Source: a virus (lineage: Duplodnaviria; Heunggongvirae; Uroviricota; Caudoviricetes). From it: 40,504 bases of DNA. Both the position numbers and the translations under genes were made by a program. The notes under the pieces are model-generated. The model saw only the letters and a program-made list of their open reading frames with translations, was not told the origin of the DNA and did not search any database. Where the stretch lies: the IMG/VR virus record IMGVR_UViG_2526164632_000038. One strand, given 5' to 3'. Below, piece by piece: positions 1-40,504 of this stretch (positions are counted from its first letter, which is position 1; each line of letters opens with the position of its first letter).

Positions 1-247
1 CGGATATAACGGTGTTTTCAGGACGTACGACTGGTTCCGTGGAAAATTGTCCGTAAAGGCAGGCATCAAGTTCCTGCTCCGACATGCCTGCGGGCAAAGG
101 CCACGAAAGGCCAGCTCTCCGAAAGCGCACGAACATATTACAAACTGTTGATTTTGGTACACCCAGGCGACGCCCGGCCACAACCCGGGGTAAATGTTCT
201 TCAAAGTGAAGACGTAAAGCTTCAGTGATCCAGGTCCGGTGTTTCAT
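1..247 (-). mobile_element. Partial IS21-family istA-like transposase N-terminus (runs off window start)
   Basis: Minus-strand ORF from ATG at 247..245 to the window edge: MKHRTWITEALRLHFEEHLPRVVAGRRLGVPKSTVCNMFVRFRRAGLSWPLPAGMSEQELDACLYG. HTH followed by an AGLSWPLP motif that I recall from IstA proteins; family assignment is from memory only. Confidence 0.4.
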
Positions 248-326
248 ACGATAGTGTCCATTAAAAATGATGGACATTATTTTTGTAGAGCCGGAGGAAA
301 CAGACCAGACGGTTTAAATGAGCCGG

Positions 327-506
327 TTACGCTTTATATGAGCCAGGAGCATCTAAACAGGAACATGCCGGGATACCGACACCCACAGCAAGATATTCAG
401 TTGATGTGGAAATATATTCCCGTGTCTCACCATCATAATTGTAAACGGTAATGTCTCCCGCCTTTGTGGTGATGAGTTCGCTATTTAATACAGCTTTATT
501 CATCAT
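327..506 (-). pseudogene. Truncated tail fibre assembly protein (N-terminal 59-aa stub)
   Basis: ATG overlaps the tail fibre stop (ATGA at 503..506). Translation [59 protein letters not shown] then stop; far shorter than typical Tfa proteins and directly abuts the IS21-like fragment. Confidence 0.45.
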
Positions 507-1366
507 GCGGCCCTTACGATATAATTAAAAGCGATGTTACGAGGACGAGTTTCTGTACCTACATTTTCACTAATTTCACCATAACGTTTAACACTACGAG
601 AGCTAATAGCTCGTAGTGAGGAAGGCACATTAAGACCGGGTTCGTCCGTTTTAACTATTCCCCCGTCACCGTATGTAGCCAGTATTCCTGGGTTTACTCC
701 TTCCCGTGCACTTCCTGCGGCGAGTCCGTCCCCTGTCCATAATTCCATATAGTGTGCATGGTCCAAAATTGTGTGTGGCTGCCAATTAAGCAAAGCGCGA
801 CCAGTATCAATCCCGCGACCGTCATCCCAGCCACGAATAAATTCACCGCGTAAATCAGGCAATTTATTGGTCGGGTAAGCCTTTGCCAGTTCCGGGTATT
901 CTTCAGCAGAAAAAGCCGCACCGTTGCATTTCAGCCAGCCTGTTGGCGGTGTGACTGAAGGCCACGGAACAGGCACACCAACAGGTAATGCAGAACCTTC
1001 TCCCAAACCAAGGTTTTCGAGAGCCGTTTGCACAGTGCCATCCGATTTGATATCGCCAAACGGATTCTTGCGGCTCAGGTATTCAACAGCAAACCCCGAT
1101 CCCAGCAATTCAACAAAACCGGGCAGATCACCATTATCAAGCACATCCCGTTGCGTTTTGTCACTTACAAACTGGGCCAGAGCTGCAGCAATAAAGCTGG
1201 CCTGTCGAATGGCTTTGTTCACCTGCGCACTGGATGCTTTCCCTGCTGTAAATCCGGATAAAAGCGCAGGCAACGCTTCCCATTCCTCCTGCGACATAAC
1301 ATTGGCATTTCGATCAGTTGCAAACGCTTTAAAGTCATTTTTCGCCATCAGAGTAATACTCCCCAT
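503..1366 (-). CDS. Phage tail fibre protein
   Basis: 287-aa ORF at the distal end of the tail/baseplate cluster, Gly/Pro-rich, tail-fibre-like C-terminus, followed by a coupled tfa-like ORF. Confidence 0.6.
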
Positions 1367-2028
1367 GCTCCTACATCAAAACCACTGATGAATTCGTTAT
1401 CCATATCAAAACCAAAAAATTTTGAGCCTTCCGATGGGGTTTCCACCGAAGGAGTTTCAATGCCCCCCGCCCATACCCCGGCGGCTTTTACTGTGAGATA
1501 CCCCTGTTTAATTGCCGCAATTAACTCACGCGATACATCTGAAATATCAGTATCAGGAAAGACCCAGACCGATATCGTCATGTCCTGGTTATCGACTATC
1601 TGCATTCGCAGCCCGGATCCTGCTGTTGCCGCGTCAAGAATTGCCGGAAGCGAATCATTCCGTCCGTCCCAGTTATTAATCGCAATCTTCGCTTTAAGGA
1701 TGACACGATAAGTTTCATCGCTGAGGTACATGTATCCGGAATCAGGATCGTATGGTCCCTGCCATACACCCTGATCATATCCAAGCCCGTCGGTATCCCA
1801 GCTGAAATAAACACCTGAGATAGGCTGGCTGACAACACGGCTACGTCCGATCCACAATCCCAGAATGTCAAGTTGCACACCAACCGCAGAGTCAATATCA
1901 AATGCAGTAATCAGCCCTCTGGTGGCCGCCGCAACATCAATAAGCGGCCGGGTCATCAGATCAACATGTGCAAGAAATTTAGGTTTGGTGGCGTGGTAGT
2001 TCGTGATTAGTTCGGTGTATTTGCTCAT
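1348..2028 (-). CDS. Baseplate/tail-fibre-associated phage protein (resembles DUF2612-type proteins)
   Basis: 226-aa ORF between the baseplate J-like gene and the tail fibre, overlapping both neighbours; family resemblance is from memory. Confidence 0.45.
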
Positions 2029-3188
2029 GACTCCACCGTTATAACGATATTTTCCGGGGTACAGGACGCAGATTCGTTGTATCTGATATCAATGTTTGAT
2101 GACGACAAAGCCCCCGGAGATTTCCCAATCGTCAGTTCCTGAATATCGTAATAGCGTGCATTCCCGCCACTCACCACGCCAAGATTCGCCGGTGAGTAAA
2201 TGCGACTTAAAAGGACCGAATCACCAATCATCAGACTATTGATATAGTCGGAAATAGCCTGCTGGATCTGCTGCCCTATCTGTGAGGTATAACCCGTAAA
2301 AACTTTTAATTTAATCCGGGCATAAACAGGCACATCACTGGAACGCGAGAATTTGATTACATGGGGATTGCCGTATTTATCCGGAACCGTAACGGATGTT
2401 GTACCGTGAGTGGCTGTCCCCTGGCCTTTATTCCCTCTGATAGCCTGAGCAATATCCATCACATCACCGCCATCCACAATTACAGCAACAGAGTGTGGCG
2501 GTAACCCGTTACCGTCCTCCGAACCAGTATCGTTTTCATAGAGTTTGTGGCGGGTTACACCGGTAACATTAGAAACAGCACCATCCAGTGCTTCAAATGG
2601 GGTTATTGATGGCAACGCAACACTTTGCGACTGGCGGATACGTAACTCCGCATCAGTTTCTGCCGGAGAGCCAACAGTAGCCGCAGCAGGATTAGTTACC
2701 GAAACCCAGCCACGGGTTGGCGTATTAATTTCAGTGATAGTTCCAGCCAGCGCCGCCACTGCACCACTGACGGAACATGTTGCGGTCGCCATCACTGTAC
2801 CATCCACGCCGACCACCACTGAAGCAGGCAAACGCCATATCACACTATTACTGTCTTTCACGCTGCCATTAATGATGGTTGTTCCGGCAGTTCCTGTAAG
2901 AAGCAAATCAACCGTAGAATTCGTCGCGCCTTTACGTGAAATACCATTTATTTTCACGTTACTGGTCAGTGCGGCCCCATAGCCGGTTGCCGGTGAAAAA
3001 CAGTTGTAGACAGTTATCGCAGTATTATTGGCATCATGAATCGCCAGCGCCATCAGAGCCACCATCTGGCCGTCTTTACTATCCGGTTCGAGGTAGGTAG
3101 ACTGGCCCCCTGAATCTCCAGACAACCAGTATCACTTAAATAAGTGATAGTCTTAATACTAGTTTTTAGACTAGTCATTGGAGAACAG

Positions 3189-3554
3189 ATGATTGATGTC
3201 TTAGGGCCGGAGAAACGCAGACGGCGTACCACACAGGAAAAGATCGCAATTGTTCAGCAGAGCTTTGAACCGGGGATGACGGTCTCTCTCGTTGCCCGGC
3301 AACATGGTGTAGCAGCCAGCCAGTTATTTCTCTGGCGTAAGCAATACCAGGAAGGAAGTCTTACCGCTGTCGCCGCCGGAGAACAGGTTGTTCCTGCCTC
3401 TGAACTTGTTGCCGCCATGAAGCAGATTAAAGAACTCCAGCGCCTGCTCGGCAAGAAAACGATGGAAAATGAACTCCTCAAAGAAGCCGTTGAATATGGA
3501 CGGGCAAAAAAGTGGATAGCGCACGCGCCCTTATTGCCCGGGGATGGGGAGTAA
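3189..3554 (+). CDS. insC: IS2 transposase OrfA
   Basis: [41 protein letters not shown]... HTH protein; A6G slippery heptamer at 3506..3512 for -1 frameshift into orfB. Confidence 0.85.
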
Positions 3555-4417
3555 GCTTAGTCAGCCGTTGTCTCCGGGTGTCGCGTGCGCAGTTGCACGT
3601 CATTCTCAGACGAACCGATGACTGGATGGATAGCCGCCGCAGTCGTCACACTGATGATACGGATGTGCTTCTCCGTATACACCATGTTATCGGAGAGCTG
3701 CCCACGTATGGTTATCGTCGGGTATGGGCGCTGCTTCGCAGACAGGCAGAACTTGATGGTATGCCTGCGATCAATGCCAAACGTGTTTACCGGATCATGC
3801 GCCAGAATGCGCTGTTGCTTGAGCGAAAACCTGCTGTACCGCCATCGAAACGGGCACATACAGGCAGAGTGGCCGTGAAAGAAAGCAATCAGCGATGGTG
3901 CTCTGACGGGTTCGAGTTCTGCTGTGATAACGGAGAGAGACTGCGTGTCACGTTCGCGCTGGACTGCTGTGATCGTGAGGCACTGCACTGGGCGGTGACT
4001 ACCGGCGGCTTCAACAGTGAAACAGTACAGGACGTCATGCTGGGAGCGGTGGAACGCCGCTTCGGCAACGATCTTCCGTCGTCTCCAGTGGAGTGGCTGA
4101 CGGATAATGGTTCATGCTACCGGGCTAATGAAACACGCCAGTTCGCCCGGATGTTGGGACTTGAACCGAAGAACACGGCGGTGCGGAGTCCGGAGAGTAA
4201 CGGAATAGCAGAGAGCTTCGTGAAAACGATAAAGCGTGACTACATCAGTATCATGCCCAAACCAGACGGGTTAACGGCAGCAAAGAACCTTGCAGAGGCG
4301 TTCGAGCATTATAACGAATGGCATCCGCATAGTGCGCTGGGTTATCGCTCGCCACGGGAATATCTGCGGCAGCGGGCTTGTAATGGGTTAAGTGATAACA
4401 GATGTCTGGAAATATAG
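3512..4417 (+). CDS. insD: IS2 transposase OrfB (DDE catalytic domain)
   Basis: 301-aa ORF overlapping orfA in the -1 frame; IS3-family integrase-like core. Confidence 0.85.
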
Positions 4418-4559
4418 GGGCAAATCCAGTAGGCATCACTGCCATAAATCTGCTGAAAATAGCTAATCAGGGTGCTGAGTATCGTCTGATAATCAGGCGC
4501 ACTGATCCCCTCCGCGGTTACCTTTGCAGATAAACCGAGAGAATCAAGGTTCAGAGCCA

Positions 4560-4913
4560 TTACGCCTCCGATTTAACAGTCGTTATTCCATAGAGAGTGT
4601 CGATTTCAGCGGAAAACATGACACGTCGGGTCGTGGTATCCACCGTCGTATTGAAAGAGAGGATTGATTTAACGCCCCGCGTTTCGAGGATGCGCTTACG
4701 GATCGCCAGGTTGTAGGTTTCCGGCTTCTGCTTACCGAGCACAGACTGGATCCACGGGGTCCCTTCGGTGGTGTCGAGAAACCATTGCCCATACCACAAT
4801 TCAAATCGCGTTTTTACCGCCTGCGCCACGGCCTCCGGTGAGTTAATCAGCCAGGTGTCATCACCGCTGCCAAAGGTGTAATCGCCATCGGCGTCTTCAC
4901 GTCTGTATCGCAT
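4560..4913 (-). CDS. Small baseplate protein (gpW/gp25-like position)
   Basis: 117-aa ORF between the V-like and J-like genes; stop/start overlaps with both neighbours. Confidence 0.45.
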   Translation of the reverse strand: MRYRREDADGDYTFGSGDDTWLINSPEAVAQAVKTRFELWYGQWFLDTTEGTPWIQSVLGKQKPETYNLAIRKRILETRGVKSILSFNTTVDTTTRRVMFSAEIDTLYGITTVKSEA

Positions 4914-5665
4914 CAGTTTACCCTATCGGTATTGCTTCCACCGCGCTGAACACCGCCATGAGTGTGCGTATCATCGATTGGCTTGCCGTTAGCCTTCACG
5001 CTCCCCAAAAACTCAACAGCACCAGTGATTTTTGAAGCCACACCAGAAACCACAGACCCCACCATGCCCCCCATCCAGGTTAACAGGCCATGAATGGTTA
5101 CTTTCTCAGAAAAATCAGCCAGAGGGGCAACCACATCAAGACCACCCGGAGCGACAATTTTAATTTTCCTGGTATCAGGATTAAGCTCAAAATAGGTGCT
5201 GCCGTCATCACTACGCAACTGTGTGGCACTGGTATTAATACCGCTAATCCTCCTTGCCTGCGACTGGGGACCGACAATACAAAACGCATCCGATAAATCA
5301 TGCATTCTGTCATCGACCGTCTCCTGTATCCCGCCACTCTGCCACCAGAAATCGATGCAGCGATCGGCAAAAATCACCAGGCATTCATCGCCGGCTTTTA
5401 CCGGGAAAGTTAACGTGCAGCCGCCGCCGCGCGGAAATACCACCGGCACATCCACCAGCAGCGGGTAATTTTTGGTTACGCGGTTGCCGTCGTTGTCGGT
5501 TTCAACCGAACGAATAGCAGGCTGCACAACCGCCGTCACCGCGTCAGGATCGAATGACTGAACGATGCCAGGCAAAGCGACGCGGATCTGGTTCTTTGTG
5601 GTTTCCCGCTCGGATTTGAATGTTTCGGCAAGGTCGCCGCTACGAGTCTGGTCTGATATGGCCAT
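4913..5665 (-). CDS. Baseplate assembly/spike protein (gpV-like)
   Basis: ATG at 5665 preceded by AGGAG (caggagtttatcaaATG); 250 aa; position in baseplate cluster. Confidence 0.45.
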   Translation of the reverse strand: MAISDQTRSGDLAETFKSERETTKNQIRVALPGIVQSFDPDAVTAVVQPAIRSVETDNDGNRVTKNYPLLVDVPVVFPRGGGCTLTFPVKAGDECLVIFADRCIDFWWQSGGIQETVDDRMHDLSDAFCIVGPQSQARRISGINTSATQLRSDDGSTYFELNPDTRKIKIVAPGGLDVVAPLADFSEKVTIHGLLTWMGGMVGSVVSGVASKITGAVEFLGSVKANGKPIDDTHTHGGVQRGGSNTDRVN

Positions 5666-5682
5666 TTGATAAACTCCTGAAA

Positions 5683-5706
5683 ACAAAAAACCCGCCAAGT
5701 GGCGGG
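5683..5706 (-). terminator. Rho-independent terminator closing the AT-rich cassette
   Basis: Minus strand reads CCCGCCACTTGGCGGG followed by TTTTTTGTT. Confidence 0.55.
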
Positions 5707-5900
5707 TCTACAGGAACAACTCTAAGTTTATTTTTCTGTTTAAAATTGTCCAACTCAGGTTCTTTAACGCTTTCTGTCATGTAATCCAATCCACCAAAAG
5801 GTACTTCAAGCATTATACTGCTTTCATAATCAGCCATGGATTGCTCTGCTTGCGTTGGCTTGCTTTGCTGTGAGTTGTCATTATTTGATGTTGTCATCAA

Positions 5901-6122
5901 CTATGCCTTATTTATCAAAAGAAAAGTAACCGATAATATGAAAAAACCGAAAGATAACGCAATTCCTTCAAAAAGATAACGAGCGTAAACTGCCTTTTCT
6001 TTATGAAGACTTTCGATCAATTCAACAGCTTTACCATACTGAAACATATGGTATCTAAGCGTTTTAATTTTATCACCGTAAAATAAAAAATCATGCTCTT
6101 CTTTTCGCTTATGAATAGGCAT
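5901..6122 (-). CDS. Small membrane protein (73 aa) in AT-rich cassette
   Basis: ATG at 6122 (MPIHKRKEEHDFLFYGDK...) directly after the upstream stop; C-terminal hydrophobic helix LFEGIALSFGFFILSVTFLLI; AT-rich. Confidence 0.35.
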   Translation of the reverse strand: MPIHKRKEEHDFLFYGDKIKTLRYHMFQYGKAVELIESLHKEKAVYARYLFEGIALSFGFFILSVTFLLINKA

Positions 6123-6136
6123 TTTTGGTATATCTT

Positions 6137-6454
6137 TCAGTCCCCAAGTACGCCATAGGAAAAAAAGCACATAACAATACAAACAAAGCACAGATATGCA
6201 CAAAGTATAGATAATGTTAAAAACCAATTACTCTTTAGCCCACTTTTGAAATCAACAGTCCCAAATACAGCCAGTAGAGCAGAGGTTTCTACAGCTAAAA
6301 TAGCAAGAAGGTAGTTAACTTTGTCCTCAAGACGACGATATGTTGATTTTGCTTCCTCATATCTATCTTTATAATATGACGAAATAAAATCAGCGCCTAT
6401 AGTCTCAATTGCCTTTTGTTCTTCTGTTGTATCTATTGACGAACGCTTGCTCAT
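6137..6454 (-). CDS. Membrane protein (105 aa) in AT-rich cassette
   Basis: MSKRSSIDTTEEQKAIE... with two hydrophobic segments (LLAILAVETSALLAVFGTV; WFLTLSILCAYLCFVCIVMCFF); AT-rich. Confidence 0.45.
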   Translation of the reverse strand: MSKRSSIDTTEEQKAIETIGADFISSYYKDRYEEAKSTYRRLEDKVNYLLAILAVETSALLAVFGTVDFKSGLKSNWFLTLSILCAYLCFVCIVMCFFSYGVLGD

Positions 6455-6461
6455 TTCTCAA

Positions 6462-6809
6462 TCAACCAACAACTTTCTTACACGGGAAAGAGCCAATAAT
6501 TTTCGGAGCATCCATGCTGTTCTGCAACAACTGGACGTTCAGGAAACGCGTTTTAGTGCCAGGTCGATGGATATACTCGAACCCATAATTGTTGCCATCT
6601 TTGGCAGGCATCAGGTCCATTTTGATCTGCATGCCTGTACCGTCTTTACCCAACATTTTTACTTTTTGGGACGTTACTGTTTCGCCATTGATTTTAAATA
6701 ATGAATCAGGGATCGCATCCATACGAAAGTTGCCGCATTGCATCGTTATGGTGTTTGCACTTACACCAACAGACACTAATGCCAGCAATGAAAATATCCA
6801 TCGTTTCAT
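6462..6809 (-). CDS. Small secreted protein with N-terminal signal peptide (115 aa)
   Basis: ATG at 6809 with GAGAGGA upstream; MKRWIFSLLALVSVGVSA-NT signal-like N-terminus, no lipobox Cys. Confidence 0.5.
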   Translation of the reverse strand: MKRWIFSLLALVSVGVSANTITMQCGNFRMDAIPDSLFKINGETVTSQKVKMLGKDGTGMQIKMDLMPAKDGNNYGFEYIHRPGTKTRFLNVQLLQNSMDAPKIIGSFPCKKVVG

Positions 6810-6811
6810 TT

Positions 6812-7876
6812 CTATAATCCTCTCTGAAAAGCAGTGCTGGATGGCATATCCTGCGCACCGCGCGCTTCGCACATCATATCCATGTACCACGCCTGGCCCC
6901 TTGTATCGCCAGTGTACATAATCCCGCGCACAATATAAACGCCATCCGTTGCGATGCTGGCAGGCTGCGATGTGGTGCCGCTTAGCGTAATATTTCCGTC
7001 CGTGTTCTGGTCGGTGATCTGCCCACCAGCCATAGCGATATCGTTGTTCGACAACGCGGTGCGATATACGGAAGCCTGATCCAGTTGAATGAGCCCATTA
7101 ACCCGGATGTTCGGATTAATAAGCGCGCGAACGTTTACGCCGTTGCCGATGGTCTGCTGCGGCATGCCAATAAGCCCGGTAGCGCTGTTGAGCACAATCG
7201 CTTCGTGAACATATTCATTATTCGCCACCATCTGGCGCTGACCGTCTACGAATTGCCATGTTGCGCCACATTGCCCGGCTACGTTATCCATTAGATGCCG
7301 CGTCATGCCAAAGAGCACCCGCCCCCGGGGGAATACAGTAGCAGGCATTTCAGGCGTCAGGCCTTCGGTCGCACCTTTGGCTTCGAAGTCTTTCATCAGC
7401 GCACGGTTCACATCAGCGACCGTGTAACCGGCAGCCAGCGTCTGTGAGGTTATACTGGTGGCAAAAGCCAGATCAGTATCTGCTGCCTGAATCAGGACGT
7501 AGGAATCAACCGGACTGTCTTTTCCTGTAACCGAGTAGCGAATTTCACCGCTGAAAATCAGTCCGTAGTTGCGGCCATCACTCTGGCCCACGTCCGCCGC
7601 ATCAACCTCCCGCACGATCCCGACGTCGCTTGCCGACACCTCCGGCGCGATACCGTCGTAACCCGCAATCAGACGCACTTTCGAAAACTCCCGCCCGGTG
7701 ATTCGGTTCACAGTATCTGCCGAGAGGTTATAAATTTTGATAGTCCCTACCCGGGACGCGCTGCTGATGTTGAACCAGTCGATCGTAAAGGTCACTTTAA
7801 AATCACTTAGCTCAATTCCCTGACCGTTCCCGTCCACAAGCTGCAGCTCGAAATGTCTCATCCAGTTCTGTGACAT
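6812..7876 (-). CDS. Tail/baseplate hub-region protein
   Basis: 354-aa ORF downstream of the tape measure cluster; operon position. Confidence 0.45.
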   Translation of the reverse strand: MSQNWMRHFELQLVDGNGQGIELSDFKVTFTIDWFNISSASRVGTIKIYNLSADTVNRITGREFSKVRLIAGYDGIAPEVSASDVGIVREVDAADVGQSDGRNYGLIFSGEIRYSVTGKDSPVDSYVLIQAADTDLAFATSITSQTLAAGYTVADVNRALMKDFEAKGATEGLTPEMPATVFPRGRVLFGMTRHLMDNVAGQCGATWQFVDGQRQMVANNEYVHEAIVLNSATGLIGMPQQTIGNGVNVRALINPNIRVNGLIQLDQASVYRTALSNNDIAMAGGQITDQNTDGNITLSGTTSQPASIATDGVYIVRGIMYTGDTRGQAWYMDMMCEARGAQDMPSSTAFQRGL

Positions 7877-7878
7877 GC

Positions 7879-8181
7879 TTACTCCGTTGATACCAGTAAA
7901 TGGCTGCGACCGCCCAGGTCAGTTTTTGTGGGGTAATCCTGTGTGTTGTCATCACAGACCACCACCAGCTTAAAACCAAGCCCCATACAGGCGTACTGCG
8001 CCAGCAGGTCAGCACCAGTGACGAGAGGAATACCGGAGATTACCGGCTCCCCTCTGTCGTTCTGCAGGTCCATAATCCAGTACAGATCGCGCCATATGAT
8101 GCTAATCCGCCAGGTAACACCACCCAGGACGATGCTGAACTGCTGGTTGTCCGCTGTCAGCGGAATTTCCTGAATTGCCAT
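7879..8181 (-). CDS. Small tail protein
   Basis: 100-aa ORF tightly packed in the tail operon. Confidence 0.4.
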   Translation of the reverse strand: MAIQEIPLTADNQQFSIVLGGVTWRISIIWRDLYWIMDLQNDRGEPVISGIPLVTGADLLAQYACMGLGFKLVVVCDDNTQDYPTKTDLGGRSHLLVSTE

Positions 8182-8768
8182 TAGCCGCCCCCCAGTAATG
8201 ACGCCACGTTACCCGTGATGCTTTTCAGCAGTGAAGTATCTGGAGGCTTGGTGGTTTTGTTGCCGCTGTTCTGTACCGCCGACGTGCTGGCCCCTTCCTT
8301 CATGTTGGTTTTATCCGCGACGGAAATCTGCTGTGTCCGGGAGATAAGGACCTCCCTCAGGGTGAGGACGGCGGACAGGACGTTTTCGGTTGTCTTGTCC
8401 GTCGTCACTTCCAGCGCCCGGATCAACATGTTGCTGTACAGTCGTTTACCGGTTACCACATCGAAGGGGATACGGCTTTCCTGCAGATCCAGTAGCTCCT
8501 GATACGTCTGCTGAGGACTCAGGCCGAGCAGGCTGGTAGCCGTCAGGTTACTGGCAAAATCCAGCAATGCGCCACCACCGGCGAAACCAACCTCCATCAC
8601 CACTTCTGACGGTTTTTTATAGGCATGATCAGCGACAGCGGCCCCGACCTCTACCGGATGCTCTGTTATTTCAAGCATATCTGTATGCTTCTCTGAAATA
8701 ACAACACAGGGAACAATCATTCCTATTTTTCTGCTCTGCTGATGAAAAAGTGTAGAGAGAATATCCAC
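8181..8768 (-). CDS. Tail protein immediately downstream of the tape measure
   Basis: 195-aa ORF, start overlaps the tape measure stop. Confidence 0.4.
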   Translation of the reverse strand: MDILSTLFHQQSRKIGMIVPCVVISEKHTDMLEITEHPVEVGAAVADHAYKKPSEVVMEVGFAGGGALLDFASNLTATSLLGLSPQQTYQELLDLQESRIPFDVVTGKRLYSNMLIRALEVTTDKTTENVLSAVLTLREVLISRTQQISVADKTNMKEGASTSAVQNSGNKTTKPPDTSLLKSITGNVASLLGGG

Positions 8769-10756
8769 TAACCCACCCTCACCTGATTACTTCGCATGAC
8801 CTGAGCATTTGCAGACTGTTGCCGACGTGCAACCTCATTACCGACAGCGTGCGGATCTCCACCACCGTAAATGTGGTAGGTATTTTGCTGGTTAACCTCT
8901 GTCACTTTGCCACTAATTCCCGCCACGGCAGCCTTATTAATCAGCTCCCGAGAATAGATATTTCTTCCATTCTCATGCTGGATAATGCTGCTCATCAATG
9001 CTGACATGGTTTGCGGATCGCTCATATTCAGGGCAGCCCGGGGATCCACTCCCAGTCGTTGCGATACAGCCCTGATATACGCAGTTGTGTTGTTATTATC
9101 AGACGCAGGTGCCCAGGTAGAGATAATTTTCTCCACACTGTTTATTCCCCGTCCGGCGTACAGCATTAACTGACGAGCAAGAGCCCGTAATCCATCAAAA
9201 GCAGTTTCAAATCTGGCAAATCGCCCGCCCGGGCGTTCAAGAGAAGCCCCTGCCTGACCAGCAAAATTAAGGTTTCCCGGATTGTTATTCCGTTCTCCTC
9301 GTTTCGTAGCCTGTGCATGTTGTTCCGGCTCATCATCACCAAACCAGCCGCGTACCGTCCGGCCCACACTGCGGGGATCGAATCCCCAGTGCTCTTTAAT
9401 CCAGTCGGCAGTACTGTTAGCGCTGTCTGTAACCATCGGCATCGCTGACGGATTTTCGCTGCCCTGATTAAGTATCTGTTTGCCGATGCTGACGGCATCA
9501 GCCCAGCGGCCATCTTTGATAGCGTTGAGCAGGTCGGCGATCATGTTCAGCATTTTGCTGAATTCGCCCATCTGGTCGATGAAGTTGCTGAAATCCCACT
9601 TCAGGGACCATGATTTGGGGTCAATATTGAGCAGTTTCGCCAGCGCTTTCACCAGGTCGTTAACGGTCGTTTTAAGGTCACGAACCATCTTCAGCGCGGC
9701 ATCGACCTCCGGTTTCCACTTGCCCCAGTCAATCAGGCTGTCGCCGCCTTCCTTCCAGGTCTGATAGTCCTCCCACAGGAGGGCAATACCCGCCGCCAGC
9801 GCGGTAATGAGGCCAATCGGCGACATCCAGAACGTACTGTTCAGAATGCGCAGCGCAATCGTCAGTGCGCCAAACAGCGAGATCAACTCCCGCGTTTGCT
9901 TATCCAGCGATTGCCACCAGGTGATAAGGCCTGATGTCCCCTCAATCAGTCTGAAGAACAGCCGCCCGATAATATCCCCGAGCGCCAGAATGCCTTTTAT
10001 GGCTTTCGTCAGGGTCTGCTCGATACGAGGGAAGTTGTCCAGGATATGGCGGCGCAGGGTGTCCAGCGAACCCGCAAGCCCCCCCGCAAGATTAGAGCCG
10101 ATTTTGTCACGGGCCATGCCTGCCATCGCGCCAAACTCACGCAGGGAGGTCATAAATTTGTTGGAGCTTCTGGCCGCCTCGTCAGCATTGAAGCCGATAG
10201 CTTTCGCCATTGCGCTGTACTGCCCGGAGAAGCCACCCACACCCCGGCGCATCGCCATAAGGGTATTTTCGTCAATGCCCAGCATCTGCGCATACTGGTT
10301 AGCCCGGTAATACGGCATGCTGCTGAGTTTCTGTCCAACGCCCGTAAAAATAGCGGCCATGTCACGCATGTTACCGCTGGCATCACGGGTCTGTACGCCC
10401 AGGCGATTCAGAAAGCCTTCTGCACCGGGATTGTTACGAATAAACCGGGATAGGCTTTCCAGAGAAGATCGCGCAGCGTCCACGCTGCCGCCAACCTGCG
10501 AAACCGCATAGCCAATAGACTGAATTCCCTGGACTGTCGCGCCGGTGCGCTGTGACGCCCAGTAAAGATTATCCAGGCCGGAGGCGATCTTAGCCGTGAA
10601 GGCCACCACGGACAACGCAGCTCCTTCAACAGCCAGCCCCATTTTGATGACATTTGCAGTTGTACCGGCGAGGACAGAACCGAACTTTTTCGCTCCTGCA
10701 TCATCCACACTGAAGCCAAGCGAGACGAGGAAATCTTTAATAGTTTCAGCGTTCAT
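8768..10756 (-). CDS. Tail tape measure protein
   Basis: About 662 aa from ATG at 10756 (MNAETIKDF...) with GGAGAGAGGA upstream; long Ala/Gly-rich helical protein after chaperone, tube and sheath genes. Confidence 0.65.
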   Translation of the reverse strand: MNAETIKDFLVSLGFSVDDAGAKKFGSVLAGTTANVIKMGLAVEGAALSVVAFTAKIASGLDNLYWASQRTGATVQGIQSIGYAVSQVGGSVDAARSSLESLSRFIRNNPGAEGFLNRLGVQTRDASGNMRDMAAIFTGVGQKLSSMPYYRANQYAQMLGIDENTLMAMRRGVGGFSGQYSAMAKAIGFNADEAARSSNKFMTSLREFGAMAGMARDKIGSNLAGGLAGSLDTLRRHILDNFPRIEQTLTKAIKGILALGDIIGRLFFRLIEGTSGLITWWQSLDKQTRELISLFGALTIALRILNSTFWMSPIGLITALAAGIALLWEDYQTWKEGGDSLIDWGKWKPEVDAALKMVRDLKTTVNDLVKALAKLLNIDPKSWSLKWDFSNFIDQMGEFSKMLNMIADLLNAIKDGRWADAVSIGKQILNQGSENPSAMPMVTDSANSTADWIKEHWGFDPRSVGRTVRGWFGDDEPEQHAQATKRGERNNNPGNLNFAGQAGASLERPGGRFARFETAFDGLRALARQLMLYAGRGINSVEKIISTWAPASDNNNTTAYIRAVSQRLGVDPRAALNMSDPQTMSALMSSIIQHENGRNIYSRELINKAAVAGISGKVTEVNQQNTYHIYGGGDPHAVGNEVARRQQSANAQVMRSNQVRVG

Positions 10757-10985
10757 TATCCTCTCTCCATTTCTCAATGCGTCGCTGGTTATCCGCTTTT
10801 ACCGCCAGATGGTCATTCAAGAGAGCAATGTCATACAAATCGACAGAGCCATCTTTAAGTGCTGTATAAGGAATTAACCCGGCGTCAACCGGATTGAGAA
10901 GGTAGGACAGCCCGTCCGGCAGGCTGTTAAACGTCAGCCCTGTTGCAGGCTCTGCGTCGTGCTGGTAAGGGGTGTAGGCAAAAAA
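10746..10985 (-). other. -1 frame extension of the tail assembly chaperone (putative programmed frameshift product)
   Basis: Slippery heptamer T TTT TTG at 10985..10979 in the chaperone 0 frame; the -1 frame is then open for 74 codons with no start codon of its own and ends at a TGA overlapping the tape measure start. Confidence 0.5.
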
Positions 10986-11386
10986 TTTCCCAGCGAATCG
11001 GCGACCACCCGCGCCACCAGCTGCAGCATGACCAGCAAGTCAATATCATCAAACATCAGTTCGCCCTGGGTAAATACCGGCACCCATCCGTCCATATGAC
11101 GCCGCGATACCACCGCAAGACAGGGATGAATAATCGCATCGGTGTCATCTTCGGTCAGGGAAGACAGTTCCTCAGCGATACGCGGGAGCATGGTTTCAAA
11201 CACCGGTTTTAACTGTTCGAATTTCACGGTGTCGATTTTGCCGTCAGCAGGCAAACGGGAGCGAATACTCCCGAAATCTGACATCATTCCTGCCAGCACC
11301 GGCAGAAGTTTGCGGGTCACTTTCAGCTGGTCAAAAACGCTGAGTTTTGCCGTGCGATATTTCACGCCTTTAATTTCGAATTCCAT
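10934..11386 (-). CDS. Tail assembly chaperone
   Basis: 150-aa ORF between tail tube and tape measure; carries the slippery site near its 3' end. Confidence 0.55.
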   Translation of the reverse strand: MEFEIKGVKYRTAKLSVFDQLKVTRKLLPVLAGMMSDFGSIRSRLPADGKIDTVKFEQLKPVFETMLPRIAEELSSLTEDDTDAIIHPCLAVVSRRHMDGWVPVFTQGELMFDDIDLLVMLQLVARVVADSLGNFLPTPLTSTTQSLQQG

Positions 11387-11389
11387 GCA

Positions 11390-11830
11390 TTAAAACTCCC
11401 CGAGAACCTGGTCAATCTTGCCGCAGTCAAACACCCACGGCATCGTATTACCGGTTTTAGCGTTGGCGTTATCCGGTTGTTTCTGGAACGCAACACTGCG
11501 TGCCGTGATGATGTCGCCGCTGACCTTGTTGCGGATCACGATAACGTTATTCCCCCATGTGGCAGAAGACTGGCTCTGTGCGTTATACGCCAGCGACAAT
11601 TTTTTATTTGTCGGTGATGTCTTCAGAAGGTTAACGGTAATCGTCCCGCTTTTATCTGCATGGAGACTGTGCATCACTTCGCCATCAGCACCGATGGTCA
11701 TGGTGTTTTTAGGACCGCCCATCGCAACCACAATCCCCTCTTCAGAACTTGCCGAACCGTACCCGAGGTCAATCGAACCTGTCGGCCCGGTCAGCGTCGC
11801 AGTGACATCCATAAAAGAATAGGTAGACAT
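11390..11830 (-). CDS. Tail tube protein
   Basis: 146-aa ORF immediately after the sheath-like gene. Confidence 0.5.
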   Translation of the reverse strand: MSTYSFMDVTATLTGPTGSIDLGYGSASSEEGIVVAMGGPKNTMTIGADGEVMHSLHADKSGTITVNLLKTSPTNKKLSLAYNAQSQSSATWGNNVIVIRNKVSGDIITARSVAFQKQPDNANAKTGNTMPWVFDCGKIDQVLGEF

Positions 11831-11840
11831 TCACTTCCCC

Positions 11841-12986
11841 TTAGCGAACAACGTTAATCTGTACGTCAGCGTAATGAACCGCGCCTGCAAGTTTTATTGC
11901 AGCCTGAATCACCGGAGCCTTACGGGCTTCACGTTCTGATTGAGCCTGTTCATCCAGCGGCTGAGCGTATACGTAATAACCTTTGGGCAGTGTGTCACCT
12001 GATGACAACTGACCAAGGTCGCCCCCGTTCCATACGCCCGGAGCAATCAGTCCATTCTGAACGGCCTGATCCAGTGATTTTTCAACATTTGATAACAGTC
12101 GGGTAATACCGGCTTCAGTCTGGGGAACTTTCGTGGTGCTGGTATAAAGCAGGTTATAGAGGTTGGTCTGCACATAATTCTGTAACCAGTCCAGGCCGTG
12201 GCGTTCATCAAAGAAATCGCCGTTAGCCATCACTCCCTGCTGGAGGATAGCCGTATCATTCTGGTAGTACACGAATACATTGCAGTTTTTTGCATCAAGT
12301 GCCGATGCCTGGCTGACTGTCAGTGTTTCATACCCGATACCCGGCTCCTGCTTAAACTTGAGCGTAATCGCGGTATTACTGCCATTGAAATTAACCGTGA
12401 ATGCCCGGCCAAATGCAGATAACGCAGCGTATTTATTACCCGATGAATACTGAATAAAACTGCGTGAATATCCGGCGGTTTTCAGTTTTGATGCCAAATC
12501 ATCGCTGGATGCAGTCTGCAGGCATTTCTCATCGCTTGTCGTAATCGCCAGAATACGGCTTACAGAAGAGGATTCGATCGCCGCAGCCACTTTCAGCCAG
12601 TCTGCATCCTGAATATCTTCATCGTCTGCAATCCCCAGCCCATACCATGAAGTATAATCAAGCATGGCATTCACAGCCTGCTCCAGCGTCTCAGGCGTGG
12701 CCTGTTCGCTGTCTCCCTTCGTTTTCACCCAACGACCAACAAAAACCTCCTGAGGTTTCGGTGATTGAGAGAAAAACACCTGCGCAGCCTTATATTCTGG
12801 TGATTCCACGCCAAAATCTTTTCCAATATCTTCCGCGGCAGAATAACGGCGAATGCGCTCACTTACCGGAATGATTGTGGACGGGCCGAGAATGAGTAAT
12901 GCACCAAAATTTCGCCCTGATGCTGCACGCGGCGACATGATCACATCAACATTAACAACGTTTGATACAGGCAAGCCCTGTGCCAT
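11841..12986 (-). CDS. Tail sheath-like protein
   Basis: 381-aa ORF preceding tube and chaperone (contractile-tail gene order). Confidence 0.5.
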
Positions 12987-12989
12987 AGC

Positions 12990-13556
12990 TTAATCTCCGA
13001 AAAAGATGACTGGTGCATCCACCAGCGATTTAATACCGTACTCGCGCACAACCTTCCGGCGCAGGCGCACCGTCATATCGTAGCGGCGGACCCATTGCTG
13101 ATTAATAAGTTCAGGGAAGGGAGTCAGACCTGTGTAATCGCCAAGAGACAGCCCCAGCGCATTCAGTGCTGCATTGTTCTGCGGCACAGATATACCGTCA
13201 CGAAACCGGGACGCATACACCATCCCCGCCGGTCCATAAAACGAAGCCATACACTCAATCGTTTCATGCCGCCAGAGCTGAGAGCCATCATCGGTCTGTC
13301 TGGTGAATGCCGGACTGTCATCACCTGACCATCCGATAACCCCAAACGCACACCAGTTCGTTTCAACCGGTAGCAGTGGCGGCTGCTCTTTCTGCCAGCG
13401 CGGGCGAACCATCCCGGCAGACAGACCGGAAACGTTACGTATCCACTGGCTTAACAGCCTGTCGAGCGCTTCGTCATAATCCGGATCGCCACTGGTTGGT
13501 ATTAACCATCCGCGCTCTGTACTGGTGTTATTGCTCAACCGGAGTTCCCCCATCAA
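12990..13556 (-). CDS. Neck/tail completion protein
   Basis: 188-aa ORF between head-tail joining genes and the sheath. Confidence 0.35.
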   Translation of the reverse strand: MMGELRLSNNTSTERGWLIPTSGDPDYDEALDRLLSQWIRNVSGLSAGMVRPRWQKEQPPLLPVETNWCAFGVIGWSGDDSPAFTRQTDDGSQLWRHETIECMASFYGPAGMVYASRFRDGISVPQNNAALNALGLSLGDYTGLTPFPELINQQWVRRYDMTVRLRRKVVREYGIKSLVDAPVIFFGD

Positions 13557-13917
13557 ACGGCATCAACTCACAATGCGCCTGAACGAATCCGGCCCCATAA
13601 GCTGTATACGGGTCGACGAAGGTCACACGGTAATCACGGCCCTGATACGTCACGATATCGGCATCACGGCCAGTCTGTCCCTGCGTCAGTCGCTCAGTCG
13701 TCACAATCAGAATTGCACCACTGATTACCTGCCCGGCCTGCATACGACGGTTTTCCAGAGAGCGATCAACAGTAACGACTCCGGCAAACTGCTTTTTAAC
13801 TTCGCTGTCGCTGCCGATTCCGTCCTCATCCACCGTTTGCACACGGCGTGTTACCCACAAATTGAAGTCGCAAAAATCGGGGTCAAAAAGCACATCTGTT
13901 ACATCAAGAGTCGGCAT
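13528..13917 (-). CDS. Head-tail joining protein
   Basis: 129-aa ORF; operon position. Confidence 0.35.
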   Translation of the reverse strand: MPTLDVTDVLFDPDFCDFNLWVTRRVQTVDEDGIGSDSEVKKQFAGVVTVDRSLENRRMQAGQVISGAILIVTTERLTQGQTGRDADIVTYQGRDYRVTFVDPYTAYGAGFVQAHCELMPFDGGTPVEQ

Positions 13918-14458
13918 CTTTATCCCTCACTACATGGGTAATAGCTCTGCGATATTGCCCGGTGTCAATTAATGGTTTCGCCAGATCGGTTCCGGGAGAT
14001 TCGCCAGCAACACGCCGGGCAAGTTCCAGTGTTGCCCCCTTGCGCCCCCGACGAGCCCGGGCTTCAACAGTACTGTCAGCAAGCGGCGTAAAGCCGGTAA
14101 TGGTCATGTAACGCCTGACGCCATTAACGGCCAGCGTTCCGGCACGGTTGAGTGCACTTTCTGCTCCCGCAGCATTACCATCAAGTGCAGCCTGCGCCGC
14201 GGCTTTAAGCTGCGGCACCGTCTGCTCTTCTGCCGATTTAACGCCGGGGACCAGGTGAGGTCGTGGCGGGATGTTCTGCTCTGGTGAGCCGTATTCGTTG
14301 AGGTAACCGATGCCCGCATTACCAAACGGAACATCATCCCGTTCGCTGTCTTCCGAAGGGATGCCGACCAGCACATCTTTTTTGGTTAACGACCTGAGCG
14401 CATCCAGAATGGCCTTAGCGTTATCCACCCTCGTTGTTACACCGCTTTTGAAACTCAT
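13904..14458 (-). CDS. Head-tail connector/adaptor protein
   Basis: 184-aa ORF; operon position. Confidence 0.35.
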
Positions 14459-14862
14459 AGCTGGCGACCGCCTGCACCGAACATCGTGATCAACTGATAA
14501 AATTCAGCGCCATATCGGGTGTTATTCCAGAAACCTGCATCAGGATTCAGCGTCGCGCTGGTGTCATAGCTGACGCTTACCTTATCCACGGACTTTGAGG
14601 ACTGAACACCATTGGTTGAACCGCCCGGACCACCAGCCAGCATCGCTCTGCTGTCAGCCGCCCAGAGCGTCATGTAGTGAGCAACGAACAACCCGGCAAA
14701 GTACGGAAACAACTTTTTGCCGGTGACATTTTCGCTCAGCAGTTCATCGGCCAGATTCAGACGGAACCCGATTTGGGCGTCGGGATATTTTGCCGGGTCA
14801 GCAAACTGCGGGAAGTCGCGGCGAAAATCACTTACCGCTGGCAGACTTTGATTCTTTGACAT
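14455..14862 (-). CDS. Head-proximal structural protein
   Basis: ATG at 14862 ([13 protein letters not shown]...); listed ORF has an upstream extension overlapping the previous gene. Confidence 0.35.
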
Positions 14863-15196
14863 CTTTAGCCCCATTACCGCCAGTCCGGGCGGCAGTAATC
14901 TGCGCCTGCAGGCTGTCGTTCTGCTCCTGCAGTTTGAGCAATGCATCTTTAAGATCGGCAATCAGCTTATCTTTGTCGGCAATCTGCGCTTGCAGGCCGT
15001 CGATAATGGGTTGCAGATCATCGGTGTCGCTAATCACGCTTTCGGAAAGCTCAGAGTGCGCCTGGGTGAACCAGTGCGACGCGACCTCTTCCGGTACGTT
15101 ATGCCGTCCCCGGCCAAACTCCTGTTTTGACTGATCGCCGAGCGTCAGCGTAAACGGGGTGTGAACATGGATGGTAACCAGCTTTTCTTTCGCCAT
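14828..15196 (-). CDS. Coiled-coil phage protein downstream of the capsid gene
   Basis: ATG at 15196 with AAGGAAA upstream ([12 protein letters not shown]...); heptad-like segment [33 protein letters not shown]. Confidence 0.4.
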
Positions 15197-15236
15197 TTCA
15201 GTTTCCTTCAGGCCCCTTTCGGGGCCATTCTGGTTA

Positions 15237-16178
15237 TCAGATACCGTCCACATAGGACAGAGTTTCTTTATACACTGGCTCGACTGCACCCAGCTTGCCG
15301 TAGTAAGTGACGATCTGATACAGGCCGCGATACTGCACCGGCACGCTCTGAAGCGGAACCAGCGGGTAGCGGACGTATTTTTTATCGTTGGTGTACGCAA
15401 CCATGCGATCCTTATTCCCCACACCACGGCCTTTCAGCCATTTAACCGCGCGGATATTCAGCGGAACACCGTTCTGGTGATAGCTGATGGTGTTGGTCTG
15501 AAGGTACGTCAACAGGGACTGGTTACCCGCAGATGAAACGATGATGCTGGACAACAGAGCAAACTGTTCAGGCGGGATCAGCAAATCACGCGGGACCACA
15601 GAGTAACCAGAAGCGGCCCACGCATCAGACAGCACCTGGTTAATGCTTGCGCGGATTTCGTCCGGTGTTGAGGTTGCCCACGTTTTGGCAGCGTTGTTGA
15701 CAGGCACGCCGTCCAGGGTAACAAGGCCTTTCAGGTTTAATGCGGAATCGCCAACATATACCTGTTCATCGTTATCCATCTGCCATTTCAGTTGCATCCC
15801 GTCATACTTCTGCGTATCAATCGGGCGGCCGACCTGCTGAGCAGCCTGCAATTCTATGACCGTCCAGCCAAGTTCCATCCCCCACAGGTTCAGCGGGTTA
15901 CCGGATTTGCCGGTATCCACGTTCACGCCAGCAATAGCGGTTGAGTCTTTGCCTACCCAGTTTTTGCCATTCGGATTTGCACCAGTACCCGCAGCGGCGA
16001 AGCTGGTATTCGTCCAGCTGGAAATGTCATCTGCGATAGAGACATCTTCACGCAACTGAATATCGCGGGTCCAGGTGTACCCCACCAGTGGCAGGTTCAG
16101 CGTCTGGTCGAGTCGCTCCAGCTCCCCGATGAGAAAGGCACCAGAGCTGTCAACGGTTGCCTGATCAAAAGTAATCAT
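15237..16178 (-). CDS. Major capsid protein
   Basis: 313-aa ORF following scaffold-like and decoration-like genes. Confidence 0.55.
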   Translation of the reverse strand: MITFDQATVDSSGAFLIGELERLDQTLNLPLVGYTWTRDIQLREDVSIADDISSWTNTSFAAAGTGANPNGKNWVGKDSTAIAGVNVDTGKSGNPLNLWGMELGWTVIELQAAQQVGRPIDTQKYDGMQLKWQMDNDEQVYVGDSALNLKGLVTLDGVPVNNAAKTWATSTPDEIRASINQVLSDAWAASGYSVVPRDLLIPPEQFALLSSIIVSSAGNQSLLTYLQTNTISYHQNGVPLNIRAVKWLKGRGVGNKDRMVAYTNDKKYVRYPLVPLQSVPVQYRGLYQIVTYYGKLGAVEPVYKETLSYVDGI

Positions 16179-16189
16179 TCGTCTGTTCC

Positions 16190-16696
16190 TTAAATCTTCC
16201 AGGAAATTTCTGCATTGCCGTTAGCATCACCGGCACCTGTGAATTCAGCGTTGGTCAGCACCACATTTTTGCCACTGACTGACGTGGACATGAATCCACC
16301 CAGCGGCACTTTGATGGATTCATCAGTGGAGACGACAACGTATACCGGGTCGCCTTTTTTGATAGTGCTGGCATCAAAATCAGAACCGAGATTAACGGTC
16401 ACGTAGCCACGCTTCATGGCGTCGCCCGGGAAGTTCTTGCCTGTTCCCACCTGGCGAACCATGTCCGGCTGCGACGTGGTCGGATAAGGGCGCACGTAGA
16501 TCCCCTTCACCTTGTCTGCGGTATCACCATCTGCCAGCGGCACGAAAAAACCGTCATCATCGTATTTACCAGCCAGCCCATAGGCAGCGAAGGCGTTATC
16601 GGATTTAAGGACCACCGGTTCGACGGTTAAGTCCTGCGGGCGAGAGACAGCCCCGGCAATACCAACAGGCATCCGGTACAGAAATACATTATTCAT
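16190..16696 (-). CDS. Head structural/decoration-like protein
   Basis: 168-aa ORF between the scaffold-like gene and the capsid gene. Confidence 0.4.
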   Translation of the reverse strand: MNNVFLYRMPVGIAGAVSRPQDLTVEPVVLKSDNAFAAYGLAGKYDDDGFFVPLADGDTADKVKGIYVRPYPTTSQPDMVRQVGTGKNFPGDAMKRGYVTVNLGSDFDASTIKKGDPVYVVVSTDESIKVPLGGFMSTSVSGKNVVLTNAEFTGAGDANGNAEISWKI

Positions 16697-16699
16697 TTT

Positions 16700-17920
16700 T
16701 TACCCTTTACGGTTTGCCCAGAATTCAGCGTTTTGTTTGTTCAGGGAAGCGATACTGGTCATGCCCATGTTTAGGCGCTGTGCATCGCCGGTGGTGGCGC
16801 GGGTGTTTCGCCCTTTGGCAATCTCAGACACGGCATTAAACGCCATGTCGACCGATTGTTTCGGCAATTTGCGGATATCCGCATCACCGACTATCTGGCG
16901 AACCAGCGTTTTGTCAGCGGAAGCCAGAACCTCGCGTTTGAACGCGGTCGGTTTCATCTTACGGCTCAGATCGATACCCGGAACAATAACTTCGGCACGC
17001 CAGGCTGAGTCACCAGTAATCGTGGTTTCCTCTTCATCGTCCTCGCCGTCACCGGTCGGATTATCGTCAGGCTTATTATCGTTATCGCCCGTGGCATTTC
17101 CTTCCAGCTTAGCCAGCAGGGCTTTCAGTAATGTTTTGAGGTCATCATCACTGTCGCCGGTTGGGCCTCCCCCCATCTCTGGTGCTTTGTCCGGTAGTGG
17201 TTGCTGCGGGGACAGGTTGATATTGAGATTAACGCCCTGCGGCAAATCCCCCTCATCTCCTGTAACCGATGCGGGAGCCGACTCCACCAGTTCGTTCATG
17301 GTGTCGGCATCTCCTGTCTTGATGGCCGCACGCATGCGGTTCCACCAGTTTTTCTTTTGATTTGCCATTGTGTCTCTGTCTCCAATTGCACAACGATTTC
17401 CGGCTCTGCCTTTAGGGACAAGAGCCACATGGTTTCCGGTAATATCGACCTGCTCAGCTTTACCTGGCTCGGTCTGCTCGTACTCCGCGTCATAGCCGCA
17501 CGACACTTCGCGCAGGCCATCTTCGATAAGCTGAATGGCGTTTTCGTCTTTGACGATAAGGTCAGCCAGCATCAAATCAGACTGCTCACCCGTCCCGCGC
17601 CGGACATTCTGGAGGTGCCCGACAGCAAGCTCTTTCCAGTTCTCGGGATTTACCAGCCGCACATTCCCGTTTTCATCTTCAGGATGCAGAATCGTGATGC
17701 TCATCCCTTCGAATGAGGCAAGCGTGGCCGGATGGAATACCTGCTCAGGAGAACGCGTGACGACTATTTCACCGAACTTATCGGGTTTCAGTTTTGGCAG
17801 GTCATCAGCACCATAGAGCTGCTTACCTGTTCGTCCTATCGGCACGTCTCTGCACAGCAACGAGCCGTCAGCCAGCTGATAGCGGGTTTCCCCCAGCCGG
17901 GTATTGAAAAAATATTTCAT
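16700..17920 (-). CDS. Head scaffolding/prohead-protease-like protein with acidic linker
   Basis: 406-aa ORF with Asp/Glu-rich low-complexity stretch (GDNDNKPDDNPTGDGEDDEEE); position after the head morphogenesis gene. Confidence 0.4.
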   Translation of the reverse strand: MKYFFNTRLGETRYQLADGSLLCRDVPIGRTGKQLYGADDLPKLKPDKFGEIVVTRSPEQVFHPATLASFEGMSITILHPEDENGNVRLVNPENWKELAVGHLQNVRRGTGEQSDLMLADLIVKDENAIQLIEDGLREVSCGYDAEYEQTEPGKAEQVDITGNHVALVPKGRAGNRCAIGDRDTMANQKKNWWNRMRAAIKTGDADTMNELVESAPASVTGDEGDLPQGVNLNINLSPQQPLPDKAPEMGGGPTGDSDDDLKTLLKALLAKLEGNATGDNDNKPDDNPTGDGEDDEEETTITGDSAWRAEVIVPGIDLSRKMKPTAFKREVLASADKTLVRQIVGDADIRKLPKQSVDMAFNAVSEIAKGRNTRATTGDAQRLNMGMTSIASLNKQNAEFWANRKG

Positions 17921-17934
17921 GTGTTACCTGCGAT

Positions 17935-18708
17935 TCAGGCGGGATAAGATTGGGAGGTGGGAAAAACGATTTCTTTATAACAGCGACAATTCGGGAGCTC
18001 GCCAGCGTGACCTGTCATGCCGTCAAGCGTTGGAGGTTTGCCCCATTCGACAAATTTACCTTCCATTTCCCGATGAGAATGCCTGACGTCACCATCTTCG
18101 GCTGTACGCCAGATATAACTATTCGAACCAATTGACAGCGCACGCGCCTGATCCAGCGCGCCGGTTGCACGTCCAAGTTCAGTACGGGCAATCAGGTCAG
18201 CTCTGGACTTTGCTATATCACCCGATGCGGCTATTTCTTTAGCAAAATATTCTGCTCTCCCACCGGTCACAACAGCTTCTGTCGCCCGATTCTGGATGTC
18301 GTACACCCTGTCAGCCGCCTCGAGGGGGAGCGATTTGATGTACTTGACCTGTTCGGCGATGATGGATTGCATCACCTGGCCCACAGGAGCGCTTTCCACA
18401 AGATTGCGGAGCTCGCGACTGATGTTCTTGCTGTGTTGCCGCCAAACTTTCTCGTTCTGCCGGGTTAGGTCCGCAGTAAAGTTTTCCGCGACCTTTGTCG
18501 CCCAGGGGGTGATGATTTCACTGTAGCGTTCCAGCGCCTCAATAATTTCCGTGATACTGTCATTTGAACCATCGTAGCGACCATTTACGATGTCTCCGAC
18601 CGCCCGCGCTATCCTGCGTAGGCTGGTTCGATAGCGGATTTCCGCCTGACGGTTCCTGCGGTTCGTCATCAGATTCGCCGATGCCGGGCGGCGCTTCATC
18701 TTCGGCAT
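17935..18708 (-). CDS. Head morphogenesis protein (Mu F / SPP1 gp7-like)
   Basis: 257-aa ORF directly after the portal; true start may lie downstream of the listed one. Confidence 0.5.
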   Translation of the reverse strand: MPKMKRRPASANLMTNRRNRQAEIRYRTSLRRIARAVGDIVNGRYDGSNDSITEIIEALERYSEIITPWATKVAENFTADLTRQNEKVWRQHSKNISRELRNLVESAPVGQVMQSIIAEQVKYIKSLPLEAADRVYDIQNRATEAVVTGGRAEYFAKEIAASGDIAKSRADLIARTELGRATGALDQARALSIGSNSYIWRTAEDGDVRHSHREMEGKFVEWGKPPTLDGMTGHAGELPNCRCYKEIVFPTSQSYPA

Positions 18709-20026
18709 TCTCGATGTCCTCGTCGGTAATGGATGCCCCGATGCCGGTTACGTCAGAATTTTCGCGCAAATCAGTCATAGCGGCTTTCAGTGTCATCAGA
18801 CCATCACCCAGCGCCGTACTGATTGCGTTGGTAGTGTTTAACGCCACCGTTGAGCGATCGACATCAGACATTTGCCAGAGCGGGTTAAACTCAAACGTGA
18901 AATCGTCCGGCAGCGGCTTGCCAAGCTCCGAACGATGCATGATGTCCAGTATCCGCCGCACCGGAAGACGTAAACGCCTCTCCTGTAACGAGCTTACCCG
19001 GTCGTAATAGTTGGCAAGGTCTGCATCGCCGGTAGAAAATCCTTTCGGGGACTGTCCGAACAACCGCACCAGTGGGATACCAACAGCGCCACTAATCTGT
19101 TCTGCAAACTGCGAAAGGATGTCATCCAGACCACTGAAGCTGTACTGATGCGTTTCAAACTTATCCCGCGAGTCCATGAGTGTCATACCTTCATTGCTCT
19201 GGAACTGTCGAATCAGGTCGATATTCTTCAGCAACGCTTCATACGCAGGACCACCAAGTGCGATAAGCTCGCGTAGCTTCTCCACGCTGTAGGTGCGCAG
19301 ATGCGCCTTGTAGACCAGCTGCGCCGCGCCGACAGTAGCGCTGTCGAACGCGGTAAGACGATCCCAGATACGCTCTACAACCGACATTCCCCATTCGTTC
19401 TCGGTCATCTTCTGCTGAAATGGCAGCGTGACGCCATCAAAGCGAATCAGGCGACTGTGATGAATGCGCCAGGCAGGAATTCCCGTTGCTGTGGTCACCA
19501 CATCGTAAAACTCAGGTTTACCCAGGTCCGGCCCCATATCTTTAATGCGGCGGGTCAGTACCGGGTCGATCATCCAGCGGTCGAGCGGGAGAATCCCCTT
19601 AAACTTGCCCTTACCGATGGTTTCGGGTCGCAGCGGGGTCATTGGTGCCTGCCCCTCAATCATGATGAAACCCACCGCGCCGCCGTAGAGGCGCGACCAT
19701 TTCAGCACGTCATTCAGCGCATCCCAGATTTGCAACTCATCCAGTTGTGATTCGAGAATGCCACGATCTTTTGCATCAATTTCCGACGTGATGCGAATGC
19801 CTTTGCGGGTCATATCATCCGGGATAGCATCGACTGCTTCGCCGATGATCCAGGATGAACGATAGGACCATTCCACCAGCATGCGGTTACGACTGGTGAA
19901 ATTAGCCCGGTAGGTGGATGCTGAGTGCTGGTTAGGTGTCTGCATCCCTACGCGGGCAATAAAATTCTCATAACCATCAGCTGTGGCCTGCGCAGTTCGC
20001 CGCAGGGCTTGTTTGTTTCGTGCCAT
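18560..20026 (-). CDS. Portal protein
   Basis: 488-aa ORF whose start overlaps the large terminase stop; acidic C-terminus. Confidence 0.6.
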   Translation of the reverse strand: MARNKQALRRTAQATADGYENFIARVGMQTPNQHSASTYRANFTSRNRMLVEWSYRSSWIIGEAVDAIPDDMTRKGIRITSEIDAKDRGILESQLDELQIWDALNDVLKWSRLYGGAVGFIMIEGQAPMTPLRPETIGKGKFKGILPLDRWMIDPVLTRRIKDMGPDLGKPEFYDVVTTATGIPAWRIHHSRLIRFDGVTLPFQQKMTENEWGMSVVERIWDRLTAFDSATVGAAQLVYKAHLRTYSVEKLRELIALGGPAYEALLKNIDLIRQFQSNEGMTLMDSRDKFETHQYSFSGLDDILSQFAEQISGAVGIPLVRLFGQSPKGFSTGDADLANYYDRVSSLQERRLRLPVRRILDIMHRSELGKPLPDDFTFEFNPLWQMSDVDRSTVALNTTNAISTALGDGLMTLKAAMTDLRENSDVTGIGASITDEDIENAEDEAPPGIGESDDEPQEPSGGNPLSNQPTQDSAGGRRHRKWSLRWFK

Positions 20027-21648
20027 CAGGCCTGTCTCCCTAGCAGCTCCCAGATGTTCAGGGCTGAATTCATTGGGGCATAGTTGATCATCACCGAGTC
20101 GGCAAGGTTTGGCGATCGGGTTCCATCAGGCTGTTTATCAATAACGATTTTTCCCACACCATTAATGGAATAGGTCGGCTGCGAAAGCTCGATGATGAGT
20201 TTATCTTTGAGTGCCATGCTACTGCTGATTGAGATGATTTCGTCCGGGTTGTAAGCCATACCTTCAACCACGGCGCGCCAGGTATTCTGAAAAAGTTTAC
20301 GTAACCGCCACCAGCTCTGGGCTTTGGCGTTAGCGAAGAAGTCCTTGTTCAGACGTGCGGCTTGCCCGTTGTCCCCGCGAACAGCTTCATCATCCGGATC
20401 AAATACCGCGCCACTACCTCGAAACGGTGTGGCAAGTATTGACGGTCGACGCGCAGCGTTACGCAGTTCGTTGATAGCGCGTGCATCGCCGCGAACGCCA
20501 GCGCCCAGCCCGTCCTCGTCAAAGCGAAACTCTTCGAGGTTGTCCTGTTCGCAAAAGCCGAAAACCTTCTCGACGGACTGATAAATGTCGCTGCCCACAC
20601 CGGACCATTCCCGCACATTTTCCAGGAGGAAGCCATGACGGGTGGAAAAGGCATTTTTGTCCCTGCCTTCGTCGGCGACATCCATCGCGCCAAGTCGTTT
20701 GCCTGTTGGCTGGATACCCAGTTTGATATGCGCATCAACGGCAGCCTGTACCCATTCGGATGGAATCAGAACGCCTTCCGCTGATGCGCTGTAGTTCAGA
20801 TCAAGTTCCTGTGCCACCACCACCGGATTATCGATTTTCTCGCATTCCCTGCGATACCACTCTTCATCCTTGCGAGGATCATCCCGCCAGTGGAATGTGA
20901 ATACCGGTATCTTCCCGCCATGACGCTTCTGAGCGAACGGGTTAGCCATGCCGTTAACTGAACTCAGGTCGATACGGCAACGCGTCGTTTGTGACAACGC
21001 CGCATCAATCAGCAGAGGACGCTGAAGGAATGCAGCCTCATCAACCAGATAAAGCGTGGTACGGTCACCACGACCAATATTATCGCCAGCCTCGCCTTTG
21101 ATAACGGCACCAGTTTCAGGAAACTCAACACGCATATATGGCGCGTGCTTCTTCTCGCTCCACGAACCGCGAAACTCTACAGGTAGCGTTTCCACGAACT
21201 TGCGTGCCTTCCAGAACAATGCTTTCGGGTCACCAGTGCTGTCGACGTATTCCTCTTTACGGGAGCCGAAACCGATAACCATTTCTTTGTTGAAGAGACA
21301 AAGCGAGCAGGCCAGTCCGATCGCGGTCCAACTGAGCCCCATTTCACGGGATTTTTCGGTAATACCATTCTCCCGATTGCCCCAGCGTTCCATAATCCAG
21401 TGGATCCACTCCTCCTGCTTAGGGAAGAGTAAAAACGGAATGGTCACCGGCAGGCCATAATCAATATTACGCGGGTCCGTTGTCATGCCCCAGTCGATGA
21501 TGAACTGAGCCGGATTGGTTCGGTAAAACTGCTTCAATACGGGCAATATTTCAGGATTCTGGCGAATGCGCTGTAGGCGTTCCATCCGCCATTCAAAAAC
21601 CATCTGGTAATCAGGATGTTTAAAATCGAAGGGGAATGGTAACGGCAT
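20026..21648 (-). CDS. Terminase large subunit
   Basis: 540-aa ORF; Walker B-like [10 protein letters not shown]; follows the small subunit and precedes the portal. Confidence 0.7.
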
Positions 21649-21650
21649 AC

Positions 21651-22223
21651 TTAGCCCATCATTTTTCTATACGCCTCTGCAGCCTGCTCCGGCGTTAAGT
21701 TGGTAATTTCTGTTCTGACGGGTCCTCCATCAGCGCCAGTCACTTCATTTTTGACGTTGTCTTTAAACGCCTGAACAGAAACATGACGCCCAAGCAACTC
21801 AAGGTTTTTAACCTTATCAGGCCACTTAATCTTTTTAAGGATCCCGACCATTTCTCTGTCATCTCCTCGCCCCTCAAACATTTCAGCGAGGTTAAATCCA
21901 CTCAGGTACCGACGCCACGATTCCGGCCACGCAGACAGAGGCTTAATACTTAAATCGTCCTCCAGGATGTCAGCCACATCGAGCCTGTCGATCTCAACCA
22001 GTCGCATCAGCACATAATTAGCATCAATGCCCAGTTGATCAATACGCTCCTGCTTTAGCTCGTTAATACGGGCGCGTATCTCAGGTTTACCGTATAGTTC
22101 AGCCCCCGTAACATGTGCTCGCCTGGAGACGTAGCCTGCGCGAATAGCTGCTTGTGTAGCATTCAGATCGACAAGAAACTCGCGACAAAACACCTCGTGT
22201 TTTGCTTTCAGCTTCTTAGTCAT
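21651..22223 (-). CDS. Terminase small subunit
   Basis: 190-aa ORF immediately upstream of the large subunit, basic N-terminus. Confidence 0.55.
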
Positions 22224-22284
22224 TTTATTTTCCAGTTATCAGGTCATTATCGAAGCCCCTCCTGGAAGAGCTTCTGTAATGCTA

Positions 22285-22809
22285 TTACCGGGACTGTTCT
22301 ATTTGTCGGACACCAGCCAACTGGTTATTCGCCTTCTCGATGGCTGCCAACAGTGGGTTAATCCACAGAACAGCCTGGCAATATGTCAACGTTCTGGTGG
22401 TAGTGGCACGATCACCGGCTGAGTCAATGTCCCCGGAATCGGCGTGCAATGCGCTGGCGCGTAAACGGTTCGCGTAGTTGAGCAACCCGACAGCAATATC
22501 AACAGGAACAGGGAAATCACAGTTCTTTTCACGGAGCAGAACCTCACGGTATTTGATGACTGTCTTCTCGTGACCGATGTCGACCAGAGAATTTAATCGG
22601 CTTGCGTTTTCTGCTATCTGGTTAAAACGATTGAAGTTTAATGCCTGATTAGCTATCACTTTCCCTTGATATTCAGCTTCACCTTCCGCTTTATCAGCCC
22701 GCAACTTTTCTGCCTGATACTTGCTGTGGTAATGGTTTGCAGACCAGACGAGCGCCCCAAAGGCAGAGAAGAAAAATGCCGCGATGACAATCTTATAAGT
22801 CAGCTTCAT
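22285..22809 (-). CDS. Rz-like inner-membrane spanin
   Basis: N-terminal TM helix (KIVIAAFFFSAFGALVW) followed by a charged helical domain; overlaps the endolysin 3' end. Confidence 0.5.
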   Translation of the reverse strand: MKLTYKIVIAAFFFSAFGALVWSANHYHSKYQAEKLRADKAEGEAEYQGKVIANQALNFNRFNQIAENASRLNSLVDIGHEKTVIKYREVLLREKNCDFPVPVDIAVGLLNYANRLRASALHADSGDIDSAGDRATTTRTLTYCQAVLWINPLLAAIEKANNQLAGVRQIEQSR

Positions 22810-23269
22810 TTACCACCCCACCAGCATCTTTAAACCTGGAAATCAGGTCACCGATTTTATGTTCATACTGACCGTAACCTGCACCAGGTAACGACGCCCA
22901 GATATTGCTGCAACGGTCGATTGCCTGACGAATATCGCCACGGTCAATCATCGGTAAAGCGCCACGCTCTTTAATCTGCTGCAGCGCCACAGCGTCCTGA
23001 CTTTCTGGCGAAAAATCTTTCAGGCCAAGCTGCTTGCGGTAGGCATCCCACCAGCGTGAAAGAAGCTGATACCGGCCTGCGGCTGTTGATTTAAGCTTCG
23101 GGTTTAGCGTGACAAGTTTGCGAGGGTGATCGGAGTAATCAGTGAACAACTCACCTCCGACGATAACGTCATAACCGTGATTACGTGTCGGTTGTCGCCC
23201 GTTATCCGTTCCTTCTGACCATGCCACCATATCCAGGAAAGCTTTGCGTTGGGAATTTAGTGTCTGCAT
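22793..23269 (-). CDS. Endolysin, lambda R-type lytic transglycosylase
   Basis: MQTLNSQRKAFLDMVAWSEGTDNGRQPTRNHGYDVIVGGELFTDYSDHPRKLVTLNPKLKSTAAGRYQLLSRWWDAYRKQLGLKDF... is near-colinear with lambda R as I recall it. Confidence 0.85.
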   Translation of the reverse strand: MQTLNSQRKAFLDMVAWSEGTDNGRQPTRNHGYDVIVGGELFTDYSDHPRKLVTLNPKLKSTAAGRYQLLSRWWDAYRKQLGLKDFSPESQDAVALQQIKERGALPMIDRGDIRQAIDRCSNIWASLPGAGYGQYEHKIGDLISRFKDAGGVVNEADL

Positions 23270-23272
23270 GAA

Positions 23273-23614
23273 TTACTCCTTAGAGCCACCAAACTTGTTA
23301 CCGATTACTCGCATTGCAGCCCCACGAATAGCATCGACACCGATCAGCCCAACACCACCACCAATGGCAACAGAAAGAGATTTAGGCCATCCAACATACT
23401 CAAGAGCGGATGCAAAGGTCAGCGTCAGAGCACCACAGAGCAAAATCTCAAGCGTTTTTCGTTTCCAGCCGCCGCCACCGCCAAAATAGGCAATGCGCAA
23501 GCCAGCCATAACAATTGACATAACCACTGCGCCCAACGGCGTATCTCCACGCCACCAACTTTGTAAGAGTTCCAGTAAGTCAGGCCAGGAATGAGGAGCA
23601 TTGTGCATTTTCAT
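23273..23614 (-). CDS. Holin with dual-start motif (MKM)
   Basis: GGAGGTG 7 nt upstream of ATG-AAA-ATG at 23614; hydrophobic segments; directly upstream of the endolysin. The listed ORF starts 18 nt further up at 23632 without an SD. Confidence 0.6.
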   Translation of the reverse strand: MKMHNAPHSWPDLLELLQSWWRGDTPLGAVVMSIVMAGLRIAYFGGGGGWKRKTLEILLCGALTLTFASALEYVGWPKSLSVAIGGGVGLIGVDAIRGAAMRVIGNKFGGSKE

Positions 23615-23713
23615 ACTTCCCACCTCCGCCATTACGGGGTGTTGTTGAAAGGCGGGCCCTGCGTATACGCCCGTAGGATTGGGTTATGAGCCGTCCTTCG
23701 GTGGGCCCTGAAT

Positions 23714-23740
23714 ACAAAAAAAGTTCGCCATAGCGAACCT
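23714..23740 (-). terminator. Rho-independent terminator in the late-operon leader
   Basis: Minus strand reads GGTTCGC-TATG-GCGAAC followed by TTTTTTT, about 75 nt upstream of the holin start. Confidence 0.55.
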
Positions 23741-23965
23741 TGTTAAATTTGTTAAAAAAGGAAGTTATTTAACATAATGTACGTTATAGGAACCACACGA
23801 TCCCCGCTCGCAATAGATTTGCGATGAAAGGCCTATTTAATCAACTTAAGTGGTCCAGAATGACGAAATTCGAGTGAATAAAAGGTGCATAAAAAAGGGC
23901 AAAAACTGCATAGCGTTTTTTCGCAGCGAAAGCCCTGTTTTATTAGCTTTTCCCCAGAATGGGGC

Positions 23966-23992
23966 AATAAAAAAGGCCCCCTTGCGGAAGCC
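23966..23992 (-). terminator. Second terminator-like hairpin in the late leader (GNRA loop)
   Basis: Minus strand reads GGCTTCC-GCAA-GGGGGCC (two G-U wobbles) followed by TTTTTTATT. Confidence 0.4.
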
Positions 23993-24431
23993 TCTTCGTG
24001 ATGAACTGTTTTCAACAGATATCAGGCTAATCGGCTTTTTGGAATTCCACAACTATTTTTTATCTTACCTTGATGCCTGATGCCGTCAGATGTTTACGAC
24101 AGTCCTGAATACCTTCGTTATAACCCGCATCGTAGAAGCTATCCGGCTTTGCCTTCAGCGCAGGAAGCGTAACGCTGGTAGCTCTTCGTTCGGCCAGAAC
24201 ACCTGCCTGAAAGAGTGTCCACATCAACTGAACTGCTGAATCACAGTAAGTAACATCTTCACTGTACAATTCTCGTTCAATCCGATGCCAAGTTGAGCCT
24301 TCATTGATGCGCCAATATTACCTTTGACCTGCAACGACAGGTCTGGGTACCTCTGTTCCATGAAGCTTTCAAATCTGTTGCGAACGCTGATCAGAGCCAT
24401 CTGGTTCCCTTACGTGATTGATTGCTGGATA

Positions 24432-24854
24432 TTATGCCGCCGAGCAGCTCCTACGCAAAGTCCTGATAGCCTGAGGCTTTGACTGAACCGACTGATCCAT
24501 TTCGAGCACCACATCCAGCATGGCTAAGCAACCGTCAATAAATCCCTCTGCCGCCTGAAGCCTCTTCAGAACGTGGGTGTGAGATACGCCGAGCTTCTCA
24601 CCCATCGCCCGCACGGGCATGGCCTGGACGTAATGCCACTCAAGGAGCGTGCACAGATACGGATCTTTTTTCTTCAGGCAGCTCATAGCGGAGTTGATGA
24701 TAAGACCGTCATTGTCACTGCATTTCAGCCTTCCAGACTGCGTCGCGGGTAGCAGATTCTTAAACCCGGCTGCAACAGGAGGAAAGTAGACGCTACCACC
24801 TTCACTCGCTGCCCAGCCACCCCAGCGCTCTAAAACCTGTTGAATATTACGCAT
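24432..24854 (-). CDS. Late-gene antiterminator, Q-like
   Basis: 140-aa ORF between the primase-helicase gene and the lysis cassette, upstream of the terminator-containing leader; family resemblance from memory. Confidence 0.55.
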   Translation of the reverse strand: MRNIQQVLERWGGWAASEGGSVYFPPVAAGFKNLLPATQSGRLKCSDNDGLIINSAMSCLKKKDPYLCTLLEWHYVQAMPVRAMGEKLGVSHTHVLKRLQAAEGFIDGCLAMLDVVLEMDQSVQSKPQAIRTLRRSCSAA

Positions 24855-24983
24855 AGCTCTGACCTCTACGTTTTGCTACGAAAAAATTTTCTGAGAACCA
24901 CGTCTGTTTATCCGTGGGTGTGGATAACGCAGTTCCGATTCGCTTATTACACGCTGTTATGTGCAAAAAATTCCTTGTTCGGC

Positions 24984-25155
24984 CTGTACCAATCTGTACC
25001 CACCTGTACCAGCTCTTTTCAAACCTTTTCCCCAAGCGACTTATATATATATATGGGGTTCTTAGTAATTAGGTTGGTACAGATGGTACAGTTGGTACTG
25101 ACCTTTAAATTCAATTAGTTAAAATGTACCAACCTCTATTTTGAGGCTGGTACAG
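24984..25155. repeat. Iteron-like repeat array flanking an AT-rich tract (candidate origin or regulatory array)
   Basis: CTGTACC at 24984, 24994 and 25004 (10-bp phasing); (TA)n tract at 25041..25054; inverse GGTACAG/GGTACTG at 25076, 25085, 25094; further copies at 25125..25130 and 25149..25155. Confidence 0.5.
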
Positions 25156-27328
25156 GTTGGGACACCGCCTCAAAAATTCGAGTCATTTTCCCCCCAATTC
25201 GCCTTTGGGCACGCTTATACCCGCAATTTTGCAAAACATTACTAATTCGCATTTCTTCGCGTTTTCCGATGCGGTCAGGATTTAGCCCAATCGCATCACG
25301 CAAAACATCACTTGCGCGTAAAAATTCGCAATTTCGCGGAAGTTCATTAGTCATCAGGTCTGGCGTGTCGAGCCATTTCTCTACCGTTTCAAGCCAAGCA
25401 TCCTTGATGGTGTACTGTTCATGGACACTCGCTGCCAGTTGTTCAGCCTCACGGAACTGGATACCCCCCAGACGCTGAAACACCTCACGAGCCTCAGCCC
25501 AAAGTAAAAGGAGATCTCTTTTTATCGCTTTCACGTCGACTTTCGACACTTCCACGGGGAGCCAGCGACGGTTACCAGTCTTGTCCGCAAGGAATTCGTC
25601 CTCATTGGTGGTACCAACGAACACCAGGCGACGAGGAAACTGGGTGGCGAACTCCCGGTATTTCGGGATCCAGTTTTCGTGAGTACGCGTCACAAACGCT
25701 TTGATTGACTCCAGCTCTTTGGTATTAAGTCCGCGCAGTTCACCAATCTCTGCCACCAGCCGACCACGCATTTTTCGAGCGAGATCATCGTCTTTTTCGG
25801 CAAAAGAGATTTCAGTAAAAAACGCAGGATCAGGGCTCAGTGCCTCCACTCCGGAAGACTTACCGCAGCCCTGCGGACCAACGAGGATCGGCACCATATC
25901 CGCTTTGATGCCTGGCTCCAGTACTCGCCCCGCCAACGCGGTCCACATGTACATAGACACCGCACGGGTATAAGGCGTGTCGGCTGTACCGAAGTGCGTA
26001 TGGTAGAAACATTCGATGCGCGGCACGCCATCCCACTCCAGCCCGTTCAGCCAGGTAATCGCTGAATCGAATGGTTGTTCATCGGCTGCAAGTAACACCA
26101 CATCGCGAATAAGTTCACGACCAACAGGTTTAAATCCCCGCTTTTCCATCGTGATGCGCAGGCGCGCATAATCCGCATCGGTGAATGCTCGCCATTGTCC
26201 GGATCCTGCAGAGGCAAACATGATTTCGTCGCGGAACTGGTCAAAGCGAATATCGATGTCCACAAAATCAGGGCGTACTACTGCTTTGGCTGCGTTGCTG
26301 ATGGTTGCCTCGATACGCCCCCATTTATCACGCTCGAAAGCAGGCAGCGGTAAAGGTTCCGCCACTTCGGTGCTGGTCAGATCTTCGAAATCGTCGTTGC
26401 GGATCCCGATGGCATTAAGGAAATCTCCGTCATCACGATGCGCACAACTGGCATGCAGGCATTTAAAATGCCCCTGCTCAAAGCCCGCGGTTCCCGCAGG
26501 AAAATAAGCTGTGCTTGTTGGATCGCCCCCGCTACTGTGGCCGTCTTCAAACGGACAGCGGATATATCGTTCACCATTTGCGCCATCCAGCAGCGTCCAG
26601 CCATTGGCATCAAGATATTCAGCTGTATCATCCGTCGCGCCGGGCGTGAATGCTGATCGGTCGCGCATCTTCGTGTTGCCCGCTTCGGTGGTTACCGACA
26701 CAGGGAGTTGTTCAGCCAGGCGCTGCCACAGCGTTTCAAGCTGCTCACCAGTAATAGCCGGAGGTTCATCCGGCAAACCACCGTCCCATTCAATACGCGC
26801 GCCGCTGCTGTGCGTACCACAGGCAACGAACTGCTGCCCGTTCGCCAGCAACTCGATAATGCCCATATCCCCCGCCAGGCGATGGATACGCTTACAGAAA
26901 TCACCATCAACGGCCAGCAGATACAGACACTTATTACTGTTTGCTCGCCAGCGTCGCGGCGGCAACTCCCCCAGAAGTTGCACAAGCGTTTTGCGAATAT
27001 CTGCCTGAATGTCTTCATCTTCGCTATCGCAGTCCAGCGCCAGCCAGCCATGGCCTGTACGCACGCAGATGCCATAATCCGGTTCATTCGACCAGCGGGC
27101 AAAATCATGCTCAGTAACAACATACCCGGTCCATTGAGCAATACCGGTGACCTGGCGGTCCCGGTTATAGCGACTTGGCGTCTTACCCAGCGCTTTCAGT
27201 TTACTATCAGGGGATATGGTCGCACCGGGGTTACATACAACTGGGAGAAGATGATCAGTTCTCCCCAATACCAGGTCGAAATGAAACCACTCATCAGGCG
27301 TAGCTCCCCATGGTTTGCTATCGGACAT
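25136..27328 (-). CDS. Primase-helicase (primase-polymerase-like N-terminus with P-loop NTPase C-terminus)
   Basis: 730-aa ORF coupled to cro; Cys/His cluster (CPFEDGH..HFKCLHASCAH); Walker A GPQGCGKS; Walker B-like LVFVGTTNE. Confidence 0.7.
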   Translation of the reverse strand: MSDSKPWGATPDEWFHFDLVLGRTDHLLPVVCNPGATISPDSKLKALGKTPSRYNRDRQVTGIAQWTGYVVTEHDFARWSNEPDYGICVRTGHGWLALDCDSEDEDIQADIRKTLVQLLGELPPRRWRANSNKCLYLLAVDGDFCKRIHRLAGDMGIIELLANGQQFVACGTHSSGARIEWDGGLPDEPPAITGEQLETLWQRLAEQLPVSVTTEAGNTKMRDRSAFTPGATDDTAEYLDANGWTLLDGANGERYIRCPFEDGHSSGGDPTSTAYFPAGTAGFEQGHFKCLHASCAHRDDGDFLNAIGIRNDDFEDLTSTEVAEPLPLPAFERDKWGRIEATISNAAKAVVRPDFVDIDIRFDQFRDEIMFASAGSGQWRAFTDADYARLRITMEKRGFKPVGRELIRDVVLLAADEQPFDSAITWLNGLEWDGVPRIECFYHTHFGTADTPYTRAVSMYMWTALAGRVLEPGIKADMVPILVGPQGCGKSSGVEALSPDPAFFTEISFAEKDDDLARKMRGRLVAEIGELRGLNTKELESIKAFVTRTHENWIPKYREFATQFPRRLVFVGTTNEDEFLADKTGNRRWLPVEVSKVDVKAIKRDLLLLWAEAREVFQRLGGIQFREAEQLAASVHEQYTIKDAWLETVEKWLDTPDLMTNELPRNCEFLRASDVLRDAIGLNPDRIGKREEMRISNVLQNCGYKRAQRRIGGKMTRIFEAVSQPVPASK

Positions 27329-27331
27329 GGG

Positions 27332-27544
27332 TTAAGCCTTTTTATCGTTTTGTGAGCCATACAACAGCCAATTAGGGTCGCAATCCAATGCTATAGACAT
27401 TTCAAGAAGATAACGTGGCCGAGCAATAACACCACTTTCAATTCTGTTTATTGCCTGCTGGCTCACTCCTGTGAGCTCAGCCAACGTAACTTGCGTCATT
27501 TTGAGTTCTTTACGTCGTTCTTTTACTCGGGTCGCTAAGGTCAT
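27332..27544 (-). CDS. Cro-like HTH repressor
   Basis: ATG at 27544 with GAGGTGA upstream; 70 aa; HTH QVTLAELTGVSQQAINRIESG; divergent from the cI-like gene. Confidence 0.7.
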   Translation of the reverse strand: MTLATRVKERRKELKMTQVTLAELTGVSQQAINRIESGVIARPRYLLEMSIALDCDPNWLLYGSQNDKKA

Positions 27545-27583
27545 TGCTTTCACCTCATACAATTTTAGTGGTATTTAGCAACA

Positions 27584-27618
27584 ACAAATGAGGTTTGTCA
27601 AATACAACAAAAATTGTT
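27584..27618. promoter_or_regulatory. Operator-like dyads in the cro/cI divergent promoter region
   Basis: ACAAA-N5-TTTGT at 27584..27598, TTGT-N5-ACAA at 27595..27607, AACAA-N3-TTGTT at 27606..27618, within the 120-bp gap between the two starts. Confidence 0.4.
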
Positions 27619-27664
27619 TTTAATGTGGGTATACACATTAATACAACCCAGAAGGACTAATCCC

Positions 27665-28288
27665 ATGTCTCTCGCAGCCCGTTTTAAAGCACGTCGTTTG
27701 GAATTAGGAATGACTCAAGTGGAAGTAGCGAATTCTGCAGGGGTTAGCCAACAATCCATAGAATCCATCGAAAGTGGACGAACCAGAAAGCCACGCAATC
27801 TTCTGGATCTGGCTAAGGCCTTGAAATGTAGCCCAGACTGGCTACTGAACGGTAAAAATATTATGCCTCTCGCGGAGATAAGTACCAGACGCATACCTAT
27901 ATTAAGTTACGTTCAGGCAGGAGAGCTTACAGAAGCAAGAGACATAACAGATCTGACAGGGGAATTTGAATATATTTTGGCAGACTCTGACATTCCAGAA
28001 ACATGCTTCGCATTACGTATTGATGGCGACAGCATGCAACCAGAGTTTAAAGAAGGAGACATTGTTATCATCGATCCTGATCTATGTCCTGCACCAGGGG
28101 AGTTTGTTGTCGCCAAAAACGACGGTCACGAAGCTACATTTAAAAAATACCGTCCATTAGGAATCGGCATCGACGACTTTGAATTAATCCCCCTAAATCC
28201 TGATTACCCTATTTTTCGTAGTGCAGATATGAACTTACAGATCATAGGTGTAATGATCGAACACCGTATTTACCGCCGTAAACGTTAG
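27665..28288 (+). CDS. CI-like repressor (HTH plus S24 LexA-type autopeptidase domain)
   Basis: ATG at 27665 with AGAAGGA upstream; HTH QVEVANSAGVSQQSIESIESG; C-terminal GDSMQP serine motif. Confidence 0.8.
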   Translation: MSLAARFKARRLELGMTQVEVANSAGVSQQSIESIESGRTRKPRNLLDLAKALKCSPDWLLNGKNIMPLAEISTRRIPILSYVQAGELTEARDITDLTGEFEYILADSDIPETCFALRIDGDSMQPEFKEGDIVIIDPDLCPAPGEFVVAKNDGHEATFKKYRPLGIGIDDFELIPLNPDYPIFRSADMNLQIIGVMIEHRIYRRKR

Positions 28289-28307
28289 TATTCCCACCGT
28301 AAATATC

Positions 28308-28327
28308 GGGAGGCGTAACAGCCTCCC
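28308..28327 (+). terminator. Hairpin after cI (possible terminator, weak U-tract)
   Basis: GGGAGGC-GTAACA-GCCTCCC perfect 7-bp stem, followed by TTACCCCATTTG. Confidence 0.3.
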
Positions 28328-28335
28328 TTACCCCA

Positions 28336-28440
28336 TTTGTAAAGTCTTACAAATTAAATTCACTTAAATATCAATAAAGTAGTATTCACACCCCACAAAA
28401 TACCACGTTTGCGGTTTACACAATACAACTCAAATTGTAT
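28336..28440. promoter_or_regulatory. Candidate early-left operator/promoter region
   Basis: TTTGTA-N6-TACAAA at 28336..28353 and ATACAA-N6-TTGTAT at 28423..28440; half-sites resemble those between cro and cI. Confidence 0.35.
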
Positions 28441-28610
28441 CTTTAGCCACAAGTCGAACGGCGCGACTCTAAACCATGCGTCGGGACCGTGGCGGGACAG
28501 GATGTCGGCAATACGGGTCAGTAAGTTCCCTTTGGGGTGCGGCGAAGCACTGCCTACTGATACAAGTCGAAGCCGCCGAACCACCAAAGTGAACTGAATG
28601 AGGAAACGGC

Positions 28611-28805
28611 GTGAAAACATATAAACCGCTCAAAGGTGAATGCCCTGCTTGCCAAACACAGCTTCAGACACCAAAGCCAAAACGATACCAAATCAACGAA
28701 TGTTATGAGCACTGCCCTGGATGTGGTGCTTTCCTGCATACCATTGCAACGCACTGGCGTGTCCGCTTCAACCTTGTGGTACCACGTACGCACAATACCA
28801 ACTGA
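28611..28805 (+). CDS. Small zinc-ribbon-like protein
   Basis: GTG start with AGGAAA upstream; two Cys pairs (CPACQ ... CPGCG); first ORF of the plus-strand early operon. Confidence 0.35.
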   Translation: MKTYKPLKGECPACQTQLQTPKPKRYQINECYEHCPGCGAFLHTIATHWRVRFNLVVPRTHNTN

Positions 28806-28921
28806 ATCATCCATGTAATTGCTGTGTGTAGTCTTTGCCCGCCGCAAGTGACGGGCTTTTTTATGTCTGAAAGCGCACTCGCAACAGCGCGCTCCCCGAT
28901 ATGAAAAAAGGAATACAACCG

Positions 28922-29071
28922 ATGAAACCTGAACACCTCTATCGACTGACGGGGCGCGATGTTCTCCGTTATCGCCGTAAAAACTTCGATTTGATGACCG
29001 GTCTGGCCGTTGCCACTGCGCTCGGTCTGATCATCACTTTCATTCTCCTTGTTGCGAGGACCACAGTATGA
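28922..29071 (+). CDS. Small single-pass membrane protein (49 aa)
   Basis: AAGGA upstream of ATG at 28922; [49 protein letters not shown]; stop overlaps next ATG (ATGA). Below the ORF-track length cutoff. Confidence 0.35.
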   Translation: MKPEHLYRLTGRDVLRYRRKNFDLMTGLAVATALGLIITFILLVARTTV

Positions 29072-29970
29072 GTTTAGAAACCAGTCTCGAACTTAATAAT
29101 CAACTTCTGGCACAACATAATGCGCTGCTTGAACGTCTTATCCGCACAATGGCATCAGGTATTGTTATGCATCCTGACACGATTTCACGAGTGCAGGAAT
29201 GTCGGGATACAGCAACTGAAACTGAAAATATGTCAGCGGCAATGACACTGGATGATCTGGAGTTCAGCGACGTTATCGCACTGGCTGGTTTCTACCCGGT
29301 AGCCACCCCTATCACAGAAGACATGCTGCAACGTGCTGTTGCCTACCGTGATGCTGAAGGCGATAAACGAGTAGTTCAGATTGATCCTCTCGACAGCGCA
29401 TTGCAGGGCGTCAAACGAGCCAGGGCACTGCATAAACCCGCTCTTCTGGACCTGTCCCGTAACATTCTTAAGTTCTGGGACGACCTGCCAACCATCGGCG
29501 AGCGACGTGCTTTTGCCGAGCAACTACTTGATGCACCTGCAGATGGGCGTGATGAAGTTAAGCCGAAAAAGGCCAGTAACAAAGATGGAGAACGCACGGG
29601 GCCGTTTTACGTCAAAAATGTATCCGGCACAGCAGCCAGTGAACTCCACACCTTACGCAAGTTGAACGAGATGCTTAAAAAAGGCCATATCGAGATCAAC
29701 CGTGTTGAGTACCTTCAGCTGCAGGAAGAATTTGCACGCAGAGACGCAGCAAATTCCAGCCAGAATAATGACGCCAAAGATGACCATACAATTGATTTCG
29801 CGGCACTACGCAAACAAGCTGAAGGGTTGATCCTCCAGTTAGCAAAAGGGGGTTACCGGGCAGAAGCTATTGCAATTCTGGAAAAACAGGGAGCCAGGAA
29901 ACTTGGTGAAGTAACGGATGAAAATCTCGCTGAAGTAATCACCCTGGCTGAAAAAGCACTGGAGGGTTAA
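29068..29970 (+). CDS. Hypothetical early protein
   Basis: 300-aa ORF coupled to flanking genes; no family recognised. Confidence 0.5.
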
Positions 29971-29972
29971 TC

Positions 29973-31274
29973 ATGCCAGACGTTCATGCACAACTTTCTC
30001 CATCATCAGCGCATCGATGGATGCGCTGCCCAGGAAGTCTGGCGCTGGAGGCCACACAACCGGATAAAGAAACAACTTTTGCAATCGAGGGCACTGCAGC
30101 GCACGCGCTTGCTGAAAAAGTTCTACGAAACAGGCAAAGCCACCCGGAACACTACGCCGGATGCAATGTTTCTATGTTTCTCGGCTCATACCCCCTTCGC
30201 GAAAATCCTGATGATACATCTGGCCCACAGGTGGATGATGAAATGGTCGAAGCCGTTGGCCGGTATGTTGATACGGTCTGGACTCTTGCACAGAATAATG
30301 AACTATTGGTTGAACAACGTGTTGATTTCTCACATATAACGGGGGTGGAAGAATCTTTCGGAACTGCCGACGGCATAATCATCGCTGGTAACGAATTACA
30401 AATCCACGACCTGAAATATGGCAAAGGCGTCCGCATTGATGCAGAACAAAATGAGCAACTACAACTGTATGCTCTGGGTGCGCTCGAACAATTCAGCATG
30501 CTGTATGACTTTGAGACTGTAAGATTATTTATTCACCAGCCAAGGCTCAACCACGTTTCAGAATGGTCGTTAACCGTACAGGAACTTCAGTCTTTCGGTG
30601 AACGGGCACAGGAGGCCGCAACCAGTGCGATCCTTGTTCTCAATATTGCTGAATGCGAAGGCATTGAGACACTACCGCTGGAAAACTTCATACCTGGAGA
30701 AAAACAGTGCCGCTTCTGTAAAGCAAAAGCTATTTGCACTGCCCAGAAAATGCAGCATTTACAAACAGCGGCCAGCGATTTTGAAGATCTGACAAAGCCT
30801 GTCAGCGAAATAATCACCAATGCCAGCGCACGTGTACCTCTGTTAACCATTGAGCAGCTTGCGGAGATCTATAGCCAGGCCGACTTTATTGAATCCTGGC
30901 TAAAGGCAGTACGGGACCGGGTTCACAATGAACTCAATGCCGGACATCCGGTACCGGGGTTTAAACTGGTAACAGGAAAACAAGGTAACCGGGCCTGGAG
31001 TGATGAAGAGGCAGCTCGCGCACTTCTGAAGGACCAGTTCAGGTACAAAACTGAAGAAGTATTCGACTTTAAACTTATTAGTCCCACAAAAGCCGAAAAA
31101 CTTATCAAAAAGGCCAGTCCACGCCGTTGGTCAAAAGTCGAGGCACTGATAACACGAGCTGATGGTAAACCAACCGTCATTCCCGAGTCAGACCCACGCC
31201 CCGCACTCAATATCAACCCTGTAAATGATTTCGACGACGTATCCGACGATACGCTAACCGCAGACCTCATCTGA
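29973..31274 (+). CDS. PD-(D/E)xK nuclease with Cys cluster (Cas4-like; resembles DUF2800-type phage proteins)
   Basis: N-terminal RWMRCPGS Cys plus C-terminal [10 protein letters not shown] cluster; nuclease-like motif ...IHDLKYGKG. Confidence 0.6.
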
Positions 31275-31289
31275 TTTAAGGAAATACCC

Positions 31290-31838
31290 ATGAAACTGAA
31301 GCTGAACAATGTTCGTCTGGCCTTCCCGTCTCTGTTTGAAGCTAAAACTGTAAACGGCGAAGGCGATCCGCGTTTCTCCGCAGTATTTTTAATGTCTCCC
31401 AAACACCCACAACTGGAAGAAATCCGTAAAGCTATGAAGCAGGTAGCGAAGGAAAAATGGGGAGAGAAGTGGGAGCCCATTTATAACCAGCTGGAGAAAA
31501 AACTCAATCTGTGCCTGCATGATGGTGATGAAAAAGCAGAGTATGAAGGCTTCCCCGGTAATTTCTTCCTGAATGCTGCTAACAAAGCGCGCCCAGCTGT
31601 TCTTGATCGCGATCGTTCGCCACTTATTCAGGCTGACGGACGTCCCTATGCAGGGTGCTATGTAAACGCCGTTATCGATATCTGGGCACAGGACAATAAT
31701 TTCGGTAAACGCATTAATGCCTCACTCGGCGGAGTCCAGTTCCTGCGAGACGGCGATGCATTCGCTGGCGGCGGAGTGGCAAGCGCTGACGATTTCGACG
31801 ATATCAGCGAAGGTGCTGATGCTGAAGCACTAATTTAA
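31290..31838 (+). CDS. Phage single-strand DNA-binding-like protein (resembles DUF2815-type)
   Basis: 182-aa ORF with acidic C-terminal tail ADDFDDISEGADAEALI; sits between the nuclease and polymerase genes. Confidence 0.5.
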   Translation: MKLKLNNVRLAFPSLFEAKTVNGEGDPRFSAVFLMSPKHPQLEEIRKAMKQVAKEKWGEKWEPIYNQLEKKLNLCLHDGDEKAEYEGFPGNFFLNAANKARPAVLDRDRSPLIQADGRPYAGCYVNAVIDIWAQDNNFGKRINASLGGVQFLRDGDAFAGGGVASADDFDDISEGADAEALI

Positions 31839-31853
31839 CCCTACTTCATAGAC

Positions 31854-31872
31854 GCCCGGTTAAACACCGGGC
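31854..31872. terminator. Bidirectional hairpin between convergent genes
   Basis: GCCCGGT-TAAAC-ACCGGGC perfect stem between the SSB-like stop and the reverse-oriented membrane gene stop; no clear U-tract. Confidence 0.3.
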
Positions 31873-31890
31873 TACTGATTAGGCGTATAA

Positions 31891-32520
31891 TCACTCAGGA
31901 ATCTTAATCTTTCTCAATTCTTTATTTAGTTCACAGATCTTTTTCTTAGACGGGAAAGTATCATACATCCAAAAACCAACAGTCTCTAAAACTATTATCA
32001 TAACCATATACACAAGATAATTTAAAAGGCCTTCATTTTGCCCTATGGAAATAATGCAGATAATAGAAAAAAGGGTAAACAGCACAAAACACAGAAAGGA
32101 AAACAGACGACTAATAATAAATAAAAAACCTGAAAAATCAACATTAATAAAAAACACTCCGTTATCTTTCTCTATATAATTCTGAAGCTTAATCAACTGA
32201 TTTATATACTGTCTTTTTTCTAATCTATTGCAAATGTAAATAACATCTCTTCGGTTATAAGATGATTGCAATTTCAGCGCATCACGAATAATTTTATCAT
32301 TTATTCTTTTTTCTATGGCACTCTTATCCTCCTCATCCAGATAACGTTCATACTTAACTAAATATAAAATTAACTTCTTAACATATTTAGGCTCTTTATA
32401 CTTATAATTAAAAATGATCTTTCTTATCCAGACTCCCATAACAATCAAACATGAAAAAATATATCCAGCTATTTTCTCCAGATGCTCTGTATGGTCAATC
32501 AAGTATTGGATCATATGCAT
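31891..32520 (-). CDS. AT-rich reverse-oriented membrane protein (209 aa), unknown function
   Basis: Opposite strand to the surrounding operon; very AT-rich; N-terminal TM (IAGYIFSCLIVMGVWI), Lys-rich central domain, C-terminal TM pair. Confidence 0.55.
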   Translation of the reverse strand: MHMIQYLIDHTEHLEKIAGYIFSCLIVMGVWIRKIIFNYKYKEPKYVKKLILYLVKYERYLDEEDKSAIEKRINDKIIRDALKLQSSYNRRDVIYICNRLEKRQYINQLIKLQNYIEKDNGVFFINVDFSGFLFIISRLFSFLCFVLFTLFSIICIISIGQNEGLLNYLVYMVMIIVLETVGFWMYDTFPSKKKICELNKELRKIKIPE

Positions 32521-32566
32521 AATTAATCTTTTAATCAGTTAATAGAATAAAAACCAAGGTAAACAC

Positions 32567-34630
32567 ATGTCCAATATACTATGGGGCGACCTGGAAACCT
32601 ATTGCGAAATCCCTATTACGAACGGTACCCATGCGTATGCCGAAGGCGTTGAAGTGATGCTTTTCGCATGGGCTATCAACGACGGGCCAGTAAACGTGTG
32701 GGATATCACTGCCGGTGGTGGTATTCCACACGGCTTATACGAAGCAATCGCAGACCCTGAAACCCTGCTTTATTTCCATAACTCTCACTTCGACCGCACC
32801 GTTCTGCGTTATGCAATGCCGCGCCTGGCACCGCCAGTCGAACGTTGGCGCGACACAATGGTGCAGGCGCTGGCGCACGGTCTCCCGGGGTCTCTGGGGG
32901 AACTCTGCGAAGTACTAGGCGTCCCGCAAGACAAAGCGAAGGACAAAGAAGGTAAAGCGCTGATCCAGCTGTTCTGTAAGCCACGCCCGAAAAACAGCAA
33001 ACTGCGCCGGGCCACCAGCAAAACCCACCCGGAAGAATGGCGGCGCTTTGTTGCTTACGCCGGACTGGATATCGAGGCAATGCGCGAAGTCTATAAACGT
33101 CTGCCGAAGTGGAATTATCAGGGGACAGAACTGGCGCTCTGGCATCGTGATCAGCAGATCAATGACCGGGGCGTCTGCATGGACGTGGAACTCGCACGCG
33201 CTGCGATCGACGCGGTAGACCAGGAACAAAAGCGCCTGGCAAAGCGTACACAGGAAATGACTGATGGCGAAGTGCAGGCAGCCACACAACGAGACGCGTT
33301 GATTAAGCACATTGTTGAATCCTACGGTGTGGAGCTACCAGACATGCAACGCAGTACTCTGGAACGTCGTATTGCCGACCCCGATTTACCATCTGCCGTG
33401 AAAGAACTGCTGGCTATCCGCCTGCAGGCCAGTACTACCAGCACCAGTAAATACAAGGCACTGATGAAAGGCGTAAGCCACGACGGGCGCTTACGCGGTA
33501 CGCTACAGTTCTGCGGGGCGTCACGTACCGGTCGTTGGGCCGGACGGCTATTCCAGCCCCAGAACCTTCCCCGCCCTTCACTAAAACAGGAACAAATAGA
33601 CGAAGGCATCGAAGCACTGAAAGCCGGATGTGCAGACCTGCTGTTTGACAATATCATGGAACTAACCAGTTCAGCGTTACGTGGCTGCATTATCGCGCCA
33701 ACAGGCAAAAAGCTGGTGGTAAGTGACTTGTCGAACATTGAAGGCCGTATGCTGGCATGGCTGGCGGGAGAAGAATGGAAACTGAATGCATTCAGAGAGT
33801 ACGACGCCGGAACGGGTCCGGACTTATATAAACTGGCGTATGCAAAAGCTTTCGATATTGCACCAGATGATGTTGATAAACACATGCGTCAGATCGGTAA
33901 AGTCATGGAACTCGGTCTGGGTTATGGTGGTGGTGTGTCGGCCTTCATCACTTTTGCACTGGTTTACGATCTCGATCTCGACGAGCTGGCGAACGCCGCA
34001 CTACCAAACATTCCCCGCGATGTTATCCGCGAGGCGAAAAGCTGGTACGACGAATCGGTTAAACGCAAGTCAACCTACGGGCTTTCTGAACGGGTATTTA
34101 TCGCCTGCGACTCACTTAAACGTCTCTGGCGCCGGGCGCATCCCGCGACCTGTGATTTCTGGTACGAACTGGAGCGCACCGTCCGCACTGCAATCGCCAC
34201 ACCGCAAAAAACATTGTATTGCGGTTATCTTAAAATCCGCCGCGATGGCGCGTGGCTGCGCATACAGCTACCATCCGGACGCGCTGTATGCTACCCGTCT
34301 CCGGTTATCGAAAAAGGGAATATCACCTACATGGGGGTTAACTCTTATTCGCGTAAATGGCAACGACTCAAAACCTACGGCGGAAAGCTGGTGGAGAACA
34401 TCACCCAGGCGGCCGCCCGCGACATTCTGGCCGGAAACATGCCGCTTATCGAAGATGCCGGTTACAGCATTGTGCTGACGGTACACAACGAGGTGATCAC
34501 CGAAGCACCTGACACAGAAGATTTCAACGATAAAGCGCTTTCCGCGCTTCTCTCCACTGACCCCGAATGGGCGCCCGATATCCCACTGAACGCTGGCGGT
34601 TTTGAGGCGTACCACTACAAAAAAGATTGA
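32567..34630 (+). CDS. Family A DNA polymerase with 3'-5' exonuclease domain
   Basis: Exo motifs DLETY, HNSHFD, YAGLD; pol motif A DLSNIEGR; motif [15 protein letters not shown]; motif C position reads VHNEV. Confidence 0.8.
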
Positions 34631-34694
34631 TATAACTCACCTTATCGAGCTATGGCGACATGCTGAATTCGAGTAAATTAAAGGAACAATACTT

Positions 34695-35456
34695 ATGCAG
34701 GAACTAACTGAAATGCCGATCACCTATCCATACCCGAGAGAAACTTTTCCTGACTTTTTGAGGGAGTGTGGGTTCACCAATTTTTCCCACGAACAGCGTG
34801 AGACTTGTGACTGCTATCGTTTAACGAATGGCGTAATTGTTAACCTTTACACCACCCGGACCATTCAGTTTCAAGGTAACCCTCAAGAACGTCCCAATGT
34901 TGAAACTGCAATAATGACCCATTTAGGAACGCCGCCCACGGCAACACCACTAGCCGTAGAACAGCCATCTGAGCTCCCCAAAAAGATATTCATTGTTCAC
35001 GGCCATGACCATACTGCAAAGGAGCAACTTGAGCTAATCCTTCATAAACTTGGATTACCAGACCATTTCATTTTGCAGAATACGGGAGGGACTGGACTCA
35101 CCATTATTGAAGAGCTTGAACGTGAAATTGGGCAAGGACAAACTGCTACCCGTTTCGGGATTGTTCTTTTGACACCTGATGATATGGGATACTCAAAGCG
35201 CGCCGGTGAAGCAGAAATCCAACCCCGCGCAAGACAGAACGTTGTACTCGAGATGGGTATGCTTCTTTCGTCCTTAGGGCGCAGCAATGTAGCAATCCTT
35301 CAGAAACAGCACCTAGAACAGCCTTCTGATGCTAACGGGATTTTGTATCTGAATTTCAACGACCATGTACGTGAAACAGTTCCTCGTCTAGTGCAACGGT
35401 TACAAAATTCTGGTTTCGAATTTACACAAGCTCAAATAGCTAACGCTTCCTCGTAA
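34695..35456 (+). CDS. TIR-like domain protein (candidate defence effector)
   Basis: C-terminal region KIFIVHGHDHTAKEQLELILHKLGLPDHFILQNTGGTGLTIIEELE...LLTPDDMGY...PRARQNVVLEMGMLL matches my recollection of the TIR-like nucleotide-binding family (FIVHGHD start, LTPDD, conserved Glu in NVxxExG); N-terminal 95 aa unassigned. Confidence 0.55.
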   Translation: MQELTEMPITYPYPRETFPDFLRECGFTNFSHEQRETCDCYRLTNGVIVNLYTTRTIQFQGNPQERPNVETAIMTHLGTPPTATPLAVEQPSELPKKIFIVHGHDHTAKEQLELILHKLGLPDHFILQNTGGTGLTIIEELEREIGQGQTATRFGIVLLTPDDMGYSKRAGEAEIQPRARQNVVLEMGMLLSSLGRSNVAILQKQHLEQPSDANGILYLNFNDHVRETVPRLVQRLQNSGFEFTQAQIANASS

Positions 35457-35479
35457 TTACCCCTTATTGTTGATTACAA

Positions 35480-35504
35480 CCCTGCATCGCGGGGTTTTTT
35501 ATTT
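35480..35504 (+). terminator. Rho-independent terminator after the TIR-like gene
   Basis: CCCTGC-ATC-GCGGGG hairpin followed by TTTTTTATTT. Confidence 0.5.
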
Positions 35505-35519
35505 GGGAATAAAAACCCT

Positions 35520-35654
35520 ATGTCATTTAAATACCGGGACAGTCCGCTTTATTACCGGACTGTGCGGGAGGCTTTGCACCTTGAACAGTCCGGCGGGTAC
35601 GACCGGGCGATGCAGGTCTGGGCCAAAGCGAACGTCGGTTTGATTTTTGTCTGA
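35520..35654 (+). CDS. Small ORF (44 aa), possible small regulator
   Basis: MSFKYRDSPLYYRTVREALHLEQSGGYDRAMQVWAKANVGLIFV; no strong SD; below the ORF-track cutoff. Confidence 0.2.
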   Translation: MSFKYRDSPLYYRTVREALHLEQSGGYDRAMQVWAKANVGLIFV

Positions 35655-35690
35655 TGCAGAACATGCGCGAAAAGCGTAAGGAGGTGGACG

Positions 35691-35885
35691 ATGTCTAATA
35701 TCGATAATAAGGGTTGGGGGTTCCCCGCTCTGTCAAAAAAAGCACATTTCTTTAATTCGGGGGAAGCCATATCACTATGCGGAAAATGGATGTTCATAGG
35801 TATCAGGATTGATGAATGGCATGACCATCCTGAGAACTGCGCTATCTGCATGAAGAAACGCAAAAAGCAGGAAGGCGAAAGCTAA
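35691..35885 (+). CDS. Small Cys-containing protein (64 aa)
   Basis: Strong SD AAGGAGGTG 5 nt upstream of ATG; stop overlaps the next start. Confidence 0.45.
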   Translation: MSNIDNKGWGFPALSKKAHFFNSGEAISLCGKWMFIGIRIDEWHDHPENCAICMKKRKKQEGES

Positions 35886-36172
35886 TGGCCTATGAACGTG
35901 AAAACCTAATCGAAAAGCACCTCGTCGCTGAAGTAAAAAAGGCTGGCGGGGTTGCCTTTAAGTTCGTATCCCCCGGTCGCCGCTCGGTACCAGATCGCAT
36001 TGTTCTGCTACCCGGCGGTCGTATCATTTTCGTTGAATGTAAATCCCCCGGCAAGCCACCACGGCCTGACCAGTTGCGCGAACACGGACGGTTGCGCGCG
36101 CTGGGCTTTACCGTAGTGGTGCTGGATAGCAAAAATCTGGAGGCCATTATTTTAAGCCGCAATAAAGGATAA
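35885..36172 (+). CDS. VRR-NUC-type PD-(D/E)xK nuclease
   Basis: 95-aa protein with VPDRIV ... FVECK motif. Confidence 0.55.
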   Translation: MAYERENLIEKHLVAEVKKAGGVAFKFVSPGRRSVPDRIVLLPGGRIIFVECKSPGKPPRPDQLREHGRLRALGFTVVVLDSKNLEAIILSRNKG

Positions 36173-36184
36173 AAGACTTATGCT

Positions 36185-36766
36185 TTAATCCGTATTTTTA
36201 ACACGTATTTCGAAACACCCTTTTAATTTAGCTATTTCCTTTTTAGAGGACATGATTGTGAATCTCATCCCTTTTAAATCATTAACAAATTCAAATTTTG
36301 CGCTATTTGACTCACAATCACCAACAACAAAACCACTACCAAATGAATTGAGCAACACTTTAGTATTACTACCATCTACCATATAATATTCGTTATTTTT
36401 AAATGCAGTAACCTTCCCGAATGTATAGCTCAATATCAACAACGTTATCACCCCTAAAGGAAAAGCTGACTTTAGGATTTTTAAATCGATATAATAAAAT
36501 ACGTTCTTATACTCTGCAAGCCTCCCAAATTTTCTAATGCTCTCCATATGATGTTCGTGTCTCTTACTATGGATTGGCATGGACACCACATTGTGATAAT
36601 TCAACAAAAGCATAGCAAATAATAAAATATCCTGAACACTCATCACAGAAGTTTTGGAGAAATAACCAAAAGGCCAATGAAATCCTATTATACAAATATT
36701 AGCCATTAGCATAACAACTATAAATACAATAAATGGAACATAATATTTCCCTTTCAAATCAAACAT
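36185..36766 (-). CDS. AT-rich reverse-oriented membrane protein (about 193 aa), unknown function
   Basis: Three hydrophobic segments in the N-terminal half, soluble C-terminal 80 aa; ATG at 36766 overlaps the upstream gene stop by 8 nt. Confidence 0.5.
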   Translation of the reverse strand: MFDLKGKYYVPFIVFIVVMLMANICIIGFHWPFGYFSKTSVMSVQDILLFAMLLLNYHNVVSMPIHSKRHEHHMESIRKFGRLAEYKNVFYYIDLKILKSAFPLGVITLLILSYTFGKVTAFKNNEYYMVDGSNTKVLLNSFGSGFVVGDCESNSAKFEFVNDLKGMRFTIMSSKKEIAKLKGCFEIRVKNTD

Positions 36767-36980
36767 CAACGCCGCATATAAGGCGCCGAGAAATAAAAAC
36801 TAAAAACAAAAGCCACACAGCCGAATACAATAGCGTATTTAAGTCTATTTTAATAAAAAGGTCTGGATAGCCATAATACGATGCAACACCTTTCTGAAAA
36901 GAATATGCCATCGCATAAGCTAACGCTGAAAACATAGTTAATAAAGAAACTTGCTTTGTAAATATTTTCGCCAGGGGCAT
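36759..36980 (-). CDS. AT-rich small membrane protein (73 aa), first gene of the reverse-oriented pair
   Basis: Two hydrophobic helices (VSLLTMFSALAYAMAYSF; LLYSAVWLLFLVFI). Confidence 0.45.
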   Translation of the reverse strand: MPLAKIFTKQVSLLTMFSALAYAMAYSFQKGVASYYGYPDLFIKIDLNTLLYSAVWLLFLVFISRRLICGVDV

Positions 36981-37043
36981 ACCCGCCTCCGTTAGTTATA
37001 TATATAGAGAGAGAAGTGACCATATTCTACCATAGGTGTATTA

Positions 37044-38438
37044 ATGAATAGCATATTCCACCCCAGAGTTTATCAAAACCTCATAATCAATCACCAAACT
37101 AACATTCTGCGCGGCAACATCTGGGCGGGTATGGGAATGGGTAAAACCGTGGCAACGCTCACTGCGCTGGAAGATCTCTTTATGGCAGGGGCAGAAACAT
37201 GCCCCGCACTGGTCCTCGCGCCGCTGCGCGTGGCTGCCAGCACATGGCCGGATGAAGCACTGAAGTGGGGACATTTGCGCAATATCGAGGTGCAGCCAAT
37301 TATTGGTAATGCCAAAGCGCGCTCTATGGCGCTGACGAACAGCAACGCAAGCGTGTTCACCATCAACTACGATAACCTTGTCTGGCTGATTGAAGAATTG
37401 GGAGAACGATGGCCGTTCGGTACTGTCATTCCAGATGAAAGCACCCGGCTAAAATCCTTCCGGCTGCGCGGTGGTGGTAAGCGCGCGGCGGCGCTGGGCA
37501 AAGTGGCGCATAAGTATGTCCGGCGCTGGATAAATCTCACCGGTACGCCAGCACCGAACGGCCTGGTAGATTTGTGGGGACAATCGTGGTTTGTGGACCA
37601 GGGGCAACGTCTCGGGCGCACTTACGGCGCGTTTACCTCACGCTGGTTCAACTCGATACAGTTTCCGGGGCAGAGCTGGACCAAACTGGAGCCTTTTGCT
37701 CACTCACAGGGTGAAATACAGCGAGCGTTAGCCGATGTAACCCTCTCGCTGGATGCGGCCGACTGGTTCGATATCAAAGACCCCATCCATAACGTAATCC
37801 GCGTGGATATGCCACCGAAGGCCCGTCAGCAGTATCGTGAAATGGAAAAGGAAATGTTCCTCGAGCTGAATGGCGAAGGCATCGAAGCACCGAACGCCGC
37901 GGCAAAGACACTGAAGTGTCTGCAAATCGCCAGCGGCGCAGTATACACAGATGACACCGGAAGTTGGTCAGAACTGCATGACACCAAACTACAGGCGCTG
38001 GACAGCATACTGACCGAAGCAGCTGGCGCACCTGTGCTGGTTGCTTATCACTGGAAACACGATCTTGAACGCTTGCTTAAAGCATTCCCTCGCGGTCGTC
38101 ACCTCGACCAGGATCCACAGACACTGCGCGACTGGAATTCCGGAAAGATTCCTGTTCTCTTTGCACACCCAGCCAGCGCGGGCCACGGCCTGAACATGCA
38201 GGACGGCGGAAATATACTGGTATTTTTCTCACACTGGTGGGACCTGGAGCAATATCAGCAAATTATTGAACGTATCGGCCCCACCAGGCAGATACAGGCC
38301 GGACACAATCGTCCGGTATTTATTCACCACATTATTGCTGCCGACACTATGGATGAAATGGTGATGGAGCGGCGCAACTCAAAACGAACAGTGCAGGACA
38401 TCCTGCTCGATGCCATGAAAAAGAGAGGTATAGCATGA
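37044..38438 (+). CDS. SNF2/DEAD-like superfamily 2 helicase
   Basis: Walker A GMGMGKT, motif II IPDEST, C-terminal helicase domain. Confidence 0.7.
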   Translation: MNSIFHPRVYQNLIINHQTNILRGNIWAGMGMGKTVATLTALEDLFMAGAETCPALVLAPLRVAASTWPDEALKWGHLRNIEVQPIIGNAKARSMALTNSNASVFTINYDNLVWLIEELGERWPFGTVIPDESTRLKSFRLRGGGKRAAALGKVAHKYVRRWINLTGTPAPNGLVDLWGQSWFVDQGQRLGRTYGAFTSRWFNSIQFPGQSWTKLEPFAHSQGEIQRALADVTLSLDAADWFDIKDPIHNVIRVDMPPKARQQYREMEKEMFLELNGEGIEAPNAAAKTLKCLQIASGAVYTDDTGSWSELHDTKLQALDSILTEAAGAPVLVAYHWKHDLERLLKAFPRGRHLDQDPQTLRDWNSGKIPVLFAHPASAGHGLNMQDGGNILVFFSHWWDLEQYQQIIERIGPTRQIQAGHNRPVFIHHIIAADTMDEMVMERRNSKRTVQDILLDAMKKRGIA

Positions 38439-38635
38439 GCGAGAAACCCGACGATTTACTCACCCCGGATGAAGTATGCCAAAAGTTAGGTATTACACAG
38501 AAAACGCTATGTGAGTGGAATATTAAGCATCGTCATCGGGCTATCCTGGCACCAATTCGTTTCAGTGCAAAAGTAGTTCGTTATGAGCGCCGAAATATCG
38601 ACGCTTTTATTCAAAAATGTCGCAGCCAGTATTAA
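38435..38635 (+). CDS. AlpA/excisionase-like small HTH protein
   Basis: 66 aa, LTPDEVCQKLGITQKTLCEW HTH; start overlaps helicase stop (ATGA); 3' end overlaps the convergent integrase stop. Confidence 0.55.
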   Translation: MSEKPDDLLTPDEVCQKLGITQKTLCEWNIKHRHRAILAPIRFSAKVVRYERRNIDAFIQKCRSQY

Positions 38636-40035
38636 CCTCGCCGCCGTAGCAATGCCACCTGCGCAAGTATGCTCCGCTCGTGAGCCTCGAAAGCTTCGCG
38701 CTTCAACGCAATCTCTTCCTGTAAAATCTCATCAGAAAAGTCGTAATGTTCTGCCATCGGGTCATCTGACTTGCTGGAGTGGTGAAGGCAAAGGAGGCTG
38801 ATTTCCCTTCGGTCTGAGCGGGAATAGCCTCTTTCCTTCATCAAGGCAATAACATTGCTCTTAAGGAATTTACGGCACATCGTATTAAATGCACCGTCTT
38901 TCCCTTTAACAGTCCCATCATGTTTTATTCCTTTTACAGCCCCGTCCGGGCTGTATGTTTTCACCAGCTTATCCAGTGATCGTTTTGAAAATGGCTGCAT
39001 TGGATCACGTGGCTGCAAAAATACATAATCCCTGTTGCACTCAGGAACTGAATCACGCCAGGCTTTCTGCTCGTCGATAATCCGCCGGATCTCAGGGGTT
39101 ATCGGCAGGCGGAAAGCCTTTTGTGTTTTCATAGCCCCTCGCATGCCGATAACCCCTTCCGGATAAACAATTTCACCAGCCTCCTCGTGAACGTAGTCCC
39201 AGCGCAGGTTATGGACATTAATCGGACGAACACCAGTGATGATCATGAAGCGAACAGCATTCTTCTGGTGTACAGAGGTGCAGGCAGCAACATTGAGCCA
39301 GAGTCGGGCGATTGATTCAATATCGGTAAAAAGCCGTGTGGGGGTAGGTTTCTGTACGCGGGAGGAAACATAATCATCTGGCAGACTGGCGGCAACATTG
39401 CGGCCGTTGCAAAGAGTAGGTGCGCAGAACTTCCAGAACCGACGGAGCTCGGCAAACAACTCCAGGGCGTTATTGTTCGAGCGAGTAGCGATCCACTCGT
39501 CCAGCACTTCCACCAGCCGATTGTATGTTACGTCGCTGAACACCTCGCGCTCGCCGAACGTTGCTTTAATCCGGTCGATACGCACCCCGTAGGTTGTGAA
39601 ACTGTCCGGGCTCAGCTTCTGCCGGGCGACTTTGGCTTTGAGGTCATCCCGGTACATTTCCAGCGCTGCATGTACGGACTCTGCCCGCAGGCCACCGTCA
39701 GCCATACCTAGCGCTTTTTCGCGCGCCAGCTGGATAGCGAGCTCCGGCCACTCGCCGAGCTTTTTACCTTTGAGGCCCATCTTTTTTGGAAACTCGGCGT
39801 AAAATGTAACCTTACCGGCTTTGCTGAAATCGATACGGAGATAGTTCTCTTTTTCGTATTTGGAACGGCGAGCCACGCCGGAAGCAGCGAGGATGATTTT
39901 GGCGGCAGCAACACAGATTTTCATGTGTGCGCTAGTATAGGGGGGTTTACAGGCGTCCCATTTTTCAGAAGCGGCTAAAACATCGTCATTATTGGGGCTA
40001 TCCGGATTATGTGTTACAGTGCGCGGCATTCTCAA
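38632..40035 (-). CDS. Tyrosine-type site-specific integrase
   Basis: About 465-aa ORF at the prophage edge, adjacent to an AlpA-like gene and the host gene; catalytic residues not individually verified. Confidence 0.7.
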   Translation of the reverse strand: MRMPRTVTHNPDSPNNDDVLAASEKWDACKPPYTSAHMKICVAAAKIILAASGVARRSKYEKENYLRIDFSKAGKVTFYAEFPKKMGLKGKKLGEWPELAIQLAREKALGMADGGLRAESVHAALEMYRDDLKAKVARQKLSPDSFTTYGVRIDRIKATFGEREVFSDVTYNRLVEVLDEWIATRSNNNALELFAELRRFWKFCAPTLCNGRNVAASLPDDYVSSRVQKPTPTRLFTDIESIARLWLNVAACTSVHQKNAVRFMIITGVRPINVHNLRWDYVHEEAGEIVYPEGVIGMRGAMKTQKAFRLPITPEIRRIIDEQKAWRDSVPECNRDYVFLQPRDPMQPFSKRSLDKLVKTYSPDGAVKGIKHDGTVKGKDGAFNTMCRKFLKSNVIALMKERGYSRSDRREISLLCLHHSSKSDDPMAEHYDFSDEILQEEIALKREAFEAHERSILAQVALLRRRG

Positions 40036-40234
40036 TCCTTATCTGCGTAGGCGCAGAAAACAAGCTCACACATACAAGTCTTTTCTACGGGACAAAATGC
40101 AATGTGTTGCGGTTTAGTGTTGCTGGACTGAGTTTATCAAGGTTAAATACACTGGATCAACATACAGTAAGTTAATGACAGTAAAGCATACAAACTCGAT
40201 ACAACTTACTGATTTTAAAATGATTTAACGGTAA

Positions 40235-40504
<270 letters not shown>

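Follow-up and report, generated by a model that had tools for sequence, protein, structure and literature searches.

IS2 interrupts a baseplate J-family gene of a SEN34-like Escherichia coli prophage, probably as a late step in prophage decay

A baseplate J/gp47-family gene in the window (the whole stretch of DNA analysed, 40,504 nucleotides) is divided by a copy of IS2, and the locus raises the question of whether this insertion disabled the prophage or reached a prophage that was already impaired. The sequence is contig AIHC01000071.1 of draft assembly GCA_000250255.2. Coordinates of the features discussed are collected in Table 1.

IS2, a common element in E. coli, belongs to the IS3 family and transposes by a copy-out/paste-in route via a minicircle. 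The segment at 3098–4428 (+) is a complete IS2 of 1331 bp, with orfA reading on the plus strand. Full-length alignment with E. coli K-12 IS2A shows 1324 matching bases of 1331 (99.47%), with 7 substitutions and no indels, and the element is 100% identical to copies in FDAARGOS_1059, O111:H2 strain 12A, and O111:H21 strain 15A. RefSeq annotates the matching copies as "IS3-like element IS2 family transposase", and FDAARGOS_1059 carries identical IS2 copies on both chromosome and plasmid. Its terminal sequences are TAGACTGGCCCCCTGAATCTCC... on the left and ...GGAAATATAGGGGCAAATCCA on the right; a gapped alignment of these termini reveals imperfect inverted repeats of 42 bp and 41 bp, differing by one gap, and these are the lengths reported for IRL and IRR of IS2 (PMC3299598, from which the defining features of IS2 were taken), placing the element within IS2 by its ends. 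The two-frame arrangement of orfA and orfB, with an A6G −1 slip site, also fits IS2, in which the A6G window takes part in −1 frameshifting (PMC3299598); for the present copy, frameshifting itself is predicted. The orfB product matches the Pfam profiles rve (E 1.5e-18), rve_3 (E 1.7e-18), and HTH_21, and its assignment as DDE-type is made by profile. Judged from its intact ends and reading frames, the copy is apparently competent for transposition, with the qualification that the interior of a multi-copy IS in a draft contig may be a consensus of copies, so that "intact" is less secure here.

A copy of GTAGG abuts each end of IS2. At two uninterrupted loci, L001 and L006, the alignments of the left and right flanks overlap on one GTAGG copy (L001 21069–21073), indicating that the repeat is a true target-site duplication and not a chance occurrence. 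Joining 2025–3097 to 4434–4560 on the minus strand yields 1200 nt comprising 399 codons and a stop, with no internal stop, and places the break between Tyr44 and Leu45. At least 14 complete E. coli genomes contain a gene annotated "baseplate J/gp47 family protein" whose DNA is 100.0% identical to the rebuilt gene over the 1200 nt; the change in J is limited to the IS2 insertion, and the rest of the gene is unaltered. The initial annotation had described an intact IS2 with readable ends and a 5-bp GTAGG repeat, removal of which would join a 44-codon stub to a 355-codon remainder, and that description is borne out in each part: the ends can be read, the alignment with the K-12 reference is without gaps, the empty sites are single-copy, and the rebuilt gene is one open frame free of stops and frameshifts.

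The rebuilt J protein matches Pfam Baseplate_J (PF04865; E 7e-15, 55.4 bits against a cut-off of 21.1, profile positions 4–252 of 255) and phrog_6, "baseplate wedge subunit" (E 2.7e-75). The Baseplate_J domain (residues 85–342) is located wholly within the 355-codon remainder, with IS2 positioned upstream of the entire domain. Full-length, collinear J homologues are present in phages vB_EcoM-606R2 (98%) and SEN34 (83%), and, in this cross-phage comparison by J only, full-length identity is 70% for Klebsiella phage Mulock, 64% for Hafnia phage yong1, and 49% for Burkholderia phage Magia. The gene order (spike, sheath initiator, J, DUF2612, tail fibre) is that of a contractile-tail baseplate cluster. 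J overlaps both of its neighbours: its start codon, ATG at 4560–4558, shares bases with the upstream TAA stop, and its TGA stop shares bases with the ATG of the following gene (ATGA). A gene identical to the one at 4560–4913 has PF10934 Sheath_initiator among its listed domains. P2 gpJ, Mu gp47, and T4 gp6 are needed for baseplate assembly, and knowledge of these proteins suggests a baseplate-wedge role for the window J.

Table 1. Features of the IS2 insertion, the split J gene, and the adjoining tail genes, in window coordinates
Feature	Coordinates	Strand	Basis
End of 2699-bp IS66-family (ISCro1-like) element; source contig starts inside it	1..330		Alignment to L006, RefSeq annotation, IS ends
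Tail-fibre-assembly gene, N-terminal fragment cut by IS66-family element	327..506	-	PF28596 Caudo_TAP_N
Tail-fibre gene (Collar domain), downstream of insertion	503..1366	-	Pfam Collar, E 1e-14; phrog_3100, E 2.5e-91
DUF2612 / "baseplate wedge 1" gene, 226 aa, intact, downstream of insertion	1348..2028	-	Pfam DUF2612, E 4e-47; RefSeq names
Baseplate J/gp47-family gene, codons 45-399 and stop	2025..3092	-	Translation; own start codon absent
Left target-site duplication copy, GTAGG	3093..3097		Read directly
IRL, 42-bp left imperfect inverted repeat, begins TA	3098..3139	+	Gapped alignment of ends
orfA (insC), 121 aa, open	3189..3554	+	A74V only vs K-12; Pfam HTH_Tnp_1, E 1.6e-19
A6G programmed -1 frameshift window (predicted), AAAAAAG	3506..3512	+	IS position 409, inside orfA/orfB overlap
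orfB (insD), 301 aa, open	3512..4417	+	G41S only vs K-12; integrase-core catalytic domain
IRR, 41-bp right imperfect inverted repeat, ends CA	4388..4428	+	Gapped alignment of ends
Right target-site duplication copy, GTAGG	4429..4433		Read directly
Baseplate J/gp47-family gene, codons 1-44 (stub)	4429..4560	-	Translation
gp25/W-like baseplate wedge or sheath-initiator gene, 117 aa, intact, upstream of J	4560..4913	-	phrog_120, E 4e-37

With a complete IS2 inserted after codon 44, the baseplate J/gp47-family wedge gene would be expected to be a null allele. The frame of the stub continues into IS2 as a 72-aa hybrid ORF (4342–4560), and the predicted product is the 44-residue stub followed by 28 IS-encoded residues. 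The DUF2612 wedge and tail-fibre genes, located downstream in the same operon, probably lose expression as well, because the insert places ~1.3 kb of untranslated sequence between them and the upstream genes, and ribosomes can no longer arrive at the ATGA overlap with J. A simple scan found no intrinsic-terminator-like site within IS2, so any polarity would need Rho acting on the untranslated RNA. A role of IS2 as a mobile promoter for the downstream tail genes was considered and ruled out: no outward promoter-like site was found from IS2 toward those genes, and the promoter that IS2 itself carries points inward (PMC3299598). With J null and downstream expression lost, we infer that the prophage would be unable to build a baseplate, and hence a tail, from its own genes.

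We compared the window with the near-isogenic genome FDAARGOS_1059, which was used in place of strain 12A; the latter was ruled out as an empty-site reference, its J gene being in a different prophage that adjoins pphA. FDAARGOS_1059 has an empty site and is 99.97% identical over the rest of the window, from which it differs by 5 substitutions and 6 single-base indels over ~39 kb, plus IS2. A 300-nt probe of the left IS2 junction found the junction in none of the 5,426 complete E. coli genomes (best coverage ≤56%), and both halves of J are still 100% identical to intact alleles. The empty site in so close a sister and the lack of the junction among complete genomes argue that the insertion is recent and strain-specific, and the unchanged J halves likewise argue that it is recent, in agreement with the age first proposed for it.

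The prophage carries a second IS lesion, in a gene for tail-fibre assembly. Window positions 1–3097 align to L006 39712–36616, and that alignment, the RefSeq annotation of L006, and the IS ends together identify an IS66-family element with an 8-bp target duplication, TATAAAGC, one copy of which is located at 331–338; this element interrupts the tail-fibre-assembly gene some 58 codons from its start. The same IS66-family insertion is present in the sister FDAARGOS_1059, which is without IS2, indicating that the IS66-family lesion is the older of the two. In P2 and Mu, a cognate assembly chaperone is required for functional fibres. Tail production was probably impaired already before IS2 arrived.

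We conclude, with a probability of roughly 0.9, that IS2 inserted between J codons 44 and 45 of a SEN34-like prophage as a late decay step, following the IS66-family insertion. The IS2 insertion was probably neutral and was not the first disabling event. The initial annotation had IS2 as the likely cause of lost virion assembly; the splitting of J and the restoration of the gene by removal of IS2 stand, and the precedence given to IS2 does not, the lesion in the tail-fibre-assembly gene having come first. A phage that stayed viable until IS2 struck an otherwise functional prophage would account for the lack of decay in the J halves since insertion and for the other late genes, which are collinear with, and 99.97% identical to, those of the O103:H2 12009 and FDAARGOS_1059 prophages; however, that history is unlikely given the older IS66-family lesion and the fibre chaperone requirement set out above. 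In addition, the annotations of both the sister genome and 12009 mark the invertase beside the fibre segment as frameshifted, making a switch to an alternative fibre/chaperone set unlikely.

We assign the prophage to the SEN34-like temperate myoviruses; yfhH and yfhL flank it, and its host is an E. coli strain near FDAARGOS_1059. Its tail and baseplate gene order matches those of the vB_EcoM-606R2 record and the 12009 prophage, the annotations of these relatives having been read. vB_EcoM-606R2 was set aside as proof of a viable phage: its GenBank record contains the flanking host genes yfhH and tadA, and a literature search found no paper on it. The head, packaging, lysis, replication, integrase, and accessory genes appear free of structural lesions, other differences from relatives being single bases. 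The TIR-domain gene at 34695–35456, a candidate defence gene, is intact and shows no difference from the sister genome, consistent with the earlier view that cargo has been retained.

The earlier description of the prophage as defective rests on sequence, and applies to what the prophage could make by itself. FDAARGOS_1059 contains a second prophage of the same type, adjoining pphA, that encodes the same J protein (WP_001197085.1) and has tfaE intact; in principle such a SEN34-like prophage could provide both J and the fibre chaperone in trans, or could repair J by recombination, leaving the window prophage still mobilisable. In that second prophage, the sheath-initiator gene has an internal stop and the DUF2612 gene is frameshifted; both genes are intact in the window. 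For O157 Sakai, defective prophages have been proposed to complement one another (PMC2669165). However, the second prophage is known here from the sister FDAARGOS_1059 alone, and we regard continued mobilisation as improbable, to about the same degree as late viability. More doubtful still is the fuller scenario, in which the source strain would contain a pair of SEN34-like prophages whose tail-gene defects are reciprocal, each dead alone and both together encoding one complete baseplate, such that they could release infectious or transducing particles or restore an intact phage by recombining via their identical J alleles.

The quality of the draft assembly bears on whether the insertion is natural. 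The contig passes straight through a multi-copy repeat, the junction is otherwise found only in the source contig itself, and the window's four private single-base differences from complete relatives (indels at 5731, 6160, 36800, and 36802) each shorten an A or T run; FDAARGOS_1059 has two private indels of its own, in the opposite direction. The four indels are possibly sequencing noise, and, as A/T-run shortenings in a draft assembly, they were not adopted as further decay. An origin of the insertion as an assembly artefact or a laboratory-culture event is nevertheless very unlikely: a mis-join would not yield exact IS2 termini and a perfect 5-bp duplication that is single-copy at the empty site, and an event in laboratory culture, possible in itself, would still be a real transposition event. 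Least likely of all is expression of the 355-codon part as a wedge protein with full or partial function, for which a 366-codon ORF running from a TTG at 3125 within IRL into the J remainder, a gene-caller start at Met54 (346 aa), and the presence of the entire Pfam domain in the remainder could be cited, but which is opposed by the finding of no promoter-like site facing out of IRL, by the lack of a convincing ribosome-binding site ahead of either start on reading the sequence by eye, and by the alignment of every full-length homologue from residue 1, indicating that the J N-terminus is conserved. The 72-aa and 366-aa hybrid ORFs are absent from public assemblies, and the 346-aa Met54 version is present in the source contig only.

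Late insertion of IS2 into an already damaged prophage is a known element acting in a known way, as part of ordinary prophage decay, and its value is mainly practical. Annotation should treat the hybrid ORFs and both J fragments as a single IS-interrupted pseudogene and record two IS lesions in the tail genes of the prophage. With a near-isogenic empty site at hand, the locus is a clean, datable case of IS-driven prophage decay, and the IS2 insertion could mark the strain within its lineage. If sibling prophages of this type do complement one another, they would provide a non-lambdoid example for the "defective prophage pool" idea, which is itself already established.

Comparison with K-12 MG1655 IS2A, which splits yaiX, reveals the same size, ends, orfA/orfB arrangement with A6G, 5-bp duplication, and splitting of a host gene; the duplication of IS2A is ATTAC. 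The window IS2 differs from IS2A in its new insertion site, in one residue per protein, and in its 7 substitutions, one of which is located within IRL (position 32, G for A). The window J shares the Pfam family Baseplate_J with P2 gpJ, Mu gp47, and T4 gp6 and likewise adjoins a gp25/W-like gene and a further wedge gene, but is only distant from them in sequence, and its partner is a DUF2612 protein in place of P2 gpI, which is not recognisable here.

SEN34, Mulock, yong1, and Magia all have an uninterrupted J, unlike the window prophage. SEN34 can be induced with mitomycin, gives plaques, and is a myovirus by morphology (PMC5261728), indicating that an intact module of this type makes working tails; its particles are infectious (PMC5261728). 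The SEN34 replication region is described as lambda-like, whereas that of the window prophage comprises genes for a VapE primase, a DNA polymerase, DUF2800 and DUF2815 proteins, and a helicase. IS-disrupted prophages of pathogenic E. coli, such as the "defective prophage pool" of O157 Sakai, offer a close parallel in manner of decay, with IS insertions and frameshifts in morphogenesis genes and retention of accessory genes, and with several related prophages per genome among which missing virion proteins could be shared (PMC2669165). Unlike the lambdoid Stx phages, the window prophage is of the SEN34-like myovirus type, and its replication module includes a family-A DNA polymerase. Release and transfer are known for apparently defective prophages (PMC2669165).

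Analysis of the interrupted baseplate gene reveals that the 1331-bp element within it is IS2, intact as far as sequence can show, with all the testable hallmarks of IS2. The element starts TAGACTGGCCCCCTGAATCTCCAGACAACC and finishes GTCTGGAAATATAGGGGCAAATCCA, and alignment of its two ends shows imperfect inverted repeats, one of 42 bp and the other of 41 bp, equal to the published lengths of IRL and IRR (PMC3299598). It aligns gaplessly and end to end with K-12 IS2A, with 7 substitutions, and the orfA and orfB proteins each differ from those of K-12 IS2A by one residue. IS2 matches are present in 4,854 of 5,426 complete E. coli genomes, and in several complete genomes there are copies with 100% identity to the window copy. 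The source is a draft assembly, so the sequence of the element's interior may merge several copies into one consensus. At window position 3129 (IS2 position 32, inside the 42-bp IRL), the element carries G in place of the A of K-12 IS2A; the identical copies in other genomes also have G, indicating a natural variant.

Features of the interrupted region and of other genes discussed in the text
Feature	Window position	Strand	Details
IS66-family element, end	1-330		not phage DNA
IS66-family target duplication, window copy	331-338		8 bp
Tail-fibre-assembly gene fragment	327-506		
Tail fibre	503-1366	-	
DUF2612 wedge protein	1348-2028	-	
J (split)	4560-2025	-	
J codons 45-399 + stop	3092-2025	-	without own start codon
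GTAGG	3093-3097		
IS2	3098-4428		1331 bp
orfA	3189-3554	+	121 aa; Pfam HTH_Tnp_1
AAAAAAG slip site	3506-3512		within orfA/orfB overlap
orfB	3512-4417	+	301 aa; Pfam HTH_21, rve, rve_3
GTAGG	4429-4433		
J codons 1-44	4560-4429	-	
Hybrid ORF (J stub + IS2)	4342-4560		72 aa
gp25/W-like sheath initiator	4560-4913	-	
Membrane-puncturing spike	4913-5698	-	
AT-rich cassette	5699-6811		37% G+C
Baseplate hub	6812-7876	-	
TIR-domain protein	34695-35456	+	253 aa, intact
Hypothetical protein	36185-36982	-	265 aa, broken in window

GTAGG lies directly outside both IS2 ends. At two empty loci (L001, an uninterrupted locus, at 21069-21073; and L006, the matching prophage locus of the near-isogenic complete genome E. 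coli FDAARGOS_1059), the alignments from the two sides share precisely these 5 bases on one GTAGG copy, so the repeat is not due to chance; junctions and duplication are hard to explain except as a real insertion. Removal of IS2 and one GTAGG copy joins the two J segments into 1200 nt with no internal stop. At least 14 complete E. coli genomes, including ETEC H10407 and O103:H2 12009, contain genes annotated "baseplate J/gp47 family protein" that match the rebuilt J at 100.0% identity from end to end, and its start and stop are exactly those that RefSeq gives for these intact genes. The initial annotation, which had described an intact IS2 with readable ends, a GTAGG duplication, and a 44 + 355-codon frame restored by excision, is thus correct in all its numbers.

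The J protein fits the Pfam Baseplate_J profile (55.4 bits, residues 85-342; cut-off 21.1 bits) and matches phrog_6 "baseplate wedge subunit" (E 2.7e-75), and the genomic surroundings of its gene are as expected. Full-length homologues occur in E. coli vB_EcoM-606R2 (98% identity), Salmonella SEN34 (83%), Klebsiella Mulock (70%), Hafnia yong1 (64%), and Burkholderia Magia (49%). SEN34 can be induced by mitomycin and is a plaque-forming phage with myovirus morphology (PMC5261728); therefore, the intact module builds working tails.

The window corresponds to positions 3-40506 of contig AIHC01000071.1 (draft assembly GCA_000250255.2). FDAARGOS_1059 matches it over its full length at 99.97%, with 5 substitutions plus 6 indels of one base each in ~39 kb, and lacks IS2 at the site; its chromosome and plasmid carry IS2 copies identical to the window copy, so that a donor was at hand. 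A left-junction probe detected the insertion in none of the complete E. coli genomes searched, and the source contig was the sole match to the hybrid ORFs among public assemblies. Both J halves remain identical to intact alleles. The empty near-isogenic site, the absence of other junctions, and the undecayed J halves show that the insertion is recent, as had been proposed, and it is limited to one strain as far as the data go.

The J::IS2 allele is almost certainly null. The breakpoint lies upstream of the entire Baseplate_J domain, and the stub frame continues for 28 codons into IS2. In phages P2, Mu, and T4, loss of the wedge protein (gpJ, gp47, and gp6, respectively) blocks baseplate, and hence tail, assembly; by analogy, loss of J would do the same here. 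The minus-strand neighbours of J form a contractile-tail baseplate cluster, in which the start of J overlaps the sheath-initiator stop (TAATG) and the stop of J overlaps the DUF2612 start (ATGA). The ~1.3 kb untranslated insert would likely lower transcription of the downstream DUF2612 and tail-fibre genes; a simple scan of IS2 gave no intrinsic-terminator-like site, so this loss would depend on Rho. The ATGA overlap coupling J to the next gene would also now be out of reach of ribosomes.

The window is a prophage between yfhH and yfhL, with genes for lysis, terminase, portal, head, sheath, and tube, and an early region encoding Q antiterminator, VapE primase, repressor, DUF2800, DUF2815, DNA polymerase, helicase, and integrase. 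The prophage is mosaic: the late region (331-24556) is 99.97-100% identical to the 12009 prophage, and the early region (23843-40504) is 92-98.6% identical, with three stretches (about 27343-28807, 34619-35884, and 36144-37070) having no match there; in 12009 the polymerase and helicase genes flank a different set of genes, with one for a DNA cytosine methyltransferase among them. The TIR-domain gene, whose protein matches PDC-S35 (E 6.8e-109), listed by PADLOC as a candidate single-gene defence system, is probably the retained "cargo" of the initial annotation. The AT-rich cassette between the hub and spike genes (tail genes, ~52% G+C) has a promoter-like site, a strong terminator-like hairpin (5709-5688, minus strand), and ORFs of 56 aa, 184 aa (a membrane protein, phrog_18554, with a weak PADLOC PycTM match, E 2.6e-4), and 115 aa.

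Homopolymer indels were not counted as decay, since the source is a draft assembly. Relative to complete genomes of relatives, one base is missing from the window at each of 5731, 6160, 36800, and 36802; every one of these sites is in an A or T run, and two of the deletions break accessory genes. The 184-aa membrane-protein gene is frameshifted at 6160 (A7 versus A8 in two complete genomes), which may be a homopolymer miscall, and the 265-aa protein (WP_001127515.1 in FDAARGOS_1059) is broken by two A5-versus-A6 differences, at 36800 and 36802. The latter has hydrophobic stretches resembling several membrane-spanning segments, and received neither a Pfam nor a PADLOC assignment. FDAARGOS_1059 is itself one base short at each of the sites corresponding to window 7322 and 17169, in genes that are open in the window. 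A 113-aa hypothetical gene, located between those for the Q antiterminator and holin, is split by a one-base deletion at 24284 relative to 12009; this deletion is common to FDAARGOS_1059 and lies outside any homopolymer, and so is probably real.

The proposal that a recent IS2 insertion probably inactivated virion assembly and left the prophage likely defective is right on the event and on its timing but overstates the role of IS2. The tail-fibre-assembly gene is interrupted after about codon 58 by a 2699-bp IS66-family (ISCro1-like) element, with ends GTAACCGG... and ...CGCTTAC and target duplication TATAAAGC, and this repeat is evidently where the source contig breaks off. FDAARGOS_1059, which lacks IS2, has this insertion at the same place, indicating that it is the older of the two. 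Both FDAARGOS_1059 and 12009 have a frameshift annotated in the invertase gene next to the fibre segment. Functional fibres were probably already beyond the prophage's ability, and IS2 struck second, without being the decisive lesion.

FDAARGOS_1059 also has a second prophage of the same SEN34-like type adjoining pphA (L009, 3521056-3528248), with an identical J protein, an intact fibre-assembly gene, an internal stop in the sheath-initiator gene, and a frameshifted DUF2612 gene. O111:H2 strain 12A (L008) likewise has a SEN34-like prophage adjoining pphA, with J identical to the rebuilt J and a sheath-initiator internal stop. If the source strain also has the pphA prophage, the two have reciprocal defects and could share virion proteins; "defective" needs qualifying, because the second prophage could supply J and fibre-assembly protein. 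Such sharing has been suggested among defective prophages in O157 Sakai, and IS insertions in prophage morphogenesis genes are common in pathogenic E. coli (PMC2669165). The event described here is nothing new in kind; the insertion site alone is new.

Follow-up and report, generated by a model that had tools for sequence, protein, structure and literature searches.

In an E. coli prophage, the genes for the baseplate hub and the central spike enclose an accessory locus of three parts: a fixed gene (ORF A), an exchangeable cargo slot and a fixed terminator hairpin. The stretch of DNA analysed here, a window of 40.5 kb, holds in this slot two genes, BC and D, which probably form an undescribed anti-phage or toxin-like system. 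We lean, by a modest degree, towards a prophage-borne module of the abortive-infection or toxin-antitoxin type, in which BC would be a membrane-permeabilising effector and D its regulator. The original prediction had seen here a cassette of three independent small ORFs. That picture does not hold: ORF A belongs to the phage core, the other two ORFs are pieces of a single gene, and the partner gene D had been overlooked.

Results

An exchangeable slot between two conserved baseplate genes

The window represents a temperate myophage of the type of Salmonella phage SEN34, carried by E. coli as a prophage, with its tail genes on the minus strand. By synteny, the genes leading up to the locus encode the tape measure, a Dit-like protein, a plug and the hub. 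The hub matches the Pfam baseplate hub E217_GP41 weakly, under the threshold (E 6.8e-5), while the spike carries the Pfam spike N-terminal domain (E 6.7e-44) and a GpV Apex motif. Lysis and late functions are encoded elsewhere in the prophage, by a lambda-family holin, an endolysin and a Q-family antiterminator. The gene for baseplate J is interrupted by an IS element and the prophage is crippled.

We compared 86 related loci, 80 of them from IMG/VR. Hub identity is 96% or higher among the 80 IMG/VR loci and 63-100% over the whole set. The interval between hub and spike ranges from 393 to 1855 bp and the slot is filled by at least 15 gene architectures; the smallest locus contains ORF A and an empty slot. 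Direct adjacency of the hub and V-like (spike) genes, which had been put forward as the state to look for in relatives, was found in none of the 86. Similarity between cargo variants ends at the ORF A stop codon and restarts at the terminator stem. The slot is a hotspot where recombination swaps unrelated gene sets.

Base composition follows the same division. GC content is 0.346 in the region of BC and D (5710-6454), 0.425 in ORF A, 0.543 in the hub and 0.527 in the spike, and the value for BC and D lies at z = -3.2 relative to every 745-nt window of the 40.5 kb. The GC profile thus bears out the claim that the cassette is AT-rich relative to flanking tail genes (0.346 against 0.53-0.54). Two features expected of a moron are present here: a composition unlike that of the neighbouring phage genes, and extra genes in an interval that is differently filled in relatives. 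These observations support the view that the AT-rich stretch consists of accessory DNA, acquired by horizontal exchange, between conserved baseplate genes.

Alternative cargo includes a YafO toxin (E 4e-17) and membrane proteins with DUF4282 and DUF2335 domains. A PADLOC scan of the cargo proteins other than BC returned no match, and the assignment of one cargo family (C1) as a HEPN protein was dropped, as neither Pfam nor PADLOC supported it. Because no cargo matches a known defence system, calling the slot a defence hotspot rests on analogy and on the YafO toxin. Literature searches found no description of an accessory locus between hub and spike.

Features of the hub-spike locus (positions in the window)
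Feature	Position	Strand	Remarks
Baseplate hub gene	6812..7876	-	354 aa; left conserved flank of the accessory locus
ORF A	6462..6809	-	115 aa; RefSeq 'STY1065/STY2022 family phage-derived protein'; conserved backbone gene between hub and cargo slot
Cargo slot	5710..6461	-	sole stretch exchanged among related phages; coincides with the GC trough (0.346)
BC 5' fragment	6137..6454	-	residues 1-98 authentic, then 7 out-of-frame residues and a stop (alignment to the intact allele L001)
T7 homopolymer	6160..6166	-	T8 in intact alleles; -1 frameshift splits BC
BC 3' fragment	5901..6159	-	approximately residues 99-184 of the intact protein
Gene D	5640..5897	-	start at 5897; 56-aa acidic protein when intact
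Terminator hairpin	5688..5709	-	right edge of the slot
Central spike gene	4913..5665	-	250 aa; right conserved flank

The terminator belongs to the phage backbone

A strong hairpin does stand at the end of the cassette, as had been noted. On the minus strand it reads GACCCGCC-ACTT-GGCGGGTT from 5709 to 5688 and is followed by a T-run; its stem has 9 pairs, 6 of them G-C. The free energy is -17.2 kcal/mol (z = -4.0), and none of 200 shuffled sequences was as stable. It lies 22 nt upstream of the spike ATG. What fails is its attribution to the cassette: in nearly all cargo variants, and in the locus that has ORF A alone, the same hairpin with variable loop bases stands just before the ribosome-binding site of the spike gene, and because it is conserved whatever the cargo, including an empty slot, we regard it as a backbone element. 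An inserted unit with a terminator of its own is thus not what we find.

A promoter dedicated to the cargo was likewise missing from our scan: in the coding-strand sequence ahead of ORF A or BC, sigma-70-like sites did not exceed the expectation from shuffled sequences in the window, in L001 or in L005. The scan used the sigma-70 consensus and is blind to weak or non-sigma-70 promoters. Gene junctions within the locus span only 2-7 nt. With the genes tightly packed in the late tail operon and no promoter of their own detected, late lytic expression would be the default reading, and expression in the lysogen has no support.

ORF A encodes a conserved, putatively periplasmic protein

The prediction of a signal-peptide ORF at the first position was correct. 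ORF A begins 2 nt past the hub stop codon, and its product has a single hydrophobic segment near the N terminus (residues 4-23) followed by V-S-A|N, a predicted signal-peptide site. We found 386 homologues across Enterobacterales, all with Cys25 and Cys110, and the family shares the conserved blocks VTSQK, DGNNYGFEY and RFLNVQLLQ. The AlphaFold model is all-beta (pLDDT 83). On this basis the product is predicted to be a Sec-exported, disulfide-bonded small beta-barrel, and we place it in the periplasm because of the conserved Sec-type signal peptide and the two invariant cysteines.

ORF A was called in 69 of the 86 loci when only ATG starts were allowed, and in more loci with other start codons. 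All isolated relatives keep it, and in some relatives, including Serratia, its position is taken by an unrelated lipoprotein of 224-241 aa. ORF A belongs to the core genes of the phage group and not to the variable cargo.

Pfam gave no match to ORF A at E <= 0.1-1, NCBIfam nothing above threshold, a BFVD search nothing useful and a profile search against PDB sequences nothing relevant. In size and export signal ORF A is like the periplasmic peptidoglycan hydrolase inhibitors PliC/MliC and PhiA, which have about 100 aa plus a signal peptide. It differs from MliC/PliC in that there is no common sequence match or motif: neither the MliC family model nor its motifs matched ORF A, and the ORF A blocks are unlike what we take to be the MliC/PliC loop motifs. 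T4 Spackle serves as a functional analogue only. The tape-measure protein of this phage carries a lytic transglycosylase (SLT) domain, which could be a target of ORF A, as for hydrolase inhibitors. We infer that ORF A acts in the periplasm, most plausibly against an incoming phage of the same kind or against a peptidoglycan hydrolase.

The two small membrane ORFs are one frameshifted gene

Two small membrane proteins had been predicted downstream of ORF A. Both ORFs (6454..6137 and 6122..5901) exist, but they are not separate genes: they are the N- and C-terminal parts of one gene of 184 aa, BC, the second beginning at the internal Met112. BC is intact in E. coli O103:H2 12009, where ORF A, BC and D lie at NC_013353.1 3150882-3151965, and in 20 more complete genomes; none of the 50,697 deposited phage genomes has it. 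The 5' fragment encodes a putatively cytoplasmic N-terminal helix with an invariant YRRLEDK motif, TM1 and most of TM2; the 3' fragment encodes the end of TM2, a helical region predicted to be cytoplasmic, and TM3.

Hydropathy delimits three hydrophobic segments in the intact protein (residues 46-69, 75-106 and 160-184). The AlphaFold model is all-helical (pLDDT 80.6), with long helices at residues 10-66, 77-105 and 129-183. BC is therefore predicted to lie in the inner membrane, with a long N-terminal helix in the cytoplasm, two TM helices arranged as a hairpin, a further helical segment on the cytoplasmic side and a third TM helix at the end. The predicted products of the locus are thus a Sec-type exported protein and an inner-membrane protein with three helices, and the idea that the locus is directed at the cell envelope stands.

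Neither BC nor D matched Pfam or NCBIfam above threshold. A Pfam scan of the ORFs of the locus gave a weak match to '8xMP' (E 0.03-0.6), a family for which our literature search found no paper. Searching the PDB with the BC model in Foldseek returned long-helix noise only, and a profile search against PDB sequences returned nothing relevant.

The allele with eight T residues occurs in five IMG/VR contigs, and those with seven or nine in none of the contigs; a T9 allele was found in P0006. Over 22.9 kb there are 30 homopolymers with 6 nt or more, of which 2 differ; both lie within the cargo, and one is the region's longest run. We considered phase variation at the T tract and set it aside: the tract is absent in other BC lineages, and hence does not look like a designed switch.

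BC is paired with a small acidic gene, D

Gene D follows BC and has also suffered a deletion of 1 nt in the window. An A6 run is reduced to A5 at 5731-5735, which abolishes the stop expected at about 5729, so that the ORF runs on across the terminator and ends within the first codons of the spike gene. Because both cargo genes carry 1-nt homopolymer deletions, the BC-D module is a pseudogene here, unless the deletions are sequencing errors, and the locus of the window is now inactive. The T7 allele of the window and the T9 allele of P0006 are recurrent frameshifts in BC and give an indirect hint at toxicity.

D matches phrog_18231. Its motif consists of VP-x(3-5), two hydrophobic residues and TES-[YVF], followed by a lysine-rich end, and D has no signal peptide. 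The order hub, A, BC, D, spike is kept at 58% identity (L005/6) and at 52% in Salmonella, where the lineage is listed on 717 contigs. At 39% identity, in Serratia, BC and D occupy the same place next to the lipoprotein gene that replaces ORF A, and a lineage only 27% identical (BC2 and D2) sits in the same slot. Outside the phage group, three distant relatives (P0016, P0018 and P0020) each have an ORF of 34-43 aa located 1-4 nt downstream, and one of the three adjoins a gene for a Type ISP restriction enzyme or a UvrD-like helicase. A small ORF lies 3' of the BC-like gene in every short relative examined. BC and D are thus a co-oriented, tight gene pair kept across divergent lineages and contexts, as expected of toxin-antitoxin or abortive-infection modules.

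Longer relatives consist of a single chain. Scored against their C-terminal tails, the D profile placed 5 of 17 above 97.5% of shuffles, which is suggestive of a D-like tail fused to a BC-like protein. One aspect of this is awkward: the predicted topology, with an N-terminus inside and three TM helices, would put the BC C-terminus outside the cell, whereas D, the proposed equivalent of the fused tail, lacks a signal peptide. Read-through of the BC stop codon into D was also considered. Only in the E. coli lineage do the two genes share a frame, with TAG-TTG between them; in L005, L007, L093 and L096 they do not, and we therefore rejected read-through as a general feature.

BC weakly resembles membrane effectors of anti-phage systems

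Compared with the PADLOC models, BC matches a PycTM model at E 2.6e-4 and a CBASS 2TM effector model at E 7e-3. Among 71 BC relatives detected by profile, 20, 12 and 11 match three PycTM models (best E 2.7e-6), and a few match the CARF-TM or RT-SLATT models. Pfam PF18967 matched neither BC nor the 71 relatives nor six close relatives at E <= 1. Precomputed PF18967 labels exist on relatives; direct hmmscan failed to reproduce them and we do not count them as membership.

These matches indicate a weak resemblance of BC to the pore-forming membrane effectors of Pycsar and CBASS. Like PycTM, CBASS 2TM and SLATT-type effectors, BC is small and helical with several TM segments, and is predicted to form the multi-pass helical membrane module of PycTM. 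Effectors of these types kill the cell in abortive infection through damage to its membrane; PycTM forms membrane pores and is activated by cCMP or cUMP made by the pyrimidine cyclase PycC (PMC11224242). Here lies a first difference: no cyclase gene was found in the hub-spike interval of the 86 loci or beside the distant relatives, nor was any other generator of a nucleotide signal found near BC in the contexts examined. BC also differs from PycTM, 2TM and SLATT effectors in being paired with a gene for a tiny acidic peptide, or fused to a similar tail, and in its location in a phage tail operon.

Discussion

A candidate membrane effector and its proposed control by a small peptide

In the mechanism that we favour, BC would be a membrane-permeabilising effector of the general PycTM or CBASS 2TM kind that works without a cyclic nucleotide. 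D would regulate it, either as an antitoxin-like inhibitor or as a sensor of the trigger, and the pair would bring about membrane collapse when another phage infects. For the cargo we prefer such an abortive-infection or toxin-like mechanism to exclusion at the receptor level because of the similarity to pore-forming defence effectors; within the locus, exclusion would be a reasonable idea for ORF A only.

A more specific version, which we put forward tentatively, has BC and D as an uncatalogued two-gene anti-phage system, a PycTM-like pore-former controlled by an acidic peptide of 35-60 aa acting in trans or as a fused C-terminal tail. On this view the hub-spike interval would be a defence hotspot that has gone unrecognised, with 15 or more types of cargo, and ORF A would act in the periplasm to block entry, or wall damage, by phages of the same kind.

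Morons, lysis genes and addiction modules as alternatives

The original prediction took the ORFs for lysogenic-conversion or superinfection-exclusion morons: three independent small envelope proteins, expressed from the prophage, that would block phages sharing a receptor or an entry route. Part of this survives, namely exchanged DNA and products aimed at the envelope. The DNA is AT-rich and exchangeable, the products are predicted to be exported or membrane-bound, a terminator lies downstream, and the lipoprotein that can replace ORF A fits an envelope role for the first position. HK97 gp15 is a precedent, a classical moron within a tail gene cluster, and morons of that sort are likewise compositionally distinct extra envelope genes present in some relatives. 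By definition, a moron is an independent transcription unit that horizontal transfer has spread among phage genomes (PMC3594210). Here, however, we detected no promoter, the terminator is part of the backbone and does not move with the cargo, and ORF A is a core gene. The slot, moreover, is a multi-allelic hotspot with defined edges, whereas a classical moron is a one-off insertion. The two membrane ORFs are a single frameshifted gene whose partner D is cytoplasmic and acidic, and BC resembles abortive-infection effectors and not known exclusion proteins. We consider the moron reading unlikely.

BC and D could instead serve the lytic cycle of the phage itself, BC as an auxiliary holin-like, lysis-timing or late-exclusion protein and D by tuning the timing. 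Tight junctions in a late operon, with no promoter found, would suit such a role, as would the small size and multiple TM segments of BC, and the Q antiterminator would read through the hairpin. Yet the module is dispensable, being missing from most relatives and from all isolated phages, and the prophage already has its holin and endolysin. BC-like and D-like pairs also occur outside phages, beside restriction and helicase genes, and neither BC nor D has a holin match in PHROG or Pfam. This reading, too, has little probability in our estimation.

We give still less credence to a selfish addiction module of the toxin-antitoxin type that would secure its own persistence or that of the prophage, with no anti-phage role. 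It would account for the tight pairing of a membrane protein with a small acidic partner, and for recurrent frameshift alleles (T7 and T9), which are expected of a costly toxic gene; a YafO toxin module also occurs in the same slot of other relatives. Against it, a stable small peptide encoded 3' of the toxin is atypical of the type II gene order, and the sequences of BC and D match none of the known toxin-antitoxin families. A toxin-antitoxin role is in any case compatible with one in defence.

That the ORFs are structural or assembly proteins of the baseplate, as their position and the retention of ORF A in all isolated relatives could suggest, or AT-rich non-coding filler with chance ORFs, is highly improbable: BC and D are missing from most relatives and so not required for virions, ORF A is placed in the periplasm by its signal peptide and cysteines and is replaced by an unrelated lipoprotein in some loci, and conservation at 27-60% identity with family-specific motifs marks ORF A, BC and D as real genes.

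The slot compared with known defence hotspots

Hotspots in P2 and P4 were reportedly described by Rousset and colleagues in 2022 as defence hotspots in temperate phages and satellites. The slot described here resembles them in its fixed site, its conserved edges and its many unrelated small gene sets, some of them toxin-like (YafO). It differs from them in belonging to another phage group, in lying between hub and spike in a late operon, in holding no cargo catalogued by PADLOC and in having a gene for a conserved exported protein in its frame.

For the window itself the practical meaning is small, given a frameshifted module in a defective prophage. Should the BC-D mechanism prove true, it would be a PycTM-like effector run by a tiny peptide without a nucleotide second messenger, and hence a distinct mode of control. 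ORF A, as a core exported protein of the whole phage group, may serve in the periplasm as an inhibitor or in exclusion. If the hub-spike slot turns out to be a hotspot for defence genes or toxins, new systems could be collected there within known limits, from the ORF A stop codon to the conserved hairpin. Prophages of this family are common in E. coli, Salmonella and Klebsiella, and the majority of the cargo families that we found in the slot carry no annotation.

The hub-spike interval is a multi-allelic slot

The prophage shares 99.4-100% identity with a prophage of E. coli O103:H2 12009, and its relatives include Salmonella phage SEN34 (genus Brunovirus), Yersinia phage YP3 and several induced E. 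coli phages. Every gene in the hub-spike part of its contractile-tail module lies on the minus strand. Baseplate J is broken by an IS element with two overlapping ORFs, one encoding an HTH_Tnp_1 transposase domain and the other an rve integrase core, and the prophage is therefore tail-defective.

Features of the tail module and its cargo slot in the window
Feature	Position	Strand	Remark
Tape-measure protein	10777-8768	-	lytic transglycosylase domain
Dit-like baseplate protein	8768-8181	-	
Plug	8181-7879	-	Pam3 gp18-like
Hub	7876-6812	-	
ORF A	6809-6462	-	115-aa signal-peptide protein
Cargo slot	6461-5710		
T8 to T7	6160-6166	-	splits BC
A6 to A5	5731-5735	-	D stop codon lost
Terminator hairpin	5709-5688		9 pairs, then T-run
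Central spike	5665-4913	-	
Sheath-initiator-like protein	4913-4560	-	
Baseplate J		-	next in tail module; IS-interrupted
IS element	3098-4428	+	1331 bp, inside baseplate J; 5-bp target duplication relative to the O103:H2 prophage

A query with the hub protein retrieved 80 IMG/VR loci, all with a hub identity of 96% or more, and loci carrying both hub and spike number 86 in all. Direct hub-spike adjacency in related phages, proposed as a check of the original observation, never occurs among them: the interval ranges from 393 to 1855 bp, and its gene content takes at least 15 different arrangements. Cargo variants resemble one another in DNA sequence up to the ORF A stop codon and again from the point where the terminator stem begins. 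As ORF A and the hairpin (AACCCGCC-N4-GGCGGGTTTTTTGCTTTCTGGAG) are fixed and similarity breaks between them, the locus runs from the hub through ORF A, the cargo slot and the terminator to the spike. In this common family of enterobacterial prophages, the baseplate operon holds an accessory slot that is multi-allelic and has defined edges.

The AT-rich composition and the terminator that had been read from the sequence both hold up. Within the 1146-nt interval of the window, ORF A has a GC of 0.425 and the remainder 0.346, against 0.53-0.54 in the flanking tail genes; the trough, which coincides exactly with the cargo slot, lies 3.2 SD below the window mean (windows of equal size). The hairpin folds at -17.2 kcal/mol (z = -4.0), a value that 0 of 200 shuffles equalled. 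It is not the end of a particular cassette, however, since it precedes the spike ATG with every cargo and in the empty slot.

In other loci the slot contains, among others, a YafO-family toxin (E 4e-17) preceded by a 190-aa gene, one DUF4282 and one DUF2335 membrane protein, and two abundant uncharacterised protein pairs (cluster C2 or C3 with C1). None of these proteins has a PADLOC match, and their PHROG families are all of "unknown function".

Spike alleles adjoining the slot (loci L012-L091) fall into identity classes of ~94-100%, 78-90% and 66-70% beside hubs at least 96% identical, so that the slot is also a mosaic junction for spike allele exchange. In the induced phage vB_EcoM-606R2 (L002 825-1889), the record divides the hub gene into two CDS (639 and 420 nt), which may reflect a frameshift or sequencing error. 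A Salmonella locus (L105, GCA_006823965.1), in which ORF A, BC, spike and downstream baseplate genes directly adjoin RecT and integrase genes, looks like a deleted prophage remnant that retains the accessory locus.

The window carries a frameshifted copy of a conserved gene pair

What fills the slot in the window is a conserved gene pair in frameshifted form: a putative membrane effector (BC) and a small peptide (D). Of 5426 complete E. coli genomes, 21 contain the corresponding 1.19-kb stretch (98.7-99.8% identity), where the annotation gives ORF A (115 aa), BC (184 aa) and D (56 aa) as three genes. Aligned base by base, the window and the intact stretch show two differences only. Loss of one T divides BC into what had been taken for two small membrane proteins, the second beginning at internal Met112; loss of one A lets D, missing from the three ORFs originally listed, run through the terminator to 5640. 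Over 22.9 kb aligned to the O103 prophage, 2 of 30 homopolymers of at least 6 nt differ, both within the cargo, and T7 and A5 are either real mutations or read errors. In IMG/VR the tract is T8 in five contigs and T7 or T9 in none. A T9 allele, protein P0006 (a truncated BC of 115 aa with 15 member sequences, from E. coli strain 2000-3039 and 14 others), is a second, independent frameshift, so that the tract has been hit at least twice.

All BC homologues with readable context occupy the same slot with a small ORF downstream of them. The layout is ORF A, BC, D in L005/L006 (58% identity to BC) and in Salmonella P0213 (52%, listed on 717 contigs), and lipoprotein, BC, D in Serratia (39%); a divergent lineage, BC2+D2 (27%; BLASTP E 6e-9, hhalign 95%), sits in the same slot. 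Three short BC relatives looked up beyond the hotspot (P0016, P0018, P0020) each have a 34-43-aa ORF 1-4 nt downstream, and the P0016 pair neighbours a Type ISP restriction enzyme on one contig and a UvrD-like helicase on another. D-type proteins share an acidic N-terminal part, the motif VP-x(3-5)-two hydrophobic residues-[TL]ES-[YFVH] and a lysine-rich end. A profile of these free proteins exceeded 97.5% of composition-matched shuffles on the C-terminal tails of 5 of 17 longer single-chain relatives, a signal suggestive of a gene-fusion link between D and BC. Shared pairing, motif and tail similarity thus argue that BC and D form a conserved functional pair rather than chance ORFs.

BC and D share a reading frame in the E. 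coli lineage, with only TAG-TTG between them (3929-3937 in L001, which carries intact BC; window 5903-5895). Amber read-through there would yield a fusion of ~242 aa, near the length of the single-chain relatives; as a general feature it was rejected because other lineages do not keep the two genes in this frame relation.

BC is PycTM-like in kind

Intact BC has hydrophobic segments at residues 46-69, 75-106 and 160-184, with lysine/arginine-rich regions ahead of the first and between the second and third. Its AlphaFold model (pLDDT 80.6; long helices 10-66 and 129-183, helix 77-105, short helix 118-126) points to a helical bundle in the cytoplasm that runs on into TM1 and TM3, together with a TM hairpin. 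Only 12 homologues came from a word-indexed search; their invariant residues include Y-R-R-L-E-D-K ahead of TM1 and Glu56 and Ser58 within it; an exhaustive profile search extended the family to 77 cluster representatives of 160-280 aa (E ≤ 1e-3). Fold and sequence searches of solved structures were uninformative.

PycTM is the Pycsar membrane effector; cCMP or cUMP made by the cyclase PycC activates it, and it is thought to form pores, leading to abortive infection (PMC11224242). BC weakly matches PADLOC models of PycTM (E 2.6e-4) and of the CBASS 2TM effector (E 7e-3); three PycTM models are matched by 20, 12 and 11 of 71 relatives (best E 2.7e-6), and CARF-TM and RT-SLATT models by a few. 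Unlike a Pycsar effector, neither BC nor its relatives match PF18967 (Pfam) at E ≤ 1, and no cyclase lies nearby in any context examined, hub-spike loci and distant relatives alike. A few relatives carry PF18967 labels from precomputed annotation, which could not be reproduced. BC is therefore PycTM-like in kind and not a Pycsar component. Our best guess at functional class, which we regard as evenly balanced, places BC-D among modules of abortive-infection or toxin-antitoxin type, PycTM-like but independent of a cyclase.

A rival reading is that BC and D serve the lytic cycle of the phage. Junctions are tight (hub to ORF A 2 nt, ORF A to BC 7 nt, BC to D 3 nt), and no sigma-70-like promoter exceeded shuffle expectation on the coding strand of the window or two relatives. 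The prophage encodes a Q-family antiterminator, so late transcripts should pass the hairpin. Late co-transcription of the cargo with the tail genes is the simplest reading; expression in the lysogen is unproven, which is the main weakness of a prophage-defense claim and keeps this rival alive.

The original observation is partly confirmed and its interpretation partly supported. Prophage hotspots and membrane effectors are both known kinds. In the sequence and defense libraries and the literature searched, there appears to be no description of the hub-spike location, of BC paired with D, or of the ORF A family.

ORF A is a conserved, predicted exported protein

The signal-peptide ORF had been correctly recognized, although its assignment to the variable cassette does not stand: ORF A is kept across the phage group. 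An ATG-only ORF call finds it in 69 of 86 loci, with further loci using other start codons, and every deposited phage of the group has it (SEN34, YP3, vB_EcoM phages, Klebsiella phages Mulock and GZ7, Wanchaivirus). Six E. coli loci and Serratia have a 224-241-aa lipoprotein in its position. The family comprises 386 homologues across Enterobacterales (identity at least 55%), in which the signal peptide varies in sequence but keeps its pattern and the mature domain is strongly conserved, with two invariant cysteines. The predicted structure (pLDDT 83) is a beta-barrel of 7-8 strands; neither Pfam nor profile comparison with PDB sequences gave a match.

Virion assembly takes place in the cytoplasm, so a Sec-exported protein cannot be a virion part; ORF A is probably a separate, conserved periplasmic factor. 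Encoded beside tail-tip genes, this core, putatively exported protein would most plausibly have its role in the periplasm, with incoming phages of its own type as one example of a target; the lytic transglycosylase of the tape-measure protein is another possible target. An antisense ORF facing ORF A (6447-6701, +), recurrent in many loci (clusters C4, C9, C17), most likely reflects the conservation of ORF A and is not a gene.

Other features of the prophage

Non-homopolymer single-base differences from the O103:H2 prophage lie at 18380 and 24283; at the former, the O103 record has a minor head protein marked as frameshifted, which may be intact in the window. A second defense-like gene of the prophage, located in the replication module between the gene for DNA polymerase and a small ORF downstream (35885-36172), encodes a 253-aa protein (34695-35456, +) with a CAP12/Pycsar-effector-type TIR domain (PF10137, E 2.9e-31); no cyclase is evident near it. 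Two more low-GC islands, 31891-32520 (-) and 36185-36769 (-), with GC ~0.30 and <0.40, each hold one membrane-protein ORF (209 and 194 aa, neither with a Pfam match) opposed to the surrounding replication genes, and look like additional accessory insertions.

What the first reader, a model, noticed from the sequence alone, without database searches (positions are those of the whole stretch)
10746..10985. Probable programmed -1 frameshift in the tail assembly chaperone
A slippery heptamer T TTT TTG lies 19 codons before the chaperone stop. The -1 frame from that point is open for 74 codons across the whole gap to the tape measure start, with no start codon of its own. This is the arrangement expected for a G/GT-type chaperone fusion.
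Basis: partly seen in the sequence, partly recalled or inferred. Interest (0 to 1): 0.5.

Follow-up and report, generated by a model that had tools for sequence, protein, structure and literature searches.

The report
Frameshifted phage tail assembly chaperone
An E. coli prophage tail-chaperone gene very probably uses the classic ribosomal -1 slip to make a short and a long protein from one start. This trick is known in phages lambda and P2 and is already annotated in two related phages, so the case is solid but ordinary.

Summary
On the minus strand a 150-aa tail assembly chaperone (10934..11386, Pfam Phage_TAC_15) lies between the tube gene and the tape measure gene. T_TTT_TTG sits in phase at 10985..10979. 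The -1 frame then runs stop-free for 77 codons to TGA 10748..10746, overlapping the tape measure ATG (10756) by 11 nt. It has no ATG or GTG.

The -1 extension encodes a conserved domain (Pfam DUF6889). Its substitutions fall mainly on third codon positions of the -1 frame. In 19 related phage records and 80 genomes of different species it is always in the -1 frame relative to a Phage_TAC_15 ORF.

Refinement: the heptamer is the last of three in-phase heptamers in an invariant run, G_GGA_AAT_TTT_TTG (10991..10979). The feature shared by the whole family is an in-phase T_TTY at a conserved Phe codon, which here is A_AAT_TTT, 3 nt upstream. No RNA structure is supported downstream of the slip site.

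RefSeq instead calls a separate "DUF6889 family protein" starting at CTG. GenBank records of phages Mulock and Magia already annotate the frameshift.

Verdict: a new member of a known kind, of modest interest. No protein data exist for this family.

The parts
10934..11386 (-). Zero-frame tail assembly chaperone ORF (150 aa, 16.8 kDa), the 'G-like' short product
   Evidence: ORF list. Pfam Phage_TAC_15 E=4.9e-31 and PHROG 1688 'tail assembly chaperone' E=3.6e-65. Mass.
10979..10991 (-). Compound slippery run G_GGA_AAT_TTT_TTG, holding three in-phase X_XXY_YYZ heptamers
   Evidence: Sequence and heptamer scan. The run is invariant in 9 enterobacterial phage relatives with 51-99% chaperone identity and in 80 of 80 IMG/VR relatives.
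10982..10988 (-). A_AAT_TTT, the heptamer at the family-conserved slip position (P site Asn134, A site Phe135). Inferred main shift site.
   Evidence: In 99 of 99 loci scored the codon before the Phe ends in T, and the Phe codon is TTT in 86 of 99, including 33 of 36 loci with GC >= 0.60. For double-Phe loci the script scored the second Phe. H_HH.U_UU.Y motifs are among the most efficient in E. coli (PMC4066793).
10979..10985 (-). Alternative or additional shift site.
   Evidence: The same heptamer is the -1 shift site of P2 E/E+E' as reported in PMC3091744. The U_UUG tetramer is only weakly shifty in E. coli reporters.
10746..10982 (-). -1 frame extension (78 codons from the re-read TTT, plus TGA). 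Joined to the chaperone it gives a 213-aa, 24-kDa 'GT-like' fusion.
   Evidence: Translation. Substitutions per codon position in this frame are 9/7/35 against SEN34 and 8/8/35 against YP3. In the overlap, the -1 frame is 56% identical among relatives and the zero frame 33%.
10755..10871 (-). DUF6889 domain (fusion residues 173-211) inside the -1 extension
   Evidence: Pfam PF21829, 70.6 bits (cutoff 23.9), E=9e-20; PHROG 4364 E=1.9e-23.
8768..10756 (-). Tape measure protein (662 aa from ATG 10756). It is in the zero frame of the chaperone and its start overlaps the -1 ORF stop (ATGAACGCTGA).
   Evidence: PHROG 2276 'tail length tape measure protein' E=9e-284. The RefSeq CDS has the same start. 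The overlap is conserved in most relatives.
11390..11830 (-). Tail tube protein directly upstream; inferred partner of the extension domain
   Evidence: Pfam KPP10_Orf10 (also labelled Phage_Tube_PhiTE or DUF3277) E=8.8e-61.
11841..12986 (-). Tail sheath protein, showing a contractile-tail (myovirus) context
   Evidence: Pfam DUF3383 E=1e-100; PHROG 205 'tail sheath' E=1.4e-135.

Best explanation

Most ribosomes read the zero frame and make the 150-aa chaperone. A minority slip back one base on the run G_GGA_AAT_TTT_TTG. The likeliest site has tRNA-Asn in the P site and tRNA-Phe in the A site on A_AAT_TTT. T_TTT_TTG is an alternative or additional site. These ribosomes then read 77-78 more codons in the -1 frame and terminate at the tape measure start. 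The product is a 213-aa fusion of the chaperone with a DUF6889 domain.

By analogy with lambda gpG/gpGT and P2 E/E+E', both forms would coat the tape measure protein through the shared N-terminal part. The rarer extension would recruit the tube protein so that the tail polymerises to the measured length. Neither form would remain in the virion.

Shown here: the sequence anatomy, conservation of the two-frame layout, the slip motif, and coding selection in the -1 frame.

Inferred only: that the slip happens, its frequency, the exact codon, and the binding partners.
For: (1) Anatomy. The gene order is sheath, tube, chaperone, -1 ORF, tape measure, with stop/start overlap.

(2) Frame conservation. 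The DUF6889 ORF is in the -1 frame relative to an upstream Phage_TAC_15 ORF in 80 of 80 species-representative genomes. These include Acinetobacter, Achromobacter, Burkholderia, Photorhabdus, Desulfovibrio, Bryobacteraceae and Brucella. The same holds in 19 of 19 other phage records and 80 of 80 IMG/VR relatives.

(3) Coding in the -1 frame. The extension matches Pfam DUF6889 at E=9e-20. Third-position substitutions dominate (9/7/35 and 8/8/35). In the overlap the -1 frame peptide is more conserved than the zero-frame tail (0.56 against 0.33).

(4) Slip motif. An in-phase T_TTY at the Phe of the LGxF motif is present in 99 of 99 loci. TTT is kept even in GC-rich genomes (33 of 36), and the preceding codon always ends in T. 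That points to selection on the nucleotides themselves.

(5) No independent start. The window has no ATG or GTG. Of 82 loci, 66 have no ATG upstream of the conserved domain and 35 have no ATG, GTG or TTG. Only 8 have any start with a Shine-Dalgarno (SD) core. Database 'DUF6889 proteins' start at inconsistent residues and range from 43 to 78 aa.

(6) Natural fusions. Single-ORF Phage_TAC_15+DUF6889 proteins exist with no homopolymer at the junction (L022). One contig carries a short and a long chaperone as two tandem genes (L023).

(7) Precedent. P2 shifts at TTTTTTG with no downstream structure (PMC3091744). Lambda G/GT biology is reviewed in PMC5009743. The homologous join is annotated in Mulock and Magia.
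Against: No proteomic, reporter or genetic evidence exists for this family in anything I could find. The literature search for DUF6889 returned nothing, and the Mulock announcement does not discuss the frameshift.

No stimulatory RNA structure is detectable downstream. Fold z-scores are -0.9 and -0.3, and the consensus fold is -1.97 kcal/mol with no covariation. No Rfam frameshift element matches. No SD-like element sits at a fixed distance upstream. Efficiency therefore rests on the slippery run alone, as reported for lambda and P2.

The exact shift codon is unresolved among three overlapping heptamers.

The single-sequence statistic is weak (2% of shuffles).

The function of the extension is inferred purely by analogy. 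There is no detectable sequence similarity to lambda T or P2 E', no solved homologue, and the AlphaFold model was unusable (pLDDT 40).
Confidence: 0.88

Rival explanations
1. The -1 ORF is an independent small gene, the 'DUF6889 family protein' annotated by RefSeq/PGAP. It would be translated from its own non-canonical start, or by termination-reinitiation after the chaperone stop.
For: PGAP annotates a 54-aa CDS starting at CTG (window 10910) in E. coli 2011C-4251 and hundreds of other genomes. Many databases hold 43-78-aa stand-alone entries.
Against: The window has no ATG or GTG, and the only TTG removes most of the domain. Annotated N-termini differ from record to record and use CTG, TTG or internal Met. 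Of 82 loci, 35 have no ATG, GTG or TTG before the conserved domain, and only 8 have a start with an SD core. The CTG overlapping the chaperone stop is not conserved; relatives have TTA there. The -1 peptide is already conserved upstream of every proposed start, from the slip site onward (F-[FY]-x-R-[TA]-[PA]-Y). Independent initiation would not require a fixed -1 phase in 80 of 80 genomes.
Confidence: 0.04
2. The same fusion is made by transcriptional slippage. RNA polymerase would add one extra U on the T6 run, which puts downstream codons in the -1 frame without any ribosomal event.
For: The window has a T6 run. Photorhabdus and Providencia relatives have T7. The resulting protein (GNFFAY...) would be identical to the A_AAT_TTT ribosomal product. 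Assemblies with T7 in the DNA exist.
Against: About 60% of the family (C_CCT_TTT_AT and A_AAT_TTT_AT types) has only a T4 run yet keeps the same two-frame layout. What is conserved is the phase of T_TTY relative to the codons, which matters to ribosomes and not to polymerase. From general knowledge, not tested here: efficient slippage in E. coli usually needs runs of about 8-9 or more.
Confidence: 0.05
3. The layout is a decayed or mis-assembled gene. An originally single chaperone-DUF6889 ORF would have been broken by a 1-nt deletion in a homopolymer, either in a pseudogenised prophage or through sequencing error.
For: In-frame versions exist. About ten 212-213-aa entries, including E. coli ISC7 CDL28562.1 and contig L021, carry T7 instead of T6. 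Genuine single-ORF fusions exist in distant lineages.
Against: The two-frame form is the rule. It occurs in 80 of 80 IMG/VR relatives with an invariant T6, in 368 complete E. coli genomes, in isolated infectious phages (vB_EcoM-606R2, SEN34, YP3, Mulock) and in 80 of 80 other species. A 150-aa cluster alone has 1014 members, against 16 in the fused cluster. The zero-frame tail also keeps a defined stop at a conserved distance from the slip site.
Confidence: 0.02
4. The open -1 frame is a chance feature of a non-coding spacer between the chaperone and tape measure genes.
For: In a single sequence, 2% of shuffles are stop-free in that frame, so a lone case would not be compelling.
Against: The extension matches a Pfam domain, shows third-position substitution bias and is conserved across phyla.
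Confidence: 0.01

Closest known systems
Bacteriophage lambda gpG / gpGT (Levin, Hendrix & Casjens 1993; Xu, Hendrix & Duda 2004, 2013, 2014; reviewed in PMC5009743)
   Same: The chaperone gene lies immediately upstream of the tape measure gene. A -1 shift near its 3' end extends it into an ORF with no start of its own. The slippery heptamer works without a required downstream structure. The expected outcome is two products from one start. The first heptamer of the run here (G_GGA_AAT) resembles lambda's G_GGA_AAG, which I recall from memory.
   Different: Lambda is a siphovirus, whereas this is a contractile-tail phage with sheath and tube genes. There is no detectable sequence relationship: the proteins hit Pfam Phage_TAC_15 and DUF6889 and not lambda's families. 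The slip site is a Phe-codon T_TTY motif within a compound 13-nt run. Ratio and binding partners have not been measured.
Bacteriophage P2 E / E+E' (Christie et al. 2002, as cited in PMC3091744)
   Same: It is an E. coli myovirus. The chaperone lies between the tube (FII) and tape measure (T) genes. The -1 shift occurs at the identical heptamer TTTTTTG, and no downstream hairpin is present. Short and long products come from one start.
   Different: P2 E is 91 aa and E+E' 142 aa, against 150 and 213 aa here. There is no Pfam-level similarity. In the family studied here the conserved slip position is the codon before the TTG, and most members lack TTTTTTG altogether.
Klebsiella phage Mulock (MN098327) and Burkholderia phage Magia (NC_070954) 'tape measure chaperone frameshift product'
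   Same: These are true homologues. The conceptual 213-aa fusion matches them at 59% and 36% identity by tblastn, and gene order is the same. Mulock has the identical GGGAAATTTTTTG run. A joined CDS is annotated in both.
   Different: Those joins are annotators' predictions, not experiments, and the Mulock paper does not mention the frameshift. Magia uses C_CCT_TTT. The E. coli prophage and its closest phage relatives (vB_EcoM-606R2, SEN34, YP3) are not annotated with the frameshift.

Membership tests
G/GT-type programmed -1 frameshift tail assembly chaperones (Xu, Hendrix & Duda 2004 definition) | The gene pair lies between the major tail/tube gene and the tape measure gene | tested here: met
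   Tube 11390..11830, chaperone 10934..11386, tape measure 8768..10756, all on the minus strand.
G/GT-type programmed -1 frameshift tail assembly chaperones (Xu, Hendrix & Duda 2004 definition) | The second ORF overlaps the 3' end of the first in the -1 frame and lacks its own initiation signals | tested here: met
   The overlap is 103 nt. There is no ATG or GTG and the first TTG comes late. The -1 phase holds in 80 of 80 plus 19 of 19 relatives.
G/GT-type programmed -1 frameshift tail assembly chaperones (Xu, Hendrix & Duda 2004 definition) | A slippery sequence in the overlap, conserved among relatives | tested here: met
   G_GGA_AAT_TTT_TTG is invariant in close relatives. An in-phase T_TTY is present in 99 of 99 loci.
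G/GT-type programmed -1 frameshift tail assembly chaperones (Xu, Hendrix & Duda 2004 definition) | Two proteins are actually made from one start in a set ratio, and both are needed for tail assembly | not testable with these tools
   This needs western blot or mass spectrometry plus genetics. No published data were found.
G/GT-type programmed -1 frameshift tail assembly chaperones (Xu, Hendrix & Duda 2004 definition) | The common part binds the tape measure protein and the extension binds the major tail/tube protein | not testable with these tools
   Inferred by analogy only (PMC5009743). The structure model failed (pLDDT 40).
Sequence homology to lambda G/T or P2 E/E' | A significant match to the Pfam families of those proteins | tested here: not met
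   Only Phage_TAC_15 and DUF6889 are hit at E <= 0.01. The system is therefore a functional analogue, or a homologue too distant to detect, and not a member of those sequence families.
Pfam Phage_TAC_15 (PF21822) | Score above the gathering threshold (22 bits) | tested here: met
   108.3 bits, E=4.9e-31, covering residues 6-138.
Pfam DUF6889 (PF21829) | Score above the gathering threshold (23.9 bits) | tested here: met
   70.6 bits, E=9e-20, on fusion residues 173-211, covering the full 40-position model.
Transcriptional-slippage recoding | A long homopolymer run (about 8-9 nt or more in E. coli; from general knowledge) conserved as a run | tested here: not met
   The window has T6. Most family members have T4 with the same architecture.
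-1 frameshift sites with a 3' stimulatory stem-loop or pseudoknot, or a 5' SD-like stimulator (dnaX / IS type) | A conserved structure 5-9 nt downstream, or an SD-like element 10-14 nt upstream | tested here: not met
   Downstream fold z-scores are -0.9 and -0.3. The consensus fold is -1.97 kcal/mol with 0 covarying pairs. Rfam gives nothing. The upstream fold z-score is +1.2. No anti-SD complementarity appears at a fixed distance across 95 sequences.

The most novel reading that the evidence does not exclude
In the whole Phage_TAC_15/DUF6889 family the recoding signal may be a minimal in-phase T_TTY tetramer, meaning A-site tRNA-Phe slippage. It is kept against codon bias from Enterobacteria to Acidobacteria. 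A few members have P-site codons that cannot re-pair (TCT, AGT, GCT, GAT). The enterobacterial branch also shows synonymous-site conservation in the ~40 nt upstream of the slip. This could mark an unrecognised 5' stimulatory element or a nascent-peptide effect in place of the usual 3' structure.
Probability: 0.15. Interest if true: 0.45.

Novelty: new member of a known kind. Interest (0 to 1): 0.25.

Why it matters
Mechanistically this adds nothing new, because tail-chaperone -1 frameshifting has been textbook since lambda G/GT and P2 E/E+E'. Its practical value is in annotation.

- It assigns Pfam DUF6889 a role as the frameshift-encoded C-terminal ('T-like') domain of Phage_TAC_15 chaperones.
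- RefSeq entries called 'DUF6889 family protein', and GenBank entries called 'NTP pyrophosphohydrolase', appear to be artefacts of missing this recoding event. They have CTG or other ad hoc starts. The prophage is present in 368 of 5,426 complete E. coli genomes and in many other genera.
- The broad comparative set is a clean natural data set for how slippery motifs are maintained. It has a universal T_TTY, three interchangeable heptamer classes, and lineages that replaced the frameshift by an in-frame fusion or by two genes.

Tried and rejected
(1) Downstream stimulatory RNA. Folds of 69 nt and 119 nt were no better than shuffles. The consensus fold of 9 relatives showed no structure. Rfam returned only a chance miRNA hit at E=0.55.

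(2) Upstream hairpin (GGCG...CGCC). The fold was weaker than shuffles, z = +1.2.

(3) Upstream SD-like stimulator. An anti-SD duplex scan over 95 non-identical upstream sequences showed no peak at a fixed distance. Mean energies were only -2 to -3 kcal/mol.

(4) Terminator in the gap. One hairpin at 10895..10876(-) was found against 0.9 expected, with a poor T-tail. No promoter-like site was found.

(5) Structure route. AlphaFold2 on P0001 with a 54-row alignment gave pLDDT 40 and pTM 0.28. This is unusable, so no fold search was run. PDB sequence and profile searches found nothing significant.

(6) The search for related loci with the 16-sequence chaperone alignment failed because no stretch was conserved enough. 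I switched to the extension alignment.

(7) An empirical 'open -1 frame' null drawn from the window's own ORFs was uninformative. Neighbouring genes often occupy that frame (26 of 76). I replaced it with shuffles of the gap.

(8) Christie et al. 2002 (PMC135442) is not held. The P2 facts are taken second-hand from PMC3091744.
Full report
**1. What is in the sequence**

All relevant genes are on the minus strand. The order is:
- tail sheath, 11841..12986 (Pfam DUF3383, PHROG 205);
- tail tube, 11390..11830 (KPP10_Orf10 / DUF3277);
- a 150-aa ORF, 10934..11386, that is a tail assembly chaperone (Pfam Phage_TAC_15 E=4.9e-31; PHROG 1688 E=3.6e-65);
- a 177-nt stretch with no annotated gene;
- the tape measure protein, starting at ATG 10756 (PHROG 2276 E=9e-284).

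The window as a whole is a nearly complete temperate myovirus-type prophage with integrase, CI-like repressor, portal, capsid and baseplate genes. It is identical over 901 nt to a prophage of E. coli 2011C-4251. It is 99.7% identical to Escherichia phages vB_EcoM-606R2 and its relatives, 84% to Yersinia phage YP3 and 77% to Salmonella phage SEN34, genus Brunovirus. The locus is present in 368 of 5,426 complete E. coli genomes.

**2. Check of the observation**

TTTTTTG occurs once in the chaperone ORF, at 10985..10979, in the X_XXY_YYZ phase. The zero-frame codons are AAT134 TTT135 TTG136.

From the heptamer the -1 frame is open for 77 sense codons (10979..10749). It stops at TGA 10748..10746, 11 nt inside the tape measure ORF (ATGAACGCTGA). 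The tape measure gene itself is in the zero frame of the chaperone, so the gap is read by neither neighbouring gene.

The stretch has no ATG or GTG. The first TTG would give only a 30-aa peptide.

Two of its counts are slightly off: the heptamer is 15 codons before the stop, not 19, and the -1 run is 77 codons, not 74.

In the single sequence, 2% of dinucleotide-preserving shuffles leave that frame stop-free. That is suggestive but not decisive.

**3. The heptamer is part of a larger run**

The site is G_GGA_AAT_TTT_TTG (10991..10979). It holds three overlapping heptamers, all in the slippery phase: G_GGA_AAT, A_AAT_TTT and T_TTT_TTG. The 13 nt are invariant in nine enterobacterial phage relatives whose chaperones are only 51-99% identical. 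They are also invariant in all 80 close IMG/VR relatives.

**4.

A tblastn search with the conceptual 213-aa fusion against 50,697 phage records found 40 records. Every listed record matched in two pieces, which is the pattern expected when the two halves lie in different frames. In 19 of 19 loci fetched, the -1 frame is open 55-75 codons beyond the zero-frame stop and ends at or just past the tape measure start.

I then scanned one genome per species (GTDB) with a profile of the extension. In 80 of 80 loci the DUF6889-like ORF lies in the -1 frame relative to an upstream ORF that matches a chaperone HMM, and it overlaps that ORF. The genera include Acinetobacter, Achromobacter, Burkholderia, Cupriavidus, Photorhabdus, Morganella, Desulfovibrio, Bilophila, Brucella, Kaistia and Bryobacteraceae. 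If the two ORFs were unrelated genes, the phase would not be fixed.

**5. The -1 ORF is coding**

- The extension matches Pfam DUF6889 (70.6 bits against a 23.9-bit cutoff) and PHROG 4364.
- Substitutions against SEN34 and YP3 fall 9/7/35 and 8/8/35 on -1-frame codon positions 1/2/3. Codon differences are 27 synonymous against 11 non-synonymous, and 25 against 13.
- In the overlap between the slip site and the zero-frame stop, the -1 peptide (FFxRTPxQRDAxP) is 56% identical among relatives. The zero-frame tail is 33% identical.
- Across the deep family the -1 peptide F-[FY]-x-R-[TA]-[PA]-Y begins right at the slip site.

**6. Which codon slips?**

I aligned 99 loci on the conserved chaperone motif L-G-x-F.
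- The codon before the Phe ends in T in 99 of 99 loci.
- The Phe codon is TTT in 86 of 99, and in 33 of 36 loci with GC >= 0.60, where TTC would be expected.

For double-Phe loci the script scored the second Phe. In those loci the codon before the first Phe also ends in T, with one exception (L173, GGG).

So an in-phase T_TTY is universal. It is usually embedded in C_CCT_TTT (34 loci), A_AAT_TTT (23) or T_TTT_TTY (33). A handful have only the tetramer, with preceding codons TCT, AGT, GCT or GAT.

In the window the homologous position is A_AAT_TTT (10988..10982).

Reporter data for E. coli place H_HH.U_UU.Y among the most efficient motifs. They rank the U_UUG tetramer only 1.8-3.6-fold above background (PMC4066793). 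On the other hand, P2 E/E+E' is reported to shift at exactly TTTTTTG (PMC3091744). I therefore treat A_AAT_TTT as the likeliest site and T_TTT_TTG as a real alternative. The two products differ at one residue, F136 or L136 (24,003 or 23,969 Da).

**7. No stimulator found**

- Downstream folds are no better than shuffles, with z = -0.9 and -0.3.
- The consensus fold of nine relatives is -1.97 kcal/mol with no covariation.
- Rfam has no match.
- An upstream hairpin is not supported, z = +1.2.
- No Shine-Dalgarno-like (SD-like) complementarity appears at a fixed distance across 95 sequences.

This agrees with what is reported for P2, where no downstream hairpin is present.

One thing remains unexplained. 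Synonymous differences drop from 55% of same-residue comparisons (744 of 1,354) in codons 1-119 to 18% (55 of 300) in codons 120-136. GTG GCG CGG GTG GTC GCC is invariant in 8 of 9 enterobacterial relatives. The -1 frame cannot be read there in some relatives because it has stops just before GGGAAAT, so dual coding does not explain the drop.

**8. Rivals**

(a) An independent small gene, as RefSeq annotates it (54 aa from CTG at 10910).
- Annotated N-termini in databases are inconsistent, 43-78 aa, starting at CTG, TTG or internal Met.
- Of 82 loci, 35 have no ATG, GTG or TTG before the conserved domain, and only 8 have any start with an SD core.
- The -1 phase is fixed across the family.

(b) Transcriptional slippage on T6. 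Most of the family has only T4 but the same layout. What is conserved is codon phase, which matters to ribosomes and not to RNA polymerase.

(c) A broken gene or a sequencing error. The two-frame form is the rule in isolated infectious phages and in hundreds of genomes. Fused entries are rare. About ten are 212-213 aa; one that I inspected has T7 instead of T6, and one comes from E. coli ISC7. These look like homopolymer errors or rare mutants.

(d) Chance. This is excluded.

**9. Rosetta-stone evidence**

An exhaustive search with the extension found about eight divergent proteins of roughly 190-210 aa that carry the domain at the C-terminus of a chaperone-like sequence. I checked two at the DNA level.
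- L022 is a clean in-frame fusion with no homopolymer at the junction (GGC TAC TTC TCG TAC).
- L023 carries two tandem genes: a 159-aa chaperone-only protein and a 191-aa chaperone+DUF6889 protein.

Other lineages therefore make the long form without recoding. This supports the view that DUF6889 works as a C-terminal extension of the chaperone.

**10. Comparison with what is known**

Functionally this is the lambda G/GT and P2 E/E+E' arrangement (PMC5009743; PMC3091744). It shares P2's heptamer and its contractile-tail context.

By sequence it belongs to different families, Phage_TAC_15 and DUF6889, with no detectable similarity to lambda or P2 proteins and no solved structure.

The homologous join is already annotated in Klebsiella phage Mulock, which has the same GGGAAATTTTTTG, and in Burkholderia phage Magia. 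It is not annotated in the closest phages or in RefSeq E. coli genomes. I found no publication that discusses it.

**11. Verdict**

My confidence is about 0.88 that a -1 ribosomal frameshift yields a 213-aa chaperone-DUF6889 fusion.

It is a new member of a known kind. The main value is in correcting annotation and in giving DUF6889 a role. The main open points are the exact slip codon, the efficiency, and the unexplained synonymous constraint upstream. Interest: 0.25.

Noticed in passing
window 10992..11030 (-), chaperone codons ~120-133: Synonymous-site variation collapses just upstream of the slip site. GTG GCG CGG GTG GTC GCC is invariant in 8 of 9 enterobacterial relatives. Synonymous differences are 18% here against 55% in the rest of the gene. 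The -1 frame is not readable there in some relatives. A hairpin and a fixed-distance SD-like element were tested and not supported, so the cause is unknown. It could be a 5' modulator, a recombination block or a nascent-peptide constraint.
   Followed up: partly
L021 (Logan SRR23924998) 1895..1912; protein cluster of P0001, including E. coli ISC7 CDL28562.1: About ten public assemblies encode the chaperone-DUF6889 fusion as a single 212-213-aa ORF. The one inspected has T7 instead of T6 in the slippery run. This is probably a homopolymer sequencing error, but it could be a rare slipped-strand mutant locked into the fusion form.
   Followed up: partly
L023 (ENA ERZ22921146 NODE_33095) 231..1285; L022 (Logan ERR10900000_1837) 1038..1664: Distant lineages dispense with the frameshift. 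L023 has two tandem chaperone genes, one of 159 aa and one of 191 aa carrying DUF6889. L022 has a single in-frame 208-aa fusion followed directly by Dit-like and baseplate genes, with no tape measure gene between them.
   Followed up: partly
window 10746..10910 (-); RefSeq WP_071819661.1 and relatives: RefSeq/PGAP annotates the frameshift extension as a stand-alone 54-aa 'DUF6889 family protein' starting at CTG. Older GenBank records call homologues 'NTP pyrophosphohydrolase'. Both appear to be annotation artefacts that have propagated widely.
   Followed up: yes
window 34695..35456 (+): A 253-aa ORF with a CAP12/Pycsar-effector TIR domain (Pfam PF10137, E=2.9e-31) sits between the DNA polymerase A gene and the SNF2 helicase gene of the prophage replication module. 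It may be a prophage-carried anti-phage defence gene.
   Followed up: no
window 10876..10895 (-): An 8-bp hairpin (CCGG UUGAC GCCGG core) lies inside the -1 ORF and was flagged as terminator-like. It is not above chance (1 found against 0.9 expected), has a poor U-tail and is broken in several relatives. It is also about 84 nt from the slip site, too far to act as a frameshift stimulator.
   Followed up: yes
L017 (Burkholderia phage vB_E192a), L015 (Edwardsiella phage ZHS), L121, L127, L181: A few family members keep only the T_TTT tetramer, with a P-site codon that cannot re-pair in the -1 frame (TCT, GAT, AGT, GCT). This implies slippage of the A-site tRNA alone, or a lower efficiency.
   Followed up: no

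Follow-up and report, generated by a model that had tools for sequence, protein, structure and literature searches.

The DNA studied here is a stretch of 40,504 nucleotides from the IMG/VR record IMGVR_UViG_2526164632_000038, referred to below as the window, and it encodes a complete temperate myophage. The genes for TerL, the portal protein, the head protease, the tail sheath, the tape measure protein, and the baseplate hub were all recognized in it, and CI, Cro, Q, and a holin are encoded as well. The cI-like repressor gene (27614-28288, plus strand) is divergent from a gene for a cro-like HTH protein (27332-27562, minus strand). From the latter, the minus strand continues through the gene for a primase-helicase of 730 amino acids (25136-27328, with the stop codon at 25136-25138), a repeat array, and the gene for the Q antiterminator (24432-24854; Pfam Phage_antitermQ, E 5e-42) to the holin and the other lysis genes. 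The primase-helicase, which is the candidate initiator, is referred to as PriRep. The gap between its gene and that of Q is 281 bp, and Q is the downstream neighbour of the array, lying outside the origin proposed below. It should be noted that the opposite arm carries, on the plus strand, an exonuclease gene (phrog_69, 29973-31274) and a gene for a 687-aa DNA polymerase (phrog_17, 32567-34630).

The prophage is present in many E. coli genomes; the region was matched in 105 of 5,426 complete genomes, and in 46 of these the match covers 80% or more of it. No tRNAs were found, and an Rfam search at a permissive threshold returned only a sub-threshold c4-a1b1 match inside Q (E 0.17). The GC skew was uninformative at the scale of the prophage window, giving no usable origin signal.

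The domain analysis of PriRep assigned residues 427-639 to a VapE-type helicase domain (Pfam VapE-like_dom, E 2.3e-60) and residues ~77-188 to an AEP Prim-Pol domain (PF09250, E 3.7e-9), and the PHROGs label of the protein is DNA helicase/primase. In a phmmer search, the SaPI PriRep of the PDB entry 7pds_A was matched at E 7e-34 over residues 384-657. The last 90 residues had no family match in Pfam. In the AF2 models of residues 626-730 and of the full protein, the C-terminal fold is a winged helix spanning residues ~645-722, with helices at 672-680 and 689-701 and β-strands at 704-711 and 714-721; the model of residues 626-730 has moderate confidence (pLDDT 73), and the Foldseek matches of this domain are weak (E ≥ 0.02). 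According to the AF2 secondary structure, the β-hairpin wing (residues 704-721) is encoded at 25166-25219 on the minus strand. Its second strand contains MTRIF (residues 715-719; 25172-25186, minus strand), the candidate specificity determinant. The helix presumed to be responsible for recognition, REEMRISNVLQNC, hardly varies.

An earlier note on this DNA had described the array as three direct CTGTACC copies at exact 10-bp spacing, a (TA)7 tract, and three inverse copies at 9-bp spacing, with additional copies nearby. The exact copies were located at 24984, 24994, and 25004 on the plus strand, the first three thus being spaced by exactly 10 and 10 bp as claimed, and at 25076, 25085, and 25149 on the minus strand. 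The 9-bp spacing of the inverse set was likewise found, with the correction that its third member is the one-mismatch copy GGTACTG (25094-25100), which was detected by a repeat finder, as were the two other degenerate copies given below, and keeps the spacing. The alternating tract at 25042-25054 is TATATATATATAT, that is, (TA)6T and not (TA)7. The copies nearby are three in number, TGTACC at 25125-25130, GGTACAG at 25149-25155, and the degenerate GGGACAC at 25159-25165, so that the full array spans 24984-25165 and comprises nine copies, three of them degenerate. The labels direct and inverse apply to the plus strand; as the flanking genes are on the minus strand, they are reversed in the gene orientation, which is used from here on. 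The repeated unit is longer than the 7-nt motif, amounting to ~9-10 bp with the consensus cTGTACCAaCc.

Read in the gene orientation, the array consists of two direct iterons and an inverted one over the stop codon, three direct iterons, an AT-rich core, and three inverted iterons. The first pair, box A (25146-25165, minus strand), is formed by GTGTCCCAACC and TGTACCAGCC, whose motifs GGTACAG (25149-25155) and GGGACAC (25159-25165) sit within the 3' end of the primase-helicase ORF, in its last 30 nt; cognate-type copies are present at the same position in the relatives. Box B (25071-25101, minus strand) contains CAGTACCAAC, TGTACCATC, and TGTACCAACC as three direct iterons at 9-bp spacing. The core that follows (25014-25070, 57 bp) is a presumed DNA-unwinding element. 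It contains the (TA)6T tract and two conserved blocks; one of these, CTAAGAACCCCATATATATATATAAGTCG (25037-25065, minus strand), is nearly invariant, being the same in 16 representatives of nine iteron classes, and the other is the motif AAAGGTT (25022-25028, minus strand). Box C (24984-25013, plus strand) holds the three CTGTACC at exact 10-bp spacing and is inverted relative to boxes A and B. The GC content is 33-35% over 25020-25159. At the outer edge of box C lies the motif AATTTTTTGCA (24962-24972, minus strand).

The last ~9 codons of PriRep (..VSQPVPASK; 25139-25165, minus strand) are encoded by the iterons themselves. The tail of the protein changes with the iteron class, for example, to ..PLEPRGTT with GGAACC iterons, and in other classes the ORF ends before the first iteron. 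Residues 724-730 have a pLDDT below 50. As the ORF stops ahead of the first iteron in other classes, the iteron-encoded tail is probably dispensable.

On both strands of the 40.5-kb window, CTGTACC occurs 15 times, compared with 2.82 ± 1.64 copies expected from dinucleotide-preserving shuffles, in which the maximum was seven. Six of the exact CTGTACC/GGTACAG copies are packed into 172 bp. For a segment of this length, ~0.012 copies are expected, which corresponds to an enrichment of ~500-fold and, when computed from the shuffle mean, to a Poisson probability of ~4e-15 for six or more copies. No second cluster of CTGTACC is present in the window, as the copies beyond the array are isolated. These nine lone copies (at 553, 2058, 2795, 3834, 6635, 8271, 16675, 20746, and 25984) are scattered singly in coding sequences, and by themselves they exceed both the mean (2.8) and the maximum (7) of the shuffles.

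The earlier note had proposed looking for the same array in related phages, and it was found there at the same position. A megablast search of the region against phage genomes matched Q and part of the primase gene but no sequence of the array. By sensitive blastn, the array was found among the phage genomes only in the APSE phages of Hamiltonella, where it lies between P3 (a P-loop ATPase) and Q; diverged E. coli prophages were recovered as well. When the window was aligned with three of these prophages, the flanks and the centre (…AACCCCATATATATATATAAGTCG…AAAGGTT…) were identical, and every iteron position differed in the same manner, being GTACC in the window, GGAACC in O103:H2 12009, and GTTACC in XH993 and A34.

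The comparison was extended to 104 loci encoding relatives of the protein, from which the region from -45 nt to +330 nt relative to the stop codon was fetched, giving 81 non-redundant regions. The architecture was present at or just past the stop codon of the orthologous gene in ~100 loci, from E. coli, Trabulsiella, Pectobacterium, Xenorhabdus, Photorhabdus, Providencia, Arsenophonus, Gilliamella, and Burkholderiales (a MAG). The isolated phages with the array are APSE-1, APSE-3, Yersinia phage YeP4, and Caulobacter phage Jess A. In the 81 non-redundant regions, the typical orientation pattern was ++-+++---, with 9-bp spacing prevailing in the direct block corresponding to box B (155 cases versus 45) and 10-bp spacing in the inverted block corresponding to box C (65 versus 35). 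Of the core elements, (TA)n with n of at least 3 was present in 78 of the 81 regions, AAAGGTT in 72, and TATAAG in 69. The outer-edge motif AATTTTTTGCA was present in 43 of the 81, among them the Burkholderiales locus L012 and L062, and it lies ahead of differing downstream genes. This motif includes TTGCA, a -35-like hexamer, and it could be either an accessory site of the origin or a -35-like element.

The 7-12 copies within a genome share one core sequence, which varies among the genomes. At least 12 iteron classes were distinguished, namely GTACC, GGAACC, GTTACC, GTAACC, GTATCC, GTCCC, TAGACAAC, TAGACCAC, GTAACAAC, AGCCAC, TCTACAC, and GTCACC. The spacer CTAAGAACCCCATATATATATATAAGTCG remains constant while the iterons change from genome to genome. 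Such concerted copies around a constant spacer are what would be expected if one sequence-specific protein, its specificity having diversified, read all the sites of a genome. Mixed arrays were also seen, in the region from -45 to +250 nt relative to the stop codon. In L056, L060, and L073, GTAACC stands beside GTATCC and the wing is GKVLKVW, and the array of L006 is heterogeneous, with GTAGCC, GAAGCC, and GTAACC. The mixed arrays mean that iteron specificity is not absolute; they may be intermediates of a specificity switch or may reflect relaxed recognition at one position.

The conserved layout also bears on the possibility that the repeats arose by chance or from base composition, or that they are a decaying remnant without function. 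The shortness of the core motif is the one point in favour of this. The enrichment of ~500-fold, the uniformity of the copies within each genome, and the conservation of the architecture across Gamma-, Alpha-, and Betaproteobacteria all stand against it, and we consider it extremely improbable.

In the deposited annotations that were examined, the region is either blank or covered by a doubtful ORF. The latter is the case in APSE-1 (NC_000935), where a 'P4 hypothetical protein' annotated at 3361-3582 covers the AT-rich core and the iterons; in APSE-3, the same ORF is annotated as a pseudogene. The iteron classes of these two phages differ (GTAACAACC in APSE-1 and GTACCAACC in APSE-3). The ORF of APSE-1 is probably not a real gene.

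The protein that reads the iterons was sought by co-variation. For this, the AMI with the iteron class was measured for each neighbouring feature over 63 distinct feature combinations. The highest value, 0.67 against a permutation maximum of 0.12, was obtained for the wing segment, represented by the 19 residues after the conserved LQNCGY motif, and linkage contributes to this association, as only ~10-30 bp separate the wing codons from the nearest iterons and the iterons themselves encode the tail past residue 721. The value was 0.19 for the helicase core, 0.10 for Cro, 0.08 for both the downstream gene and the N-terminus of PriRep, and 0.06 for CI. The two halves of the array nearly always agree in iteron class across the conserved core. 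As this core is recombination-prone, the concerted change over ~180 bp around it points to function beyond linkage.

The comparison of the window with two of the loci, L032 and L037, allowed the features to be separated. Their iterons belong to the GGAACC class, and their Cro and CI proteins are 100% identical to those of the window. Before residue 712, their PriRep proteins differ from that of the window by 4-7 scattered substitutions (four in residues 1-711 of L032). Meanwhile, residues 715-730 are wholly replaced in both (MTRIF.. to KCKVW..; in L032, MTRIFEAVSQPVPASK to KCKVWEPLEPRGTT), and the iterons have switched from GTACC to GGAACC at all sites. In the sequences compared, it is thus only the C-terminal end of PriRep that changes in step with the iterons.

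These comparisons decide against another reading of the array, in which the repeats are the operators of Cro or CI or the pac site of TerS. Certain operator arrays and pac sites likewise contain short repeated motifs in two opposed clusters, the pac site of P1, where hexamer repeats flank a central region, being one case. Moreover, in the four-genome comparison, Cro and CI differ whenever the iterons differ. The identity of both proteins in the window and in L032 and L037 breaks this parallel, in agreement with the low AMI of Cro and CI, and no iteron copy was found in the cI-cro intergenic region. As for the pac site, the window, O103 12009, and A34 represent three iteron classes and yet have the same TerS (100% identity), and within a single class A34 and XH993 have unrelated TerS proteins (21% identical). 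We therefore regard the operator and pac readings as highly improbable. Cro, CI, Q, and TerS were each ruled out as the binding protein, since each can stay 100% identical across iteron classes.

The wing of the PriRep winged helix, which tracks the iteron class, is the probable reader of the iterons. Where the aromatic residue of the wing is F or Y, the iterons end in AAC in nine of nine distinct pairs, and where it is W, they end in CAC in seven of nine, the exceptions being the GKVCRVW types of APSE and Arsenophonus; these are raw counts that ignore phylogeny. The invariant helix may recognize the constant part of the iteron, C-[A/C]-A-C, and the variable wing the 4-5 nt that differ between classes.

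The earlier note gave as an alternative a binding array that controls Q expression. In a fuller form of this reading, the array, lying between the early operon and Q, chiefly controls Q and the late genes. Either a bound protein would block read-through from the early operon, or a hairpin at the stop codon would act as a terminator and delay Q. A promoter scan detected no promoter-like site on the gene strand and none ahead of Q, which fits such a role. So does the hairpin formed by the inverted iteron pair at 25125-25154 (minus strand), which holds the stop codon (25136-25138) in its loop and has an RNA folding energy of -23.5 kcal/mol (z -4.1). Its 12-bp stem followed by TTTT scores as terminator-like and is the only such site in the scan. 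All iteron classes retain the inverted pair, with the stem conserved only as an iteron pair; however, the GGAACC, TAGACAAC, and TAGACCAC classes lack the T-run, which speaks against the terminator as a conserved feature. In addition, the window and O103 12009 have the same Q (100% identity) in spite of their different iteron classes, the array is kept where the downstream gene encodes an unrelated 91-aa protein or where there are other neighbours, as in the Caulobacter and Yersinia phages, and the AMI between the iteron class and the downstream gene is as low as 0.08. The control of Q was consequently abandoned as the primary role, and we consider it very unlikely. In this lineage, the hairpin could still be a partial terminator or a secondary gate before Q.

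The window contains one perfect DnaA box, TTATCCACA, at 24919-24927 on the minus strand, ~60 bp past box C and upstream of Q. One perfect 9-mer in a double-stranded search space of 81 kb is insignificant alone. The box was rejected as a component of the origin because the 16 non-redundant relatives (of 81) that contain it all have the E. coli-type Q module, so that it follows Q and not the array; it could be an accessory DnaA site or a chance occurrence.

According to yet another reading, what functions is a stem-loop or cruciform extruded from the DNA, on whose structure the replication protein assembles; pRN1 and Bordetella phage BIP-1 are the systems for which this was put forward. Pairing between boxes B and C would give a long, imperfect stem with a DNA folding energy of -23 kcal/mol (z -4.0), and the geometry matches that of BIP-1, in which a large stem-loop lies 3' of the gene for a Prim-Pol/SF3/winged-helix protein and the stop codon is in the loop of a small hairpin (PMC4234260). 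For ORF904 of pRN1, the element was interpreted as a stem-loop, with no specific binding (PMC4234260). If only the structure mattered, any complementary arms would do, yet the units of both arms and the copies of box A are one and the same repeat and change together. The arm spacings of 9 and 10 bp would also put bulges in the stem. We hold this reading to be very unlikely as an account of the element, although the stem-loop and iteron views are compatible in that extrusion could accompany iteron-directed melting.

The array is very probably the prophage origin of vegetative replication (ori), of the SaPI/PICI type. We base this on the conservation of the array, the concerted change of its copies, the tracking of the iterons by the wing, and the homology of PriRep to the SaPI PriRep, for which an origin laid out in the same manner has been characterized experimentally. 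The earlier note had read the phased iterons and the AT-rich element beside the primase-helicase gene as an origin, and all of the computational tests that were run agree with it.

Binding, melting, helicase loading, priming, and bidirectionality would follow by homology with the known systems. The 730-aa protein would unite the initiator, helicase, and primase in one chain, with its C-terminal winged helix recognizing the 9-10 bp iteron cTGTACCAaCc. With the iterons 9-10 bp apart, the bound domains would all lie on the same face of the helix, and the opposed triplets of boxes B and C would position two opposed helicase assemblies so that they flank the AT-rich core. The core would then melt and the helicases would load themselves, with no need for a separate loader. 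The N-terminal Prim-Pol domain would make the first primers, which the phage DNA polymerase (32567-34630) or a host polymerase could extend, resulting in bidirectional replication. The trio of box A at the stop codon may be a further binding site, possibly for nucleation. In lambda, early transcription runs through the origin; likewise, early transcription from the cro promoter would pass through the origin proposed here.

A wider reading that joins these elements is tentative, and we regard it as rather doubtful in its entirety. The origin and the last β-strand of the winged helix would constitute a compact, fast-diversifying lock-and-key module, in which about five residues (715-719) choose among 12 or more iteron 'alleles'. 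The 3' triplet of the iteron would go with the aromatic residue (AAC with F/Y and CAC with W), and the mixed GTAACC/GTATCC arrays would be intermediates. Co-resident prophages and satellites would thereby be kept replicatively orthogonal, and, since the iterons overlap the stop codon of the initiator gene and precede Q, late-gene expression would be coupled to the initiation of replication through the iteron hairpin or through occupancy by the initiator.

In the literature, we found no prior description of the array for this group of Gram-negative temperate phages or for APSE. The analysis locates a probable origin, together with the likely DNA-recognition residues of its initiator, for widespread temperate phages that include prophages of E. 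coli, Salmonella, and Enterobacter as well as APSE and YeP4. Furthermore, the matched pairs of wing and iteron, at least 12 on a near-constant protein background, provide a data set for winged-helix specificity and for orthogonal self-loading replicons.

Among the known systems, the lambda-type origin has O iterons and an AT-rich region in or next to the initiator gene and a modular specificity among relatives, and it is served by O, the helicase loader P, and DnaB. The window resembles lambda in its gene order of cI, cro, replication gene, Q, and lysis genes. In contrast to lambda, it has no O or P domains, the initiator itself being helicase and primase, and no other gene stands between those for Cro, PriRep, and Q. 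Its iterons of 9-10 bp lie at and after the 3' end of the gene, whereas those of lambda are 19-bp inverted repeats in the middle of the gene. The role of the O-protein iterons is among the subjects covered in PMC7466680.

Satellite phage P4 offers a second comparison. It is known for TGTTCACC and for the type I iterons of ori and crr, and it needs both of these separated cis sites. The window has a single iteron cluster and thus differs from the ori-crr arrangement of P4. In the α protein of P4, one polypeptide unites a primase and an SF3 helicase with a winged helix at the C-terminus, by which short origin repeats are bound (PMC4234260). Its primase is of the Toprim/DnaG-like type (PMC4234260), in contrast to the AEP Prim-Pol domain (PF09250) of the window.

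The Bordetella phages BIP-1 and BPP-1 and ORF904 of pRN1 share with the window a protein composed of Prim-Pol, SF3, and winged-helix domains, a required or putative cis element directly 3' of its gene, and a large inverted repeat. The Caulobacter Rauchvirus Jess A encodes a protein that is 45% identical and has the same iteron layout as the window. The arms of the window differ from the stem-loop reading of BIP-1 and pRN1 in that they consist of iterons that co-vary with the protein.

The closest likeness is to the SaPI and PICI elements (SaPI1, SaPIbov1, and SaPI5 of S. aureus and EcCICFT073 of E. coli). The Rep proteins of SaPIs are self-loading helicases as well as initiators, and their C-terminal winged helix recognizes iterons of 5-6 nt (PMC9371898). 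In the SaPI origin, 6-12 iterons follow directly on the 3' side of rep; they surround an AT-rich centre, each side of which has two or more iterons, oriented oppositely to those of the other side (PMC9371898). The origins of Gram-negative PICIs share this layout, one pri-rep-ori fragment having been tested for plasmid maintenance (PMC6092414). As in the window, these elements encode a VapE/SF3-type helicase with a C-terminal winged helix and sometimes a fused primase, the origin follows the initiator ORF directly on its 3' side with opposed iteron sets around the AT-rich centre, and different elements have different iteron/Rep specificities. The sequence features of the SaPI/PICI type found in the window are thus VapE/SF3 homology, the predicted winged helix, the 3' position, and 6-12 opposed iterons. 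A Rep of this type would bind its own iterons alone and a rep-ori fragment would replicate by itself, to which the AMI of 0.67 and the natural swaps lend indirect support here.

There are also differences. The window iterons, at ~9-10 bp, are longer than the 5-6 nt of the SaPIs, three additional iterons lie around the stop codon, partly within the coding sequence, and the core is strongly conserved in sequence and not merely AT-rich. The window phage encodes its own DNA polymerase and exonuclease, whereas SaPIs and PICIs use the polymerases of the host. Above all, the element of the window is a complete temperate myophage and not a satellite. The layout was termed unique to PICIs (PMC6092414), and such an origin was predicted in a lytic Enterococcus phage in a 2026 paper (PMC13517437). 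Judging from the sequence comparisons, an origin type already known from staphylococcal pathogenicity islands is here very probably carried by a complete temperate phage. The PICI-type origin layout would therefore not be confined to satellites, which bears on its use as a hallmark of PICIs (PMC6092414).

What the first reader, a model, noticed from the sequence alone, without database searches (positions are those of the whole stretch)
31891..32520. AT-rich, reverse-oriented membrane-protein gene between the SSB-like and polymerase genes
A single 209-aa ORF on the opposite strand interrupts an otherwise co-directional operon. Its composition is much more AT-rich than its neighbours, which suggests separate acquisition. 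The protein has an N-terminal TM helix, a Lys-rich soluble domain and a C-terminal TM pair. Placement and composition fit a superinfection-exclusion or abortive-infection moron; I recognise no family.
Basis: seen in the sequence. Interest (0 to 1): 0.65.

Follow-up and report, generated by a model that had tools for sequence, protein, structure and literature searches.

The report
Swappable prophage membrane-protein accessory gene
This is a real, horizontally swapped accessory gene of an E. coli prophage that encodes a three-pass inner-membrane protein from a small, unnamed family carried by mobile elements of enterobacteria; it is probably a phage-exclusion gene, but its function has not been tested.

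Summary
31891-32520(-) is a 209-aa ORF with GC 0.289, the lowest-GC stretch of the window (z = -4.2). It lies between the Enc34-type ssDNA-binding gene and the family-A DNA polymerase gene of an E. coli prophage.

It is not part of the replication machinery. Of 159 E. coli genomes that share the flanks, 67 carry it. The others carry unrelated cargo in the same slot: Nmad5, BRO-N, HNH or other reverse-strand ORFs. Homology breaks at the SSB stop codon and the polymerase ATG.

The protein belongs to a small Enterobacterales family with no Pfam, NCBIfam or PADLOC model; its only match is phrog_10579, of unknown function. Members are always solitary and almost all AT-rich. They sit in accessory slots of different elements: the P2 orf30 slot, lambdoid nin regions, a conjugative element, a genomic island and a Xenorhabdus chromosomal site. 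A 199-aa occupant of the same slot is an 18%-identical homologue (hhalign 96.6%).

Orthologue dN/dS is 0.07-0.15. Predicted topology is N-out/C-in, and the cytoplasmic parts are the most conserved.

The moron reading is strongly supported. An exclusion or abortive-infection function is plausible but unproven. Interest is moderate.

The parts
31891..32520 (-). CDS of the 209-aa membrane protein (identical to a sequence in the 90% cluster represented by P0001; the protein at this position in CP066032 is annotated WP_000551017.1 'hypothetical protein'). Predicted layout: periplasmic N-tail 1-16, TM1 17-37, cytoplasmic helical domain about 38-128, TM2 129-160, short loop QNEG, TM3 165-187 with Glu179, and a cytoplasmic Lys-rich tail helix 188-209 that holds the invariant N199 and L202.
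31839..32566 (.). Exchangeable cassette between the SSB stop codon and the polymerase start codon. All sequence here differs between related prophages, while the flanks stay 97-99% identical.
31854..31872 (.). GC-rich 7-bp hairpin (GCCCGGT / ACCGGGC) lying 16 nt after the SSB stop codon and 19 nt after the stop codon of the reverse ORF. It is shared with the BRO-N cassette (L005), where a T-run follows it as in an intrinsic terminator. Here the T-run is absent.
   Evidence: z = -3.9
32544..32573 (-). Weak sigma-70-like site (TGGACA, 18 nt, TATTCT; 9 of 12 matches). Its -35 hexamer overlaps the conserved polymerase start codon. It is only a candidate promoter for the reverse ORF: the number of such sites in the region is no higher than in shuffled sequence.
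   Evidence: 5 found, 4.1 expected
31290..31838 (+). Left flank of the slot: the Enc34/DUF2815 ssDNA-binding protein gene.
32567..34630 (+). Right flank of the slot: the family-A DNA polymerase gene.

Best explanation
**What it is.** The ORF is the cargo of a cassette-exchange hot spot in the replication module of an E. coli prophage of the BPP-1/APSE-like replication type. The cassette runs from the SSB stop codon to the polymerase ATG. It is most likely swapped by homologous recombination in the conserved flanking genes, because no repeats or mobile-element ends bound it.

**What the gene encodes.** The product is a three-pass inner-membrane protein:
- N-terminus outside the cell.
- A cytoplasmic helical domain of about 90 aa between TM1 and TM2.
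- A short periplasmic loop.
- A cytoplasmic Lys-rich amphipathic tail.

It belongs to a small, uncharacterised family confined to Enterobacterales. Its members travel as solitary, AT-rich genes between the accessory slots of unrelated mobile elements.

**Most likely function (inferred, not shown).** I think it is a single-gene exclusion or abortive-infection determinant that benefits the lysogen. The conserved cytoplasmic domain and C-terminal helix would sense or gate. The poorly conserved TM hairpin, which carries a buried Glu in most members, would oligomerise to perturb the membrane or to block DNA entry.

**Shown:** the gene is real, it is under purifying selection, it is accessory, it is swapped as a cassette, and its family and contexts are as described.

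**Inferred:** the topology, expression in the lysogen, and the defence role with its mechanism.
For: **Accessory and swapped**
- 67 of 159 E. coli genomes with the flanks carry it.
- The alternative cargo in the same slot is Nmad5 plus an 89-aa TM ORF, a 199-aa ORF, Nmad5 plus a 229-aa ORF, BRO-N, or HNH.
- Homology breaks exactly at the SSB stop codon and the polymerase ATG.
- No flanking repeats and no Rfam match.
- Distant phages with the same module (BPP-1, YeP5, APSE-1, Acinetobacter 4316) also hold varying small genes between SSB and pol.

**A real protein family**
- HMMER against 1.84 billion representatives gave 10 hits with full-length matches (43-25% identity, E from 6e-48 to 6e-6).
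- The profile search added Xenorhabdus proteins and a 199-aa subfamily.
- The 199-aa occupant of the same slot is a homologue: hhalign probability 96.6%, E 6.6e-10, 190 aligned columns, 18% identity.
- dN/dS is 0.07 for a Xenorhabdus pair and 0.10-0.15 in the 199-aa subfamily.

**Moves alone between mobile elements** (no partner gene recurred in the 13 homologue neighbourhoods examined)
- The P2 S-V slot, i.e. the orf30 slot, in Rahnella. This slot is a known site of horizontal acquisition (PMC3091744).
- Beside antiterminator Q in a lambdoid prophage, next to a type II MTase, an HNH REase and a dGTPase (PADLOC 5.5e-144).
- Beside RecT, reversed relative to its neighbours.
- Beside DUF1367, near an integrase.
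- Near TraG_N on a conjugative element.
- On a CbtA/CbeA genomic island.
- In the SSB-pol slot of a Klebsiella aerogenes prophage.
- Family genes have GC 0.28-0.32 (one at 0.40) against flanks of 0.37-0.58.

**Architecture**
- Hydropathy and the positive-inside charge pattern.
- AlphaFold2 on the family alignment: pLDDT 77.8.
- Conservation is highest in the C-tail (1.63), the N-tail (0.98) and the cytoplasmic domain (0.97), and lowest in the TM segments (0.23-0.47).

**Nearby defence cargo.** A TIR gene matching PADLOC PDC-S35 (6.8e-109) fills the next variable slot.
Against: - There is no phenotype or expression data of any kind.
- No member matches a PADLOC v2.0 defence model, apart from one weak hit of P0010 to the candidate PDC-S47 (E 4e-4, 17.9 bits).
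- No Pfam-A family matches at E <= 0.1 other than scattered chance hits.
- Promoter and terminator signals are weak. Promoter-like sites are no more frequent than in shuffled sequence, and the hairpin lacks a T-tract.
- In several Xenorhabdus species the homologue sits at one syntenic chromosomal site upstream of thrS. That would also fit an ordinary membrane function.
- The same slot also holds cargo that is more likely counter-defence or regulatory (Nmad5, BRO-N). Occupying the slot therefore does not by itself imply defence.
- Among the E. coli alleles the counts are 7 synonymous and 11 non-synonymous changes, a crude ratio of about 0.37 on few sites.
Confidence: 0.45

Rival explanations
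1. It is a classical superinfection-exclusion protein. It sits in the inner membrane of the lysogen and blocks genome entry of incoming phages, in the functional style of T4 Imm, P22 SieA or HK97 gp15, without killing the cell. This is a sub-case of the defence reading and differs from the abortive-infection sub-case only in mechanism.
For: The protein is an inner-membrane protein encoded on the reverse strand of an early lytic operon, which is typical of genes expressed in the lysogen. It is a solitary gene. Highly diverged alleles (18% identity) occupy one slot between flanks that are about 98% identical, as expected if alleles differ in target specificity.
Against: Almost nothing is exposed to the periplasm, only 16 N-terminal residues and a 4-residue loop. 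The most conserved parts are cytoplasmic. No match was found to any Pfam family, a library that to my knowledge includes SieB, RexB and Imm models.
Confidence: 0.2
2. It is an accessory membrane protein with a role other than defence. Candidates are lysogenic conversion or modulation of host envelope physiology, regulation of lysis timing (its topology resembles a class I holin or antiholin with a cytoplasmic insert), or an immunity protein against a membrane-acting toxin.
For: The chromosomal copy is syntenic in several Xenorhabdus species and under strong purifying selection (dN/dS 0.07). The topology is three TM segments, N-out and C-in, with a charged C-tail. One homologue lies near a Tlde1-domain gene. 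No defence model matches.
Against: In none of the 13 homologue neighbourhoods examined is it adjacent to an endolysin or spanin. No toxin partner recurs. It occupies slots already known, or shown here, to hold horizontally acquired accessory or defence cargo (PMC3091744).
Confidence: 0.2
3. It is a component of the phage replication machinery, for example a membrane anchor for the replisome, placed between the SSB and polymerase genes for that reason.
For: Only its position between two replication genes.
Against: It is absent from 92 of the 159 E. coli genomes that match the flanks, many of which carry other cargo between nearly identical SSB and pol genes. Homologues lie in tail modules, nin regions, conjugative elements and chromosomes. 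It is on the opposite strand and has a foreign composition.
Confidence: 0.03
4. It is a spurious ORF: an AT-rich non-coding spacer that happens to be open.
For: AT-rich sequence with weak expression signals. It is annotated only as hypothetical.
Against: Full-length homologues at 25-43% identity share motifs and architecture. dN/dS is 0.07-0.15 between orthologues. A confident alignment-based fold was obtained (pLDDT 77.8). The exact sequence is seen on 945 contigs.
Confidence: 0.02

Closest known systems
Prophage morons and accessory hot spots, e.g. the P2 orf30, Z/fun and tin-old loci and the P2/P4 defence hot spots (PMC3091744; PMC9122126)
   Same: The gene is AT-rich. It is present in some closely related prophages and absent from others. 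It sits at a fixed position bounded by conserved core genes and is replaced by unrelated cargo. One homologue (P0005) sits in the P2 S-V (orf30) slot itself.
   Different: The hot spot here lies inside a replication operon, between the SSB and polymerase genes, of a different phage lineage. I found no description of this slot as a hot spot in the literature I could search. The cargo family has no assigned function.
Single-protein membrane Sie/Abi determinants of prophages (T4 Imm, P22 SieA/SieB, lambda RexB, HK97 gp15, lactococcal AbiZ)
   Same: It is a small inner-membrane protein encoded by a temperate phage, and its orientation fits expression in the lysogen. It is solitary.
   Different: There is no sequence or fold similarity to any of them. 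This protein has a conserved cytoplasmic domain of about 90 aa and a conserved C-terminal motif (I..IN.EL.K) that those proteins, to my knowledge, lack. No phenotype is known.
ExbB/TolQ/ZorA stator subunits
   Same: The layout is strikingly similar: TM1 with N-out, a cytoplasmic helical domain of about 90 aa, TM2, a short loop, TM3 carrying a buried Glu, then a cytoplasmic tail. ZorA and ExbB appear among the non-significant Foldseek hits.
   Different: hhalign probability against E. coli ExbB is 0.2%. There is no Pfam MotA_ExbB match. Foldseek gave E 2.6-4.2 and TM <= 0.31. No ExbD/TolR/ZorB-like partner gene is present in any context. The resemblance is an analogy of topology only.
phrog_10579 (PHROGs v4, unknown function)
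   Same: The ORF matches the whole profile: E 2.9e-108, residues 28-209 against profile positions 1-182 of 182.
   Different: The PHROG carries no function. It starts at Met28 and so misses the conserved N-terminal 27 residues, including TM1.

Membership tests
Moron / accessory cassette of a prophage (Hendrix-type definition) | Present in some closely related phages and absent from others at the same position | tested here: met
   67 of 159 E. coli genomes with the flanks carry it. The others hold Nmad5, BRO-N, HNH or other ORFs.
Moron / accessory cassette of a prophage (Hendrix-type definition) | Nucleotide composition distinct from the surrounding genome | tested here: met
   GC 0.289 against 0.50 for the window, z = -4.2, the lowest in the window.
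Moron / accessory cassette of a prophage (Hendrix-type definition) | Own promoter and terminator | tested here: inconclusive
   One weak promoter-like site overlaps the pol start codon, and the count of such sites is no higher than in shuffles. The hairpin after the stop codon has z = -3.9 but no T-tract.
Moron / accessory cassette of a prophage (Hendrix-type definition) | Expressed from the repressed prophage | not testable with these tools
   Needs RNA-seq or 5'-RACE of a lysogen.
Known anti-phage defence systems (PADLOC-DB v2.0) | Significant match to a defence-protein HMM | tested here: not met
   No match for the ORF. Among 23 family members the only match is P0010 to the candidate PDC-S47, at E 4e-4 and 17.9 bits.
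Known anti-phage defence systems (guilt by association) | Family members enriched next to known defence genes | tested here: inconclusive
   L027 has an MTase, an HNH REase and a dGTPase beside the homologue. The window has a TIR PDC-S35 gene 2 kb away. Other neighbourhoods show no defence matches. The sample is too small for a statistic.
Phage replication-module core gene | Conserved in all phages that share the module | tested here: not met
MotA/ExbB/TolQ proton-channel family (PF01618) | Sequence-profile match, and a partner with a single TM segment bearing Asp | tested here: not met
   No Pfam match. hhalign against ExbB gave 0.2%. No partner gene in any context.
SLATT, Cap15 or PycTM-type two-TM effectors | Profile match and linkage to a nucleotide cyclase or SMODS gene | tested here: not met
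   No Pfam SLATT match. No PADLOC PycTM or Cap15 match for the ORF. No cyclase gene nearby.
Holins (class I) | Three TM segments, N-out and C-in, about 100 aa, adjacent to an endolysin, matching a holin Pfam family | tested here: not met
   The topology is compatible. However, the protein is 209 aa with a 90-aa cytoplasmic insert, it is not next to lysis genes here or in the homologue contexts, and no holin family matches.
phrog_10579 | Full-length profile match | tested here: met
   E 2.9e-108 over profile positions 1-182 of 182.

The most novel reading that the evidence does not exclude
The family is a new single-gene, membrane-embedded anti-phage (or anti-mobile-element) system. Its cytoplasmic sensor domain would gate an oligomeric TM pore. 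The SSB-polymerase gap of BPP-1/APSE-type temperate phages would be a previously undescribed defence and counter-defence hot spot, in which deeply diverged alleles of this family (209-aa and 199-aa forms, 18% identical) are exchanged between otherwise near-identical prophages.
Probability: 0.35. Interest if true: 0.6.

Novelty: new variant of a known kind. Interest (0 to 1): 0.42.

Why it matters
Prophage accessory slots have been a productive source of new bacterial immune systems. This work defines one such slot inside a replication operon. It lists the slot's alternative cargo and identifies a compact family of about 200-aa proteins with no annotation. The family has the hallmarks of a portable, self-sufficient function:

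- always a solitary gene;
- low GC in every member examined, and 0.28-0.32 in all but one;
- found in the accessory slots of at least four kinds of mobile element;
- under purifying selection.

The gene is present in well-studied pathogens, including ETEC H10407, O55:H7 CB9615 and O103:H2 12009, and in inducible phages of the vB_EcoM-606R2 type. A phenotype test is therefore straightforward.

If the family is not a defence gene, it remains a widespread prophage membrane protein whose effect on the host envelope is unknown.

Tried and rejected
- **Curated libraries.** The ORF has no match in Pfam or PADLOC, and only two chance-level sub-threshold matches in NCBIfam (17 bits against curated cut-offs of 198 and 375). 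A scan of all 23 family members gave only scattered chance hits.
- **PDB by sequence profile.** The only hit was bacteriorhodopsin at E 0.92.
- **Single-sequence AlphaFold2.** pLDDT was 53, which is unusable.
- **ExbB/TolQ/ZorA homology.** This was suggested by the topology and by weak Foldseek hits. It was rejected by hhalign (0.2%) after I verified the ExbB sequence against PDB entry 5sv0.
- **Non-coding RNA or mobile-element ends.** No Rfam match and no bounding repeats.
- **GTDB species representatives.** The single-protein search found no relative. The alignment was too diverse to derive search patterns.
- **Literature.** Searches for WP_000551017, the phage names, PDC-S47 and PDC-S35 found nothing.
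- **Link to the neighbouring TIR gene.** Rejected as obligatory. The TIR gene is present with a different cassette (L002) and absent with the 199-aa homologue (L003).
- **Entry exclusion on the conjugative element.** In L022 the homologue lies 2 kb upstream of TraG_N and diverges from it, so it is not in the TraS/Eex position.

Full report
**1. The observation**

The minus-strand ORF 31891..32520 (209 aa, ATG start) exists as described. It lies between an Enc34/DUF2815 ssDNA-binding gene at 31290-31838 (Pfam 7.6e-44) and a family-A DNA polymerase gene at 32567-34630. These belong to a plus-strand module that also holds a DUF2800 PD-(D/E)XK nuclease, a VRR-NUC nuclease and an SNF2 helicase, followed by an integrase.

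The window is a prophage. The region 31000-33400 is 100% identical, and 35848-40504 is 99.9% identical, to E. coli FDAARGOS_1059 (NZ_CP066032). In that genome the element sits next to yfhL and shoB.

The ORF has GC 0.289, against 0.49-0.54 for its neighbours and 0.50 for the window. It is the lowest-GC 630-nt stretch of the window (z = -4.2).

Hydropathy peaks lie at 17-37, 129-160 and 165-187, and lysine makes up 10% of residues.

**2. Is it a gene?**

Yes.
- A first word-indexed search found only one full-length 90%-identity cluster, with 456 sequences from Enterobacteriaceae.
- An exhaustive HMMER scan of 1.84 billion representatives found full-length relatives of 209-218 aa at 25-43% identity, with E from 6e-48 to 6e-6.
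- Profile searches added a Xenorhabdus group and a 199-aa subfamily from E. coli, Klebsiella aerogenes and Enterobacter.
- All members share one plan:
  - a conserved N-terminal 16 residues (Y6, H10);
  - TM1, followed by a basic linker;
  - a helical domain with the motif YL.KY..YL...DK...K..I..EI;
  - two TM helices separated by 4-6 residues, with a Glu in the second helix in most members;
  - a tail with P190, I195, N199, E201, L202 and K204, of which N199 and L202 are invariant.
- dN/dS between orthologues is 0.07 for a Xenorhabdus pair and 0.10-0.15 in the 199-aa subfamily.
- Conservation of residues 1-16 supports Met1 as the start. The PHROG profile (phrog_10579, E 2.9e-108) begins at Met28.

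**3. Is it part of the replication machinery?**

No.
- Of 159 complete E. coli genomes matching the flanks, 67 carry the ORF, always once and always in this slot.
- The other genomes have flanks 97-99% identical but different cargo:
  - Nmad5 (+) with an 89-aa TM ORF (-);
  - Nmad5 (+) with a 229-aa ORF (-);
  - a 199-aa ORF (-);
  - BRO-N (+);
  - BRO-N with an HNH endonuclease.
- Alignments show homology ending at the SSB stop codon and resuming at the polymerase ATG.
- No repeats bound the cassette and no Rfam family matches. Exchange by recombination in the flanking genes is therefore the simplest mechanism (inference).
- In all four cassettes that carry a reverse ORF, that ORF starts 26-61 nt from the polymerase ATG.
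- In more distant phages with the same SSB/pol module the gap also holds varying small genes. BPP-1 has bbp41. YeP5 has two ORFs. Acinetobacter phage 4316 has a hypothetical ORF and DUF2303 ORFs. APSE-1 has P49, P48 and a reverse-strand DUF1640 protein, P47.

**4. A diverged homologue in the same slot**

The 199-aa reverse ORF found in 13 E. coli genomes looks unrelated by BLAST (E 0.017 over 45 aa). A family profile that excludes it aligns over 190 columns with 96.6% probability, E 6.6e-10, at 18% identity. It has the same architecture.

The same subfamily fills the SSB-pol slot of a Klebsiella aerogenes prophage. Two very old alleles of one family are thus exchanged between prophage backbones that are otherwise about 98% identical.

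**5. Where else the family lives**

No partner gene recurs in any context.
- A Rahnella P2-like prophage, between tail genes S and V. This is the orf30 slot, one of three P2 loci known to hold horizontally acquired genes (PMC3091744; see also PMC6823313).
- A lambdoid prophage of an Erwiniaceae/Pantoea strain, immediately upstream of antiterminator Q. It lies next to a type II methyltransferase, an HNH restriction enzyme and a dGTPase defence gene (PADLOC 5.5e-144).
- Next to RecT, reversed relative to its neighbours.
- Next to a DUF1367 nin-region gene, near an integrase.
- Near TraG_N on a conjugative element.
- On a CbtA/CbeA genomic island of Enterobacter.
- Beside a prophage remnant in Xenorhabdus.
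- At a syntenic chromosomal site upstream of thrS-infC in several Xenorhabdus species.

The genes have GC 0.28-0.32 (one at 0.40) whatever the GC of the host element, whose flanks range from 0.37 to 0.58. Every database name is 'hypothetical' or 'putative transmembrane'.

**6. Structure and topology**

AlphaFold2 on the 23-sequence alignment gave pLDDT 77.8 and pTM 0.55. The model has:
- helix 11-37;
- helices across 44-111;
- a beta-hairpin at 116-125;
- helices 132-160 and 165-188;
- a tail helix at 192-202.

The charge distribution is as follows.

| Segment | K+R | D+E |
|---|---|---|
| N-tail | 1 | 3 |
| Post-TM1 linker | 5 | 1 |
| Loop | 0 | 1 |
| C-tail | 7 | 3 |

This pattern predicts an N-out, C-in topology with the 90-aa domain in the cytoplasm.

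Conservation is highest in the C-tail (1.63), the N-tail (0.98) and the cytoplasmic domain (0.97). It is lowest in the TM segments (0.23-0.47).

Fold searches were uninformative. The layout mirrors ExbB/TolQ/ZorA, including a Glu in TM3. However, hhalign against a verified ExbB sequence gave 0.2% probability, and no ExbD-like partner exists. I treat this as analogy only.

**7. Mechanism**

*Shown.* This is a functional, selected, solitary membrane-protein gene. It behaves as portable cargo of accessory slots in several unrelated mobile elements. Here it sits antisense within an early lytic operon.

*Inferred.* It is made in the lysogen and benefits it by excluding other phages or mobile elements. 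The conserved surfaces are cytoplasmic, and almost nothing faces the periplasm. I therefore slightly favour a sensor-plus-membrane-effector (abortive-infection-like) mode over a pure DNA-entry block. The evidence does not separate the two.

The tail helix has an a/d hydrophobic pattern (I195, L198, L202, I205) around the invariant N199. This suggests oligomerisation (inference).

*Weak points.*
- Expression signals are weak.
- No known defence model matches. The one exception is a borderline hit of one homologue to the candidate PDC-S47.
- The same slot also carries non-defence cargo.
- The Xenorhabdus copies look like stable chromosomal genes.

**8. Verdict**

The compositional and positional observation is confirmed. 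The 'separately acquired moron' interpretation is strongly supported. The 'Sie/Abi' function is a reasonable but untested hypothesis.

The kind of thing, a prophage accessory membrane protein in a hot spot, is familiar. The family and this particular hot spot are, as far as I could find, undescribed. Interest is moderate (0.42). It would rise to about 0.6 if a defence phenotype were shown.

Noticed in passing
window 34695-35456 (+): A TIR-domain protein (Pfam CAP12-PCTIR_TIR 2.9e-31; PADLOC single-gene candidate PDC-S35 6.8e-109) sits between the polymerase gene and the ANR regulator. Related prophages L003 and L004 lack it and go straight from pol to ANR. This makes it a second variable, probably defence, slot in the same module.
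   Followed up: partly
window 36185-36982 (-): A second AT-rich (GC 0.31) reverse-strand membrane ORF lies between the VRR-NUC and SNF2 helicase genes. It is intact (265 aa, WP_001127515.1) in CP066032. In the window, two single-base gaps and one mismatch split it into an N-terminal piece and a 194-aa piece. It matches no Pfam, PADLOC or NCBIfam family, and the 194-aa piece matches no PHROG.
   Followed up: partly
window 5600-6600: A third low-GC island (0.37) lies among the tail and baseplate genes. It holds small overlapping minus-strand ORFs with TM segments (5901-6227, 6137-6454). The second has a weak PADLOC PycTM hit (E 0.015).
   Followed up: no
window 31854-31872; L005 2355-2375: The hairpin after the SSB gene is shared with the BRO-N cassette, where a T-run follows it as in an intrinsic terminator. 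In the window the T-run has been replaced by the cassette. The Nmad5 cassettes carry a different GC-rich hairpin at the same place.
   Followed up: partly
window about 35520-35700 (+): RefSeq annotates the ANR-family regulator downstream of the TIR gene as frameshifted in the near-identical CP066032 prophage. It is intact in L003 and L004.
   Followed up: no
L027 479-5743: In a lambdoid prophage of an Erwiniaceae strain, a small defence island lies directly upstream of the family homologue and antiterminator Q. It holds a type II cytosine methyltransferase, an HNH restriction enzyme, a dGTPase (PADLOC 5.5e-144) and an unknown 424-aa protein.
   Followed up: partly
L036 3710-4282 (APSE-1 P47): In Hamiltonella phage APSE-1 the same SSB-pol gap holds a reverse-strand 190-aa DUF1640 protein. 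Reverse-oriented cargo in this slot is therefore not confined to E. coli prophages.
   Followed up: no
L018, L019, L020 (Xenorhabdus), gene at 6001-6639 or 1150-1788: Xenorhabdus species carry a homologue (82% identical between X. cabanillasii and X. innexi) at a syntenic chromosomal site between an SLT or cupin gene and thrS-infC-rpmI-rplT. It is not in a recognisable prophage.
   Followed up: partly
L002 3098-3367 (-); L004 3026-3715 (-): Other reverse-strand cargo of the same slot includes an 89-aa two-TM protein and a 229-aa soluble protein. Neither matches any Pfam or PADLOC family. Both accompany an Nmad5 nucleotide-modification gene.
   Followed up: partly

Follow-up and report, generated by a model that had tools for sequence, protein, structure and literature searches.

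A natural Asp-to-Asn substitution at the motif C catalytic position of a prophage family A DNA polymerase, confined to one clonal lineage of Escherichia coli

The family A DNA polymerase gene of an E. coli prophage encodes asparagine where the motif C of its relatives has the catalytic aspartate (residue 641). We put the probability at about 80% that this D641N change recently inactivated the enzyme of a prophage in decay and was then passively inherited within one clone. The DNA analyzed, here called the window, is a stretch of 40,504 nucleotides. An earlier note, made from the sequence alone, had pointed out the His-Asn-Glu at the motif C position and its AAC codon, both of which are present in the window, and had left open an inactivating change in a decaying prophage, a variant typical of the phage lineage, or a misassignment of the motif. 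The first of these is favored by insertion sequence (IS) hits in tail and baseplate genes, by derivation of the allele in one nucleotide step, and by the precedent of Bst polymerase D830N; the other two are contradicted by the alignments and homologue counts presented below.

The 687-amino-acid (aa) protein combines an N-terminal 3′-5′ exonuclease domain with a C-terminal polymerase domain (Table 1). It matches Pfam PF00476 (DNA_pol_A) with 48.1 bits, against a gathering cut-off of 34.3, and the PHROGs family phrog_17 (DNA polymerase) with an E value of 4e-125; the Pfam match to the 3′-5′ exonuclease domain is weak. Compared with the PDB, the family profile matches Klenow (E 1.6e-17). An AlphaFold model, for which a 51-sequence family alignment served as input, has a mean pLDDT of 93.7 and a pTM of 0.90; its best PDB match by Foldseek is Klenow 1d8y (E 1e-17, TM 0.62/0.70), and the top matches, all full length, are Klenow, the apicoplast polymerase, Aquifex Pol I, and the Bst large fragment (E ~1e-17). 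The predicted structure has the right-hand polymerase fold and an N-terminal exonuclease domain of the DEDD 3′-5′ type.

Table 1. Coordinates of the polymerase gene, its motifs, and other prophage features in the window
Feature	Position	Strand	Basis or remark
IS66-family (ISCro1-like) element end, interrupting tail-fibre assembly gene; window begins inside it	1..330		collinearity with FDAARGOS_1059
Baseplate J/gp47-family gene, split by IS2	2028..4560	-	tblastn of intact 399-aa homologue
Complete IS2, 1331 bp, insC/insD	3098..4428	+	NCBIfam matches, terminal inverted repeats, 5-bp target duplication GTAGG
VapE-domain primase/helicase-like gene, same prophage	25136..27328	-	PGAP annotation of identical region; PF05272
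DUF2800/PD-(D/E)XK nuclease and Enc34-type ssDNA-binding protein, upstream of polymerase	29973..31838	+	PF10926, E 1e-109; PF10991, E 8e-44
Family A DNA polymerase gene, 687 aa	32567..34630	+	ORF, PF00476, phrog_17, predicted structure
Exonuclease motifs Exo I (DLE), Exo II (HNSHFD), Exo III (YAGLD), intact	32579..33082	+	alignment A1 and sequence
Motif A, catalytic D387 and E392 intact	33710..33754	+	invariant columns in A1
Motif B (O-helix), intact	33878..33940	+	invariant columns in A1; Klenow/Taq alignment
Private missense G468D, GGT to GAT (G-to-A at 33969)	33968..33970	+	window/DEC12C allele only
Motif C hairpin	34466..34516	+	A1, predicted structure, sequence
Codon 641, AAC (Asn), at motif C catalytic Asp position	34487..34489	+	Taq D785 and Klenow D882 alignments
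VRR-NUC nuclease, downstream of polymerase	35885..36172	+	replication module
SNF2/DEAD helicase, downstream of polymerase	37044..38438	+	replication module
Tyrosine integrase at prophage end, adjoining host yfhL	38632..40035	-	annotation of matching loci

The exonuclease motifs and polymerase motifs A and B are canonical, as the earlier note had judged them to be, both in the sequence itself and in the invariant columns of our family alignment (A1). The exonuclease residues are D8 and E10 (Exo I), D76 (Exo II), and Y164 and D168 (Exo III); D8, E10, F75, Y164, and D168 occupy invariant columns. D387, E392, and R394 are invariant within motif A, where the D387 segment aligns with the DYSQIELR of Taq and Klenow; D387, the counterpart of Klenow D705, lies at the end of strand 381-388 in the AlphaFold model. 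Motif B has invariant R441, G444, K445, L449, and G455, and its R441 and K445 align with the O-helix of Klenow and Taq. With the profile, fold, motif A, and motif B of family A but not the His-Asp-Glu of motif C, the protein belongs to family A by descent and lacks one residue needed for the activity of the family.

Motif C of the window protein is H640-N641-E642 (VH-N-E), within residues 637-646 (encoded at 34475-34504), and its codon 641 differs by a G-to-A transition at 34487 from the GAC of relatives. By phmmer, this segment aligns with Taq LQVHDELVLEAP, and the 51-sequence family profile (ivltvHDEliteap) aligns with Klenow IMQVHDELVFE; an upstream element, TQAAARD (TQAvArD in the profile), falls on Klenow MQGTAADI, as expected. 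In the AlphaFold model, residues 640 and 641 form the turn from strand 634-639 to strand 642-648, in the canonical hairpin of motif C. Since the Taq, profile, and structural-model placements agree, N641 is the counterpart of D882 in Klenow, D785 in Taq, and D830 in Bst, residues that correspond to one another and of which the Asp has been called invariant (PMC10520511). The Pfam match does end at residue 457, short of motif C, which would suit a true motif C with an intact Asp elsewhere in the protein; however, the Taq and Klenow alignments, the invariant H640 with its conserved D641 and E642 neighbors, the predicted hairpin geometry, and the full-length Klenow-like fold all place the motif here, and the C-terminal palm holds no second HDE. 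We consider a misassignment ruled out for practical purposes.

Equally improbable is an error in the one base that makes the codon AAC. E. coli DEC12C encodes a protein identical to that of the window (EHX30138.1), as does a read-based assembly of SRR096442; 17.9 kb of the window (22567-40504) is 100% identical to the DEC12C and SRR096442 loci. FDAARGOS_1059, a separate assembly with the same AAC, differs from the window over 27.9 kb by three substitutions and three homopolymer indels, plus IS content. These homopolymer differences reveal small errors in one assembly or both, but the AAC change is a substitution rather than a homopolymer indel, and the codon recurs across projects, platforms, and reassemblies (SRR096442, ERR3062034, SRR124116, GCA_000250235.2, GCA_000250255.2, and NZ_CP066032); we checked it in ERR3062034, SRR124116, GCA_000250235.2, and FDAARGOS_1059. 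The protein with G468 and N641 is found on 32 contigs and in 51 index blocks, the four just named among them. The earlier note had proposed a check of read support, and the independent assemblies and read sets that carry AAC rule out a sequencing error.

The same note had proposed a multiple alignment, and had held that Asn throughout the close homologues would speak against its reading of the codon. We found the opposite: Asp (as VHDE) is present in all 120 of the nearest 90%-cluster representatives, which are 87-91% identical to the window protein, and in 160 of 160 diverse homologues. The diverse set comprised 150 representatives at 44-98% identity together with cluster members, each counted if it covered motif C, and its count includes the correction of three intein-caused misalignments: BLAST gave an apparent S, E, and R at position 641 in P0180, P0257, and P0278, where large insertions just ahead of motif C had displaced the alignment and the real motif C reads VHDE. 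In family alignment A1, H640 is invariant, and at least 90% of the rows have D641 and E642, the window protein being the sole exception in the 641 column. Asn is therefore ruled out as a family-wide trait, nor is it typical of the phage lineage, since every close and distant homologue has Asp, including the BPP-1- and APSE-type relatives sampled. A conserved pseudoenzyme can likewise be dismissed: Asn is limited to one near-identical pair of alleles, all other homologues examined have Asp, and the single change that followed in the lineage is nonsynonymous. The pattern CAYAAYGAR occurs 4 times against 2.8 expected; because pattern counts provide no chance test for a single codon, the significance of the Asn rests on this conservation.

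A screen of 5,426 complete E. coli genomes returned GAC in 145 and AAC in 1, FDAARGOS_1059; the AAC 40-mer matched no phage record. Each 40-mer of the screen had its diagnostic base at position 20, such that every 28-base megablast seed spans that base. Asn is restricted to one clonal E. coli lineage (DEC12C, FDAARGOS_1059, and related assemblies), and only one origin of D641N was seen in the genome screen. The FDAARGOS_1059 polymerase gene is identical to the DETEC-P1056 allele at 2,063 of 2,064 nucleotides, the lone difference being the G-to-A of codon 641. The DETEC-type Asp protein (P0122) is widespread, occurring on 211 contigs, and its allele lies at the same chromosomal site; it has GAC at codon 641, whereas the window has AAC and, in addition, G468D. 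Since the Asn allele is one nucleotide away from a common Asp allele, Asn641 is a recent, derived, single-step change inherited in one clone. The column of G468D is unconserved in alignment A1, and the residue lies in a loop with a local pLDDT of ~80.

Diverged allele classes of the gene differ by 64 synonymous and 12-14 nonsynonymous substitutions (pN/pS ~0.06), and between these classes the polymerase is under strong purifying selection. Near-identical resident alleles show few differences, nearly all nonsynonymous, although the numbers are very small; both changes on the branch leading to the window, D641N and G468D, are nonsynonymous. Such an excess among resident alleles would be expected of a lytic gene that the lysogen keeps silent.

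The prophage is inserted between the E. coli genes yfhH and yfhL and extends from tail genes to the integrase beside yfhL; in the source genome yfhH flanks the opposite side. Like a cryptic prophage, it is integrated and has its integrase at the host junction. The polymerase is 67% identical to Bbp42 of BPP-1 and 61-64% identical to P45 of APSE, over 100% of the query. Judged by this homology and by the genes that accompany the polymerase in the window (Table 1), the replication module appears to be of the BPP-1/APSE type. The polymerase gene is located in the lytic early region and is directed away from a LexA/S24-type repressor gene; adjoining it is a TIR-domain gene that matches the PADLOC candidate defence family PDC-S35 (E 7e-109).

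Damage to the prophage extends beyond the polymerase. Window positions 1-3097 are collinear with FDAARGOS_1059, in which PGAP places ISCro1 between the two halves of a tail-fibre assembly gene; this insertion is common to the window and FDAARGOS_1059. The IS2 copy (NCBIfam matches to IS2 TnpA, E 2e-82, and IS2 TnpB, E 9e-219) is found only in the window, and its breakpoints and duplicated GTAGG were mapped against FDAARGOS_1059. It separates residues 40-399 of the baseplate J protein, encoded at 3107-2028, from residues 1-44, at 4560-4429; in FDAARGOS_1059 the gene is intact. Disruptions of the kind that characterize cryptic prophages thus affect the baseplate J gene, the tail-fibre assembly gene, and the catalytic Asp of the polymerase. 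The other phage ORFs of the window that we compared are equal in length to their homologues, which argues for an early stage of decay. The prophage of DETEC-P1056, the nearest strain with the Asp allele, is mosaic; its portal gene is interrupted by an internal stop, and its tail fibre is truncated. The "frameshifted" flags in PGAP annotations proved uninformative as a sign of decay: an ANR-regulator frameshift was flagged in three of four relatives inspected, DETEC-P1056 being the one without it, and a DUF2213 frameshift (C6 versus C7) occurs in FDAARGOS_1059 only and not in the window.

How the Asn should affect the enzyme can be judged from other family A polymerases. In Bst, D830N, described as "sterically conservative," was "completely inactivating" for phosphoramidate (NP-DNA) synthesis, whereas E831Q was tolerated in the same assay (PMC7132125, PMC10886449). 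The bond formed in this assay is a phosphoramidate, not the native phosphodiester. Klenow Asp705 and Asp882 are essential for catalysis, and the equivalent changes in human POLG, D890N and D1135A, yield polymerase-deficient, dominant-negative enzymes (PMC1904276). The double change D705A/D882A has been used to make a dead Klenow ("dKlenow"). A literature search for D882N, D785N, and D654N in family A enzymes gave nothing relevant beyond Bst D830N. By analogy with these enzymes, the N641 protein probably still folds, binds DNA, and retains its exonuclease site, and we infer that it would be unable to polymerize at a useful rate.

Two readings compete with a loss of function by decay. One is that the substitution is tolerated, with the N641 enzyme still active enough for phage replication and its metals bound by the Asn carbonyl together with D387 and E642. 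Asn, an isostere of Asp, could coordinate Mg2+ with its carbonyl oxygen; neither D387 nor E642 has changed; and the polymerase is still encoded by a full-length ORF. However, Asp is invariant among all homologues examined; Bst D830N had no detectable activity in NP-DNA synthesis while E831Q was active; and catalysis depends on D882 in Klenow and on its counterpart in POLG. We regard tolerance as improbable. Somewhat less improbable, though still unlikely, is that the knockout was selected: loss of the polymerase would block replication of the prophage and lysis upon spontaneous induction and so ground the prophage in its host, while useful cargo such as the TIR-domain PDC-S35 gene was kept. 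In a variant of the idea, the dead enzyme, still able to bind DNA and with its exonuclease active, would act as a dominant negative against the replication of related superinfecting phages. In keeping with selection, the lone change from a widespread allele strikes one of the very few residues whose alteration abolishes catalysis, the N641 allele persists across many isolates, the neighboring gene matches a candidate defence family, and polymerase-dead family A enzymes are dominant negative in the POLG system. Against it stands an ascertainment bias, in that the change was noticed precisely for its position at a catalytic residue. Moreover, the IS hits in virion genes indicate that the prophage was or became defective regardless, other resident copies decay differently (as by the internal stop in the portal gene of DETEC-P1056), D641N has a single origin without recurrence, and the polymerase, in the lytic early region and pointing away from the repressor gene, is probably not expressed in the lysogen. 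Given the single origin, the co-occurring IS hits, and the ascertainment bias, ordinary prophage decay is most likely, with no new kind of polymerase or chemistry.

Under ordinary decay, events probably ran as follows. The polymerase would have been the replicative enzyme of a temperate phage with a BPP-1/APSE-type module, integrated between yfhH and yfhL. A spontaneous G:C-to-A:T transition in one E. coli lineage then converted the motif C Asp, the catalytic metal ligand and general base, to Asn. Without the carboxylate, both catalytic Mg2+ ions would lack one of their ligands and the primer 3′-OH its nearby base, so that nucleotidyl transfer would be expected to cease or to slow by orders of magnitude; after induction, the prophage would be unable to replicate its own DNA. 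Because the polymerase would be silent in the lysogen and the prophage already defective, drift or clonal hitch-hiking most likely carried the allele to fixation. G468D would have arisen afterwards in the strain represented by the window.

RefSeq and GenBank label the gene "DNA polymerase," whereas the enzyme, to judge from its motif C, is almost certainly inactive, and annotators would do well to regard the prophage as defective. In the form carried by FDAARGOS_1059, the allele would amount to a natural catalytic knockout by one nucleotide on an otherwise identical, widespread allele. It may serve as an exo+/pol− control for a little-studied family of phage polymerases, and possibly as a lineage marker for the E. 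coli clone.

The catalytic residues that define the comparison are D705, D882, and E883 in Klenow; D610, D785, and E786 in Taq; and D653, D830, and E831 in Bst. Classical mutagenesis of these residues in Klenow is reportedly the work of Polesky and colleagues (J Biol Chem 1990, 1992). The window protein shares with the three enzymes the exonuclease-plus-polymerase architecture, the fold, motifs A and B, and the H-x-E of motif C, but it is only ~15% identical to them, lacks a 5′ nuclease domain, and has Asn in motif C. It resembles POLG D890N/D1135A and dKlenow in having lost a catalytic carboxylate while keeping the fold; unlike those laboratory constructs, made as inactive controls, N641 arose in nature and has become fixed in a clone of bacteria. 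Cryptic and defective prophages are a general phenomenon in E. coli, and the window prophage is like them in being integrated, flanked by an integrase, hit by IS elements in virion genes, and affected by point mutations in silent lytic genes; it differs from typical examples in that its decay is early and its other compared ORFs are full length.

Full-length homologues with 61-98% aa identity are found in Bordetella phage BPP-1 (Bbp42), Hamiltonella phage APSE (P45), Yersinia phages YeP4-6, and three E. coli records of prophage type, vB_EcoM-606R2, 689R2, and 611R5. We rejected the vB_EcoM-606R2 record (ON470579) as proof that relatives with Asp are viable: it contains host tadA, pgpC, and yfhH and, on its sequence, looks like an excised prophage region. 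A literature search found no paper mentioning ON470579. The 606R2 polymerase carries Asp, which we checked directly, as do all representative homologues examined. Several relatives have intein or HNH insertions, which the window polymerase lacks. The gene order of 606R2 is that of the window: DUF2800-type nuclease, Enc34-type single-stranded DNA-binding protein, polymerase, TIR-like gene, nuclease, and helicase.

Among the near-identical polymerase alleles of resident prophages (compared loci L002, L003, and L006 to L009), nearly all differences are nonsynonymous; by contrast, pN/pS is ∼0.06 between the diverged allele classes. This difference in substitution pattern suggests that slightly deleterious changes build up in silent lytic genes during residence as a prophage. 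A large share of the polymerase homologues carry insertions of ∼300 aa that are intein- or HNH endonuclease-like, including the long homologues P0180, P0257, and P0278, many others of ∼900 to 1070 aa, and APSE-1 P45/P46; one of these insertions lies immediately ahead of motif C. These insertions gave rise to false non-Asp calls at the catalytic position in simple pairwise alignments.

Features near the polymerase gene and in the virion genes (window coordinates)
Feature	Position	Strand	Details
IS66-family element (ISCro1-like)	1-~330		window start falls within element
Baseplate J/gp47 gene, two pieces flanking IS2	2028-3097 and 4429-4560	-	
IS2, complete (insC/insD)	3098-4428	+	bounded by terminal inverted repeats; target site duplicated over 5 bp (GTAGG)
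209-aa hydrophobic ORF, ~28% GC (strongly AT-rich)	31891-32520	-	phrog_10579 match
253-aa protein with CAP12/Pycsar-type TIR domain	34695-35456	+	PF10137, E 3e-31
"ANR family transcriptional regulator, frameshifted"	~35520-35698	+	PGAP flag in relatives
Second AT-rich ORF, between VRR-NUC and helicase genes	36185-36980	- (opposite strand)	

The TIR-domain gene lies directly 3′ of the polymerase gene, a position kept in all relatives inspected, and its product matches PDC-S35, a PADLOC candidate single-gene defense family, along its whole length (E 7e-109). The hydrophobic ORF sits between the SSB and polymerase genes on the opposite strand. It had no match in Pfam, NCBIfam, or PADLOC, and the phrog family that it does match is of unknown function; it looks like a moron, that is, cargo gained from another source. 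The second AT-rich ORF encodes 265 aa, with a weak PF27470 TfpB match, in the near-identical prophage of Escherichia coli FDAARGOS_1059, but in the window, indels within A-runs (36800-36802) break it up. Another gene, encoding a DUF6338 protein, occupies the same place in strain BCE049; the site is therefore a variable cargo slot.

PGAP flagged the ANR regulator gene as frameshifted in FDAARGOS_1059, 357900, BCE049, and IAI1, but not in DETEC-P1056. Conservation of this apparent frameshift across strains makes decay less likely than a poorly fitting annotation model or a recoding site. The DUF2213 head gene is intact in the window (406 aa) but "frameshifted" in FDAARGOS_1059, a difference accounted for by a C7 versus C6 homopolymer (window position 17169; position 4604 in L002, the FDAARGOS_1059 locus); either one of the two sequences was misassembled here or the strains truly differ.

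IS2 breaks the baseplate J/gp47 reading frame after about codon 44; the FDAARGOS_1059 prophage, although otherwise near-identical, lacks IS2 in this gene. The tail-fiber assembly gene is disrupted by the ISCro1-like element, and FDAARGOS_1059 carries the same insertion.

What the first reader, a model, noticed from the sequence alone, without database searches (positions are those of the whole stretch)
34695..35456. TIR-like domain protein carried as cargo in the prophage replication operon
A 253-aa protein sits directly after the DNA polymerase and is followed by its own terminator (35480..35504). Its C-terminal 150 aa carries the motifs I associate with TIR-like nucleotide-binding domains (FIVHGHD, LLTPDD, NVVLEMG with a conserved Glu), fused to an unrecognised 95-aa N-terminal domain. 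It is not needed for replication by any logic I know, so it is a candidate single-gene anti-phage or abortive-infection effector.
Basis: partly seen in the sequence, partly recalled or inferred. Interest (0 to 1): 0.75.

Follow-up and report, generated by a model that had tools for sequence, protein, structure and literature searches.

The report
Prophage-borne sensor–TIR NADase defence candidate
An E. coli prophage carries, as optional cargo next to its DNA polymerase, a small two-domain protein with a variable sensor domain and a highly conserved NAD+-cleaving TIR domain; it is most likely a single-gene anti-phage suicide switch from a family already listed as an untested defence candidate.

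Summary
A 253-aa ORF (34695..35456, +) follows the family-A DNA polymerase and ends with its own terminator.

- **Already catalogued.** The whole protein matches PADLOC candidate PDC-S35 (E = 7e-109), one of 145 untested 'phage defence candidates'.
- **Cargo, not core.** Only 37 of 159 E. coli genomes with this polymerase carry the gene. Other genes, or none, fill the slot.
- **Kept after prophage decay.** The gene stays intact in a decayed Proteus prophage.
- **Mobile elsewhere.** Relatives lie in integrative elements, beside an integron-type integrase, in type I R-M systems and beside other defence genes.
- **N-domain identified.** The 'unrecognised' N-terminal domain resembles the RNase HIII N-domain and the RnlA/LsoA NRD. 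It evolves fast (40% vs 76% identity for TIR). It also occurs fused to the validated dCTP-deaminase defence enzyme and to a multi-pass membrane protein.
- **RNase HI link.** In 12 of 80 species an RNase HI gene directly abuts the TIR gene.

Verdict: a new member of a known kind (sensor plus TIR NADase, abortive infection). The trigger is unknown; an RNase HI or RNA:DNA-hybrid link is an untested lead.

The parts
34631..34694 (+). 64-nt spacer between the polymerase stop and the TIR gene start, with an AAGGAA ribosome-binding site at 34681-34686. No convincing sigma-70 promoter.
   Evidence: Sequence read directly. The promoter scan lists no site here. The RBS block is conserved in five genera while the rest of the spacer is not.
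34695..35456 (+). Complete 253-aa gene: sensor domain, linker and TIR domain (PADLOC PDC-S35 family, PHROG 16442).
   Evidence: ORF list. PADLOC PDLC05003 E = 6.8e-109 over the full length. PHROG 16442 E = 2.4e-109. RefSeq and GenBank call it a 'TIR domain-containing protein'.
34716..34928 (+). N-terminal alpha/beta domain (about residues 8-78; helix, four strands, helix) with the motif G46..N..Y.T(G)T.Q.QG61. It resembles the RNase HIII N-domain and the RnlA/LsoA NRD. Presumed sensor or regulatory module.
34929..34982 (+). Linker, residues 79-96, low-confidence in the model and hypervariable.
   Evidence: pLDDT < 50 for residues 80-94. Mean pairwise identity is 15% and length ranges from 9 to 32 residues in the family.
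34983..35414 (+). TIR domain of the CAP12/Pycsar type (about residues 97-240). Putative catalytic Glu186 is encoded at 35250-35252.
35478..35504 (+). Intrinsic-terminator-like hairpin plus T-run that closes the cassette.
   Evidence: Terminator scan. A hairpin with changed stem sequence is kept at the same place in E. coli, Serratia, Yersinia, Providencia and Proteus.
32567..34630 (+). Context: phage family-A DNA polymerase, the upstream border of the variable slot.
   Evidence: PF00476. The gene is conserved in 159 E. coli genomes while the slot content varies.
35520..35690 (+). Context: disrupted ANR-family regulator gene, the downstream border of the slot.
   Evidence: Frameshifted compared with intact 71-aa versions. 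RefSeq marks it 'frameshifted' in IAI1.

Best explanation
The gene encodes a self-contained anti-phage abortive-infection protein that a temperate E. coli phage carries as accessory cargo.

**Shown**
- The C-terminal domain is a CAP12/Pycsar-type TIR domain with the family's conserved residues present, including Glu186.
- The N-terminal 78 residues form a separate, fast-evolving alpha/beta domain joined by a flexible linker.
- The gene is optional within its phage lineage.
- The family is widespread, horizontally mobile and often sits beside defence genes.

**Inferred**
- In uninfected lysogens the protein is held inactive.
- On infection by another phage the N-domain perceives a cue. That brings TIR domains together into an active head-to-tail assembly, as shown for TIR-STING, TIR-SAVED and SpbK.
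- Glu186 then hydrolyses NAD+. NAD+ depletion stops the cell and the infecting phage, which protects sister lysogens and hence the prophage.

**Most speculative step: the cue.** The N-domain resembles the RnlA NRD, which associates with RNase HI, and the RNase HIII hybrid-binding domain. An RNase HI gene directly abuts the TIR gene in 12 of 80 species. I therefore favour a cue tied to RNase HI or to RNA:DNA hybrids made during phage replication.
For: **TIR identity**
- PF10137 scores E = 2.9e-31.
- PDB sequence hits are only Cap12 and PycTIR, with NVVLEMG aligned to NVVFEFG.

**Defence-candidate status**
- The full-length match to PDC-S35 has E = 6.8e-109.
- Payne et al. defined that family by embedding inside BREX, DISARM and type I R-M systems.

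**Accessory status**
- 37 of 159 E. coli genomes with this polymerase carry the gene.
- The slot otherwise holds an ATP-binding protein, YfbU, Ant, or nothing; DUF4406, DUF7446 and a methyltransferase occupy adjacent positions further down.

**Benefit to the host**
- The gene is intact (87% identity) in a Proteus prophage remnant whose polymerase is frameshifted and whose SNF2 helicase is truncated.

**Other mobile and defence contexts**
- V. cholerae integrative element.
- Integron-type integrase with Mrr and PemK.
- An island with DUF4062 (the Evangelion family), a reverse transcriptase and toxin-antitoxin pairs.
- HsdS or HsdM directly adjacent.
- MADS, AriA, OLD-like ATPase and Cas1 among the immediate neighbours.

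**Sensor/effector signature**
- The N-domain averages 40% identity, the linker 15% and the TIR domain 76%.
- P0010 has a 99%-identical TIR domain but a 44%-identical N-domain.
- The same N-domain is fused to the validated dCTP-deaminase defence enzyme (PADLOC dCTPase E = 7e-173) and to a multi-pass membrane protein.

**No conserved partner**
- 454 neighbouring ORFs fall into 417 clusters.

**Precedent**
- SpbK has a 94-aa sensor, a linker and a TIR domain. It is an NADase activated by clustering on a phage portal.

**RNase HI lead**
-.
Against: - No experiment exists on any member of the family; no paper mentions PDC-S35 or the RefSeq protein.
- No sigma-70-like promoter was found in front of the gene. 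It sits in the repressed early/replication operon, so expression in the lysogen is unproven.
- The gene co-diverges with the polymerase in Serratia, Yersinia and Providencia prophages: TIR 65-74% identity, polymerase 74-76%. That would also fit a role for the phage itself.
- The TIR part of the model has only moderate confidence, with pLDDT 58-86.
- The N-domain of the window protein has net charge -4, which is atypical for a nucleic-acid binder.
- No RNase HI gene is adjacent in the window.
Confidence: 0.68

Rival explanations
1. The gene serves the phage's own lytic cycle. Expressed with the replication operon, the TIR enzyme would remodel the host nucleotide or NAD+ pool, exclude superinfecting phages only during lytic growth, or destroy or mimic NAD-derived immune signals of host systems (counter-defence).
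For: The gene lies in the same orientation as the replication operon, 64 nt after the polymerase, with no recognisable promoter. It co-diverges with the polymerase over several genera and always sits in one of the two slots flanking that polymerase. Induced phages (vB_EcoM-606R2 and relatives) carry it in their genome records.
Against: The gene is absent from 77% of E. coli relatives of the same phage. Most family members are not in phages at all; they lie in chromosomal islands, R-M systems and integrative elements. The gene is kept intact in a dead prophage. Only 4 of 50,697 phage records have a homologue. All characterised PF10137 relatives that turned up here are host suicide effectors.
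Confidence: 0.12
2. The protein is the signal-producing half of a two-part Thoeris-like system. The TIR domain would make a cADPR-type messenger that activates a separate effector, for example one of the AT-rich membrane proteins encoded nearby (31891..32520 or 36185..36980).
For: ThsB-type proteins are also small TIR proteins with an extra domain. SpbK makes N1-cADPR as well as ADPR. Two membrane-protein genes of foreign composition lie within 3 kb.
Against: No neighbour is conserved across contexts. The membrane-protein genes are replaced by other genes in phage 606R2 and in the Serratia and Yersinia prophages, which keep the TIR gene. One of them is frameshifted in this window. Neither matches any PADLOC or Pfam model. 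PF10137 TIR domains are known as effectors, not signal producers.
Confidence: 0.08
3. The protein is a nucleotide-metabolism enzyme of the replication module, such as an N-glycosidase or deoxyribosyltransferase-like enzyme acting on (d)NMPs, and is not an immune protein.
Against: Sequence places the protein firmly in PF10137 and only weakly anywhere else. The best structural matches are TIR domains. DUF4406 sits at a different position, after the ANR gene. The family is embedded in R-M systems and defence islands, and its N-domain is shared with a defence deaminase.
Confidence: 0.05
4. The protein is a virulence-type TIR protein, like TcpC, BtpA or TirS, that interferes with animal Toll-like receptor signalling.
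For: E. coli and other pathogens secrete TIR proteins, and BtpA appears among weak structural matches.
Against: It belongs to a different Pfam family; TIR_2 was hit by only 2 of 113 members, at E > 0.2. No signal peptide or delivery domain was recognised. The family is common in free-living Dehalococcoidia, Verrucomicrobiota, Acidobacteriota and marine bacteria.
Confidence: 0.02

Closest known systems
PADLOC 'phage defence candidate' PDC-S35 (Payne et al., bioRxiv 10.1101/2024.01.29.577857); PHROG 16442
   Same: The match runs end to end (E = 6.8e-109, model positions 3-245 of 245) with the same single-gene layout. The window gene is a member of this catalogued family.
   Different: PDC-S35 is only a computational candidate, one of 145 untested systems. 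No phenotype, mechanism or description of the N-domain was found in the literature searched.
SpbK of Bacillus subtilis ICEBs1 (single-gene TIR abortive-infection system)
   Different: The SpbK sensor is a 4-helix bundle that docks on the SPbeta portal clip; here the sensor is an alpha/beta RNase HIII-N/NRD-like domain. The TIR domains are only 18% identical, with no sequence-level match. The trigger here is unknown.
Cap12 (TIR-STING) of CBASS and PycTIR of Pycsar
   Same: They share the Pfam TIR family (PF10137) and the catalytic motif NVV(F/L)E(F/M)G, and they are the closest solved structures. Those enzymes deplete NAD+ after filament formation.
   Different: Those effectors sense a cyclic nucleotide through a STING or cNMP-binding domain and need an adjacent cyclase. 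The window protein has neither: the NCBIfam Cap12 equivalogs score 35 bits against a cut-off of 450, and no cyclase gene is nearby.
RnlA/LsoA toxins (NRD domain) and the RNase HIII N-terminal domain
   Same: The N-domain shares the fold and the '..G..v..Y.tGt.q.QG' motif. The RnlA NRD associates with RNase HI and is needed for control of the toxin (PMC5308261). RNase HI genes abut the TIR gene in 12 of 80 species.
   Different: The effector there is a HEPN RNase or an RNase H catalytic domain, not a TIR domain. The similarity is remote and statistically marginal. RnlA has a dedicated antitoxin, RnlB, and no counterpart is seen here.
dCTP deaminase defence enzyme (Tal et al., bioRxiv 10.1101/2021.04.26.441389; PADLOC 'dCTPase')
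   Same: Some dCTP deaminases (P0179, P0257, P0223, P0153) carry the same N-terminal domain in front of the kinase-deaminase body. Both effectors are single proteins that deplete an essential nucleotide.
   Different: The effector chemistry differs. The characterised E. coli dCTP deaminase (576 aa) starts directly with the kinase P-loop and lacks this domain.

Membership tests
Pfam PF10137 CAP12/Pycsar-type TIR domain | Profile HMM score above the curated gathering threshold | tested here: met
   108.4 bits against a cut-off of 24.7, E = 2.9e-31, profile positions 1-118 of 119. All 113 aligned homologues also match.
Pfam PF10137 CAP12/Pycsar-type TIR domain | Conserved Glu in the helix after strand C (catalytic Glu of TIR NADases) | tested here: met
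   Glu186 in NVVLEMG aligns with the Glu of NVVFEFG in Cap12 chains 7un8 and 9lmq and of NVHLEFG in PycTIR 8jsj. It is invariant in 113 sequences. That this Glu is catalytic comes from published work on other TIR NADases, such as SpbK E192.
Pfam PF10137 CAP12/Pycsar-type TIR domain | TIR (flavodoxin-like, five-stranded) fold | tested here: met
Pfam PF10137 CAP12/Pycsar-type TIR domain | NAD+ glycohydrolase activity | not testable with these tools
   Needs purified protein or NAD+ measurement in cells.
CBASS Cap12 / Pycsar PycTIR effectors | Cyclic-nucleotide sensor domain fused to the TIR domain, and whole-protein equivalog score | tested here: not met
   NCBIfam Cap12 equivalogs score 34.8 and 30.5 bits against a cut-off of 450, over the TIR core only. 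The N-domain is RNase HIII-N/NRD-like, not STING, SAVED or cNMP-binding.
CBASS Cap12 / Pycsar PycTIR effectors | Adjacent CD-NTase or pyrimidine cyclase gene | tested here: not met
   The neighbours are the polymerase, a disrupted ANR regulator, VRR-NUC, SNF2 and unannotated membrane ORFs.
PADLOC PDC-S35 candidate | Full-length match to the family model, single-gene layout | tested here: met
   PDLC05003 E = 6.8e-109, residues 10-253 against model positions 3-245 of 245. No conserved neighbour in 80 loci apart from the RNase HI subset.
PADLOC PDC-S35 candidate | Protection against phage | not testable with these tools
   The authors list the 145 candidates as untested. No paper mentions PDC-S35.
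SpbK | N-terminal 4-helix-bundle sensor that binds a portal clip domain | tested here: not met
   The predicted N-domain is helix, four strands, helix. The SpbK N-domain is a 4-helix bundle. No sequence match to SpbK was found in PDB.
Thoeris (ThsB + effector) | Conserved adjacent effector gene that senses the TIR product | tested here: not met
   454 neighbouring ORFs fall into 417 clusters. The window neighbours vary between related prophages.
RNase HIII N-domain / RnlA-LsoA NRD (for residues 8-78) | Sequence-profile similarity | tested here: inconclusive
   The top two PDB hits of the N-domain profile are RNase HIII (E 0.023) and the LsoA NRD (E 0.045). Pfam RnlA_toxin is sub-threshold in 19 and DUF3378 in 7 of 113 members. 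One homologue carries a precomputed PF15935 hit. hhalign against E. coli RnlA aligns NRD residues 147-170 with E = 0.0016 but probability 16%.
RNase HIII N-domain / RnlA-LsoA NRD (for residues 8-78) | Same fold | tested here: met
RNase HIII N-domain / RnlA-LsoA NRD (for residues 8-78) | Functional link to RNase HI or to RNA:DNA hybrids | tested here: inconclusive
   An RNase HI gene (PF00075, E about 1e-43) directly abuts the TIR gene in 12 of 80 species-representative loci, mostly with a TGATG or TAATG overlap. There is none next to the window gene. Binding cannot be tested here.

The most novel reading that the evidence does not exclude
The N-terminal domain may be a portable infection-sensing module related to the RnlA NRD. 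It would report on RNase HI or on RNA:DNA hybrids, and evolution would have plugged it onto at least four different suicide effectors: a TIR NADase (this gene), a dCTP deaminase, a multi-pass membrane protein and the HEPN RNase of RnlA/LsoA. If so, perturbation of RNase HI or R-loops by replicating phage DNA would be a general danger signal in bacterial immunity. The long-unexplained dependence of RnlA on RNase HI would then be one case of a wider principle.
Probability: 0.25. Interest if true: 0.75.

Novelty: new member of a known kind. Interest (0 to 1): 0.45.

Why it matters
If confirmed, this would turn one of PADLOC's untested candidates (PDC-S35) into a validated single-gene defence. It would be found in roughly 0.7% of complete E. 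coli genomes (37 of 5,426) and in hundreds of species across many phyla. It would also add a second worked example, after SpbK, of a minimal 'sensor plus TIR' abortive-infection protein.

For phage therapy and phage ecology, it is one more prophage-borne determinant of host range.

The more interesting pay-off is the sensor. It is shared with a validated dCTP-deaminase defence. It resembles the RNase HI-associated NRD of RnlA. In 12 of 80 species its gene directly abuts an RNase HI gene, mostly with overlapping stop and start codons. That gives a concrete, cheap experimental route to how these nucleotide-depleting systems detect infection, which is an open question for dCTP deaminase and RnlA alike.

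Tried and rejected
2. **Literature searches.** Searches for PDC-S35, for the RefSeq protein WP_001157067, and for TIR with prophage and NADase found no study of this family.
3. **SpbK homology.** Rejected as membership: the sensor fold differs and the TIR domains are only 18% identical.
4. **Thoeris-like pairing with the nearby AT-rich membrane genes.** Rejected: the neighbours are not conserved, one is frameshifted, and neither has a Pfam or PADLOC hit.
5. **Own promoter.** The scan found none in the 64-nt spacer, and my reading by eye found only weak -10-like hexamers. Expression is left open.
6. **Widening the RnlA NRD family for a better profile-profile test.** The word-indexed search returned only 3 sequences, so only a single-sequence hhalign was possible.
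7. **tRNA at the integration site.** None is in the window.
8. **PADLOC scan of 150 immediate neighbours.** It shows defence genes next to family members, but the output does not allow a clean enrichment statistic.
Full report
**1. The observation**

The window is a near-complete E. coli prophage. The stretch 32567-37100, which spans the polymerase, the finding and its downstream neighbours, is 99.9% identical to strain FDAARGOS_1059 and 99.6% to IAI1. The replication module (29900-38500) is about 98% identical, over 88% of its length, to the phage records vB_EcoM-606R2, 611R5 and 689R2.

Its replication module reads as follows:

| Coordinates | Strand | Feature |
|---|---|---|
| 29973..31274 | + | DUF2800 / PD-(D/E)XK |
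| 31290..31838 | + | Enc34-type ssDNA-binding protein |
| 31891..32520 | - | AT-rich ORF |
| 32567..34630 | + | family-A DNA polymerase |
| 34695..35456 | + | the finding |
| from 35520 | + | disrupted ANR regulator |
| 35885..36172 | + | VRR-NUC |
| 36185..36980 | - | AT-rich gene |
| 37044..38438 | + | SNF2 helicase |
| 38632..40035 | - | long minus-strand ORF at the position of the integrase annotated in IAI1 |

The 253-aa ORF, its three motifs and the terminator at 35478..35504 are all present as described. The gene has lower G+C (about 0.46) than the polymerase (about 0.55).

**2. What the protein is**

*TIR domain*
- Residues 97-222 match Pfam PF10137 (CAP12/Pycsar effector TIR) at E = 2.9e-31.
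- The only solved proteins found by sequence are Cap12 (TIR-STING) and PycTIR. NVVLEMG aligns with their NVVFEFG and NVHLEFG motifs.
- An AlphaFold model built from 113 homologues has mean pLDDT 73.8.
- Glu186 and many other TIR-domain residues are invariant in 113 homologues.

*Family assignment*
- The full-length protein matches PADLOC model PDC-S35 (E = 6.8e-109) and PHROG 16442, of unknown function.
- PDC-S35 is one of 145 untested 'phage defence candidates'. They were proposed because their genes are found embedded in BREX, DISARM and type I R-M systems.
- I found no experimental paper on the family.

**3. Cargo or core?**

*Within E. coli*
- Of 5,426 complete E. coli genomes, 159 carry this polymerase region and only 37 carry the TIR gene.
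- Relatives put an ATP-binding protein, YfbU or Ant in this place, or nothing; DUF4406, DUF7446 and a methyltransferase occupy adjacent positions further down.
- When nothing is there, the polymerase gene is followed within 5 nt by the ANR regulator gene.
- So the gene is an insertion-like cassette with its own ribosome-binding site and terminator. The terminator hairpin is kept, with different stem sequences, in five genera.

*Across genera*
- The gene is an old companion of this phage lineage. It sits in the same slot in Serratia, Yersinia and Providencia prophages.
- There it has diverged about as much as the polymerase: TIR 70, 74 and 65% identity against polymerase 74, 74 and 76%.
- In a Salmonella relative it sits in the other variable slot, upstream of the polymerase.
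- In Proteus mirabilis the prophage is a wreck. The polymerase is frameshifted, the helicase is cut to 113 residues, and DUF2800 and the ssDNA-binding protein are remnants. The TIR gene is still intact and 87% identical. That fits selection for a host-beneficial function.

**4. The wider family**

- The word-indexed search finds more than 2,700 proteins of about 250 aa.
- A pattern scan of one genome per species finds 237 species across Proteobacteria, Acidobacteriota, Verrucomicrobiota, Chloroflexota, Bacteroidota, Campylobacterota, Cyanobacteria, Firmicutes, Actinobacteria and one archaeal MAG.
- Contexts sampled:
  - an integrative element with a relaxase and an AAA_13 ATPase in V. cholerae;
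  - an integron-type integrase with Mrr and PemK;
  - an island with DUF4062 (the recently validated Evangelion family), a reverse transcriptase and ParDE/YoeB pairs;
  - HsdS or HsdM directly abutting;
  - MADS, AriA, OLD-like ATPase, Cas1 and methyltransferase genes among 150 immediate neighbours.
- Clustering 454 neighbouring ORFs from 80 species gives 417 clusters, so there is no general partner gene.

**5. The N-terminal domain**

*Fold and homology*
- The domain folds confidently (pLDDT about 90) as helix, four strands, helix.
- Four independent but individually weak lines point the same way:
  - A profile of 36 N-domains searched against all PDB sequences puts RNase HIII (3vn5, E 0.023) and the NRD of LsoA (5hy3, E 0.045) first and second.
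  - Pfam RnlA_toxin (19 members) and DUF3378, the RNase HIII N-domain (7 members), appear among the sub-threshold hits of 113 members, alongside RMMBL (14 members).
  - Foldseek finds the N-domain of T. ammonificans RNase H3 bound to an RNA/DNA hybrid.
- hhalign against E. coli RnlA aligns the shared 'tGt.q.QG' hairpin within the NRD, at low probability.

*Sensor-like evolution*
- Mean pairwise identity is 40% for the N-domain, 15% for the linker and 76% for the TIR domain.
- One homologue has a 99%-identical TIR domain with a 44%-identical N-domain.

*Fusion to other effectors*
- An exhaustive HMM search with the N-domain alone finds 939 representatives.
- Among the best 150, 33 carry the TIR domain.
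- Eight carry the body of the dCTP-deaminase defence enzyme. For P0179 the PADLOC dCTPase model scores E = 7e-173, and the domain sits in front of the kinase P-loop.
- At least one, P0220, is followed by a multi-pass membrane region.
- dCTP deaminase is an experimentally validated nucleotide-depletion defence whose trigger is unresolved.

**6. The RNase HI lead**

- In 12 of 80 species-representative loci an RNase HI gene (PF00075, E about 1e-43, with its conserved acidic residues present in the sequences I read) directly abuts the TIR gene.
- Eleven lie downstream, nine of them with a TGATG or TAATG stop/start overlap. One lies upstream, in Hymenobacter.
- The loci come from Verrucomicrobiota, Chloroflexota, Acidobacteriota, Bacteroidota and one unplaced candidate lineage.
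- The TIR proteins in those loci carry the same N-domain.
- Published work shows that the NRD of RnlA associates with RNase HI in vivo. RNase HI both stimulates RnlA and is needed for RnlB to silence it (PMC5308261).
- The N-domain of the window protein is acidic (net charge -4; family mean -0.7). To me that fits a protein partner at least as well as direct nucleic-acid binding.
- None of this is shown for the E. coli gene, which has no adjacent RNase HI.

**7. Mechanism**

*Shown:* a two-domain protein with a variable N-domain and a CAP12-type TIR domain that keeps its conserved residues; accessory and mobile; associated with defence genes.

*Inferred from established knowledge of TIR NADases:* activation by induced proximity or filament formation, followed by Glu-dependent NAD+ hydrolysis and abortive infection. 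The precedents are TIR-STING, TIR-SAVED, SPARTA and SpbK.

*Speculative:* the cue is tied to RNase HI or to RNA:DNA hybrids.

The main weakness is expression. No promoter was detected and the gene lies in the repressed early operon, so a role during the phage's own lytic cycle cannot be excluded.

**8. Comparison and novelty**

- The protein is a member of PF10137 and of PADLOC PDC-S35.
- It is not a CBASS or Pycsar effector: it has no cyclic-nucleotide sensor and no cyclase, and the NCBIfam equivalogs fall far below their cut-off.
- It is not a SpbK homologue in the useful sense, although it most likely works like SpbK.
- It is therefore a new, catalogued but uncharacterised member of a known kind.
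- What this analysis adds: the identity and modularity of the sensor domain, the quantified cargo status, retention after prophage decay, and the RNase HI adjacency.

**Scores:** interest 0.45; confidence in the defence-NADase explanation 0.68.

Noticed in passing
window 35520..35690: The ANR-family regulator gene just after the TIR terminator is disrupted. The first 38 or so residues match the intact 71-aa protein of related prophages, then the frame is lost, and the C-terminal 'FCLMQNMREKRK' reappears in another frame. RefSeq marks the IAI1 copy 'frameshifted'. ORFs of matching size (76 and 75 aa) occupy the same position after the TIR gene in the Yersinia and Providencia prophages, but their identity was not checked.
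   Followed up: partly
window 36185..36980 (- strand): An AT-rich gene (G+C about 0.33) of foreign composition lies between VRR-NUC and the SNF2 helicase. Its N-terminal region is strongly hydrophobic (by eye). Relative to the 265-aa CDS of IAI1, the window has a 2-bp deletion near 36799 that splits it into 194-aa and 73-aa ORFs. It has no Pfam or PADLOC hit. Phage 606R2 carries different genes in this slot.
   Followed up: partly
window 31891..32520 (- strand): A very AT-rich (G+C 0.28) 209-aa ORF lies on the opposite strand between the ssDNA-binding protein and the polymerase. It has hydrophobic stretches (by eye) and no Pfam or PADLOC hit. This is a second variable slot. It holds DUF4145 in Serratia, YfdP plus DUF2303 in Yersinia, and Nmad5, the TIR gene, DUF2335 and Bro-N in Salmonella.
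   Followed up: partly
L017 and L018 (Proteus mirabilis), 3870..8068: This is a prophage remnant next to the host rnc-era-recO-pdxJ-acpS genes. The polymerase is frameshifted and the SNF2 helicase is truncated to 113 residues. The TIR gene and VRR-NUC are intact, and a SIR2_2-domain gene lies about 3.4 kb upstream.
   Followed up: partly
L029, L070, L071, L082, L083, L087, L088, L090, L092, L094, L095, L103: These are two-gene TIR-RNase HI cassettes, with stop and start mostly overlapping as TGATG, in Verrucomicrobiota, Chloroflexota, Acidobacteriota, Bacteroidota and one unplaced candidate lineage. No other flanking gene is shared between them.
   Followed up: partly
P0179, P0257, P0223, P0153 (dCTP deaminase fusions); P0220 (membrane fusion): The N-domain of the finding is also found at the N-terminus of full dCTP-deaminase defence enzymes and of a 428-aa multi-pass membrane protein. 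Many of the 939 hits are short metagenomic fragments and were not classified.
   Followed up: partly
L014 (E. coli B-JRPT-4119) 2572..3600; L015 2991..3290; L016 3777..4034 and 4284 onward: Related prophages carry other cargo between the polymerase and the helicase. Examples are a minus-strand 'ATP-binding protein', DUF4406 (a nucleoside deoxyribosyltransferase-like fold related to TIR), DUF7446, and cytosine or SAM-dependent methyltransferases. This stretch is a cargo hotspot worth mining.
   Followed up: no
L002-L004 7716..7976; L007 7721..7933; L008 1753..1977: In several non-phage contexts a small ORF of 70-86 aa with no Pfam hit lies 25-70 nt upstream of the TIR gene on the same strand. 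I did not test whether these ORFs are related to each other or act as regulators or antitoxins.
   Followed up: no
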